A DNA stretch of 42,432 bases. Source: a virus. Lineage: Duplodnaviria; Caudoviricetes. Each line of letters begins with the position of its first letter. The first letter of the stretch is position 1. This document shows, piece by piece, positions 1-42,432 of the stretch. The stretch spans positions 1-42,432 of the IMG/VR virus record IMGVR_UViG_3300037743_000150. One strand, given 5' to 3'. The translations under genes were made by a program, and so were the position numbers. The notes under the pieces are model-generated. The model was not told the origin of the DNA and did not search any database. It was given only the letters and a program-made list of their open reading frames with translations.

Positions 1-2
1 TC

Positions 3-179
3 GACGGCCACGACGACCACCGCTGGACCAACCTCCAAGCCGCCTGCGGAACCTGCCACCGCGCCAAGACCGCACGCGAAGCGAATGCCTCGAAGCCCAA
101 GCGCCTCCGATCGACGGCTCGTCACCCAGGGATCCTCGGACCCCCCTCCCCCCAGGGGGCCGCCGGACGGGGGGGTTAG
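3..179 (+). CDS. HNH endonuclease, terminase-associated (5' truncated by window)
   Basis: Own translation: DGHDDHRWTNLQAACGTCHRAKTARE..., matching the NLQxxCxxCHxxKT motif; lies directly upstream of TerS. Confidence 0.85.
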   Translation, partial: DGHDDHRWTNLQAACGTCHRAKTAREANASKPKRLRSTARHPGILGPPSPQGAAGRGG

Positions 180-236
180 CGAGTCGGCCTCCTGGTGAAA
201 CGGGACCGGTTCTCAGAATTCCTCAGGGGGGCACCC

Positions 237-686
237 ATGCCGGTTACCGGTCGGAAACCGAAGCCTGCCGGGCAGCGTCGGAATCACCACGCCCCGACGC
301 ATGAGTGGGTTGAGGTGGTGAACGTCCCGTTTGAGGGGAAGCCCCCGGTGGGTCTGCCGGCCACCAGGACGGTTCTGCTGGAGGACGGGCCTGCGGACAT
401 CAAGCTGCACGCCCAGACGAGGGCGTGGTGGCGGCGGATCGGCCGTATGCCGCACTGCCGGTTGTGGTCGGAGTCGGATTGGGAGTTCGCTCTGGAGACC
501 GCTTTGGTGGCTGACGCGCTGTTCTATGGGCGGACGACGGCGGCGACGGAGTTGCGGCAGCGGGAGAAGGTGTTGGGTACGACGATGGATGCGCGCCGGG
601 ATCTGCGGATCCGGTACGTCGAGGTGGGGGAGGTGGACGGCGACGACGCGGAGGTGACACGCCTTGACGCTTACCGCGACCTCTGA
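237..686 (+). CDS. terminase small subunit
   Basis: Starts MPVTGRKPKP; ELRQRE..LG.T...RRDLRI motif typical of actinophage TerS; overlaps TerL start. Confidence 0.85.
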   Translation: MPVTGRKPKPAGQRRNHHAPTHEWVEVVNVPFEGKPPVGLPATRTVLLEDGPADIKLHAQTRAWWRRIGRMPHCRLWSESDWEFALETALVADALFYGRTTAATELRQREKVLGTTMDARRDLRIRYVEVGEVDGDDAEVTRLDAYRDL

Positions 687-2430
687 GCGGCTGGAGTTGC
701 CGCCGGGCTACTGGGTGCACGAGTCGGGTGCGTGGTGCACACTGCCCTGGCCGACCAGCCAGCCAGCGAAGGACCGGCTGCTGGCCAACAGCCTCGGGCC
801 GCTGGTAATCGATTGGGCGCATGGGCTGCGGCCTGACATCGGGCCTGGCCTGATCGACTACCAGACGGGTGAGCCGTGGCGGTTCACGCCGGGGCAGCAG
901 CGGTTCCTGATCCTCTGGTACGCCTACAACCCTGAGACCGGGCGCTGGCTGTTCCGGCGGGGCGTGAAGCGGGGTGCGAAGGGGACCGGTAAGGACCCGC
1001 TCGGGGCGGCGATGTGCCTGTGCGAGCTCATCGGTCCGACCAAGCTTCAGCAGCTACGGGATGGCGGCTGGGCTGGTGTGCGGCACCGGATGCCGCTTGT
1101 GCAGATCGCGAGCAACTCGGAGTCGCAGTCCAAGGATGTGCTCCGGGTGGCGAACGCCATGCTTTCCCGGGAGGCCCGGGAGTTCTACGGGGTCGACTGC
1201 GGGGAGACCCGCACGATCCTTGCCACCGCGGACGAGACCGGTGGGCGCCTGGAGGTCCTGACCGCCAGCGAGAAGTCGTCCGAGGGTGATCCGGCGACGT
1301 TTGTGATGCTCAACGAGAGCCATCACATGACGGAGTCGTCAGGTGGCCACAAGGTGGCGACGGTCGCCCGCCGGAACGTGGGCAAGTCGCCGGCGCACAT
1401 CCAAGCCCGCCTGTGCGAGTTCACGAACGCACACCAGCAGGGTGCCGACAGCGAGGCTGAGCGGTCGTGTGAGGCGTGGCAGGCGCAGGTGTCGGGCCGG
1501 GCGAAGCGCCGAGACATCCTCTACGACAGCATCGAGGCGCCACCGGACACCGACCTGTATGACGACGAGTCCCGGCGGGCTGGTCTGCGGGCGGCCTACA
1601 TGGACTCGCCGTGGTCGGACCTGGAGCGCCTCGAGGACGAGATGCTCGACCCGTCTACGTCGGTGGCCGACAGCATCCGCTACTACCTGAACGGGCTCGC
1701 CACAGCCGAGGACGCGTGGGTTGATCCCCGCCGGTTCGACGAGGCGGCTCGTGCTGATCTGGTGGTGGCGGATCGTGAGCAGATCGCCATGTTCCTGGAC
1801 TGCTCGAAGTCGTCGGACTCGACCGGTCTGGTGGCATCTCGTATCAGTGACGGGCACGTCATCGTCCTCGGTTTCTGGCAGAAACCGCACGGGGAGCGGG
1901 GCAAAGGCTGGCTGGCGCCGCGCCACGAGGTTGACGCTGTGGGGCGGGCGGCGTTCGACCGGTATCACGTGGTGTGGTGCGGCATCGACCCGTCGCCGGC
2001 CCGGGATGACGAGGACGAGCACCTGTACTGGCGGGGTGTGGTGGACGGCTGGCATCGGGACTTCGCCAAGAAGCTGCCGATCTGGGCGACCCCTGGGGCA
2101 AAGGGCCATTCGGTGCTGTTCGACATGCGGATCAAGACGTTGGGGTCGACGGAACGGAACCGGGTGTTCACGGAAGCGGCGATGCAGTGCGCCCAGGAGA
2201 TCGACGAGGACGGCACGCTGACCCATGACGGGGATCCGGCGTTGCGGATGCATGTGCACAACGCCCGGCGGCGCCCGAATCCGTGGGGGACATCGCTGGG
2301 GAAGATCAGCCGCGGCAGCGGGAAGCTCGTTGATCTGGCGGTGTGCATGGTCGGTGCCCGGATGGGTCGCCGGTTGGCGTTGAACAGCGGCAAGTTGCCG
2401 CGCAAGAAGACCGGCCGGGCCGCGTTCTGA
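664..2430 (+). CDS. terminase large subunit
   Basis: Walker A-like KRGAKGTGKDP, Walker B-like FVMLNESHH, nuclease motifs FLDCSKSSDST and KLVDLAVC. Confidence 0.95.
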   Translation: MTLTATSERLELPPGYWVHESGAWCTLPWPTSQPAKDRLLANSLGPLVIDWAHGLRPDIGPGLIDYQTGEPWRFTPGQQRFLILWYAYNPETGRWLFRRGVKRGAKGTGKDPLGAAMCLCELIGPTKLQQLRDGGWAGVRHRMPLVQIASNSESQSKDVLRVANAMLSREAREFYGVDCGETRTILATADETGGRLEVLTASEKSSEGDPATFVMLNESHHMTESSGGHKVATVARRNVGKSPAHIQARLCEFTNAHQQGADSEAERSCEAWQAQVSGRAKRRDILYDSIEAPPDTDLYDDESRRAGLRAAYMDSPWSDLERLEDEMLDPSTSVADSIRYYLNGLATAEDAWVDPRRFDEAARADLVVADREQIAMFLDCSKSSDSTGLVASRISDGHVIVLGFWQKPHGERGKGWLAPRHEVDAVGRAAFDRYHVVWCGIDPSPARDDEDEHLYWRGVVDGWHRDFAKKLPIWATPGAKGHSVLFDMRIKTLGSTERNRVFTEAAMQCAQEIDEDGTLTHDGDPALRMHVHNARRRPNPWGTSLGKISRGSGKLVDLAVCMVGARMGRRLALNSGKLPRKKTGRAAF

Positions 2431-2446
2431 CGAAGGGAGGTGACGG

Positions 2447-3973
2447 ATGCCGCTTACTCCTGCTGGAGCGCTGGCCAAGGCCAAGCAGCTCATGGAGATC
2501 CGGGCTGCGGAGAAGCCCCGCCTCGACCTGATCTACGGCTACCTCCGTGACGACCCGGACAAGCGCCGACTGGGTGGTCTCCCGAGTGGCGTGCCGGAAG
2601 ACGTGGTTCGCCTGGCCCGGATCTCCCGGGTCAACGTGTTGAAGTACATCGTCAACGCCCGGGTCCAGAACATGTACGTCGACGGGTTCCAGACCCCGGC
2701 GAGCGGCGACAACCTGCAGCAGTGGACCGCCTGGCAGCGCAACCGGTTCGACGCCCGCCAGATCGGCGTGAACCGGGCCGCTCTCCCGTACGGCGCCGGC
2801 TACACCACCCTGCTGCCCGGGGAACAGACCCGGGGCGAGCAGGTTCCCATCATGCGGGGTGCCAGCCCCCGACAGATGACCGTCGCGTACGGCGATGACG
2901 ACGACTGGCCGGAGTCGGCGTTGGAGAAGCTCCGGAACGGTCGGTGGCGGCTCATCGACGACGAGGCGGTCTACGGGTTCACGGGCGCCGATGGCGGTGA
3001 CGGGCTCGCAGTGGCGGGGGAGCCGAGGATCCACGGCGCGACCTTCGACGGGGTGAAGGTGTGCCCGGTGGTGCGGTTCCGGGACACCGACGACCTCGAC
3101 GACCCGGTGCGGGGGATAACTCAACCATTCATCCCACTGCAGGACCAGATCAACATCACGAGCTTCGGGTTGCAGGTCGCGCAGCACTACGGCGCGTTCC
3201 GGCAGCGGTACATCCTCGGCTGGTTGGCCGAGAACGAAGAGGAGAAGCTCAAGGCGGCGGCGTCGAAGCTCTGGACGTTCGAGGATTCGCCGAGCGAGAT
3301 CCAGGTCGGCGAGTTCGCCCAGACCGACTTGCGCGGGTACATCGAGTCCCGGGAGGCGTCGCTCCGCCACCTGGCCACCGTCTCGCAGACCCCGGTGCAC
3401 GAGCTCATGGGCCAGTTCATCAACCTGAGCGCCGAGGCGTTGGAGGCGGCGAGGGCGTCGCATCAGGCAGCGATCGACGAGAACCGCACCGTGTGCGGCG
3501 AGTCCTACGAGCAGGTCCTGAACCTCGCCGGCGAGATGATGGGCATCGAGCCCGACCCGGCGGCCTCGGTGATCTGGCGAGACACCCGTGTCCGGTCCCT
3601 GACCGAGGCCGCCCAGGCGCTGGGCCTGCTGGTCGAGAAGCTCGGCGTGCCGCCCCGTCCGCTGTGGCGCCGGGTCCCCGGCGTGCCCCAGCACGAGGTC
3701 GAGCAGTGGGAGAAGGCGGCCGACGAGGCCGACCCGTTCATGGACCTGACAGCGGCCCTGGACCGGGCGACCTCCACGGACCCCGCTGCCGCGTCGGGTG
3801 ATGCTGCCGATCTGAAGCAGCGTTTCGACGCCCTCGGTGTCGCGATCCGTTCCGGGGTCGACCCCGATGACGCTGCCCGCAGGCTGGGGCTCGACGGTGT
3901 GAAGTTCACCGGGGCGATCCCGGTGTCTCTGCGACCCGCTGCTGCTGACGCCCGGGAGTTGGAGCAGGCGTAG
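2447..3973 (+). CDS. portal protein (SPP1 gp6-like)
   Basis: AAGGGAGG RBS; follows TerL; motifs W..N.FDARQ, YGAFRQRYI.G, NLSAEAL. Confidence 0.92.
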   Translation: MPLTPAGALAKAKQLMEIRAAEKPRLDLIYGYLRDDPDKRRLGGLPSGVPEDVVRLARISRVNVLKYIVNARVQNMYVDGFQTPASGDNLQQWTAWQRNRFDARQIGVNRAALPYGAGYTTLLPGEQTRGEQVPIMRGASPRQMTVAYGDDDDWPESALEKLRNGRWRLIDDEAVYGFTGADGGDGLAVAGEPRIHGATFDGVKVCPVVRFRDTDDLDDPVRGITQPFIPLQDQINITSFGLQVAQHYGAFRQRYILGWLAENEEEKLKAAASKLWTFEDSPSEIQVGEFAQTDLRGYIESREASLRHLATVSQTPVHELMGQFINLSAEALEAARASHQAAIDENRTVCGESYEQVLNLAGEMMGIEPDPAASVIWRDTRVRSLTEAAQALGLLVEKLGVPPRPLWRRVPGVPQHEVEQWEKAADEADPFMDLTAALDRATSTDPAAASGDAADLKQRFDALGVAIRSGVDPDDAARRLGLDGVKFTGAIPVSLRPAAADARELEQA

Positions 3974-4752
3974 TGGCCCGCAGCGAGGAGGGCGCGGAGC
4001 TGACGCAGGAGCACCGGTTGCTGCAGGTGTCGATCGGTGCGGCGACGGTCAGTGATCTGCTCGGCCTGTGGGACACCGTCGACCCGCTGAACCTGGCCGG
4101 CACCATTGGCCCGTTCGCTGCGGCAGCGGCGGTGATCGTGCGGGCAAGGAGCCGGGACTCGGCGACGGCGGCCGCCCGCTACTTCCAGGACTTCCGGGCG
4201 GCCGAAGGTGTGCGTGGCGCTGCGACGATCGTGACCGGCGAACCCCCGGTGGCCGCTGTGGTGGCGGGGCTGGTGCGGGGTGCCGGTCTCTCCGGCATCG
4301 TGCGTGCCCGGCAGCGGGGGTTCTCGGCGCAGGCGGCGGCCCGGAACGGGTTCGCGAGGGTGGCGGGATCAGCAAAGAACCTCACTCTCGATGGTGGCCG
4401 GCAGGTCGTGATCGAGGCGACCTTGTCCGATCGTGCGTCGACCGGGAAGTGGCAGCGGGTCGCGTCGTCCGGTGCCTGCGCCTGGTGTGCGATGCAGGCC
4501 AGCCGTGGCCCGGTGTTCAACGAGCGGGCGTTCCACAAGCACGTCGGCTGCGACTGCGACGCCGAACCGGTCTACGAAGGCTCCCGCCTACCTGCCACGT
4601 CGCAGCAGTTCCGTGACGAATGGAAGCGGGCACAGCGTGAGATCGGCCCGGACGTGTCGGGCACCGACAACGACGCCCTGACGGCGTTCCGGCGGCTGCG
4701 TGAGGGCCGCCCCGTGGACGGCCGCAGAACGCCTGCGCAGCCCGCCGAATAG
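3973..4752 (+). CDS. MuF-like minor head / capsid maturation protein
   Basis: WQRV..GACAWCAMQASRG and H.GCDC.AEP motifs; lies between portal and scaffold. Confidence 0.8.
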   Translation: MARSEEGAELTQEHRLLQVSIGAATVSDLLGLWDTVDPLNLAGTIGPFAAAAAVIVRARSRDSATAAARYFQDFRAAEGVRGAATIVTGEPPVAAVVAGLVRGAGLSGIVRARQRGFSAQAAARNGFARVAGSAKNLTLDGGRQVVIEATLSDRASTGKWQRVASSGACAWCAMQASRGPVFNERAFHKHVGCDCDAEPVYEGSRLPATSQQFRDEWKRAQREIGPDVSGTDNDALTAFRRLREGRPVDGRRTPAQPAE

Positions 4753-4765
4753 ATCCACCGCTCAG

Positions 4766-4845
4766 GACCCCCACCGAGATGGCGGGGTCGCTGGCGTCCA
4801 CCGTCGCCGAGATGGCGGCACCACCGAAGGAGGGCCGAGATGGCC
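4766..4845 (+). promoter_or_regulatory. three hairpins with identical GAGAU loop (CCGAGATGGC x3); the third contains the scaffold start codon
   Basis: Loops at 4776-4780, 4809-4813 and 4837-4841, each with complementary flanks; RBS AAGGAGG at 4827-4833. Confidence 0.65.
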
Positions 4846-5460
4846 GACGAACCCACGCCCGAGACGGGCGACGACGAAGAGGCGGCCGAGACGGCCGACG
4901 ACACCGACACCGAGTCGGGTGACGACAAGGCCAAGCCCGGCCGTCGCAGCGGAGGCGTCCAGGCGGCGCTCCGGAAGGCCAACGCCGAAGCGGCCAGGTA
5001 CCGCACCGAGGCCGCCGCGCTCAAGAAGCAGCTCGACGACAGCCAGTCGAAGACCAAGTCCGAGATGGACAAGCTCATCGGCCGGTTCGACGCCATGGAG
5101 GAGCGGGCCACCAAGGCCGAACGCAAGGCGCTCGTGGCCGAGATCGGCGAGGAGCACGGGCTCACTGCTGCACAGGCAAGTCGGCTGCGGGGCGACACCC
5201 GTGAGGAGCTGGTCGCCGACGCCGAGGAGCTGCGCGAGACGTTCGGCGTGAAGTCGAAGCCCAAGCCGAAGGCATCCGACGAGTCGGACGCCGGCGACGA
5301 GGCCGATGGCAAGGCCAAGGCCAACGGCAAGGACGACGGCGCGAAGCCGTCGCTCGGCCGACCCAAGGAGAAGCTCCGCGGAGGAGCCTCACCCCCAGAC
5401 ACCGAAGAGGCGGTCGACCCGGCCAAGTTGGCGAAGTCGATCCTCGAATCGTCGTTCTGA
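4840..5460 (+). CDS. scaffolding protein
   Basis: Acidic N-terminus, coiled coil LRKANAEAARYR, RLRGDTREEL.ADA motif; immediately before capsid. Confidence 0.88.
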   Translation: MADEPTPETGDDEEAAETADDTDTESGDDKAKPGRRSGGVQAALRKANAEAARYRTEAAALKKQLDDSQSKTKSEMDKLIGRFDAMEERATKAERKALVAEIGEEHGLTAAQASRLRGDTREELVADAEELRETFGVKSKPKPKASDESDAGDEADGKAKANGKDDGAKPSLGRPKEKLRGGASPPDTEEAVDPAKLAKSILESSF

Positions 5461-5510
5461 CCCCCGCACGGCCACCGGGTCGCTGCGGTTGAACCAAAGG
5501 AGAAACAACC

Positions 5511-6392
5511 ATGGCGGTCCTTACCGCACAGGGGATCAGCAGCGTCGCGATCGAGCTGCTGACCCGCACCCTCGTCCTGCCGATGACGGTGACCCGCATC
5601 CCCGGCGAGGAGTTCGCTGGGGCCAACGGTGACACGATCACCGTGCGGGTCCCGCAGCCGGGCACTGCCCGCGAGCAGACCACCCCCGGCGCCACGATCA
5701 CGTTCGATGACGTCAACGAGATCCCGGTCGACGTCACGCTGGCGCACCTCTACAACGGGAAGCTGATCACCGACGAAGAGGCGAGCCTCCAGCTGGAGGA
5801 CTTCGCCCGTCAGATCACCCGTGTGCAGGTCGCCGCGGTCGCCACCGCCGCCGAGGAGCAGATCTCCGACGTGATGGACGCCCTCACGGCCGACATCACC
5901 GGCGTCACCGCCGCCAGCATCGCCGGCGACGTCCTGACGGCCCGCACAATGCTCGGCAACGCGAACGCCCCGGCGTCGGACCGGTTCCTCGCCGGTGCCC
6001 CGGACTTCATCGAGGTGCTGCTCGGCCTCGAGAACCTGAGCTTCGCCGACGCCGCCGCGTCGGACTCGGCGCTGCGCGAGGCGATCGTGGGCCGCTACCG
6101 CGGGTTCACCGTCGTCGAGTCCAACGGCCTGGAGGCCGGCTCGGCGATCGCCTACCACCGGTCCGGGTTCGTGTGGGGCAACCGGGTCCCAGTCGCCCCC
6201 AAGGGTGCCACCGACTCGGCGTCGACGACCGCCGGCGGTGTCGGGATGCGCAGCATCCTGGACTACATCCCCGAGCGCCTCTCCGAGGCCTCCATCCTGT
6301 CCACGTTCGCTGGCGCTGCTGCGGTGTACGAGGACAACTCGGGCACCGACTCCCAGCGGTTCGTGAAGCTGGAGCTCGAGCCGACGTCGTGA
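5511..6392 (+). CDS. major capsid protein (P22 coat-like family)
   Basis: AAGGAG RBS; GDTITVRVP motif; 293 aa; follows scaffold. Confidence 0.9.
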   Translation: MAVLTAQGISSVAIELLTRTLVLPMTVTRIPGEEFAGANGDTITVRVPQPGTAREQTTPGATITFDDVNEIPVDVTLAHLYNGKLITDEEASLQLEDFARQITRVQVAAVATAAEEQISDVMDALTADITGVTAASIAGDVLTARTMLGNANAPASDRFLAGAPDFIEVLLGLENLSFADAAASDSALREAIVGRYRGFTVVESNGLEAGSAIAYHRSGFVWGNRVPVAPKGATDSASTTAGGVGMRSILDYIPERLSEASILSTFAGAAAVYEDNSGTDSQRFVKLELEPTS

Positions 6393-7045
6393 TCCCGGCG
6401 GTAGCACACCGGGTGTGGTTGGACGACCCACTCCCCGACGAGTTCGCCGGCTACGGCCGGCGGCTCGCCGAGTTGCACGGTGGGTGGGAGGTCAGGGAGT
6501 GGCGGTACACCTCCGACCTCCCGCCCCTGTGCAACCAAGGCCTGTTCGACCGGGCGCAGCAGCTGTGCCCACGGGACTGGAAACGGTTCCAGTCCGATCT
6601 GCTCCGCCTGGAGCTGCTGTGGCTGTACGGCGGGATCTACGTCGACTGTGACGTGGAGCCGCTCCGCCCGTTCGACCCGCTGGTTGCCTGTGAGGCGTTC
6701 GTGGTGTGGTCCCCGAACCGGCATCGTGGCGGCCGGGTCCTGACTCAGGCCGTGATCGGCGCAGCGGCGCAGCATCCGTTCATCGGGGCGTGCATCGCGG
6801 CGGCGGCCGGGTCGGTGGAGCGTTACGGCGGTAAGCCGTTGGCGCAGGTGGTGGGTCCGCACATGGTGCAGCGGGTGTGGGAGTCCAGGGAGTGGCCCGG
6901 GGTGCTGGTCCTGCCGGAGCAGACGTTCGGTCCGCAGTCGATCCGGGACCGTGACGCTGGCCGCCCGGTCGACCTCGATGGCTCCTACGGCTGGCACCAC
7001 TGGGCCAACACCCGGGACCGCCGGCATGGAGGTGTGCCGCAGTGA
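6389..7045 (+). CDS. glycosyltransferase family 32 (DXD sugar-binding)
   Basis: IP..AHRVW, SDLLRLELLWLYGGIYVDCDVEPLRPFD, HPFI, H.W..T motifs; GTG start overlaps capsid stop. Confidence 0.92.
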   Translation: MIPAVAHRVWLDDPLPDEFAGYGRRLAELHGGWEVREWRYTSDLPPLCNQGLFDRAQQLCPRDWKRFQSDLLRLELLWLYGGIYVDCDVEPLRPFDPLVACEAFVVWSPNRHRGGRVLTQAVIGAAAQHPFIGACIAAAAGSVERYGGKPLAQVVGPHMVQRVWESREWPGVLVLPEQTFGPQSIRDRDAGRPVDLDGSYGWHHWANTRDRRHGGVPQ

Positions 7046-7326
7046 AATCGTCCGCCCAACAGGCTGCCGCGCAGAACCGCATCCACGATCTGCTCACCGA
7101 GTTGGCCGACATCGTCGGGCCGAACTTCGACGGTGCGGCAGCAGAAGAACTCGACGTGGACGAGCAGCCGGAAGGGTCCGTGTTCCTCGGCGAGTGGGTG
7201 ATGGTCATGTCGTGGATGGACGAGGCCGGCGAGTCGTTCATGACCCGCATTGGCTCAGCCAACCTGCTGAGCCACCACCGGGTCGGTCTCCTCCATGAGG
7301 GCCTGCACGGGTTCGGCGACCGATGA
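7042..7326 (+). CDS. hypothetical acidic protein
   Basis: GGAGG RBS; start and stop both overlap neighbouring genes. Confidence 0.7.
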   Translation: MKSSAQQAAAQNRIHDLLTELADIVGPNFDGAAAEELDVDEQPEGSVFLGEWVMVMSWMDEAGESFMTRIGSANLLSHHRVGLLHEGLHGFGDR

Positions 7327-8234
7327 CCTACCAGCCGACCGCCACAACGGCCGGGGAGCGGTCCTGTGTCGACCGGTGGGACGTGATCCGCTGGCACCTG
7401 GCCAGTCTCGACGAGCCGTTCACCGTGCTCGACTTGGGCGCCAACGCCGGCTGGTTCTCGACCCGACTGGCCGAGGAGTTCGACTGCCAGGTCACCGCGA
7501 TCGACGATCACCGTGACCTGTCCTCGATCGCCTCGGACCGGGTCACGGTCCTGAACCGGCGGGTGTCGGCCCGTCACCTGCGGGAGATGCCCCGCTTCGA
7601 TGTCGTGCTCGCCCTGTCGGTGCTGCACCACATGGCGGATTGGCGGGCCGTGTTCGACCAGGTGCGGGCCTGTCGCCGCGGAGCGTTCGTCGAGGTGCCT
7701 GCACCTGGCGAGGAGTGGATGCGGTGGGCGGCGGCACGGCATGAGCTGCCAGCGATCCACGACAAGGTTGCCGGTGCGGCGTTCCGCCTGATCGGCGAGT
7801 TCGAGCGCACAGGCCGTGACGGGTCGGTCCATCAGCGGCCGATGTTCCTGGTGCATGGCACGCTCACGACGTTGGCCGGCACTGTGTTCTCCGGGTCCGG
7901 GACCTGCTCCCGCAAGCTCACCCCCACCCTGCACGCCCGCGGCCTCGACCGCGAGCTCGGCTACCAGCCGTACCCCGGGTCCCTCAACCTGCGCTGCGAA
8001 ACGACCGTCGACCTCGGCACCCCCTGGCTGGCGTGGCCTGGTCTGGTCAAGGGCCGGTCCCGCCCCTACTGGTTCTGGCCCGCCTGGCTCAACGGCCACC
8101 CGGTGCACGCCATGGACCCCGCCGGCCGCGGGCACGGGCCCGGCTGCATCGAGGTCGTCGCCCCCCGGTCGATGCGCGACAGCCTCGGGTTGGTCGATGG
8201 CGACGCCGTCACCCTGGAGGTGGCGTGTGGTTGA
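7323..8234 (+). CDS. WbdD-type SAM methyltransferase fused to CTP-dependent riboflavin-kinase-like (DUF120) domain
   Basis: N-half: VLDLGANAGWFS and FDVVLALSVLHH. C-half: GTVFSGSG, LGYQPYPGSLNL, IEVVAP..MRDSLGLVDGDAV. Confidence 0.85.
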   Translation: MTYQPTATTAGERSCVDRWDVIRWHLASLDEPFTVLDLGANAGWFSTRLAEEFDCQVTAIDDHRDLSSIASDRVTVLNRRVSARHLREMPRFDVVLALSVLHHMADWRAVFDQVRACRRGAFVEVPAPGEEWMRWAAARHELPAIHDKVAGAAFRLIGEFERTGRDGSVHQRPMFLVHGTLTTLAGTVFSGSGTCSRKLTPTLHARGLDRELGYQPYPGSLNLRCETTVDLGTPWLAWPGLVKGRSRPYWFWPAWLNGHPVHAMDPAGRGHGPGCIEVVAPRSMRDSLGLVDGDAVTLEVACG

Positions 8235-8946
8235 CCGCCGGAAGCTGAGCGCAGCCGCACGGCGCGCCCGACGTGAACGGGTCCAACGCCGCGCCAACTG
8301 GGCCACACCCACCCAGACCAACCAGGTTCTCACCCTCACCGCTCACGGCCGCAGCATCCGGCTCTACGACGCCCAGGGCAAGATCCCCGCGTGTTGGCGG
8401 GCCGGCGTCCCCTACGAGAAGCCGCTGCTCGACCACATCTATGCCGAGCGGTTCACCGGCCTCGCTGTCGACGCCGGCGCCAACATCGGCAACCACACCC
8501 TGTGGTTCGCCGGAATCTGCGGCCTGGACGTCGCAGCGTTCGAGCCGATCAAGCACACCGAACTCGCCCGCAACGTTGACCTCAACGAGCTCGGCGACAA
8601 GATCACCGTTCATCCGTCCGCTCTCGGGGTCATCGACGGGCAGGCGTTGCACGTCGGGAAGGGCCGCCTCGCAACAGGCAAGGGGACTCTGCCGGTCCGC
8701 GACCTCGACGGCTACGGGCTCACCGATGTCGCTGTCATCAAGGTCGACGTCGAGGGCATGGAACCACAGGTGCTGGCCGGCGCCGAGTACACGATCCGGG
8801 ACCAGCGACCCGTGATCTTCGCCGAGGAGTGGGGCCAGCCGGAGCACGCCGCGATCGCTGCTGTCCTGGAGCCGTGGGGGTACCGGTTGACCCGCCGGTT
8901 CTCCGGCAAAGGGAGCGCTACACCGGTCGGCAGGTGGGATCCGTGA
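8227..8946 (+). CDS. FkbM-family methyltransferase
   Basis: VDAGANIGNHT, AFEP, IKVDVEGMEPQVLAGA, RPVIFAE; GGAGG upstream of GTG 8227. Confidence 0.92.
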   Translation: MVDRRKLSAAARRARRERVQRRANWATPTQTNQVLTLTAHGRSIRLYDAQGKIPACWRAGVPYEKPLLDHIYAERFTGLAVDAGANIGNHTLWFAGICGLDVAAFEPIKHTELARNVDLNELGDKITVHPSALGVIDGQALHVGKGRLATGKGTLPVRDLDGYGLTDVAVIKVDVEGMEPQVLAGAEYTIRDQRPVIFAEEWGQPEHAAIAAVLEPWGYRLTRRFSGKGSATPVGRWDP

Positions 8947-10121
8947 TCCGGGTGGGTGTCGCCGTGATGGCGCACCGCAAGAGGGAGGCGTTCATCCCCG
9001 AGCTGCTCGCGTCGCTGGACCGCCCGGCCGAAGTCGTCTGGGACCAACGTGACGACCGGTGGGATACCGGCCGCCGGTCCATGCTCGCCCACCGCAACGA
9101 CCCCGAAGCCACCCACTGGCTGGTTGTACAGGACGACGCGATCGTGTGCCGGGACCTTGTCGCCGGCATCGAGTCAGCGCTTGCCCATGTGCCGTCCAGG
9201 ACGCCGCTGTGCCTCTACGTCGGCAAACTGACCCCGTTCGCCCCGATGGTCACGGCGCTGGCAGCACAGGCCACGCAGGACGGTGTGTCGTGGCTGTCGA
9301 TGGACAGCATGCATTGGGGTGTCGGGATCGTGATGCCCGTCGAGCTGATCGGCCCGATGGTCCAGTGGGGTGACACGGGCGGCCAGTCGATCCCGAACTA
9401 CGACAAGCGGATCTCCCGGTGGCTCGGCGGCCAGGGGGTCCAGACGTTCTATCCGTGGCCGTCGCTGGTCGATCACCGCGACAGCCCGTCGCTGGTACCT
9501 GGCCGCGGTCGGCGTGGCCGTCACGCTCACCGGTTCCTCGGCGCCGATGTGTCGGCGCTCGACGTCGACTGGTCCGGTGGCGCCATCCATGTCAACGCGC
9601 TGCGCAGCTACAGCGGCGGGCGCCGCCGTTCCCCTGCCTCGAAGGAGAGAAGGCCCATGGCCCCCACCCCTGTGCACTACGTGTCCGGTGACGTGTTCGT
9701 CGCCAAGCAGAACGGCCGCGTCAACCTCGACGGGCGCCCGATGCGGATCATCCGTGGCAGCACGTTCGCTCACGCCTCGTCGTGGATCGTGAAGAACCGC
9801 CCGCAACTGTGGCGGCCGGTGCGTCTCGATTTCCCGCCCTCCGACAACGGTGTGGCGGCCAGCACGCTCGACGTCGAGGCCATGGCCCAGGCGAACCCCA
9901 ACATCGGCCCAGTCATCGACCCCGAGGCGCTCGCCACCGAAGTGGTCGCCAGCGCCGTCGCCGTCGCCACCGCCCCTGATGTCGAGCCGGCCCCGAAGCC
10001 GGCGGCGAAGGACGTGCGGGCGTGGGCCAAGGAGACCGGCGTCGACGTCCCGGCGTCCGGCCCGATCCCTGCCGCCGTGGTCGAGCAGTACCAGGCCGCC
10101 CACGCGGTGACCGAGTGGTGA
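8943..10121 (+). CDS. GT-A glycosyltransferase with in-frame C-terminal extension ending in an Lsr2-like domain
   Basis: VAVMAH, WLVVQDDAI.C, YPWPSLVDH.D.PSL motifs; C-terminus VRAWAKETGVDVPASGPIPAAVVEQY. Confidence 0.8.
   Translation: MIRVGVAVMAHRKREAFIPELLASLDRPAEVVWDQRDDRWDTGRRSMLAHRNDPEATHWLVVQDDAIVCRDLVAGIESALAHVPSRTPLCLYVGKLTPFAPMVTALAAQATQDGVSWLSMDSMHWGVGIVMPVELIGPMVQWGDTGGQSIPNYDKRISRWLGGQGVQTFYPWPSLVDHRDSPSLVPGRGRRGRHAHRFLGADVSALDVDWSGGAIHVNALRSYSGGRRRSPASKERRPMAPTPVHYVSGDVFVAKQNGRVNLDGRPMRIIRGSTFAHASSWIVKNRPQLWRPVRLDFPPSDNGVAASTLDVEAMAQANPNIGPVIDPEALATEVVASAVAVATAPDVEPAPKPAAKDVRAWAKETGVDVPASGPIPAAVVEQYQAAHAVTEW
9657..10121 (+). CDS. probable internally initiated product (small head-module protein plus Lsr2-like domain)
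   Basis: Purine-rich AAGGAGAGAAGG just upstream of in-frame ATG 9657 at an apparent domain boundary. Confidence 0.6.
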   Translation: MAPTPVHYVSGDVFVAKQNGRVNLDGRPMRIIRGSTFAHASSWIVKNRPQLWRPVRLDFPPSDNGVAASTLDVEAMAQANPNIGPVIDPEALATEVVASAVAVATAPDVEPAPKPAAKDVRAWAKETGVDVPASGPIPAAVVEQYQAAHAVTEW

Positions 10122-10125
10122 CCTG

Positions 10126-10551
10126 ATGGCTGGCCTGATCACGGTTGCCGACCTGGCTGCCCGCCCGGGGTTCGAGAACTTGGACTCCGTGCAGGCCCAG
10201 TCGCTGATCGACGACGCCTCCGCCCTGGTCCGGCTGGCCGCGGCCCCGCTGCTCGATGACGTCGAGTCGCCGGACTGCCCGCCGGCTGTGGTGCCGGTGA
10301 TCGTCGCGATGATCCGCCGCGGGTTCTCCAACCCGATGGGCCACCAGTCCGAGAACCTCGGCGACTACTCCTACACCGCAGGCACCGGCGGCGGCGTCGC
10401 CACCCTGTACCTCACCGCCCGGGAACGGAAGCTCGTGCGTCGTGCCGCCGGGAAGCTCGGCGTCGGCACCGTCACCCTGGAAGGCGACCTCCCCGAGCAG
10501 CCCTTCGACGCCTACTACGGCACCGGCACCGAAGGGCTCCTCGGGTCATGA
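10126..10551 (+). CDS. head-to-tail adaptor
   Basis: A..LI.DASALVR, R...NP.G..SE.LGDYSY, LYLT..E motifs. Confidence 0.88.
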   Translation: MAGLITVADLAARPGFENLDSVQAQSLIDDASALVRLAAAPLLDDVESPDCPPAVVPVIVAMIRRGFSNPMGHQSENLGDYSYTAGTGGGVATLYLTARERKLVRRAAGKLGVGTVTLEGDLPEQPFDAYYGTGTEGLLGS

Positions 10552-10898
10552 CGATCGGGCACCTGACGCTCACCTTGCTGACGGTGCACCGGCCCTCGAC
10601 CGTCGCGGACGGCATCGGTGGGACGACAGTCACCTACTCCCAGGTCGGCGAGATCCGGGCCCAGGCCAGTCAGCCCACCACAGAGGAACGGCTCCTGGCG
10701 CAGCAGGCCGAGGCCAACCTCTCCCACGTCTTGCACACCACCGCTGGCGCTGATGTCCGACGAGGTGACGAGCTCGACGGCGACCTGCCGTCCGATGTCC
10801 CCGAGGGCCGCCGGCTGAGGGTCGTCTCCGCGGTAAGCAACAGCCGCAGCACCTACCTCCGCATCGAGTGCGAGACCACCCAGGCCGAGGTGTCCTGA
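10548..10898 (+). CDS. head-to-tail stopper
   Basis: DGIGG, ADVRRGDEL motifs; synteny. Confidence 0.85.
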   Translation: MTIGHLTLTLLTVHRPSTVADGIGGTTVTYSQVGEIRAQASQPTTEERLLAQQAEANLSHVLHTTAGADVRRGDELDGDLPSDVPEGRRLRVVSAVSNSRSTYLRIECETTQAEVS

Positions 10899-11266
10899 TG
10901 GGGTTCAAGGTCAAGATCGACGGCGACATACGCCAGGCGATGGCGGCCAAGGCGGCAGCCATTCACCGGGGCGCCGAGCGGGCGGTCGGCGACGAGGTGA
11001 AGGCGGTAGCGAAGGACATTCGCCGCCGTGCCCCGGTCGGGGACTCCAGCCGTGGCCGGCGAGGGAAACCGCCGCTGGCCGAGTCGGTCGAAGCGACCAG
11101 CAACGGGCTCGACGGGGCGGCCCGGGTGAAGGCCCGGCACGTCAACATCATCGAGCACGGCACCAAGAACCGGCCCGCCCGCCCGATCGTCAGGCCCGCC
11201 GCCGAGACGGCCCGTCGCCGGTTCCCGGGACGGGTTGCCGACGAGATCCGGGAGGCCATCGAATGA
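10898..11266 (+). CDS. HK97 gp10-like neck/tail protein
   Basis: APV...L..S, IEHGTKNRPARP.VRPA motifs. Confidence 0.85.
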   Translation: MGFKVKIDGDIRQAMAAKAAAIHRGAERAVGDEVKAVAKDIRRRAPVGDSSRGRRGKPPLAESVEATSNGLDGAARVKARHVNIIEHGTKNRPARPIVRPAAETARRRFPGRVADEIREAIE

Positions 11267-11703
11267 GCCTGCCCGCCCTTTCGCCAGCGGTACCGCTCCA
11301 GGCCGGCATCTACACCCGGTTGACCACCGACGCCACCCTGATGGCCCTGATCGACGGCGTGTTCGACGGTGTGCCGGAGGATGTCGATGGCGACTACGTC
11401 ACGATCGACGAGAGCATCGAGTCCCCGGACAACGTCCACGGCGGGTTCGGGAGCGTCACCTTGTGGACGCTGCGGATCTGGACGAAAGCCCGAGGGCACC
11501 TCAACGGTCTCCAGATCGAGGCCCGCATCCGGGAGCTGCTCGACCACCAGCACGTCGCGCTCGACGCCCTGGTCGATGGGCACACCGTCGTGATGTGCCA
11601 CTTCGAGCAGCGGGCGGCGCGCGTCGATCCCGAACCGCCGGGCGACACCCGGGACGTGCCGGTGACGTACCGGTTCTCGACGGAGCAAGACCCAACAAGT
11701 TGA
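11263..11703 (+). CDS. tail terminator (DUF3168-like)
   Basis: LQ.GIY.RL..D..L...I.GVFD.VP, YVTI motifs. Confidence 0.85.
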   Translation: MSLPALSPAVPLQAGIYTRLTTDATLMALIDGVFDGVPEDVDGDYVTIDESIESPDNVHGGFGSVTLWTLRIWTKARGHLNGLQIEARIRELLDHQHVALDALVDGHTVVMCHFEQRAARVDPEPPGDTRDVPVTYRFSTEQDPTS

Positions 11704-11745
11704 CCCTGTGGCGGCGACGAGCCGCCCGTCTAAGGAGGTAGCCCA

Positions 11746-12171
11746 TTGGCCGGATTCTCCGCGTTTGGCGCCCAGTTCCAGCGGGGCGATGGTGCCACCC
11801 CGACCGAGGTCTTCACCACGATCGGGGAGGCCACCAACATCACCGGTCCCGGCCTCGACCGGGACGTCATCGACGTGTCGTCGCACGACTCCGTGGACCG
11901 GTTCCGCGAGTACGTTGGCGGCCTGATCGACCCGGGCGAGGTGACGTTCGAGGTCAACTGGGACCCGGCGATCCACGTCTCGCTGGTGGCCGACTTCCAG
12001 GACCCGGAGCCGCGCAACTACATGATCGTGCTCCCGGACCCGCCGGGCGGTGACTGGGCGTTTTCGGCGTTCATCACCGGGATGGGCCACGAGTACCCCC
12101 ACGACGACAAGATGAGCGCGGATTTCACGTTCAAGATCAGCGGCGCTCCGGTGTTCACGGAGGGCTCGTGA
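11746..12171 (+). CDS. major tail (tube) protein
   Basis: AAGGAGG then TTG start; IDVSSHDS, GL.DPGEVTFE.NWDP, FK.SG.P motifs. Confidence 0.92.
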   Translation: MAGFSAFGAQFQRGDGATPTEVFTTIGEATNITGPGLDRDVIDVSSHDSVDRFREYVGGLIDPGEVTFEVNWDPAIHVSLVADFQDPEPRNYMIVLPDPPGGDWAFSAFITGMGHEYPHDDKMSADFTFKISGAPVFTEGS

Positions 12172-12590
12172 CCGCCGCTGCCAAGGACCTGAAGGACCTG
12201 ATCCTCGCCGCGGAGGACATCGACTTCGAGGACATGGACGTCCCCGAGTGGGGTGTCAAGGTGCGGGTGCGGGGCATGTCGGGCACCGACCGGGACAGCT
12301 TCGAGGCGAAGATGGTCGCTGTCCGCAAGGGCGGCGCAGCCGGCCAGGAGGTCGAGCTGCGTCTCGCCGACTTCCGGTCGAAGGTCCTCGTGAAGTGCCT
12401 GGTCGACCCGGAGACCCAGAAGCGGATCTTCGACGACAAGGACGCCCAGCAGTTGGGCCTCAAGTCGGGTGCGGTCATCGACCGGCTGTTCGACGTCGCA
12501 AAGCGGCTGTCGGGCATGGACGAGGCCGCCGAAGAGGACGCCCGGGGAAACTCCGGGACCGGCCCGAGCGCCGGTTCTACCACCGACTGA
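12168..12590 (+). CDS. tail assembly chaperone (G)
   Basis: VPEWG.KVRVRGMSG.DRD motif; between tail tube and tape measure. Confidence 0.9.
   Translation: MTAAAKDLKDLILAAEDIDFEDMDVPEWGVKVRVRGMSGTDRDSFEAKMVAVRKGGAAGQEVELRLADFRSKVLVKCLVDPETQKRIFDDKDAQQLGLKSGAVIDRLFDVAKRLSGMDEAAEEDARGNSGTGPSAGSTTD
12545..12551 (+). other. programmed -1 frameshift slippery site G GGA AAC
   Basis: X XXY YYZ heptamer in the chaperone frame; the -1 frame is open to 12904. Confidence 0.88.
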
Positions 12591-12904
12591 CGTTGGCCCT
12601 CGGCGGCATGACCGTCGAGGAGATGCTCGCGCGCATCAGCTCCCGGGAGCTGACCGAGTGGGCGGTGTACGAGGAAGAGACCGGCCCACTCGACGCCGGC
12701 TACCGGGCCGACGTCCTCGCCGGCGTCGTGTCGGCGACGGTCGCGAACGCGATGAAGGGCAAGAAGGGCAAGCGATTGAAGCCCGCGGACTTCATGCCCG
12801 ACTGGAGCCGCCGCCGCACCAGCTCGCCGAACCAGATGGCGACGATGCTCAAGTCGTTGACCCACCGTTTCGGTGGGTCAATCCGCAAGCGCAGCGAGGG
12901 GTGA
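12551..12904 (+). CDS. tail assembly chaperone GT extension (-1 frame, DUF4035-like)
   Basis: F...L.LALGGMTVEEML.RISSRELTEW..Y....GP motif. Confidence 0.85.
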   Translation, partial: LRDRPERRFYHRLTLALGGMTVEEMLARISSRELTEWAVYEEETGPLDAGYRADVLAGVVSATVANAMKGKKGKRLKPADFMPDWSRRRTSSPNQMATMLKSLTHRFGGSIRKRSEG

Positions 12905-12907
12905 TCC

Positions 12908-15361
12908 ATGGCAACACTGGATGAACTGCTCGTGAAGGTCGGCGCCGATCTCGACGACCTCGAATCCGGCATGGACGCCGGCGTGAAAACGGTCGAGAAG
13001 GCGATGGGCCGGATCGTGGGTGACGCCGACAAGGCGGGCGCCCAGGTTGATCAGGCCGGGGCGAAGGCGGCGAAGGCGTTCGACGGACTCGACGCCAGCG
13101 CAGACAAGGCCGGCATGGCCCTGAAGGGTGTGGGTGCCGATGCGGACAAGGCCGGCGCCCAGGTCGAGGGTGCCGGGAAGGGCGCGGGCGACGGGTTCGT
13201 CCGTGGTGTCATGTCCGGGCTGGCGGGTCTCGACAGCAAGGTGGGTGCTGTCGCTGAGGGTGCGTTCGACAAGCTGAAGGGCCCGGCGCTCGCCGGTGGT
13301 GCTGCGGCTGGGGCCACGTTCATGATGGGCCTCAACGAGGTGTTCAGTCGCGAGGCGGGCACCGACGCCGTAGCGGCCCGGCTGGGTCTTGGCCCCGATG
13401 CTTCGGCGCGGGTCGGTCGGGTCTCGGGCAAGTTGTTCGCCGGGGCCTACGGCGAATCGATGGAAGAGGTCGGCTCCGCGGTCGACGCGGTCATGTCGAC
13501 CCTGCCGGGGATGCTCGGCGCCAGCGATTCCGCGATCGAGAACACGACAGCCAAGGCTCTCGACCTCGCCAACGGGTTCGGGTTCGACGTCGTCCAGTCC
13601 GTGGGCCTGGCCGGCATCTCGATCAGTCACGGCCTCGCCCGCGACAGCGACCACGCCTTCGACCTGATCGTCGCGTCGATGCAGAAGATGCCCGCCAACA
13701 TGAGGGAGGAGCTGTTCCCTGCGATCGAGGAGTACGGCGGGTTCCTGACCGCGATGGGGTTCACCGGCGAAGAGGCCTTCGGTCTGCTGGCCGCCGCCAG
13801 CCACGACGGCATGTTCGCGATCGACAAGACCGGTGACGCCGTCAAGGAGCTGTCGATCCGGGCGACCGACATGTCGACCACCTCGGTGGAGGCGTTCGAG
13901 GCAGCGGGGCTCAACGCCGACAAGATGGCTGCCCGGTTCCTGGCGGGTGGTGACTCGGCCCGGGGCGCGCTGACCGATCTGGTCAACGGTCTGCTCGGCA
14001 TCGAGGACCCGACCGAACGAGCCAACGCGGCCATCAAGCTGTTCGGCACCCCGCTCGAAGACCTGAACGTCACCGAGATCCCGACGTTCCTCCAGTCGCT
14101 GATCGACATGGACGCGTCGCTCGGCGACGTGGGCGGTGCCGCAGAGATGTTCGGCGTGCAGCTCAACGAGAACGCCGCGACGAACATCGAGGCGTTCAAG
14201 CGCAAGACCCTCGGCGGGCTGATCAACTTCATCGGCGAGGAGGCGATCCCGGCCGGCAAGCGCCTCGCTGATACCTACGGCGACGACCTGGGACGGGGCT
14301 TCGCTGCAGCCAAGGGGTTCTTTAAGGACAACGAGAAGGCCCTCACCGGGCTCAAGGTCACGGCTGGGGTGGTGGCCGCGTCGGTGGCCACGCACTACAC
14401 GATCATCGGCGTGAAGGCGACGTGGGCCGCGGTGAGGTCGGTGGCAGCGTCGGTGCGGATGGTGGCGGGCTGGGTCGCCACCGGGGTTAGTGCCGCCGTC
14501 AACGCGGCGATCGTGGTCGGCTCGTGGCTGCTGATCGGCGCGCGGGCGCTCGCCGCCGGGGTCGTGTCGGCTGTGCAGTTCGCGATCCATGTCGCCGGCT
14601 GGATAGCGATGGGTGTGGCGGCCGTCGTGAACGCTGCGCTCATCGCTGCATCGTGGCTGATCGCCATGGGTCCGATGGCCCTGGTTGCCCTCGCGGTGAT
14701 CGGTCTGGCCGCCTTGTTCGTGGTCCACTTCGACACCATCAAGAACGCCGTGCTGGCGGCGTTCAACTGGGTGAAGGAGAACTGGCCGCTGCTGTTGGCG
14801 ATCTTGACCGGGCCGATCGGGCTCGCCGTGCTGGCCATCGTCCGGAACTGGGACACGATCAAGGCCGGTGTCACCGCGGTGAAGGACTGGATCGTGGCCC
14901 GGTTCAACGACGTCATTGGCTTCATCAAGGGCCTGCCCGGAGCGATCGGGCGGGCGGCGTCGGGCATGTGGAACGGGATCTCCGACGCCTTCAAGTCGGT
15001 CATCAACACCATCATCGGCTGGTGGAACAACCTCAAGTTCCCGAAGTTCGATATCCCCAAGGTCCACGTGCCCGGCACCAACATCGACATCGGTGGCGGC
15101 TCGATCGGTGGCTGGAACCTGCCCAACATCCCGACGCTGGCCGAGGGCGGTATCGCCACCGGGCCGACGCTCGCCATGATCGGTGAGGGCCGCTTCGACG
15201 AGGCCGTCGTGCCCCTGCCCCGCGGCTTACGTGACCTCGGCGGGGGCGGGGCCGGCACCACCGTGATCATGAACAACGCCGGCAGCATCATGGCCGAGCG
15301 CGACATCGTCCGGCTCGTGCAGGACGCCATCGACCGCGGCCAGATCAGGGGTGCGGCGTGA
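12908..15361 (+). CDS. tape measure protein
   Basis: 817 aa, Ala/Gly-rich; DK.GDAVKE, A..LFGT..EDL motifs; Trp/Phe-periodic C-half; LAEGGIATGPT..IGE. Confidence 0.95.
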   Translation: MATLDELLVKVGADLDDLESGMDAGVKTVEKAMGRIVGDADKAGAQVDQAGAKAAKAFDGLDASADKAGMALKGVGADADKAGAQVEGAGKGAGDGFVRGVMSGLAGLDSKVGAVAEGAFDKLKGPALAGGAAAGATFMMGLNEVFSREAGTDAVAARLGLGPDASARVGRVSGKLFAGAYGESMEEVGSAVDAVMSTLPGMLGASDSAIENTTAKALDLANGFGFDVVQSVGLAGISISHGLARDSDHAFDLIVASMQKMPANMREELFPAIEEYGGFLTAMGFTGEEAFGLLAAASHDGMFAIDKTGDAVKELSIRATDMSTTSVEAFEAAGLNADKMAARFLAGGDSARGALTDLVNGLLGIEDPTERANAAIKLFGTPLEDLNVTEIPTFLQSLIDMDASLGDVGGAAEMFGVQLNENAATNIEAFKRKTLGGLINFIGEEAIPAGKRLADTYGDDLGRGFAAAKGFFKDNEKALTGLKVTAGVVAASVATHYTIIGVKATWAAVRSVAASVRMVAGWVATGVSAAVNAAIVVGSWLLIGARALAAGVVSAVQFAIHVAGWIAMGVAAVVNAALIAASWLIAMGPMALVALAVIGLAALFVVHFDTIKNAVLAAFNWVKENWPLLLAILTGPIGLAVLAIVRNWDTIKAGVTAVKDWIVARFNDVIGFIKGLPGAIGRAASGMWNGISDAFKSVINTIIGWWNNLKFPKFDIPKVHVPGTNIDIGGGSIGGWNLPNIPTLAEGGIATGPTLAMIGEGRFDEAVVPLPRGLRDLGGGGAGTTVIMNNAGSIMAERDIVRLVQDAIDRGQIRGAA

Positions 15362-15549
15362 GCGGGGAACGGATGACTGACACCGAACGACTCGCCCATG
15401 CGCGGGATGTCGTTGCTGCTGCGCTCACCGCGCAACGTGCCGGGGACCGGGCCGAGGTGAACCAGCTGTTCGCCCACGCGGTGCACGATGGTGTGCCGCC
15501 CACGGAGCTCCTTGCGGAGATCGTTGAGCAGACCGGCGGCACGCTGTGA
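15358..15549 (+). CDS. hypothetical protein
   Basis: GTGA overlaps at both ends. Confidence 0.55.
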   Translation: MSGERMTDTERLAHARDVVAAALTAQRAGDRAEVNQLFAHAVHDGVPPTELLAEIVEQTGGTL

Positions 15550-16457
15550 GCCTCATCGTCCTGAACGCAGGCGAGGCAGCGTTCCTGCAGAACGGCGTCA
15601 CCGGTGTCGCCTACGTGCTGAGGCTCTACAAGGCCGACGTCACCGCCGGGTTGACCCCACCGGAGATCGACGCCCTCGACGAAACCGACTTCACCGAGGC
15701 GACGTTCACCGGCTACTCGGCCGCCGCGGTGTCGACCGGCGGCTGGACGATCACCCAGGGCAACCCGACGAAGGCCGTCAACGTCGAGAAGCAGTTCACG
15801 TCGTCGGCGAACCAGTCGGCGCAGAACATCTGGGGCTACTACGTCACCCGCACCAGCGACGGGGTGGCCATGTGGTTCGAGCAGTACCCGGCACCGGTCG
15901 TGATCGAGGACCTCAATGACCGGATCGACGTCATCCCGACGATGACCTTGGACGATGCGGAGGGCAACGGCTTGGAAGTCGGCGACATCATCCCCACAGC
16001 CCGCGCCACCGCGGCGCCCGGGCGGCTCCTGTGCCAGGGGCAGGCGGTCTCGCGCACCACGTTCGCGGCCCTGTTCGCCGCGATCGGCACTGCCTACGGC
16101 GTGGGCAACGGGTCGACCACGTTCAACGTCCCGAACCTGCAGCAGCGGGTCCCGCTCGGGAAAGCGACCTCCGGCACGGGGGCGACCCTCGGCGACACAG
16201 GCGGCACGATCGACCACGTCCATGCGCTCGACACCTCGTCGTCGTTCGCCAAGGTCACGATCGCCTCAGGCAGCACCGACAACGCCTACTGGGGCCGGAA
16301 GAACGTAAGCCCGAGCTGGAACTCGGTGATCGAGGGCAACGTGGGCAGCGCCGGCGGCACGGTCATCTCCCAGGGTTCCGGTGTCGGGCTCGGCGGCAAC
16401 AGCGACACAGCGAACCCGCCCTTCCAGGTCGTCAACTTCGAGATCGTGGCTTCGTGA
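15546..16457 (+). CDS. minor tail protein with tail-collar domain
   Basis: LLCQGQAVSRTTFAALFAAIGTAYG.GNGSTTFNVPNL and PPFQVVNF motifs. Confidence 0.88.
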   Translation: MSLIVLNAGEAAFLQNGVTGVAYVLRLYKADVTAGLTPPEIDALDETDFTEATFTGYSAAAVSTGGWTITQGNPTKAVNVEKQFTSSANQSAQNIWGYYVTRTSDGVAMWFEQYPAPVVIEDLNDRIDVIPTMTLDDAEGNGLEVGDIIPTARATAAPGRLLCQGQAVSRTTFAALFAAIGTAYGVGNGSTTFNVPNLQQRVPLGKATSGTGATLGDTGGTIDHVHALDTSSSFAKVTIASGSTDNAYWGRKNVSPSWNSVIEGNVGSAGGTVISQGSGVGLGGNSDTANPPFQVVNFEIVAS

Positions 16458-18925
16458 CCATCGTCGACACCCACGTCTCTGGTGGCCTCGAGGTCGGCGG
16501 GGACGCGCCGCTGGCTGTCACGCACGGCTCCGGCCCGCAGCTGTCCGAGATCGTCCTGGAGATGGACCTCGACAACGACGGCGACTTCTCCGAGCCGGAG
16601 GAGAACCTGACCGGGTTCCTGCTCACCGGCGAATCACTGTCGGGCCGCGACCGGCCCTCCCCCGTAGCGGGAGTCGCGGTGCCCGGCACGCTCCGGGTGC
16701 AACTCAACAACGACGGCGACCAGTTCTCCCGCTACAACACGGCGTCACCGTTCAATGCCGCACCGTTCTCGCTGCAGCCGGGTCGCAGGATCCGGGTCCG
16801 GACCGCCGAGTCGGTGCCCGACGACCCGGTGCTGTTGGCCCGGGACCGGTTCAATCGCCCCGATGGCCCGCTCGGCACGACCGAGACCGGACAGGTCTGG
16901 ACCAACCAGCAGGGCAGTTTCACGGTCGTCGGGCAGGTCGCCTCGGCGGCCGCGGACTTCTCGTCCGACATTGTCTCCACCGTCGACGTCGGTGTCGATG
17001 ACTATTACGTGCAGGCCACCCTGCGGCAGATCCCAGCGGCGGACTTCTTTCGCGACGTCGGCATCGTGGTCCGCTGGACCGACATCGACAACTTCACGTT
17101 CGTTCACTACAGCGTCTTGGACCGCCTGGTCCGCATCCGCAGCTGGACCGGCGGTGGCCTGTCCGAGCTGGCGACGTATCCGCTTGATGCGTGGGAGGGG
17201 ATGACGATCGGCGCCGGGGTGGAGGGCGACACGGTCACGGCCTACGTCGGCGGCGCCCCTGTCGCCGTCGGTGAGGTGGACAACCCGCCGACCAGCGAGG
17301 TCGGCCTGTACGGCTTCTACGTCGAGCACACCGGCCGGTCACCGGAGATCGGCGACTTCCACGTGTGGGACCACATCGCGGGCGAGTGGGAGGGCTGCCT
17401 GTGGACCGGGAAGGTGATCGACATCCAATCCGACGCCCCGGTGGACGGAGCGAAGGTCGCGACGATCGTCGGTGAGGGAGGCCTGACCGACGCAGCCAAG
17501 GCCGGGGTAGCGTCCCCCCGGCTCGCGGTCGGCGGCGCCCCATCCGGGCTTGTTGTCGGTGACGTCCTCAACCGTGCCGGACTCCTGAACCCACCCGGGC
17601 GCATCGACCAGGGCACGATCACCACCGGCCCGGTCGGGATCGCGGACGGCAAGGCCCTCGACCTGGCACGTCTCGCCGAGGAAACCGAGCGCGGGTTCCT
17701 GTACGAGACCAACGAGGGCCCGCTCGCTTTCGCCGATGCGGCAGCCCGCGCAACGGCCAGCCCGGCAGCCTGGTTCTCCGACGGGCCCGGCCAGTTCAGC
17801 TACCACAAGATCGCCCCGCTCGATGAGCGGTCCAATGTCGTCAACCAGGTGACGGCCGGTGTCGCCGCGGACGCCCCGTCCGGGATCACCATCACCACAG
17901 TCATCGGGTCCGGCAACGTCGACATCACGATGCCGACCGTCAACGACGGCGACCTGCTCGTCGTCTTCATCGCCTCGTCTACGAACGCCTCGGGGGAGCG
18001 TTGGCTTACCCCGCTGTGGTGGAGCTCGCACCGCGACGCCGGCACCGCCACCGGAATGCGGATCTACTCCCATTGGTGCGACGGCACCGAGGGCGGGTCG
18101 ACCGTGATCTTCTATGCCAACGCCGGGGCTGCGGCGGGCCTGTTCATCGCCGCGATCGTCCGTATCGAGAACTGGTACCAGTCACCCAAGGGTGTCGCCG
18201 CGGGCGAGCCGGTCTCCGGGTTCAATCCTGGCGCGCTGGTCCATGGCTGGGGTCGGGCCCCGACCCTGTTCCTGATCGTCGGGACCGCAATCGGTAGCGC
18301 GTCGACCATCGACTACTCGCCCGACTTCGACCCGCCCGACGGCTACGGGTTCGCCGATGGGAACATCGTCAGCTCCGGGACCCCGGCCACCGAAGCCGGG
18401 ATCGTCTTCGCCTACAAGATCGACTGCACCGAGGCTGAGGATCCAACGGTCTTTCAGGGCCTCACGAAGGGTCTCATCAACGAGTCCGTCGTGTTCGCGG
18501 TGCGGGGCTACAACGGCCCGCACACCAAGGCGACGCTGCAGGACCCGAACACGACCGGCGGCGACGGCCGGTTCGTGACCGTTGCCGATGTGGCGTCCCA
18601 GGACGACCACGACGCCATCCTTCCGCATCGCAGCCCGTCCATCCTCCACGCCACTGAGGCGGGCGCCGAAGCGTACGGGGAAGCGATCCTCGCCGCCTCA
18701 GGCGACCAGCGGCCGCCTGTGTCGATCTCGTTCTACGCCAGCAAATCGGCCGCATACCGGCGCCAAGCGATCCGCCGCCGGGTCGGTCACATGATCCACC
18801 TGACCGCCACCGGCGCCAGCACCGGGCTCGGCATCGACGACGACGAGTTCATCGAGCAGATCGGCCACCGCTGGTCTGAAGGTGGGTGCCTTTGGGAGAC
18901 CACCTTCGTGCTCAGCCCCGCCTGA
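16454..18925 (+). CDS. large minor tail (hub/Tal-like) protein with inserted beta-sandwich domains
   Basis: GRD, L.V.LNN.G..FS, PGRRIRV, LWTG.V, TE.G.LY, NQVT, F.IEQIGH, W.TTF.LSPA hub-like motifs. Confidence 0.78.
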   Translation: MTIVDTHVSGGLEVGGDAPLAVTHGSGPQLSEIVLEMDLDNDGDFSEPEENLTGFLLTGESLSGRDRPSPVAGVAVPGTLRVQLNNDGDQFSRYNTASPFNAAPFSLQPGRRIRVRTAESVPDDPVLLARDRFNRPDGPLGTTETGQVWTNQQGSFTVVGQVASAAADFSSDIVSTVDVGVDDYYVQATLRQIPAADFFRDVGIVVRWTDIDNFTFVHYSVLDRLVRIRSWTGGGLSELATYPLDAWEGMTIGAGVEGDTVTAYVGGAPVAVGEVDNPPTSEVGLYGFYVEHTGRSPEIGDFHVWDHIAGEWEGCLWTGKVIDIQSDAPVDGAKVATIVGEGGLTDAAKAGVASPRLAVGGAPSGLVVGDVLNRAGLLNPPGRIDQGTITTGPVGIADGKALDLARLAEETERGFLYETNEGPLAFADAAARATASPAAWFSDGPGQFSYHKIAPLDERSNVVNQVTAGVAADAPSGITITTVIGSGNVDITMPTVNDGDLLVVFIASSTNASGERWLTPLWWSSHRDAGTATGMRIYSHWCDGTEGGSTVIFYANAGAAAGLFIAAIVRIENWYQSPKGVAAGEPVSGFNPGALVHGWGRAPTLFLIVGTAIGSASTIDYSPDFDPPDGYGFADGNIVSSGTPATEAGIVFAYKIDCTEAEDPTVFQGLTKGLINESVVFAVRGYNGPHTKATLQDPNTTGGDGRFVTVADVASQDDHDAILPHRSPSILHATEAGAEAYGEAILAASGDQRPPVSISFYASKSAAYRRQAIRRRVGHMIHLTATGASTGLGIDDDEFIEQIGHRWSEGGCLWETTFVLSPA

Positions 18926-18965
18926 CCAACGAATCACCCCACCCCCTTTCAGTGAGGAGGCAGCG

Positions 18966-19406
18966 ATGGCTGTCGTGACCTACAACCGTGGCGCGGACCG
19001 GATCATGGAGTGCGCCCTCTCATCGACGGCGCTCGATCTGCGTTGTGCTCTCGTGATCGACGCCGCGTCGGCGATCGCATCGATCATCGACCAGGACCTG
19101 GACACGGTCGCCGATGTCGACGCGATCACGGACCTGTCGTTGCACGCGGAGCGGATCGCGGCGACGTCCGAGACCAGCACGCAGGACGACACGAACAACC
19201 GGGCCAACGTCGATATCGCCGATGTCGTGTTCGCCGCGGCGGCCGGCGTCGACGTGCACGGTGCGGTCGTCTACGACGAAGGCGCCGGCGCCGACGCGAC
19301 CCGGCACCTGGTGTGGGGCATGAGCTTCGCTGCCGCTCAGCCGCTCGATGGTGGGTTCACCCTGGCGGTCGCCGACCTCGTGCGGGTCGCCACCGCAACG
19401 GCTTAG
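18966..19406 (+). CDS. minor tail / fibre-associated structural protein
   Basis: GAGGAGG RBS; T.DD.NNRA..D.ADV.F motif; tail module position. Confidence 0.65.
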   Translation: MAVVTYNRGADRIMECALSSTALDLRCALVIDAASAIASIIDQDLDTVADVDAITDLSLHAERIAATSETSTQDDTNNRANVDIADVVFAAAAGVDVHGAVVYDEGAGADATRHLVWGMSFAAAQPLDGGFTLAVADLVRVATATA

Positions 19407-19409
19407 CCC

Positions 19410-20831
19410 GTGACGTTCCCGGCCTTCTCCGTCGGGACCCCGCACTCGTCGGGCACCGGCAGCACGTCGCGCAACGTCGCGTTCGGGGCCACGTTGGCGG
19501 CGGGCGACGGCATGATCCTGCTCGTCGAGTACCGCGACGGGACGGTCACCACCCCGTCGTCGCCGTGGGTGCTGCCGACTGGTGGGTCGGCGGCGCAAAG
19601 CAACTTCACCTTCCGGGCGTTCGTGCTCGTCGCTTCGGGCGGCGAGACGTCGGTGACGTTGACGACGCAGAGCGCCGTCGTGATGATCGCCTACCCGATC
19701 CGGGTGCCAGCGGCATCGTGGGATTCCTCTCAGGCGGTCGAGGTGACGGCGGCTACGGGGACCAACGACCCGGCCAGCGAGACGGCGTCGTGGGGCGCCG
19801 GTGCGGACAACGGCTGGATCGCGACCGTCTTCTCCAACAGCGGCACCACCTACACCGGGTTCCCGACCGGGTTCGCCAACGACCAGCTAGCCGTCAACAG
19901 CGCTTTCGACTCGTTGAACACGGCGATGGCGACGAAGGACGACGCGGTAGCGACACTGGATCCTGCGGCATTCACCCCCGGCGGCGGGTCACGGTCCATC
20001 ACCGCGACCATCGTCGTGCGTGGTTCGGCGGTGGCACCCGCCGAGGAAGATGCCACACCGGGGGCACTGACCCTCAGCCCCGTGGCGGCCACGGGGACGC
20101 CCGGTCCCATGACGGTGAACGCCACACCCGGGACGGCGACCCTCAGTCCTGTAGCGGCGACAGCTACCCCCGGCGCCACAACTGTCAATGCCACAGTCGG
20201 AAGCATCAGTCTCACCGCGGTCGCAGCGACAGCGACCCCTGGGGTCGTCAGCGTCGATGCGACGACAGGCGCCCTCAACCTCGCCCCGGTGGCAGCCACA
20301 GCGACACCAGGACCGATCGCTGTGGCTGCCACCCCCGGTGGCCTGAACGTCGCACCGGTCGCAGCGACAGCCACCCTCGGCCCCGTCTCCATCGACGCGA
20401 CACCCGGGACCCTGACCCTGAGCGCCGTTGAAGCCACCCCCACGCCGGGCAGCCCAGGCACGGTCGACGCGACACCCGGGGCACTGACCATCAGCCCGGT
20501 CGTGGTCGTCCCGACGCCGGGTCCGGTCACCCTCAACGCCACGCCGGGCACGACCACCCTCACCCCGGTAGGGGCGACGCCTACGCCGGGCCCGATGACC
20601 GTGGCTGCCGCCCCGGGGACTCTGAGCCTGCAGCCGGTCGATGTCGTCCCTCAGTCGGCCGGCGACATCATCAACGCCATCCCGGGGGCGCTCACCCTGG
20701 TCGCCGTGCCGTCAACCCCGAGCTTGGGGCCCGTCACCCTGGCAGCGACACCGGGGCTGCTCACGCTGGCACCCGCTGGCACGCCCGAGCTTTCGATCAG
20801 CCGGCGACCCCGCCGCCTCATCTTGACCTGA
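19410..20831 (+). CDS. fibre-like protein: N-terminal beta domain plus Thr/Pro/Ala/Gly 23-aa repeat stalk
   Basis: About 11 repeats of xATPGxLTLxPVxATxTPGPxTV. Confidence 0.7.
   Translation: MTFPAFSVGTPHSSGTGSTSRNVAFGATLAAGDGMILLVEYRDGTVTTPSSPWVLPTGGSAAQSNFTFRAFVLVASGGETSVTLTTQSAVVMIAYPIRVPAASWDSSQAVEVTAATGTNDPASETASWGAGADNGWIATVFSNSGTTYTGFPTGFANDQLAVNSAFDSLNTAMATKDDAVATLDPAAFTPGGGSRSITATIVVRGSAVAPAEEDATPGALTLSPVAATGTPGPMTVNATPGTATLSPVAATATPGATTVNATVGSISLTAVAATATPGVVSVDATTGALNLAPVAATATPGPIAVAATPGGLNVAPVAATATLGPVSIDATPGTLTLSAVEATPTPGSPGTVDATPGALTISPVVVVPTPGPVTLNATPGTTTLTPVGATPTPGPMTVAAAPGTLSLQPVDVVPQSAGDIINAIPGALTLVAVPSTPSLGPVTLAATPGLLTLAPAGTPELSISRRPRRLILT
20049..20790 (+). repeat. degenerate 69-bp (23-aa) coding tandem repeat, ~11 copies
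   Basis: DATPGALTLSPVAATGTPGPMTV / NATPGTATLSPVAATATPGATTV / etc.; one 24-aa unit. Confidence 0.9.
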
Positions 20832-20842
20832 GGAGACCAGCC

Positions 20843-22642
20843 TTGCCCCTGATCGACGCGCGCCCACCCTCAGCCGACCTGATCTTCCGGCCCGGCACCA
20901 CCTTCGTCCTCCAACTCACCTGGCCCACCGGGGCACTAGCTGGGCGCACCTTCACATCCACCCTCGGCGACCTGCCGCTCGACATCCAGACCGCCGACGA
21001 CGCCCTGACAATCACCGTCACCGACGAACAGTCAGCCACCCTCACGACCCCGGCCCCCTGGTCGCTGTCGGAGCTCGTCGTCGACGACCAGGAGCCGATC
21101 ATCACCGGCATCTGGACGCCTTCCGACGATCCCGGTATGCCCGGCTCGTTCTCGGCGACAGTCGTCGAAGGCGACCTCATCGTCACCATCGAACTCGTCG
21201 GCTCCGCGGACCAGGTCGCCGCGTTGGCCGCCCGGGTCACCACCACCGAGTCCGACATCGGCGACATCGAGGCCGCCGACACAGCGCACCTCGCTGACGA
21301 CACCGCACATGGCAACCCCCTCGGTGCCCTCGCCACCCACGAAGCGGACACTGCAGCCCACGGCGACCCCCTCGGGGCCCTGACAACTCACGCCGCTGAC
21401 GACACCGCGCACGGCGATCCGCTCGCGGCTGTGGCAGCGCAGACGACGCGGGCGGCGTTGGAGTCCCGCGGCGCCCAGATCGACCAGACCGCGGCCATCG
21501 CGGTACGGACCCGTTTCCTGGACTTCTACCGTGACGCCGGCTCGGGGGCCCCGACGGCCACGTGGAACAACCTGGGTGGCGACGTCACCGACGCCAAGCA
21601 CATCGCGTCCTCCGATGACGTGATCTGGGTCGGTGCCGACTGGTTCGACGCAGGAGTCGGCGCGGTCGTCAACGACCTGTTCACGACGACGCCGCTACCT
21701 CAGCGCAGCGGCGCCATCATCGCGCCCACACCCGGTACGTTCGCTGGGGCGACCCAGCTTTACGCGTCGGGTGCCTCCGGGGTCTGGCTCGACGCGGTAG
21801 TGCAGGCCGGTCTCCCAGCGGGAACGATCCTGTGGCCGATCGCGGTGATCGATGATGCCAACACCATCCGTGTCGCGTGCTGGCACGTCGAATCCCCCGG
21901 CGCGAATGGGGAGCCTCACGGCAGGCTGATCGACAGCATCATCGTCACCCTTCACGTGTTCCTCGGTTACACGTCCCACGTCGCCTGCGGGTTCGGTGCG
22001 CTGTCCGATGACTTCTGGGTTTGCGGCATGTGGCGTGACAGCGACGGGTTCACCTACATCAACGGCATGCAGTTCGTGCCGTCGTTCGATGCCCGCACCA
22101 CCGGCAACCCGACCGCGCCGAACTATGTGCTCGACGACCCGGACAACCACTACAGCCTCACGCGTATCGCACGTGTCGCCAACGGCTCGCTCAACACCGT
22201 CGCGTCTTGGACGTTCTGGGACGGGTCGTCCTGGGTGGCCGGCGTCGCCAACGCGGTGCCGATCGAAGACATCGACGGCAACCCGATCCGCGGTGACATG
22301 GGCATCAGGAAGGTCACGACCGACCGCTACTCGGCTGTCGCTCACAAGCTGACCGACGGCCACCTCGACACGTACGCAGCGACCGCACCCGAGGGCCCCT
22401 ACTGGCCGACCGCTCGTGTGCCGCTCCCCGAGATGGGCCGCGACATCCCCGGTGGGAGGACAGTCGGGCAGTTGTGCAAGATCCTGCCACCCCAGGTTGC
22501 GACCCCGCCGCGGCGGTGCTCGATCGCGATGGTCAGCCAGAACCTGATCGATCCTGCGGTCGGCTACTCCGTCACCCCGCCATGGACCGAGGTGTCGATC
22601 GACACCTTCGCTCCCGTGTTCGTGGCCTTCCCGGACTACTGA
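20843..22642 (+). CDS. receptor-binding protein / depolymerase with DUF4185/DUF5005-like beta-propeller
   Basis: GGD.T...W..AD, LWP, DGFTYING, IARV...L....W.FWDG..W, A.APEGPY motifs. Confidence 0.68.
   Translation: MPLIDARPPSADLIFRPGTTFVLQLTWPTGALAGRTFTSTLGDLPLDIQTADDALTITVTDEQSATLTTPAPWSLSELVVDDQEPIITGIWTPSDDPGMPGSFSATVVEGDLIVTIELVGSADQVAALAARVTTTESDIGDIEAADTAHLADDTAHGNPLGALATHEADTAAHGDPLGALTTHAADDTAHGDPLAAVAAQTTRAALESRGAQIDQTAAIAVRTRFLDFYRDAGSGAPTATWNNLGGDVTDAKHIASSDDVIWVGADWFDAGVGAVVNDLFTTTPLPQRSGAIIAPTPGTFAGATQLYASGASGVWLDAVVQAGLPAGTILWPIAVIDDANTIRVACWHVESPGANGEPHGRLIDSIIVTLHVFLGYTSHVACGFGALSDDFWVCGMWRDSDGFTYINGMQFVPSFDARTTGNPTAPNYVLDDPDNHYSLTRIARVANGSLNTVASWTFWDGSSWVAGVANAVPIEDIDGNPIRGDMGIRKVTTDRYSAVAHKLTDGHLDTYAATAPEGPYWPTARVPLPEMGRDIPGGRTVGQLCKILPPQVATPPRRCSIAMVSQNLIDPAVGYSVTPPWTEVSIDTFAPVFVAFPDY
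21284..21432 (+). repeat. 51-bp (17-aa) His-x6-His repeat x3
   Basis: HLADDTAHGNPLGALAT / HEADTAAHGDPLGALTT / HAADDTAHGDPLAAV; His codons at 21287, 21338, 21389. Confidence 0.88.
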
Positions 22643-22659
22643 TCGAGGAGGAGGCCCTG

Positions 22660-23550
22660 ATGCGCATCGTTTCCCGTGAGGAGTGGGGTGCCCGCCCACC
22701 GTTGAGCACCCCAAGGCGGATGGCTGCGCTCCCTAGCGTCCTCGTGTACGTGCACCACACCGCAGGGAGCGAGCGTGGTGCTGCGGGGATGCGCCAGATC
22801 CAGGCGTACCACCAGCGCCCCAAAGCCCAGGGGGGCCGGGGCTGGTCCGACATCGCGTACAACTTCGTGATCGACGGCGACGACGGCGTCATCTACGAGG
22901 GCCGGGGCGCCGGCATCCGTGGCGGCCATGTACTCGGCGACGAGAACGAGCACCACGGCATCTGCCTGATGGGCAACTACGAGAACGAGACCCTCACCGT
23001 TGCGGCCGGCCGCTCCCTGGTCGAGCTGCTGCGCCACGGCCACGACCGGGGGTGGTGGCAGTTGAACGTGCGGGGGCACCGCCAGTCCCCGACCGCCTCG
23101 ACAGCGTGCCCCGGCGGCCATCTGTTCGCCGCGTTGCCGTCGATCCGTCTGGCCGCGATCAGCAACACCCCACCCCAACCCCAGGAGGATCTTGTGCTCG
23201 ACAACGAAGACAAGAAGTGGATCAACCAGCAGCTCGCCTCTGTCCTGTCGTGGCTGACGACCGGGCAAGGCAATGGGATCGTCACCACCGCAGCGGGCAG
23301 CCCGTGGCATTGGACCGACGACCCCGGCACCGTCACCCTCAACGAGGTGCTGGCCGCGGTGAAGGCGCAGCAGCCCGTCGATGTCGACGAGGCAGCGATC
23401 GTCGCGGGCCTGGCTCCGACGTTGACGTCCGCCCTGATCGCCGCGGTGCCCGGAATCGAGGATCTCGCCACCGCGGACGATCTCGAGGAGCGCCTGCGCG
23501 AGGTGCTGGTCGACACGTTCGGTGCTGCCGCCGCGGGCGCCGTCGACTGA
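22660..23550 (+). CDS. endolysin, N-acetylmuramoyl-L-alanine amidase (Amidase_2/PGRP-like)
   Basis: IVSREEWGA, VHHTAG, GWSDIAYNF, YEGRG, GHR, TACPG motifs; GAGGAGG RBS. Confidence 0.95.
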   Translation: MRIVSREEWGARPPLSTPRRMAALPSVLVYVHHTAGSERGAAGMRQIQAYHQRPKAQGGRGWSDIAYNFVIDGDDGVIYEGRGAGIRGGHVLGDENEHHGICLMGNYENETLTVAAGRSLVELLRHGHDRGWWQLNVRGHRQSPTASTACPGGHLFAALPSIRLAAISNTPPQPQEDLVLDNEDKKWINQQLASVLSWLTTGQGNGIVTTAAGSPWHWTDDPGTVTLNEVLAAVKAQQPVDVDEAAIVAGLAPTLTSALIAAVPGIEDLATADDLEERLREVLVDTFGAAAAGAVD

Positions 23551-23555
23551 CCGTC

Positions 23556-23924
23556 GTGGCGGAGGAGTCGGCGCGGGAGGCGTTCGACCGCGGGCACACC
23601 GCGGGGGAGATCGCGGAGCAGTTGCGCCGCCACGAAGACCACCTGGCGAAGATCAACGGCAGCACGGAGAAGACGGCGCAGGCGTTGGTGGCGTTGGGGG
23701 AGACCCAGCAGCAGATGGCGCTACAACTCCAGCGCCTGGCCGACCAGGCCGCGTCGGACGCCAGGACCCGGGTCGCGACCGCGACAGCGTTGAAGGACGC
23801 CGACGAGGCCCGCCGGAATCTGGATGATCAGCGGTGGTCGCCGTTCGCCCGGGTGTTCGCTGTGGTGGCGGGGTTGGCGGCGGCGACGAGCGTGGCCGCC
23901 TGGGTGTGGGCGCAGATCAACTAA
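23556..23924 (+). CDS. lysis-region coiled-coil protein with C-terminal TM helix
   Basis: HL..INGS motif, heptads, hydrophobic C-terminus. Confidence 0.7.
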   Translation: MAEESAREAFDRGHTAGEIAEQLRRHEDHLAKINGSTEKTAQALVALGETQQQMALQLQRLADQAASDARTRVATATALKDADEARRNLDDQRWSPFARVFAVVAGLAAATSVAAWVWAQIN

Positions 23925-24013
23925 CCCATCGATGAAGGAGTAGTCGTGGCTTGCTGTGCCCAGACCCCGCACCGCTGTCCCACACGAACCCGAGGAGAGG
24001 CTCCCGGTGTCCG

Positions 24014-24238
24014 GTGGACTGGGACCGGTTGACCGAGCGGTGGCCGCTCATCCGCGACGTCATGATCGTGTGCACCGCCCTCGGGCTGATCGTCTTCGAG
24101 GCGACGGTGTACGGGGGCCCGGTGCGCGAGAGCCTGCTGCTCCTCTACTCGGGGCTGCTGGCGGCCCCGGTCTTCCTGCGGGCCGACAACCGGCGCTCAA
24201 ACGACCGGCCGGAGGAGACCCGGGAGGTCGAACCATGA
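24014..24238 (+). CDS. two-TM membrane protein
   Basis: RD..IV..ALGLIVFE...R.SLLLLY.GLL..P; start uncertain. Confidence 0.65.
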   Translation: MDWDRLTERWPLIRDVMIVCTALGLIVFEATVYGGPVRESLLLLYSGLLAAPVFLRADNRRSNDRPEETREVEP

Positions 24239-24327
24239 TCGTGCGGGCGTTGCAACGTTGGCCGTGGACGATCACCTACCTCGCTGGCCTGGCGTGGCTG
24301 GTGTGGGCTGTGGAGCAGGTGCGGTGA
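24235..24327 (+). CDS. 30-aa single-TM peptide
   Basis: GGAGG RBS; ATGA and GTGA coupling; WPWTITYLAGLAWLVWAV. Confidence 0.55.
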   Translation: MIVRALQRWPWTITYLAGLAWLVWAVEQVR

Positions 24328-24641
24328 ACCGCCCGGCCGCGGCCCGTCTCGGCGCCTACGTGTTCGTCGTAGCGGCCGGGTCGAGCGGCATGTGGCGGGT
24401 GGAGACGACGGCCCGCCAGGCGCAGGACGCCGCAGTGGCTGCGCAGCAGGCGCTCGCCAAGGTCGAGGCGGAACAGGAGGCCCGGCAGGAGCAGGACTGC
24501 GTGATCGCGCTGGCGTTCCGGGTCGAGCAGGAACAGCTTCTGGTCGACATGGTGACGCAGCTCGGTGGCCGCCGGCAGGTGATCGACACCATCCACCAGG
24601 CCTACGACGCGCTCCCGGAGCCGGCGTCGTGCGAGCCGTGA
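24324..24641 (+). CDS. membrane-anchored coiled-coil lysis accessory protein
   Basis: N-terminal hydrophobic helix, Q/A heptads, two Cys. Confidence 0.6.
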   Translation: MNRPAAARLGAYVFVVAAGSSGMWRVETTARQAQDAAVAAQQALAKVEAEQEARQEQDCVIALAFRVEQEQLLVDMVTQLGGRRQVIDTIHQAYDALPEPASCEP

Positions 24642-24808
24642 CGTTGCATCGAGGCGGCATCATCCGCCGTCCCGCGCAGCCGCTGCTGCTCGACGGCTGC
24701 GTGTGGCCGCTGGCCAGCGGGGCGCACATCGAGATCCACGTCTCCGAGTTCCCATCGGAGACCGAGCTAGTCGAGCGCATCCGCAAGGCACTGCGCTCGC
24801 CCAGATAG
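24638..24808 (+). CDS. small protein resembling tape-measure C-terminal motif
   Basis: LHRGGIIRRP...CVWPL...SETELVERIRKALR; GTGA overlap. Confidence 0.5.
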   Translation: MTLHRGGIIRRPAQPLLLDGCVWPLASGAHIEIHVSEFPSETELVERIRKALRSPR

Positions 24809-24820
24809 AAGGAGGCCCGT

Positions 24821-24982
24821 ATGAACGCAGCGAAAGCTGTTGTTGCCGCTCTAGCAGCGGTCGTCGCGGTGCTCGTCACCGTGCTGTCCGACGACGCGAT
24901 CAGCGCTGATGAGATCGGCCAGATCGTGGCCGTGATCGCCGGTGTGCTCGGCGTCTACTGGGTGCCCAACACGCCGACGTAG
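24821..24982 (+). CDS. holin (53 aa, not in ORF track)
   Basis: AAGGAGG RBS; MNAAKAVVAALAAVVAVLVTVLSDDAISADE...GVLGVYWVPN; two TM segments. Confidence 0.82.
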   Translation: MNAAKAVVAALAAVVAVLVTVLSDDAISADEIGQIVAVIAGVLGVYWVPNTPT

Positions 24983-24983
24983 G

Positions 24984-25190
24984 CTCCGCGGTGGGTCTGC
25001 CTCCGGGGTAGCCAGTCATGCCCGCCTAGTGGCACAGCGCAGACCCGCTGCGGGGGAACGGCCCGGACGCACCCCCGCTCCAAGTTGGCTCGACGTCATG
25101 CCCCGCGGCTCCGGTCGCGGGGCACCGTCGCGCCTGGGGGTGTTGTAGATCTACGAGTTCTCGTAGTCCTTGTAGGTGCGCGGGAGCGGG
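24984..25190 (+). ncRNA. highly structured intergenic RNA or terminator between convergent operons
   Basis: Long stems whose deviations are G-U pairs on the + strand; cUCCGg tetraloop at 25109-25114. Confidence 0.45.
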
Positions 25191-25205
25191 AAACGTCGCG
25201 CCGAA

Positions 25206-25472
25206 TCACGGCGACTCATCCGGTACGGCTTGGACCATGCGGCGGTGCCCCTGAGAGAGGACCGCCGAGTTCCACGCCCGCCCGTAGATGCCTCGCTTGC
25301 GGCGAGCGCACTCGTCGTACACCCGGTCGCAGCGATCGTGATACTTGGCCGCCCACCGGGTGCCGTTCATGATGGCAGCGTCGAGGATGGCTGTAGCCGC
25401 GATCATCTCAAGCTCCTCGTCGGGCAGCGCGGCGAGGACGTCGTCGCTCATGGCGTCGATGCGGTCGGTCAT
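25206..25472 (-). CDS. hypothetical protein
   Basis: MTDRIDAMSDD...; coupled to upstream small ORF. Confidence 0.6.
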   Translation of the reverse strand: MTDRIDAMSDDVLAALPDEELEMIAATAILDAAIMNGTRWAAKYHDRCDRVYDECARRKRGIYGRAWNSAVLSQGHRRMVQAVPDESP

Positions 25473-25546
25473 CAGAGCCCGCCCTTGCGCATCCAGCGGC
25501 CGAGTTGGCGGTGGGCGTGCCGGCGCACCAGGCGCTGGGGGCTCAC
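25472..25546 (-). CDS. 24-aa basic peptide
   Basis: VSPQRLVRRHAHRQLGRWMRKGGL; GTGA and TGATG coupling on either side. Confidence 0.4.
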   Translation of the reverse strand: MSPQRLVRRHAHRQLGRWMRKGGL

Positions 25547-26262
25547 CGCTGAACTCCAGTGAGAGGCCGGAGCAGCACGGACAAATCGACATCGAGCGCC
25601 CGGGCGAAGGCCATGGCCACCTCTGCGCTCGGATTGCTTCGGCCTCGCTCGATATGCCCGAGGTGGCTGCTGGTGATGCCGGCGATCCGTGCCAGGTCCG
25701 CCATGGACATCCTCGCGCTGAGCCGTGCGGCTCGCAGAGCCGCACCGTCGACCCGGACACCGAGCGAGTAGTGCCCCTTCAGCCGTCGATCCTGCATGTT
25801 GTCGAGCTGTGACCCGAGCCGGAGATGGCCGACGTAGAAGCAGGGCGGCTGGTCGCAGTAGTGCAACACGTTGACGTCAGGCGGGATCGGGCCATAGGCC
25901 TGCTCCCAAGCCCAGCGGTGGACCCGCATCATCTTCCGACGACCGTTAACCATCGGACCGAGTGAGCCCCAGCCATAACCCCCTTGGTCTGTGGCGTTCT
26001 CCCAAAGACGGCAGCAGCGGCACGGAACGGCATCGCCGCAGGTCGGACAGAACCCTGGCAGCGGAACTCCGTCACCTTGGGACCGCTCAAGATCGCTTCG
26101 GATCATCGTCAGTAGGTTCTTGGTCGATGGTCGCCTCTTCCATGGCTTGAGGCTGACGTTCGGATCGCCGTGGTTGCGCCAGCGTTCGTAGTGCATTGAG
26201 CACCAGCCTCGAGTGCCTGCTGGCTTCGAGCAGCCGTTGATGGAGCAGGGGGGTCTGTTCAT
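25543..26262 (-). CDS. Zn-finger + HNH endonuclease + XRE-HTH fusion
   Basis: C...GC......GWC..HY.RW..HGDP; C..W...GYG; HRWAWE...G.IP; H.CD.PPC....HL..G...DN; LR.AR...MS..DLA..AG.T...L..IERG..NPS. Confidence 0.85.
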   Translation of the reverse strand: MNRPPCSINGCSKPAGTRGWCSMHYERWRNHGDPNVSLKPWKRRPSTKNLLTMIRSDLERSQGDGVPLPGFCPTCGDAVPCRCCRLWENATDQGGYGWGSLGPMVNGRRKMMRVHRWAWEQAYGPIPPDVNVLHYCDQPPCFYVGHLRLGSQLDNMQDRRLKGHYSLGVRVDGAALRAARLSARMSMADLARIAGITSSHLGHIERGRSNPSAEVAMAFARALDVDLSVLLRPLTGVQR

Positions 26263-26402
26263 GGCCGAAACGGCGATCGTCGAAAGGCTCTCGCTAGCGC
26301 TCGATGGCCAGCTCTCCGAACGAGCCGCTCGCCGTAGCGGCCTTTCGAGATGGCACGGGCGTCGCCGTGCAGGCGCAGCAGACGGAACAGGAGACGGATC
26401 AC
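26259..26402 (-). CDS. 47-aa Arg-rich protein
   Basis: VIRLLFRLLRLHGDARAISKGRYGERLVRR...; overlaps both neighbours. Confidence 0.55.
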   Translation of the reverse strand: MIRLLFRLLRLHGDARAISKGRYGERLVRRAGHRALARAFRRSPFRP

Positions 26403-26719
26403 AGCGGGTCGCCGTGTCCGTCGTCGAGCCGGCCCTGGTCGTCGGTGACCCAGTCACCACCACCCTGCGGCTGGCTGCTCGCCGCCGGCTGGGTGGCCCA
26501 ACGCCTAGAGCACCACGAACACACCGGCAGCGCCCGGGCCTTCTCGATGCGCCGCTGGAGGGTCAGGTCGCCGGTCAGGAACCGGCGGAACCGGGCGACC
26601 ATCTCGGTCTCGGTCAGGAACAGGGAGCCGCACAGTGCTAGCCGCCGAGTGCCGCTGGCGTCCTCGGGGTCGGCGACGTGGCGCCGCTGGTCGCTGTACA
26701 GGTACACGGGCTCGCTCAC
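26399..26719 (-). CDS. hypothetical protein with H..ALCG..CxxC
   Basis: GTGA coupling; putative Zn ligands. Confidence 0.6.
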   Translation of the reverse strand: MSEPVYLYSDQRRHVADPEDASGTRRLALCGSLFLTETEMVARFRRFLTGDLTLQRRIEKARALPVCSWCSRRWATQPAASSQPQGGGDWVTDDQGRLDDGHGDPL

Positions 26720-26937
26720 GGCTGGGTGGTCCTCTCTCGTAGGAGTTCGATGGTGAGGGCGATCGTGTCCTCGGACGGCGGGGTGATGCCGGCGATGTCG
26801 GCGGCGAGCCGCCACTTGGTCTCGCCGTAGAAGGTGGCCATGTCGTAGGCGTCGGGGTCGTGTGGGTAGGCGGCGGTAACCACGGCTGCGAGTTTGCGGG
26901 CCCGCCGGTACTGGCACACCACCTTCGGGGCGGTCAT
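26716..26937 (-). CDS. hypothetical protein
   Basis: ATGA coupling; W..AA..AG..PPS..T. Confidence 0.6.
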   Translation of the reverse strand: MTAPKVVCQYRRARKLAAVVTAAYPHDPDAYDMATFYGETKWRLAADIAGITPPSEDTIALTIELLRERTTQP

Positions 26938-27125
26938 CGCTCGACGTGGCGGTCCAGTTGCAGCTTCGGGCCGATCAGCGACTCGACAACCCTCAGGAGT
27001 GCCGTCTGAGTGAAGCCCTCGCCGGGGGCATCGTCGAGCAGCACGATGGCGGCCGTCAGGGACTTCTCGGCCTCGATGACCTTGCGGAGGGCTGCCTTGC
27101 GGGGGTCGGTGGTGTCGTTCGCCAT
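26934..27125 (-). CDS. hypothetical protein, first gene of leftward operon (probably leaderless)
   Basis: ATG lies 7 nt after the -10 box. Confidence 0.65.
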   Translation of the reverse strand: MANDTTDPRKAALRKVIEAEKSLTAAIVLLDDAPGEGFTQTALLRVVESLIGPKLQLDRHVER

Positions 27126-27132
27126 GTACATG

Positions 27133-27161
27133 AGTGTAAACCCACTTGGCATAGTTGTCAA
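27133..27161 (-). promoter_or_regulatory. near-consensus sigmaA promoter TTGACA-N17-TACACT
   Basis: Read on the reverse strand; palindrome TAGTTG-T-CAACTA (27152-27164) overlaps the -35. Confidence 0.85.
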
Positions 27162-27213
27162 CTAGCTTTGCACTACCGTAAACTCGGTTGGCGTGACCAC
27201 TAACGTCAGCACG

Positions 27214-27411
27214 ATGGCAACGGCAGAGGAACGACTCGCACCCCACCGCCAGCGCATCGCTGCCGTTGAGGCCGACCTCGACGCCGCACGCCGAGCACGC
27301 GACGAAGAGATCCGGGCGTGCCTGCGCGACCAGCTCCCCATCGCTGCGATCGCCCGCGCCGCCGGCCTCTCCCGCACCGCGGTCTACGACATCCGCGACG
27401 CCCGCAAGTGA
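27214..27411 (+). CDS. small HTH DNA-binding protein
   Basis: RDEEIR......IAAIARAAGLSRTAVYDI; TAACGT box 7 nt before ATG. Confidence 0.8.
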   Translation: MATAEERLAPHRQRIAAVEADLDAARRARDEEIRACLRDQLPIAAIARAAGLSRTAVYDIRDARK

Positions 27412-27465
27412 CCACTGAACAGGTCCGCCTCAACCGGGAAGGCCGCCCGTGCGCGACCGACCGTC

Positions 27466-27505
27466 AGGCCGTGCTGAGGCCGTGTGAGGCCGTGTCCAGG
27501 CCGTG
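27466..27505 (+). repeat. AGGCCGTG x4, putative integrase arm or Xis sites
   Basis: Starts at 27466, 27477, 27487, 27498; related AGGCCGTC at about 27690. Confidence 0.7.
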
Positions 27506-27602
27506 ATTCGGCAGTATGACTAGGTAGATGCCGGTAACGGTAGGTAAGGCGTTCGTGCAGGTCAGGGCCGGTGTTCTGGCTGCCGCCTGGTGCTGTGACG
27601 AT

Positions 27603-27635
27603 GAGCCGGCTTGTAAGCGGGAAACAAGCCGGCTC
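27603..27635. other. perfect 12-bp inverted repeat: candidate attP core or terminator
   Basis: GAGCCGGCTTGT-N9-ACAAGCCGGCTC in the noncoding gap 3' of the integrase. Confidence 0.5.
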
Positions 27636-27695
27636 GACACAAGAAATGGCACCTGACCAGGTAGTTCGCACTCGAAATCACCCAGAATCAGGCCG

Positions 27696-28931
27696 TCAGG
27701 CCTCGCCCAGGCCTCGATCCGATCCAACTTCGTCGCCGCCGGCCTGCAGCACCGCGTCCGCAGCGGCCCGGGCCCGGTCGAAGTCATCAACCCACAGGTG
27801 GGCGTAGGTTTGCATGCACTCTTCCGGTGAGTGCCCCAGGATCGCGGCGGTCGCCACCACCGACAGGCCCCGGGCGATCAGCAGCGAAGCGAAGTAGTGC
27901 CGGATGTCGTGCAGCGTGAAGTACCGGCCGATCGCCGGGTCACGTTCCCCGCGGTCCTCGCCCGGGTCGGGCCGGCCCGGATCGGATGCGAGGCGTTTGC
28001 GGGTCGCTTTCTCCCACGCATCGTCCACGGTCTGGCGGGCGACCGGCCGCCCGGTCGAGGTCGTGAACACGAGGCCGGGCCCGGTCGGGGGGAACTCGGC
28101 GACCTGAGCCGACAGCACCCCCAGCACGAAATCGCCGACCGGCACCACCCGGTTCGAGCGCCCACTCTTCGGGTCCACCAGGAACAGGCCGTCCCCCAAC
28201 GACACCGCTGTCTCGCCCTTCGGCATCTTGCCGTGGCGGTCGAGGTGCGCCTGCAGTCTCGGGCGGCGCTGCAACTGCCGGTCGACCCGGATCTGCTTGG
28301 TGAGGAAGTCGATGCGGTCCAGGGTCAGCCCGAACAGCTCGCCCTGGCGGAGCCCGGTCCCCGCCAGCGTCGGCACGCAGCGCCGGTAGTAGGTAGGGAG
28401 CCGCGGGTGCACGAGCTCCAAAGCCTCGAGGCCGGGGATCGTGATCTTCTTGCTGACTTTCGGCAGGTTGATCCGGTCGGTGCACGGGGACTCGGGGATC
28501 AGCTTCTCGTCCACGGCGGCGTAGGTGAAGATCATGCCGGCGAGCCGGTAGATGGACTCGACGGTCGCCGGGGCGAGCCCCTTGTTGGCCAGCGACGTCA
28601 CCCAGTTCTGCACCCGGGTGTGCCCGATGGCCCGCAGCTGCAGGTCCTGGAAGGCGGGCAGGATGTGGTTGCGGAGGTCGCCCTCATATTTGGCGAGGGT
28701 CGATTCGCGTACGTGTACCTGCCCGGCCATGTACCGCTTCGCGACATCCCCGAACAGGGTTTTGGCGCCCCTCGGGTCGATCCATGTTCCGCGCACTGCC
28801 TGGCCGCGCTGCTCGTCGAGCCAGTCGTTGGCGTCGCCTTTGCGGTCGAACGTCTCGGAGGTCTCCCGGCCGCCGGGTGGCGTGAACCGTGCCCGGTACC
28901 GCCCGTTCCTGGACTCCACGAATCCCGCCAC
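27696..28931 (-). CDS. int: tyrosine integrase
   Basis: TGLRQGEL, PKS, HDIRHYFAS, LGH, TYAHL catalytic set; N-terminal arm-binding and SAM-like domains. Confidence 0.96.
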   Translation of the reverse strand: MAGFVESRNGRYRARFTPPGGRETSETFDRKGDANDWLDEQRGQAVRGTWIDPRGAKTLFGDVAKRYMAGQVHVRESTLAKYEGDLRNHILPAFQDLQLRAIGHTRVQNWVTSLANKGLAPATVESIYRLAGMIFTYAAVDEKLIPESPCTDRINLPKVSKKITIPGLEALELVHPRLPTYYRRCVPTLAGTGLRQGELFGLTLDRIDFLTKQIRVDRQLQRRPRLQAHLDRHGKMPKGETAVSLGDGLFLVDPKSGRSNRVVPVGDFVLGVLSAQVAEFPPTGPGLVFTTSTGRPVARQTVDDAWEKATRKRLASDPGRPDPGEDRGERDPAIGRYFTLHDIRHYFASLLIARGLSVVATAAILGHSPEECMQTYAHLWVDDFDRARAAADAVLQAGGDEVGSDRGLGEA

Positions 28932-28972
28932 CCCGCACACAGTGCGCTCAGTGCGGGCCGGGCGTCAACCCC

Positions 28973-29179
28973 TCAGCGTGACCGCCGCTTGCGTTCCGCC
29001 TCGGCGCGGGCCGCCTCGTCGCGCTCGACCTTCTCCGCTATCGCCGCTTCGACCCACTCGGACCACTTCAGCTTGGTGCGCACCTGGAGGGCGCGGGCGC
29101 GGCCGTGGAGGTCCTCGTCGATATCGATGGCGACGTGTCCCACGGCGGGAGGTCTACCGACTGCCGGCACCGTGTCCAA
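28973..29179 (-). CDS. ribbon-helix-helix DNA-binding protein
   Basis: HVAIDIDEDLH...R.......SEWVEAAI.EK; start may be GTG at 29143. Confidence 0.7.
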   Translation of the reverse strand: MDTVPAVGRPPAVGHVAIDIDEDLHGRARALQVRTKLKWSEWVEAAIAEKVERDEAARAEAERKRRSR

Positions 29180-29276
29180 CTACCACGGTGCCGGCACCGT
29201 GGACACCGTCGGCACTATCGCCTACCGTCTTCACTACGTGAAGTGGCCCGGGCACTGCTTGCACAGCCCCGGGCCA
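29162..29276. promoter_or_regulatory. operator-like palindrome cluster
   Basis: Perfect 20-bp palindrome CCACGGTGCCGGCACCGTGG at 29183-29202; repeated GGCACCGTG; CTTCAC-N3-GTGAAG; TGGCCCGGG..CCCGGGCCA hairpin. Confidence 0.6.
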
Positions 29277-29299
29277 GACGACCCACATAGGAGGTCGCA

Positions 29300-29476
29300 A
29301 TGGCAGATTACGCGGCAAGACCGGCAGCCGGCGAGGTGAACGACCTGCTCGCCCACCTCCGGGTGCTGTCGGGCCGGTACGCCCGGTTCGAGGACGTCCC
29401 CGAGGCCGAGGTGGACGCCTACCTGGCCCGCAAGCGGGACGTGCTGGGCCGCATCGACCCAGGGGCGCTGCTGTGA
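29300..29476 (+). CDS. hypothetical 58-aa protein (not in ORF track)
   Basis: AGGAGG RBS; MADYAARPAAGEVNDLL...YLARKRDVLGRI. Confidence 0.7.
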   Translation: MADYAARPAAGEVNDLLAHLRVLSGRYARFEDVPEAEVDAYLARKRDVLGRIDPGALL

Positions 29477-29673
29477 TCCGCCCGTCGACAGCGACGGCGC
29501 CCCGGCTCCGCATCGAGGTCCACCCCGACGGCGGCAACGTCCCGTTCATCGATGTTGAGCTCGACGACCGGTCCTTCACGCTCGACGTCGACACCGCCCA
29601 GGGGCTGGCGAACGGGATCTACGAGAAGATCCAGCTCGCCGGAGACTGCGTGCCCGAGCGGGTCGAGGAGTGA
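29473..29673 (+). CDS. hypothetical protein
   Basis: GTGA coupling. Confidence 0.6.
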   Translation: MIRPSTATAPRLRIEVHPDGGNVPFIDVELDDRSFTLDVDTAQGLANGIYEKIQLAGDCVPERVEE

Positions 29674-29973
29674 CGGTCGTGGTCCCTCACCTGGACACCA
29701 GTCAGGACAACTGCGTTGCCCACCGAGGTGAGGGGCCACTTCACGGCCTTCCGGGCCCGCCCCGGAGGAACGACCGCACGCCCCCAACCTGGCACGGGGA
29801 GGGGCGTGCGGTCACCTGCGAAGAGAAGATCAAGGTGGTTATTCACATCGAACACGGGCTGTAATAGCTGACCATCGGTCGTGGGTAGTGCTGGCGGACT
29901 CACGAACGGGCGATCGGAACGGCGGCGGCGAACGCCTCCGAGGGTGGGAAACGGGACAGGAGGCGTTCCCGAC

Positions 29974-30156
29974 ATGCCAGCAGAAGGGGACACCCGCCAG
30001 GCGGCGGGAACGGCGGACGGCGGATTTGGTGGCCCTGCGGCCGACCGGCTCGAACGGTTGGAGCGGAGGCAGAGGGTGCTTTTCGAGGCGCTCGCGGTCA
30101 TCGCCCAGTCGCATGGAGCAACGGCGACGGAGCTTCGGCGACTACTGAGTGACTGA
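29974..30156 (+). CDS. hypothetical protein convergent on repressor
   Basis: AGGAGG upstream; RLERLERRQRVLFEAL coiled coil. Confidence 0.5.
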   Translation: MPAEGDTRQAAGTADGGFGGPAADRLERLERRQRVLFEALAVIAQSHGATATELRRLLSD

Positions 30157-30507
30157 CCCCGGGTCGAACTCGTCACGGGTGTAGCGGTAGAACCCGGCGA
30201 CCGTGCGCCGCCCGAAAGGCGTGAGCGCAGGGTCCGACTCGATCGCGGCCTCGATGTCCATGGGCTCGACGTAGCCGGCGAGCGTGAGCACGTAGCCCCG
30301 TGTCTTGCCGCAGAGGGCGTCGAGGACGGGTAGCTGATCCAGCCGAGGGGCGCGGTCGCCGTTCTCCCATCGGGTGATGGTCGGATCGCTCACACCGAAC
30401 TCGGTGGCTATCTGGCGCGTGGACATCCCCTTGGCGCGCAGTGCTCCGATGGCCTCGGCGACGGCGCGGATCAGTGCAGGGTCCGGCGGATGGGCCACGG
30501 CCGCCAC
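30142..30507 (-). CDS. immunity repressor (XRE HTH); start approximate
   Basis: LR.KGMSTRQIA..FGVS..TITRWENGDRAP; IE.AI..DP.L; divergent from Cro-like gene. Confidence 0.85.
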   Translation of the reverse strand: MAAVAHPPDPALIRAVAEAIGALRAKGMSTRQIATEFGVSDPTITRWENGDRAPRLDQLPVLDALCGKTRGYVLTLAGYVEPMDIEAAIESDPALTPFGRRTVAGFYRYTRDEFDPGSVTQ

Positions 30508-30563
30508 TTTGGCACGTTCCGTTCCAATCGACAACCCGGACGAAGATTCCGCCTCGGTAGGGG

Positions 30564-30592
30564 TTGCGCTGAATCGGCAGTACCAGTACGGT
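30564..30592 (+). promoter_or_regulatory. early lytic promoter TTGCGC-N17-TACGGT
   Basis: Spacing counted; GTG 30600 follows 7 nt later (leaderless). Confidence 0.65.
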
Positions 30593-30599
30593 ACGGCTC

Positions 30600-30821
30600 G
30601 TGCCAAACCAGACAGAGTCCGACGAGGAGGTTCGCCCGCACTGGGCGGACGCCCTGCGACTGGAGCGCCACCGTCGCCGGCTCAGTCAGGCCGACGTCGC
30701 CGAACAGGCCGGAGTAGCCACACGGGTCGTCAGCAAGGTCGAGGCTGGCCGCGGTAGCGCGGCCTCCGTCATCGCCATCGCCAAGGCGCTCGACGTCGAC
30801 CTGAACAGCGAGGCGTCGTGA
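30600..30821 (+). CDS. Cro-like XRE HTH protein
   Basis: LR.ER....LSQADVAEQAGV....VSKVEAG. Confidence 0.85.
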   Translation: MPNQTESDEEVRPHWADALRLERHRRRLSQADVAEQAGVATRVVSKVEAGRGSAASVIAIAKALDVDLNSEAS

Positions 30822-31135
30822 GCGACTGCGCCTTCCCCGGTTGCCGATCGGGTGCCATCCACAACCCATTCGACACGCACTTCCTCTGCGCCTGCGGATG
30901 GGTGGGCTATGTCCATAGCCGACACGTGTCCTGCCTCACCGCGGTGCGCCTCGGCGGGCGACAGGGCATACCTGACGCCGCGGCCCGGGTCCTCCACAGG
31001 ATCGTTGCCCGTCAGCGGCTTCGTCGGCTCCCGCTGCGTGTCGTGCAGCCGCCTGTCGTTACCCGCATCGCTATCGCCAAGGCGCTCGACACCACACACG
31101 ACTCGCTGTTCTCAGTAGACGAGGTCGTGGCGTGA
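30818..31135 (+). CDS. Cys-rich hypothetical protein ending in an XRE C-terminal remnant
   Basis: GTGA coupling; ends RIAIAKALDTTHDSLF. Confidence 0.5.
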   Translation: MSDCAFPGCRSGAIHNPFDTHFLCACGWVGYVHSRHVSCLTAVRLGGRQGIPDAAARVLHRIVARQRLRRLPLRVVQPPVVTRIAIAKALDTTHDSLFSVDEVVA

Positions 31136-31512
31136 GCGGTCTACCCAACGGTTGGGGGCCAGGGCCATGGGAGTTCACCGGTCTCTCATGGACCGACAAG
31201 AGCAACCAGTTCGGCAACCTCCGGCCATGGGTTTCGGGTGAGCGCACAGGGTCGGCCCCCATCGTGACCACCGACGTCCAACCCCCCGCGGGCGAGAGGA
31301 TCGACAAGCGCGCAGGGACAAGGGCAAAGCGGGAGACTCCTGGCGCCCTCAAGGCGCTGTGCTGGTGCGGACGGTCGATAGTCCTTGTGGAAACCAGGCT
31401 CGTTCGCCATGGCCTGACCGAGAGCTGCTCGATCTACCACTGCGAGCCCCCCAAGGACAGCCCGGCCTGCGTGTGGCGGGATTGGTGGCAGACACGGGAG
31501 GTCGCAGCCTGA
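31132..31512 (+). CDS. hypothetical protein (CWC..T.SC...C)
   Basis: Coupled ORF, putative Zn ligands. Confidence 0.55.
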   Translation: MSGLPNGWGPGPWEFTGLSWTDKSNQFGNLRPWVSGERTGSAPIVTTDVQPPAGERIDKRAGTRAKRETPGALKALCWCGRSIVLVETRLVRHGLTESCSIYHCEPPKDSPACVWRDWWQTREVAA

Positions 31513-31763
31513 TGACCCCCGAGACCCTCACCGACGTCATCGACGTCACAGCGCAGGCGATCCTCGAAGCCGCGCAGCTCGACGGGCTGCCGCTCATGGG
31601 GAAGCTGTGGACGCTGCGGGTCGAGGGCGACGAGATCCTGCTGCGCATCGGTGCCGGGTTGAACAACACGGAGGTGCCGCGCCAGCCGCCACCGCCGCCG
31701 CCGGACCCGGAGCCTGAGCCGGCCCCGCCACCCCCGCCGCCGACCGACCGGGCAGGTGCGTGA
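31512..31763 (+). CDS. hypothetical protein with polyproline tail
   Basis: GGAGG RBS; TGATG coupling. Confidence 0.6.
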   Translation: MTPETLTDVIDVTAQAILEAAQLDGLPLMGKLWTLRVEGDEILLRIGAGLNNTEVPRQPPPPPPDPEPEPAPPPPPPTDRAGA

Positions 31764-31981
31764 TGGCCGCCCCGTACCCGCTGCCGTACTGGTTCACGGC
31801 CGAGAAGCCTCCGGGCCGGTTCTCGCGCCGGCACCCCGACGAGGTCGAGAACGCCACTGCCCGCGTGCTCTACAAGTTCAACCGCGGCCCGCAGGCCCGG
31901 CGCCGCCGTGCGAACGAGCGGGCTGCGTGCACGCTGCCGAAGTCGCATTCGGCACATGAGTGCAACGGCGGTGCGTCGTGA
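31760..31981 (+). CDS. hypothetical protein
   Basis: Coupled ORF. Confidence 0.45.
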   Translation: MMAAPYPLPYWFTAEKPPGRFSRRHPDEVENATARVLYKFNRGPQARRRRANERAACTLPKSHSAHECNGGAS

Positions 31982-32190
31982 CCGTTGTCGACCCGATGCT
32001 GGACACGCCCGCGGCTGCGAGGGAACTCGGCCTGGCCCCGCAGACGTTGTGCAACAAACGCTCCCGTGGCGGCGGCCCCCCGTTCGTGAAGCTCGACGGT
32101 GCTGTCCGCTACCGGCTGGCCGACTTGGAGCGTTGGAAGGCCGACAACACGCATGTGCGCACCCCGGTGCGCCGCAAGGCGGCGTCGTGA
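31978..32190 (+). CDS. excisionase/AlpA-like HTH protein
   Basis: LDT..AA..LGLAPQTL...R..GGGPPFVKL..AVRYR..DL..W. Confidence 0.85.
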   Translation: MTVVDPMLDTPAAARELGLAPQTLCNKRSRGGGPPFVKLDGAVRYRLADLERWKADNTHVRTPVRRKAAS

Positions 32191-32486
32191 CCGTCGGCAG
32201 CCCGGGAGATTTCGGGAAGGCGTGCCGTTTCCCGGGTTGCACCCGTGCGGCAGCCGGGGGCGTCACCGGGTTGTGCCGGTCGCACGCCCAGCGGGCGTAC
32301 ACCCGTGGGACCAGCGACGGTCGCAGCAGCGGCCGTCACCCGAAGCTCACTGCGGATCAGGTTGCTGAGGCCCGCCGAATGCGGTCGGCGTTCAAGACCT
32401 TGGCCGAGATCGCCCGCAACTTCGGAGTCGATGTGAGCACCGTGCGGGGTTACCTGCGTGGCGACGTCAAGCCGAGGCAGCCGTGA
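32187..32486 (+). CDS. Zn-finger plus resolvase-type HTH protein
   Basis: C.FPGC...GLC.SH; KLT.DQV.EAR...L.EIAR.FGV..STV. Confidence 0.75.
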   Translation: MTVGSPGDFGKACRFPGCTRAAAGGVTGLCRSHAQRAYTRGTSDGRSSGRHPKLTADQVAEARRMRSAFKTLAEIARNFGVDVSTVRGYLRGDVKPRQP

Positions 32487-32748
32487 CCGCCGTCCTCCAC
32501 TGTTCTGCACCGGCTCACCGCCGTGCCGGTGCATCGCTGGGCCCGGCCCCTTCCGCTGCCGGGGTCGGGTCCAGCACCCATCTCCGCCACACAGCGATGG
32601 GGGTTCGTCGCTGTGGCGTGCCCGCCCCCGCCCGGCGCCATGTCCCCGGCACGCCCCCCCGCCGGGAATGCACCGACCCGAGGTACAGCGGGTCGCGGGC
32701 GGGGCGGGCTGTCTCTCCGCCCTGTGCCGAGAGGCCGAGTGATCAGCC

Positions 32749-33210
32749 GTGAATGATCCTGCTGAGCGCTTCTGGCCGAAGGTCGACAGGTCCGCTGGCC
32801 CGGATGGCTGCTGGCTCTGGACGGCCGGCATGTACGTCGACGGCTACGGCCGGTTCTGGGTTGACGGGCGGTACGTCAGGGCCCACCGGTTTGCCTACGA
32901 GCTGGTGGTCGGCCCGATCGCTGAGGGACTTCAACTCGACCACGTGAAGGCTCGCGGCTGCGAATACCGGCACTGCGTCAATCCAGCCCACTTGGAGCCG
33001 GTCACGCAACAGGAGAACATCAGGCGCGGCGATGCCTGCCGCGTGGCCGCCGCCCGGATGGCCGACAAGACGCATTGTCCGCAGGGCCACCCGTTCGACG
33101 AGGTCAACACCTACCACGACCGGCGCGGATGGCGCGGATGCCGCGCTTGCCGTCGGGCTAGCGGCCGTCGCCGGTCGGGCCGCCGAGCTGCGGAGGGAAG
33201 CGTCGCGTGA
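32749..33210 (+). CDS. HNH homing endonuclease
   Basis: RFW.KV, CWLWT, GYG.F, AHR.AYEL, LDH, CVNP.HLE.VT..EN, THCP.GH, CRAC. Confidence 0.92.
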   Translation: MNDPAERFWPKVDRSAGPDGCWLWTAGMYVDGYGRFWVDGRYVRAHRFAYELVVGPIAEGLQLDHVKARGCEYRHCVNPAHLEPVTQQENIRRGDACRVAAARMADKTHCPQGHPFDEVNTYHDRRGWRGCRACRRASGRRRSGRRAAEGSVA

Positions 33211-33429
33211 TGGTCCTCAGGGACGTAGTCCGAGCGTCCCGCTGCTGGTCCAGGCCGGCGAGCACCCCCCTCATGTTCGTGGGCGGCCTGGTCCTCCCCA
33301 GTGGAACCGTGCGCAGCGCCTCCAGCCGCTGCGCCCAGGCCGCCCACACCCCCACGTACACGCAAACGACCCCGCCTGCGCTGACACGCATCCGGCGGGG
33401 TCGTCCTGAACCTCTTTGGAGCGTAACCC

Positions 33430-33681
33430 ATGGCCGCACACCTGATGGTCTCCCTCGTAGTCACCGAGGAGACCGACCTAGAAGCCATCGTCGAAGCCAG
33501 GTGCCAACCCAGCCCCAGCGGTCACATCGCCGCTCTCGTGCTCGGCGGCGTGACCATACAGACCACGGGTGACGGCGCCCGCAACATGCTCGCTCTCCTC
33601 GACGTAGCCCGCGCCCGGGTCGAGGCGGCGCACAAGGCGTGGCTGGTCGAGATGGCCACCACGGCCCGGGAGGAGTCGTGA
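33430..33681 (+). CDS. hypothetical protein
   Basis: GGAG RBS; coupled to the next gene. Confidence 0.6.
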   Translation: MAAHLMVSLVVTEETDLEAIVEARCQPSPSGHIAALVLGGVTIQTTGDGARNMLALLDVARARVEAAHKAWLVEMATTAREES

Positions 33682-33854
33682 TGGGCGCCCGTCACCTCGC
33701 CCGCTACCGGGTCCTGTGCCCGGACCGCTGCTGCCGTCACGGCGGCTGCTTCCGCTCCCTGCCCGCCGCCGTCCGGTACGCCAACAACCCGCGGTGCTGC
33801 AGGCTCGGCAAGCACCGCATCGTGAAGGCCGTCGCCTGGGGGCTGGCGGCATGA
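33678..33854 (+). CDS. small Cys-rich protein
   Basis: GGAGG RBS; CPDRCC..GC..RCC. Confidence 0.5.
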   Translation: MMGARHLARYRVLCPDRCCRHGGCFRSLPAAVRYANNPRCCRLGKHRIVKAVAWGLAA

Positions 33855-34189
33855 GCGCCCGACATCTGACGCTCGGCCAACTGATCGCCGCCCTCGAACC
33901 CGAGGACCCCGACCTGGTCATACCTCTCGGGTTCCGCAACCCCCACTCGTACCGGGGGATCTACAGCGAGGTCGCCTTCGAGGTCGCCCACAACATCCGA
34001 GTCGGCGACATGCTCGACGCCGCACGCTCCGCGCTGGGGGAGACCTATCAGGGATGGAAGGGCGGCGACTTCACGATGGAGCAGTACACCGACTGCTACC
34101 TCGTCGATGACGAAGGATGCACCGGTGAGAGCATCGGTTCCACCCTGCTGCGGTTCATGCTCGACGCCGGCAAGGGGACGTCGCTGTGA
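33851..34189 (+). CDS. conserved phage hypothetical protein
   Basis: TLGQLI..L, PHSYRG.YSE.AFE, G.T..GWKGG.F.M. Confidence 0.75.
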   Translation: MSARHLTLGQLIAALEPEDPDLVIPLGFRNPHSYRGIYSEVAFEVAHNIRVGDMLDAARSALGETYQGWKGGDFTMEQYTDCYLVDDEGCTGESIGSTLLRFMLDAGKGTSL

Positions 34190-34539
34190 GCGCCCCCGAG
34201 CGCCCCACCGTCACCTTCGACCCCAGCGACGACGCGACGCCGTTCGTGCTGAACGTCGAGATCGCGCAGGTCGGTGTACGGCCGGCGCAGGTGAACTACG
34301 GCCTCACCCGCTCCGAGCTGCACGCCTTCAAGCAGGACATCGAGACAGCGGAGCAGGAGGACCGGCAGGCGTCTCTGTGTCTCGGTGACCACCACGTGGC
34401 CGGCCAGCTCCTGGACGCCAGCGACCGGAAGCGCCTGCTCCCTGCCGGCGACCGCATGTTCAGGTGCCGGAACTGCCCGGCCACGTTCGTCCTGGAGGCC
34501 GACGGGGACCAGGTCCCGGTCGGCGAGGTGTCGGGCTGA
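34186..34539 (+). CDS. hypothetical protein with C-terminal Zn ribbon
   Basis: CLGDH..CRNC; coupled. Confidence 0.6.
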   Translation: MSAPERPTVTFDPSDDATPFVLNVEIAQVGVRPAQVNYGLTRSELHAFKQDIETAEQEDRQASLCLGDHHVAGQLLDASDRKRLLPAGDRMFRCRNCPATFVLEADGDQVPVGEVSG

Positions 34540-34838
34540 TGGCCTTCAATCTCGAGGCCGAGACCCGGAAGGCGATGGCCCGCCCGCTCGGCTCCGCCCG
34601 TCTCGCCGGCGCCGCACGCCCCGCTCTGCCCACCCCGGACGAGATGGCCCGGTACGGGGACGGCTACCGGCGCTACAGCATCCGCGACGAGCCGTACCCG
34701 GAGGGCCTGCTCGCTGAGGGGGAGCACCAGGACGCCGTGGCGGAGCAGGTCGGCTGCCACGAATACGACGCCGGCTGCGGCGAGCTGCCCGTCGGCTACG
34801 ACCCGACGTGGTGGGGCACCGAGGGGGAGCGGCTGTGA
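34539..34838 (+). CDS. hypothetical protein
   Basis: TGATG coupling. Confidence 0.55.
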   Translation: MAFNLEAETRKAMARPLGSARLAGAARPALPTPDEMARYGDGYRRYSIRDEPYPEGLLAEGEHQDAVAEQVGCHEYDAGCGELPVGYDPTWWGTEGERL

Positions 34839-35116
34839 CGGTCATCATCAACCCCGGCTCAGGTGCGGTCGCCCTGTCGGGAGAGGGGTGGACCAACACC
34901 GAGGCTGGCGCCATCCGTCAGGCCAACGAGTGGCTGGCCGGCATCCTCGCCGAGGGCATGACCGACGTGCGGCTCTCCCGCCCCGAAGCCGCCGAGGGCG
35001 AAGGCCGCTGGCGGTTCGGGTTCCTCCACCAGGTGACCGGCGTCACCGTGGTGCTGGAGACCCACGGCATCGACGACATGGACGCCTTCATGAAGGGCCG
35101 GGAGGCGGGATGTTGA
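34835..35116 (+). CDS. hypothetical protein
   Basis: GRWRFGF.H.VTG....LE.HGID; coupled. Confidence 0.6.
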   Translation: MTVIINPGSGAVALSGEGWTNTEAGAIRQANEWLAGILAEGMTDVRLSRPEAAEGEGRWRFGFLHQVTGVTVVLETHGIDDMDAFMKGREAGC

Positions 35117-35277
35117 CCGCTATCCACATGTTCGCCGGTGCCGGCCTCGTTGATGGCGAGTGGGAGCTGCGCTGTGGTTGTGGCGCCTGGTTCCGGTCGC
35201 CTATCTCCGCCGAAGCCACCGAGGCGTACCGCCGCCACCTTGCTGAGCCGGCTCTCCCACGGAAGGTGACCCCGTGA
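35110..35277 (+). CDS. small Zn-ribbon protein
   Basis: GGAGG RBS; CGCG...H. Confidence 0.5.
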   Translation: MLTAIHMFAGAGLVDGEWELRCGCGAWFRSPISAEATEAYRRHLAEPALPRKVTP

Positions 35278-35432
35278 CCGGCGACGGGTTCCCCGCCCGG
35301 TTCTGGCCCAACTACTTGGTGACCGTCCCGGTGGAGACACCACGGCTACCTGACGGCACGGTCGACGTCAGGTCGCTCTGTCGTCTGCTGGACGACGACT
35401 ACAACCGGCAGCTCCCGGGAGGTGCCTCGTGA
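35274..35432 (+). CDS. hypothetical 52-aa protein (not in ORF track)
   Basis: GTGA overlaps at both ends. Confidence 0.5.
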   Translation: MTGDGFPARFWPNYLVTVPVETPRLPDGTVDVRSLCRLLDDDYNRQLPGGAS

Positions 35433-35659
35433 TCCCTGTCCGTGTTCCCGTCGGTGCGGAGGTGCACGAGGTCGGTGGAGTCCGCCACGTCGCGTCCTCC
35501 CATCCGCTGTACGGCGAGCTGTGCCCCGTCTGCGACCAGATCCTCGGCGACCAACCGATCACCCTCGTGTATGTCGGGGTCGAGGCCGAGTCCCGTAAGA
35601 CCGCGGGCTGGATGACTGGCGCCGCTGTCGCCTGCACCCATACCGGAGGTGTCTCGTGA
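35429..35659 (+). CDS. hypothetical protein (CPVC)
   Basis: GGAGG RBS; coupled. Confidence 0.55.
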   Translation: MIPVRVPVGAEVHEVGGVRHVASSHPLYGELCPVCDQILGDQPITLVYVGVEAESRKTAGWMTGAAVACTHTGGVS

Positions 35660-35696
35660 TCGGTCACCGCGCCCGGCTCGGCCGAGGCGGTGAGTC

Positions 35697-35867
35697 GTGA
35701 TCCCCGGCTACCTCGTGGGCTGCGCTGGCTGTGGCGGCCTGTTCATGCTCGACCAGCCACTGGCACGCAAGGCCCCGGCCGGCTACCCGCTGGACCTACA
35801 GCACGACCCGTGGTTCTGCCGCAAGTGCAGTACCCGCCGTGCCACCACCGGGGCGACCGATGCCTAG
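35697..35867 (+). CDS. 56-aa CxxC..CxxC Zn ribbon (not in ORF track)
   Basis: GCAGCG...WFCRKCS. Confidence 0.55.
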   Translation: MIPGYLVGCAGCGGLFMLDQPLARKAPAGYPLDLQHDPWFCRKCSTRRATTGATDA

Positions 35868-36183
35868 GCCCGACCCGGTCTGCGGTGGCTGCGGGATGCC
35901 AATCGGCGAACCCCACGAGGAGGGCTGTGGAGCCCTCGCGTTCGCCGAGTCCGACCACGACCATGGGGCGACCCTGTTCTTCGCTCTCTGGATTCCGGGG
36001 GCCATGACGGACGCCGATCCCGACATGTGCGCCGATGTGTTCGCCCGGATCATCAACGAGGAGCGCATCCGCAACGGCGGTCTCGGCCGCGAGGTCGAGG
36101 TCTCCGCCATCCCCGCACCCCAGTGGCTCACCTCTGAGACGCTCGCACGTCTCCGCTCCGCCACCACCGGAGGTGAGACGTGA
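35860..36183 (+). CDS. hypothetical protein
   Basis: CGGCG...H...C at N-terminus; overlaps neighbours. Confidence 0.55.
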   Translation: MPRPDPVCGGCGMPIGEPHEEGCGALAFAESDHDHGATLFFALWIPGAMTDADPDMCADVFARIINEERIRNGGLGREVEVSAIPAPQWLTSETLARLRSATTGGET

Positions 36184-36578
36184 ACGCTCCGATGTCGTTG
36201 CGTGACATTGCTGCTGGCCTGGTGTGGCTGGGTCTGCTGGGCGGGTTCGCCATGTTGGCGTGGTTCACCGCTGGGGGAGTGGCCGTGTCGTGGGTGCTGC
36301 ATCCGTGGGCTGCCGCCGCCCTGACGTTGTCCCACGCCGTGGCGTTCGGTACTGGGTTGTGGGTACGTGGCCGGCGCCGCGACGTCGTGGCCGAGCAGTA
36401 CCGGTTCCTCGACGAGGACCTGGAAGCCAAGAAGCTCGCTGACGCCGCACACGACGGGCAGCACGTGAACACGGCCGAGGTGCCCCTGTTCGGCGTCGCC
36501 CCGCAACGGCCGGTCGCCCTCTACGACCAAGACGCCGACCCGTGGCAGCCAGCAGCCAAAGGACGGTGGCTCTCGTGA
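36180..36578 (+). CDS. membrane protein
   Basis: GGAGG RBS; two hydrophobic helices. Confidence 0.65.
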   Translation: MNAPMSLRDIAAGLVWLGLLGGFAMLAWFTAGGVAVSWVLHPWAAAALTLSHAVAFGTGLWVRGRRRDVVAEQYRFLDEDLEAKKLADAAHDGQHVNTAEVPLFGVAPQRPVALYDQDADPWQPAAKGRWLS

Positions 36579-37054
36579 AGGTGCTCGTGTTCGGGTCGCG
36601 GTCGTTCACCAACCGCGACGTCATCCACTGGGACCTCGACACCCTCGCCCTCGACGGCGACCGGGTCGTGGTCATCAACGGCTTCGCTCACGGCGCCGAC
36701 CGGATGGCTGACGAGTGGGCCAGCGCCCACGACAAGGGCCAGCCGTGGCGGTTCGCTCCAGCCTGGCCGTTCTGCGACCTCCTGCACCCGTCAGCGCGGT
36801 GCCCCGACGATGGTGGCCGCCACCGGAAGGTCAACCGGGCCGGGGTCGAGTTCTGCCCGCTCGCGGGGCATCGTCGCAACCAGGAGATGGCCGACGCCCT
36901 CCCTGACCTGGCGTTCGGCTACATCGACAAGCCTCTCGCCAAGTCCCGGGGGTCCGCCGACATGCACGACCGCTGCGAAGCCGTCGGCGTCCCCGTAGCC
37001 GTCTACGGCGGCGACCAGCTCTCGCTTCACCGGCCCGGGCTGGTGCTGCCGTGA
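36575..37054 (+). CDS. SLOG/YspA-like (DUF2493) protein
   Basis: KVLVFGSRSF, G.A.GAD..A..WA, AG..RNQEM, SRG..DM. Confidence 0.85.
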   Translation: MKVLVFGSRSFTNRDVIHWDLDTLALDGDRVVVINGFAHGADRMADEWASAHDKGQPWRFAPAWPFCDLLHPSARCPDDGGRHRKVNRAGVEFCPLAGHRRNQEMADALPDLAFGYIDKPLAKSRGSADMHDRCEAVGVPVAVYGGDQLSLHRPGLVLP

Positions 37055-37239
37055 TCGCCGCGATCTCGTGGCCGGACGCTGTGGCGATCGTCGGTGTCTC
37101 GTTGTCCGTCGCCGCCGTGATCGTGGCGATGTTCTGGTTCCTCGCCAACACGGTGCCCGGCAACAGCCAGCGGCCAGCCAAGCCCCCCATGTGGACGCAG
37201 CAGACGGTGGAACGCCGCGACCCCAAGGAGGAGTCGTGA
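37051..37239 (+). CDS. single-TM protein
   Basis: SWPDAVAIVGVSL...; coupled. Confidence 0.6.
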   Translation: MIAAISWPDAVAIVGVSLSVAAVIVAMFWFLANTVPGNSQRPAKPPMWTQQTVERRDPKEES

Positions 37240-38123
37240 CCGCTGAAGCCATCGCCCGTGTCGTCGGCGACCTGAAAGCGAAGAACGTCCGGCCGGTGAG
37301 AGACGCAGACCTCAAGGTGCTGCACATGGCGCTCGGACTCGCCCTCGTGTCAGGCCCAGTGGTCGACGCCACCGAGATCTACCGCTCGCTCGTCGCCCGC
37401 ACCGACCCAGTCGACCTCTACGGCGACCACCCGTGCATCGCCCCGCCCTGGCGGGACGCCTCCATCTGCTACGTCAACGAGCACGGCAACGTCATCGTCA
37501 TGACCCTCGCCGTGGACGACCACCTCACGTTGACCGGCAAGGTCGGCGTGGACAAAGAGCCGTGGGAACCCGCGGAGCACACCGACTGGGAACGGGTGCG
37601 CTGGACCATGTACGCCTTCGTGTGGGTCGGTGGCCGCTCCCAGGGTTCACCGTCGCCGACCGGCGGACCCGCGCACCTGTGGAAGTTCGCCGTCTACGAC
37701 GACGGCACGCCCGCGGACCTGCACTGGGTGCACCTCGTCCCGGAGTACCCGATGGAGCACTGGGACATGGCGCACCTCGTGCTGCTCGGTGCGCTCAACT
37801 TCTGCAACTGCCGGAACGTCGAGCTGGTTGAACCGAAGCGACCCCGGGCAGAGGCCCGCCGAGTCGCTCGCACGGGTGTGCAGGTCCACACGATCAACGT
37901 GTTCCCAACCGGGAAGTCCGCTCGTCAAGCGAAGGCCGACGGCGGGATGGGGACACCTCTCACGTCGGTGCGTGGCCATTTCGCCTGCTACGGCCCCGAC
38001 TACGGGCGTGGCCTCCTGTTCGGGAAGTACGCCGGCCGGTTCTGGATCCCGCAGCACGCTCGGGGTGATTCGGCTGTCGGCGAATCCCAGTCCGACTACG
38101 TCCTGCGAACCGAGGCGTCGTGA
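37236..38123 (+). CDS. conserved phage hypothetical protein (VRGHF..FWIP motif)
   Basis: AAGGAGG RBS; 295 aa. Confidence 0.75.
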   Translation: MTAEAIARVVGDLKAKNVRPVRDADLKVLHMALGLALVSGPVVDATEIYRSLVARTDPVDLYGDHPCIAPPWRDASICYVNEHGNVIVMTLAVDDHLTLTGKVGVDKEPWEPAEHTDWERVRWTMYAFVWVGGRSQGSPSPTGGPAHLWKFAVYDDGTPADLHWVHLVPEYPMEHWDMAHLVLLGALNFCNCRNVELVEPKRPRAEARRVARTGVQVHTINVFPTGKSARQAKADGGMGTPLTSVRGHFACYGPDYGRGLLFGKYAGRFWIPQHARGDSAVGESQSDYVLRTEAS

Positions 38124-38473
38124 TCGTCTCGATGTTGCGCCGCTTCTCCCTCGGGGTGGCTCTCCTGTTGGCGTTCACCGCCGGCGAGATCCAGGCGAGG
38201 GGCATCCACCCGCACGGCACCCCTCTGCTGCTGATCGGGGTCGCCGCAGTGTTCGCCGGTGTCAACGTTGCCGCCAACACCCTCACCCGCACCGAACGCC
38301 GCGAACTCCGGTCCCTGCGCTGCCGTGTCCGCCGTCTCGAACGGGACGTCGAGTTGTGGAAGGGCCGGTACTTCCACGTCCGCGAGCAGCGGTTGCTTGA
38401 CCAGGTCGAGCTACGGGAGTTGCGCCTCGACGTCGAGCTCTGCCGGCTGACCGCAGGAAGGGAAGCGGGATGA
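38120..38473 (+). CDS. two-TM plus coiled-coil protein
   Basis: Hydrophobic N-half; coupled. Confidence 0.6.
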   Translation: MIVSMLRRFSLGVALLLAFTAGEIQARGIHPHGTPLLLIGVAAVFAGVNVAANTLTRTERRELRSLRCRVRRLERDVELWKGRYFHVREQRLLDQVELRELRLDVELCRLTAGREAG

Positions 38474-38943
38474 CCCGCTTCGCCGAAGGCACCTCGGTCA
38501 GTGCGGAACGATCACGGGCCGAGATCGAGCAGACACTCCTCCGGTTCGGCGCCGACCAGTTCGCCTACGGCTGGGAGACCGACCGGGCCATGGTCCAGTT
38601 CCGGGCACATGAACGCCTCGTGCGCTTCACGCTCCCGCTGCCGGCCCGCGACGACCCGGCCATCACCCACACGCCCAGCACGCGGCAGCGCCGCACAGAG
38701 GGCGCCATCGAGGAGATGTACCAGCGCGCCACCCGCCAACGCTGGCGGGCTCTCCTGCTGATCGTCAAGGCCAAGCTCGAAGCCGTCGAGACCGGCATCG
38801 TGGCTTTCGAGGATGAGTTCCTCGCTCAGACGGTCCTCCCGGACGGGTCGACCGCGGGGGAGTGGATGCAGCCGCAGCTCCAGGCCGCGTATGCGACCGG
38901 CCAGATGCCGCACGCCATGCCCGCCCTCGGGAGCGGACGATGA
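38470..38943 (+). CDS. conserved phage hypothetical protein
   Basis: T.VS.E.SR.EI...L..FGA; RQRWRAL.L.VKAKLEAVE.GI..FE.EFL. Confidence 0.8.
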   Translation: MTRFAEGTSVSAERSRAEIEQTLLRFGADQFAYGWETDRAMVQFRAHERLVRFTLPLPARDDPAITHTPSTRQRRTEGAIEEMYQRATRQRWRALLLIVKAKLEAVETGIVAFEDEFLAQTVLPDGSTAGEWMQPQLQAAYATGQMPHAMPALGSGR

Positions 38944-39170
38944 CCGCCCGCTCATGTCCCGCGAACGCCGCTGGGCACACGCTGTATCGGTGGAGCAGTC
39001 ACGGCGAGGAATGGGCCTGTGCCGCCTACGACCACGGCCCGTTCTGTCGGCTCTGCCAGGCTGTCGCGGACCCCCAAACCAGAGCACTGCTAGATGCCGT
39101 CGAGCGGGGACGCCTGGCCGTCCACGCGGCCAGCAACGGCGCCCTGGTCTTCGAGGTCCGCGATGCCTGA
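38940..39170 (+). CDS. small Cys/His protein
   Basis: Coupled; CRLC. Confidence 0.5.
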   Translation: MTARSCPANAAGHTLYRWSSHGEEWACAAYDHGPFCRLCQAVADPQTRALLDAVERGRLAVHAASNGALVFEVRDA

Positions 39171-39468
39171 CGTCCCGAAGGCGATAGCCGCCAAGACCAC
39201 GGCCCGGGTGTTGGCCGACATCGACGCCACCCTCGCAGCCGAGGCAGCCGCCGAGAAGACGGCCGCCCGTGCCCTCACCGCCGCGGCGGTCGACCGGGTC
39301 CTCGCTACCGCGACACCCGCCCTCGGGTCCGAACCGTTGCAGCCGGCACCCCGGCCGCGCCCGTGGGACCGCCAACCGACCGGGTGGGCCCGCATCATCC
39401 ACGGGGCCTGGTCCATCGCTGTCGTCACCGTCGAAACCCTGGCCGCAGAGAGGAAGGCACGACGGTGA
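39163..39468 (+). CDS. Ala-rich hypothetical protein
   Basis: GAGG RBS; overlaps neighbours. Confidence 0.5.
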   Translation: MPDVPKAIAAKTTARVLADIDATLAAEAAAEKTAARALTAAAVDRVLATATPALGSEPLQPAPRPRPWDRQPTGWARIIHGAWSIAVVTVETLAAERKARR

Positions 39469-39896
39469 GCGGCCCCACCCGAGGCGACATCGCTGCAGCG
39501 CTCTACCGCAGCCCCACCGCCGCCGACTTCCGACTGAACACCGAGGCATGCAACCAACTCGCTGACGCAGTGACAGCTCTGCTCGCAGAGACCGAGCCGC
39601 TCGGCCAGCACTGGCGTCCAGTGTGGGGCGTGCACCCCGGCGAGATCCTCCAAGAGGAGATCAACGAGCGGGGCATGACCCAGGTGGCGTTCGCCGACCA
39701 GCTCGGCTGCGCCTACCAGCACGTCAATCGCATCTGCCGCGGCCACGTCGACATCGAGGCCCCGTTCGCTCTGCGATTGGAGAAGGCACTCGGGATCAGC
39801 GCCGAGCTGTGGCTTCGGCTCCAGATGGCCTGGGATCTGCATGAGCTGCGGGCTGCTGCGTCTGACGTGGTGCTGGCTGACGAGTCCCGCCGATGA
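39465..39896 (+). CDS. HigA-family antitoxin-like HTH protein with N-terminal extension
   Basis: HPGEILQEE....GMTQ..FA..LG......N.I..G...I....ALRL...LG.SAE.WL.LQ..WDL. Confidence 0.88.
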   Translation: MSGPTRGDIAAALYRSPTAADFRLNTEACNQLADAVTALLAETEPLGQHWRPVWGVHPGEILQEEINERGMTQVAFADQLGCAYQHVNRICRGHVDIEAPFALRLEKALGISAELWLRLQMAWDLHELRAAASDVVLADESRR

Positions 39897-40336
39897 CCGC
39901 TCTGTTGGATCTCACGGCGGAGCTGCCGGTGTTCGCTGTCGCGCTTGCCGGTGTCGCCGCTTTCCTGTTGGGTGTCGGCACACGACGGGCCACCACCCGC
40001 ACCGGCTGTGCCCGCTGCCGCGCCACAGCCGCCCGGCACGCACGTCGCGCTGAGCGGCCCGCGTTCCTCGGGTTCCCCGGCCATCACGCCGGACAGCTCC
40101 CTTTCGACTACGGCCGCCACCAGCTCGACCCGACATGGATCGAAGACGACGTGGCCCGGCTCCCGCAACGCATCCCGACGGCACCCGACGACCAGACGGT
40201 CATGGACTGGCTGGCCGTGCCGCAAGCCCAGTCGTGGCCGCCGCTCACCGTCGGCGAACTACTCGTCGAACAGGCACTCACCGAGTTCGAGCGGCTCCAC
40301 ACCGGCAACACCCACCAGATGGAGGTGGCGTCGTGA
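39893..40336 (+). CDS. membrane-anchored hypothetical protein
   Basis: N-terminal TM, CARC; coupled. Confidence 0.55.
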   Translation: MTALLDLTAELPVFAVALAGVAAFLLGVGTRRATTRTGCARCRATAARHARRAERPAFLGFPGHHAGQLPFDYGRHQLDPTWIEDDVARLPQRIPTAPDDQTVMDWLAVPQAQSWPPLTVGELLVEQALTEFERLHTGNTHQMEVAS

Positions 40337-40641
40337 GCGCCCGAGAAGACGCCATCGAAGCGATCGTGGCGGCCAATGCTGACCTCGCCGATCTGCTGAA
40401 CCTGCAACACGTGCGTCAGGCGGCGGCAGCGATGTTGGATGCCATCCCCGCGTCTGTGGGTGTCCGCTACTTCGGTCTGGAACGAGGCGGCTTGGAGCAA
40501 GTCGGGGTTCGGTACTCCCGTCCGTGGCACAAGCACCCGGAGCCCACGCATGGGTTCCACGTGCTCGCCTCTGACGCGGGGCCGCCAGAAGTCGGCGAGC
40601 TCGTCTACCGGATCCCTGAAGACCCGGAGCCCCGGTCGTGA
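40333..40641 (+). CDS. hypothetical protein, paralog A
   Basis: SAREDAIEA..LDAIP..ERGGLEQVG..VYR. Confidence 0.65.
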   Translation: MSAREDAIEAIVAANADLADLLNLQHVRQAAAAMLDAIPASVGVRYFGLERGGLEQVGVRYSRPWHKHPEPTHGFHVLASDAGPPEVGELVYRIPEDPEPRS

Positions 40642-40961
40642 AGTTCTCGGGAAGCACGCACGAGATCGACTACTACCGGGTGCAGCAGCGCTGGACCCAC
40701 ATCGAAGCCGGGGACACCACACCGGCGTCCCGGCGCGTTCCAGAGCGCTGGTGGAAGCGCACGTGGCAAGCCGAATGGGAGGACTGCGATTGGGCACCGC
40801 GGGCCTATACCCGTTGGGGGATTGAACGCCGTGCCACCCGCTGGCACGGCAACGGCGGTCGCCACGCATGGCAGATCGCTGCCCACCGGTGGATCCGACG
40901 CAACGTTACGGACAGGGCCCACTACCGCGACCGGCCGTCCCCGACGGACCTCACCCCATGA
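40638..40961 (+). CDS. Trp/Arg-rich hypothetical protein
   Basis: Coupled ORF. Confidence 0.55.
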   Translation: MKFSGSTHEIDYYRVQQRWTHIEAGDTTPASRRVPERWWKRTWQAEWEDCDWAPRAYTRWGIERRATRWHGNGGRHAWQIAAHRWIRRNVTDRAHYRDRPSPTDLTP

Positions 40962-41022
40962 GGCGCGACTGGGCCGGCTGCCCGCCCGCGGATCACGTCC
41001 ACAGCGACACGGAGACCCCGCA

Positions 41023-41385
41023 GTGAGCGCCCGCGAGGAAGCCATCGAGGCGATGGTGGCGGTCATCGCCGCCGGGGCGAAGGAGCACCCGATCGACCTG
41101 ACGGGAATCACGGCGTGGCCTGTGCTGCCGCTGGGCGACGCCATCGCAACAGCGCTCGACGCCATCCCGCCCTCAGTGCTCGCCCAGCTCGCCATCGAGC
41201 GGGGCGGCCTGGAGCAGGTCGGGTGGCAGCGCGCAGCCGAGCACGACGAGACCATCCACCGGCTCCGCCGCACTACCGCCGACGCGAAACGCCGCGGCGA
41301 GCGGCCCGTCTACCGCCTCGCCGCCGCCACCGAGCCTGAGGGCAACCGCCCGGTCCACGAGGACACGGAGGCCGACAGTGGCTGA
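41023..41385 (+). CDS. hypothetical protein, paralog B
   Basis: SAREEAIEA..LDAIP..ERGGLEQVG..VYR. Confidence 0.65.
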   Translation: MSAREEAIEAMVAVIAAGAKEHPIDLTGITAWPVLPLGDAIATALDAIPPSVLAQLAIERGGLEQVGWQRAAEHDETIHRLRRTTADAKRRGERPVYRLAAATEPEGNRPVHEDTEADSG

Positions 41386-41800
41386 CCCGCGGCTGTCGGC
41401 CTACGACGACCCGTTCGACGAGATGCCCACCCGGCGCTCGACCGTCGAGGTGCACCCGGTACGTCATCGAGACGGTCGGGCCTGGTACTGGCTCGACGCC
41501 ATCCGGCAGGTCTACGCCGCGTGTGACTCGTGCCGGCTGAACGTCCCCTGCTGGCGGCACGAGGTCATCATCCCCGTGCTCAAGCACCGCAGCAGCACCT
41601 CAACCGGTGTTGAGCGACCCGACGGGGTGGATCTGCGCTGCGCCATGGCGCTCGTCGGCCACTGCAAGCCGGCCACCAACGGCATCGGCGGTATAGCCAT
41701 CGAGAAGCACGGCGGCGGGTCGTGGGGTTCGGCCTGCCTGGACTGCACGCTCGCCGCCGTCGGCCGGGTCCTCGACCCCGAGACGGTGACCCGTGGGTGA
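41378..41800 (+). CDS. Cys-rich hypothetical protein
   Basis: GGAGG RBS; CDSC..C..H and CLDC. Confidence 0.6.
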   Translation: MADPRLSAYDDPFDEMPTRRSTVEVHPVRHRDGRAWYWLDAIRQVYAACDSCRLNVPCWRHEVIIPVLKHRSSTSTGVERPDGVDLRCAMALVGHCKPATNGIGGIAIEKHGGGSWGSACLDCTLAAVGRVLDPETVTRG

Positions 41801-41963
41801 CGTCCTGCTGAGGTTCGTCCTCATCATGTCCGTCCTGTCGTTGGTGACCGGCTGGATCGCTGGCCTCCTCGACATGTGGGACATGGGCACCTACGCGCTG
41901 GTGCAGGGCGGTCTCGGCTTGTGGATGGTCGACCGTTGGGACGACGTGTGGGGTGACCGATGA
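41793..41963 (+). CDS. 56-aa membrane protein (not in ORF track)
   Basis: Two hydrophobic segments; overlaps neighbours. Confidence 0.5.
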   Translation: MGDVLLRFVLIMSVLSLVTGWIAGLLDMWDMGTYALVQGGLGLWMVDRWDDVWGDR

Positions 41964-42355
41964 CCGGGCCGGTGGAGATCGCCGCCATCTGCGACCAGGA
42001 CCGTGAGCTGCTCGACCTGTGGGCCGAGCTGGGCATGCCCGACGACCAGTCGACACGGGATTATGCGCTCGGGCTCCTCATGAAACTGTGGGCCGCCTAC
42101 CGCGAGCTCGACGCCGCCCTCGGCGAGGTGCTCGCCCTAGAACACGGGGAGACACCGCCCGAGATCGAGGACGTCGCCCGCACCCGTGCCGCCGTCGCCG
42201 GCGCGGCCAGTACGCCCCTCCCGGCCTCTCCAGCCGAGGAGAAGATCGTCGACCTCATGGTCGCGCTCGAAACGAGCGTGAACGAGGCGAAGGCCGCCCG
42301 CGACCGCCACCGTGCCGCTGACCCCGCTGGGGGAGAGGCGCGGAGCGATGACTGA
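41960..42355 (+). CDS. hypothetical protein with Ku-like C-terminal helix
   Basis: IVDLMVALETSV after a Pro/Ala linker. Confidence 0.6.
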   Translation: MTGPVEIAAICDQDRELLDLWAELGMPDDQSTRDYALGLLMKLWAAYRELDAALGEVLALEHGETPPEIEDVARTRAAVAGAASTPLPASPAEEKIVDLMVALETSVNEAKAARDRHRAADPAGGEARSDD

Positions 42356-42432
42356 CGTCGTGCCCGCCCGCCTGATCCGCCAGCTTCTCGCCCGAGACAA
42401 GGCCCACCAGGAGCTGCTCGCCCGCTACCGCG
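42348..42432 (+). CDS. hypothetical protein (3' truncated by window)
   Basis: ATG 42348 overlaps the previous gene; frame open to window end. Confidence 0.45.
   Translation, partial: MTDVVPARLIRQLLARDKAHQELLARYR

Follow-up and report, generated by a model that had tools for sequence, protein, structure and literature searches.

A methyltransferase-kinase-like fusion in the late operon

The window, meaning the whole stretch of DNA analysed, is an entire virus record of 42,432 bases with a GC content of about 69%. Its left part encodes terminase, portal, scaffold, capsid and tail proteins and an amidase, as identified by Pfam. We judge the phage to be temperate because it carries an integrase gene (27696-28940). 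Its capsid protein reaches no more than 37% identity with those of cultured phages, and as the best matches are all actinophages, the host is probably actinobacterial. Between the capsid gene and the head-tail adaptor gene lies a cassette of five overlapping genes, the third of which is the subject of this work. The features of this region are as follows.

5511..6392, + strand: major capsid protein with a C-terminal serine, a candidate glycan acceptor (Pfam, capsid comparison)
6389..7045, + strand: GT32-type glycosyltransferase (PF04488); 4-nt overlap with the end of the capsid gene; predicted start codon
7042..7326, + strand: 94-aa open reading frame with no family match; missing at this position in a close relative (L003)
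7323..8234, + strand: two-domain open reading frame of 303 aa with an ATG start, WbdD-type methyltransferase plus RibK-fold kinase-like domain
7323..7859, + strand: methyltransferase domain, aa 1-179 (alignments to WbdD, residue conservation)
7860..8231, + strand: RibK/DUF120 cradle-loop-barrel domain, aa 180-303 (Pfam, fold, residue comparison)
8227..8946, + strand: FkbM-family methyltransferase (PF05050; TIGR01444, 68.6 bits versus a cut-off of 37.7); predicted start codon
8943..10121, + strand: glycosyltransferase, homologue of Che8 gp110, carrying an Lsr2 DNA-binding domain at its C terminus; predicted start codon
10126..12171, + strand: head-tail and tail-tube genes; C-terminal Ser in the presumed adaptor, head-closure, tail-completion and tail-tube proteins

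On the 303-aa product, Pfam recognizes a class I methyltransferase (aa 28-128, E 6e-9) followed by PF01982, CTP-dep_RFKase (aa 188-300, E 1.6e-11, 44.7 bits versus a cut-off of 25). An AlphaFold2 model of the fusion, built with 44 homologues, has a mean pLDDT of 91.6 and a pTM of 0.89, and a Foldseek search with this model returned RbkR and MJ0056 on top, with WbdD among the leading methyltransferases. The domain boundary at aa 179/180 (nt ~7860) is the point at which the profile-profile match to a second class of fusions, with a protein-kinase-type partner, comes to an end.

The fusion is genuine and not an artefact of assembly or frame, because relatives span both domains and because GC3 and dN/dS fit a coding gene in both halves. 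Both domains are covered in 44 of 55 homologue matches (the query counted), the 43 relatives being 35-86% identical; GC3 is 0.87 in one half and 0.94 in the other, and dN/dS, calculated against four relatives, is 0.18-0.43 in each. The same three lines of evidence rule out a frameshift or chimera and also dispose of an overlapping minus-strand frame of 519 aa (6780-8339). A sequence-only reading of this DNA had likened the gene to WbdD and to archaeal RibK on the strength of short motifs; all those it quoted are present in the translation of 7323-8234, and the WbdD motifs it gave agree with the PDB sequence.

The N-terminal domain is a WbdD-type methyltransferase

The N-terminal domain had been claimed to lie nearer to WbdD of Escherichia coli O9a (PDB 4AZS, 4AZW, 4UW0) than to generic methyltransferases, and sequence, profile and fold comparisons all rank WbdD first. 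A single-sequence phmmer search of the PDB returned WbdD as the best match at E 5e-5, with the next at 5e-4. The family profile likewise found it to be the best methyltransferase (8e-9), the next natural methyltransferase following at 8e-6. Structural alignment of aa 3-180 by VIA-align again placed WbdD (4azs) first (Z 16.9, rmsd 2.5, 168 aligned), its lead over the best other methyltransferase, TehB (Z 15.7), being small in this comparison.

The homologous domains have four essential residues and the arginines of an anion pocket in common. In the alignments, Y3, H102, H103 and R172 correspond to Y16, H132, H133 and R203 of WbdD, and R13, C15 and R18 to R31, C33 and R36. According to the WbdD study (PMC3482155), R203, H132 and H133 form a phosphate site around the methyl group, the variants H132A, H133A, R203A and Y16F transfer no methyl group to phospho-mannobiose, R31 and R36 line the anion pocket, and R203 is not conserved among the nearest generic methyltransferases. 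The same study describes methylation as specific for phosphate on a disaccharide, with free sugar phosphates ignored, and a cell-surface polymer as the target of WbdD.

These residues are strongly conserved among the relatives of the phage gene. We counted them in 93 RibK-partnered methyltransferase domains of less than 75% identity, de-duplication having left 231 of 302 domains overall: Y3 is kept in 85, H102 in all 93, H103 in 88 and R172 in 83, and R13 and R18 are each found in 91. From this we infer that the acceptor of the methyltransferase is a phosphate monoester. With the residues essential to WbdD kept, a phosphorylated acceptor is to be expected, and a kinase would be required to supply it.

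The C-terminal domain is a RibK-fold barrel with an altered flavin site

The second domain (aa 180-303), predicted from its motifs to be a RibK barrel, models as one: in addition to the Foldseek ranking, alignment of aa 178-303 with MJ0056 (2vbv) by VIA-align gave Z 16.4 and an rmsd of 2.0 over 126 aligned residues. The domain has no match to protein-kinase-type profiles. With archaeal RibK (MJ0056, 2VBV; the RbkR kinase domain, 5TRD; PF01982) it shares the fold, the G-S/T-L-N motif, the catalytic Glu and the LRxxxL cytidine loop, since the query retains G191, G193, G219-S220-L221-N222 (GSLN), E277 and M284-R285 (MRDSL, 284-288).

To place these residues in a family context, 105 of the 131 fusion-family RibK-like domains collected were compared with 118 archaeal-type domains, out of 120 stand-alone or HTH-fused domains. 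Kept in both sets (fused of 105 versus archaeal-type of 118) are G191 (105 versus 118), G193 (101 versus 116), G219 (104 versus 118), S/T220 (105 versus 118), N222 (103 versus 118), E277 (102 versus 114) and R285 (102 versus 116). Position 284, a Met in the query, is Leu in 99 of the 105 fused and 112 of the 118 archaeal-type domains. In taRbkR, the CTP site is reported to be formed by the SGMGEGR, YxGTLN and KYLR motifs, with Glu195 as the likely base and with FMN contacts from Y109, Y115, F165, P185, Y190 and E195 (PMC5397151). The LRxxxL loop of RibK is described as reading cytosine via backbone contacts, and MmpRibK as using CTP only and MjRibK mostly CTP (bioRxiv 2021.04.15.440061). As the phage domain keeps this loop, its phosphate donor is probably CTP.

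Three features set the phage domain apart from archaeal RibK: its nucleotide loop, its flavin-facing aromatics and a group of newly conserved residues. The query has GSGTC where RibK has GxGEG, and the pattern GxG[EK][GA] occurs in only 2 of the 105 fused domains versus 87 of the 118 archaeal-type ones. The third glycine of GxGEG, which binds polyphosphate in RibK, is replaced in the fusion family by C, A, N or H; because of this replacement, the nucleotide binding predicted for the RibK-like domain may differ from that of RibK. On the acceptor side, K198, H204 and S246 of the query replace the flavin aromatics Y109, Y115 and F165 (taRbkR numbering). An aromatic residue is present at 198 in 12 of 105 fused versus 113 of 118 archaeal-type domains and at 246 in at most 5 of 105 versus 89 of 118, while position 204 is Tyr in 18 of 105 versus 88 of 118. 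The residues newly conserved among the 105 fused domains are R247 (53), Y249 (76), W252 (81), H262 (84) and R269 (65). The flavin site nevertheless looks altered rather than erased, since 41 of the 105 fused domains still have an aromatic at the 'absolutely conserved' Tyr column (204), the query keeps P266 in the column of taRbkR P185, and H271, which stands in the Y190 column, is common in archaea (56 of 118 archaeal-type domains). The residue pattern thus reads as that of a kinase whose donor site has been kept and whose acceptor site has changed.

These comparisons make it quite improbable that the C-terminal domain is a true riboflavin kinase with an auxiliary metabolic function, joined to a methyltransferase by chance. 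Such a role would fit the PF01982 score, which is above the Pfam cut-off, the RibK fold and catalytic residues, the 'riboflavin kinase' label that some databases give to homologues, and the aromatics that persist in the Tyr115 column. Against it, the domain scores 32.4 bits on the NCBIfam equivalog NF040694, far under the cut-off of 168, and the query has lost three flavin-contact aromatics. A FastTree phylogeny separates the 105 fused domains, together with 5 short stand-alone proteins, from 113 archaeal-type domains with a support of 0.72; deep branches are weakly supported (0.72-0.81) both in this tree and in that of the methyltransferase. No flavin enzymes were found among the annotated neighbours of RibK-type loci, and PF01982 matched only the 4 archaea of 14 control genomes. 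Bacteria use an ATP-type flavokinase, and one lysogen that carries a RibK-type locus, Streptomyces aidingensis, has its own.

Two kinase types alternate on one methyltransferase family

Homologue searches yielded 55 proteins plus 681 cluster representatives (E <=0.001), 150 of these being listed, and we compared 196 distinct proteins. The methyltransferase is combined with a RibK-like domain in 90 of them (86 in the order methyltransferase-RibK, 3 reversed and 1 with two RibK domains) and with a protein-kinase-like domain in 48 (46 plus 2 reversed); 54 are methyltransferase only and 4 RibK only. None of the 196 contains both kinase types. Some of the fusion proteins additionally carry GT2 or FkbM domains, and fusions of 500-770 aa were found in the cluster-representative search; a family-alignment scan for longer fused forms (607-2000 aa) found 0 among 7,990 candidates, a result that carries little weight.

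The same alternation is seen at the level of loci. A survey of 144 sequences (143 loci plus the window), which are redundant and related, gave 140 with a match and 139 with the methyltransferase. Of these 139, 33 are of RibK type only and 64 of protein-kinase type only (49 fused, 15 in separate frames), whereas 41, many of them short contigs or distant matches, have neither kinase and a single one (L061) has both. A comparison of profiles for the two fusion types matches over aa 1-179 (E 2e-52) and stops there, and on the methyltransferase tree, which is unrooted and weakly supported at depth, the partner kinase changes at least 4 times. The sequence-only reading had proposed a kinase swap from one protein; across these proteins and loci, two kinase types alternate, nearly exclusively, on one methyltransferase family.

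The alternative partner is predicted to be a protein-kinase-like domain from its motifs and family matches. It has the pattern HxDxxPWN...ID, with the first D, the N and the second D each present in 33 of 34 domains, along with scattered APH matches and a PHROG 'kinase' match, and it aligns weakly with the catalytic loop of WbdD. Compared with the WbdD kinase by itself, the domain gives only a weak match (i-E 2.9), and a fold search with a model of a protein-kinase-type fusion was filled by matches to the methyltransferase half (WbdD Z 16.8, next 13.4).

This second type is represented in cultured phages. The N-terminal domain matches 45 records of cultured mycobacteriophages, which have the protein-kinase type in split form, the genes for kinase, methyltransferase and glycosyltransferases following one another. 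In Thibault, gp12 (kinase), gp13 (methyltransferase) and gp14-16 (glycosyltransferases) lie between the capsid and head-tail adaptor genes, and Tweety gp102-104 is another cultured example. The methyltransferases of the Thibault gp12/gp13 and Tweety gp102/gp103 pairs belong to the same family as ours (32% identity, E 4e-14 to 1e-17) and stand beside glycosyltransferases, but their partner is a separate, uncharacterised protein-kinase-like gene that is annotated as a Ser/Thr kinase.

It is improbable, given this pattern, that the two domains act independently or that the barrel is a binding or otherwise non-catalytic module, with the phosphate coming from elsewhere. The altered GxGEG loop would suit such a module, as would the second kinase of L061 and the 41 of 139 loci that have no kinase partner. 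Yet the catalytic Glu, the metal ligands and the LR motif are kept in at least 97% of the 105 domains, and the barrel is fused in both domain orders and takes the place of a kinase.

Glycosyltransferases surround the fusion

The genes next to the fusion point to glycan synthesis. The product of 8943-10121 is 32% identical to Che8 gp110 over 136 aa (E 4e-15) and matches phrog_854 (E 2.5e-32) and PF23359; a recent paper names Che8 gp110 as essential for capsid glycosylation (PMC12363180). We extended the analysis to 20 non-redundant RibK-type loci with more than 2.5 kb of flank on each side. A glycosyltransferase lies within 2.5 kb in all 20, which bears out the suggestion that the architecture would co-occur with such enzymes, with the qualification that the context profiles were seeded from these same loci, the seeds being checked by Pfam and PHROG. 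A GT32 gene is present in 17 of the 20, and a capsid or portal gene lies within 7.5 kb in 14. The RibK-type loci include a Streptomyces aidingensis prophage, a contig from a Bacilli MAG and contigs of 32-38% GC. In one locus (L145), whose capsid is 93% identical to that of the window, the GT2, GT32 and gp110-type genes are present and the fusion is absent, so the fusion gene is not an obligatory part of the cassette.

Since their seeds came from the RibK-type class, the local glycosyltransferase profiles detected 0 of 16 protein-kinase-type loci; Pfam and PHROG found glycan genes in 8 of 12 such loci scanned, and in the other 4 none of the tested neighbours was a glycan gene. In two further loci (L027 and L034) the methyltransferase stands alone between PAPS-reductase-like and ParB-like genes. 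The methyltransferase family is thus not confined to glycan loci. Two weak Pfam matches in the survey, a TcdA/TcdB glycosyltransferase domain on GT32 genes and RIP on the portal, were set aside as fold overlap or chance.

These ParB-like and PAPS-reductase-like neighbours, and the Lsr2 DNA-binding domain on the adjoining glycosyltransferase, could be taken to mean that the enzyme belongs to a pathway of DNA or nucleotide modification. We regard this as highly improbable: the gene sits in a morphogenesis operon, its neighbours are of GT32, GT2 and gp110 type and not DNA glycosyltransferases, and no nucleotide-modification genes were found beside RibK-type fusions.

Virion proteins as candidate acceptors

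Glycans in the phages of the Freeman 2023 study are reportedly attached to the capsid and tail tube at their C termini. Of 24 listed proteins of the window, 6 end in Ser, and all of these are virion proteins, the capsid and tail tube included. Capsid relatives end in Ser in 11 of 13 loci with a nearby glycosyltransferase versus 11 of 27 without one (Fisher p 0.016, with kinship ignored and 24 loci too short to class left out). The C-terminal Ser lends modest support to a role as glycan acceptor, and only modest because it is common even where no glycosyltransferase is nearby (11 of 27).

Could the capped glycan lie elsewhere than on the virion, for example on a host surface polymer that the prophage alters against superinfection? 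The phage is temperate, 6 of the 20 loci lack a capsid or portal gene within 7.5 kb, and the target of WbdD is itself described as a polymer of the cell surface (PMC3482155). We nevertheless give this reading a small chance, as overlaps of 4-8 nt tie the cassette to the capsid gene inside the late operon, the cassette holds a Che8 gp110 homologue, and among the cassette genes of the window Pfam revealed none for membrane proteins or export.

The same two-step chemistry might also act on another acceptor, such as a Ser/Thr hydroxyl on a protein, a free polyol or a sugar-nucleotide precursor for later transfer by a glycosyltransferase. RibK is reported to act on the hydroxyl of a small open-chain polyol (PMC5397151), several virion proteins end in Ser, and the acceptor is not directly readable from the residues. 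On the other side, WbdD methylates the phosphate of a disaccharide but does not accept free sugar phosphates (PMC3482155), and glycosyltransferases flank all 20 loci and are sometimes fused to the enzyme. An acceptor of this kind is unlikely.

Discussion

What was directly observed is the pair of folds, the patterns of residues, the context of the gene and the way in which a protein-kinase-like partner alternates with the barrel. From this we propose that the fusion is probably, and with appreciable room for doubt, a bifunctional kinase/phosphate-methyltransferase that places a methyl-phosphate on a phage-made virion glycan, most likely using CTP. The gp110-like enzyme would prime virion proteins, with serines at their C termini as the probable sites, and the primed glycan would be extended by the GT32 enzyme. 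By the mechanism of RibK, with Mg held at S220/N222 and E277 acting as base, the barrel would then pass the gamma-phosphate of the nucleotide to the hydroxyl of a sugar or polyol seated in the remodelled pocket (R247, Y249, W252, H262, R269). Finally, to judge from their strict conservation, Y3, H102, H103 and R172 would position this phosphate for methyl transfer from SAM, giving a methyl-phosphate diester. As RibK attacks a primary hydroxyl, the cap may be on O6 of the sugar, not on O3 as in WbdD.

The protein is neither a WbdD nor a canonical riboflavin kinase. Like WbdD, it has a kinase-type domain directly after the methyltransferase and lies in a context of glycan synthesis, and it likely works in a manner analogous to WbdD capping. 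However, a RibK barrel stands in place of the protein-kinase fold, the gene belongs to a late operon rather than an O-antigen locus, and the C-terminal coiled coil of WbdD is missing from the 303-aa phage protein, which ends at the last barrel strand (aa 295-301). It is not a canonical RibK because the loop, the flavin site and the equivalog cut-off all fail; the phage domain also differs from archaeal RibK in its fusion to a methyltransferase, its place in phage cassettes and its separate branch. Given that the protein has no coiled coil, 'capping' need not mean control of chain length, and since the gene is also optional, it is more likely that the predicted product decorates the glycan or simply stops it than that it sets a measured chain length.

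The cassette also recalls virion glycosylation in mycobacteriophages (Che8 gp108-110, Corndog, Myrna), with its gp110-type and other glycosyltransferases, its methyltransferases and, in the portions of that literature consulted, the capsid and tail tube as likely acceptors. The resemblance does not extend to the fusion itself: Che8 gp108-110 have no match to its methyltransferase or to either kinase profile, and the available portions of the citing literature mention no phosphate or methyl-phosphate on phage glycans. In two such papers (PMC11256854, PMC12691614), Freeman 2023 is the primary work cited for phage glycosylation.

The RibK-like domain has so far left few traces in phage collections. 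A search of 50,697 cultured phage records with the window's domain gave one chance match (E 0.6, a tape measure), and two stand-alone RibK-like domains gave no match, tblastn being insensitive at this distance. PHROG had no family for the 9 RibK-like domains tested, BFVD had no RibK-like domain among the 50 matches listed, and plasmids yielded just two haloarchaeal RibKs and one unrelated methyltransferase. Table 2 of Sullivan 2010 lists 'DUF120' in 5 cyanophage genomes with no function given (PMC3037559); PF01982 matched none of the 4 cyanophages searched (P-SSM2, S-SSM7, S-SM2, P-SSM4). Homologues are automatically labelled DUF120 or riboflavin kinase in databases, an annotation trap that could lead these genes to be counted as genes of vitamin metabolism. 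In the literature that we searched, neither the fusion nor a non-flavin substrate for the RibK fold is described, and subscription papers and supplements (including those of Freeman 2023) may list cassette kinase genes. If the proposal is correct, this kinase family would, for the first time to our knowledge, have a substrate other than a flavin, and a phage particle would for the first time be known to bear a glycan capped by a phosphodiester.

More broadly, and only tentatively, a phage branch of the archaeal riboflavin-kinase barrel may have become a CTP-driven glycan kinase and, in WbdD-type enzymes, may repeatedly have changed places with the protein-kinase-like domain. Many phages that infect Actinomycetota, Bacilli and low-GC hosts might then finish their virion glycans with methyl-phosphate. 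If the activity proposed for the fusion is correct, it would be a second, unrelated enzymatic solution to methyl-phosphate glycan capping, embodied in a small, soluble 303-aa enzyme that is easily assayed, and it would open a new class of substrate for a kinase family so far tied to archaeal FMN synthesis only. In mycobacteriophages of clusters J and F, the genes annotated as 'Ser/Thr kinase' would then be likely glycan kinases, a prediction that is testable in cultured phages. It would also mean that the glycans of phage virions can carry phosphate and charge, with consequences for the way in which these particles meet antibodies, host glycans and glycosidases.

Kinase partners and other settings of the methyltransferase family

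Two cultured mycobacteriophages carry a gene annotated as a Ser/Thr kinase, followed directly by one for a WbdD-type methyltransferase:

Thibault (L001) 4510-5531, gp12-13
Tweety (L002) 3492-4537, gp102-103

These annotated kinases may be glycan kinases. Among the loci compared, only a phage contig from a Bacilli MAG (L061 6914-9612) has both kinase types, as a RibK-type fusion plus a separate protein-kinase-like gene. Protein-kinase-type fusions of ~390 aa also occur on the low-GC contigs L082 and L093. Here the adjacent genes (scanned for L082) are for flavoproteins and purine synthesis (PurQ/PurL-like), not for glycans. Four short stand-alone DUF120 proteins (P0199, P0218, P0222 and P0243) group with the fusion family in the tree and have Gly at the position of the catalytic Glu. 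A larger fusion lies directly 3' of a capsid gene:

L130 6779-9085, 768-aa protein with methyltransferase, two tandem RibK-like and GT2 domains

Two relatives consist of the methyltransferase only. Each has a PAPS-reductase/DUF3440 gene on one side and a ParB-like gene on the other, and no kinase turned up at either locus:

L027 5712-8118
L034 5676-8058

This genomic setting points to a second use of the WbdD-type methyltransferase family.

Candidate acceptors and cassette turnover

Because six kinds of virion protein in the window end in Ser (the capsid, presumed head-tail adaptor, head-closure, tail-completion, tail-tube and collar proteins; 5511-16457), the candidate glycosylation acceptors form a broader set than capsid and tail tube. 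Among the window proteins listed, no non-virion protein has a C-terminal Ser. The minor tail region also encodes a protein with many ATPG-type Thr/Pro/Ala repeats and no Pfam match:

19410-20831, 473-aa ORF

In the window (8943-10121), as in L004 (8440-9768), the Che8 gp110-type glycosyltransferase carries an Lsr2 DNA-binding domain, fused to it by a linker rich in Pro and Ala. A related phage with a near-identical backbone, L145, has a different cassette (6022-8431; GT2, GT32 and gp110-type genes), from which the fusion and FkbM genes are absent, and L003 lacks the 94-aa ORF and FkbM region. Given these differences in gene content, the glycan cassette is swapped one gene at a time.
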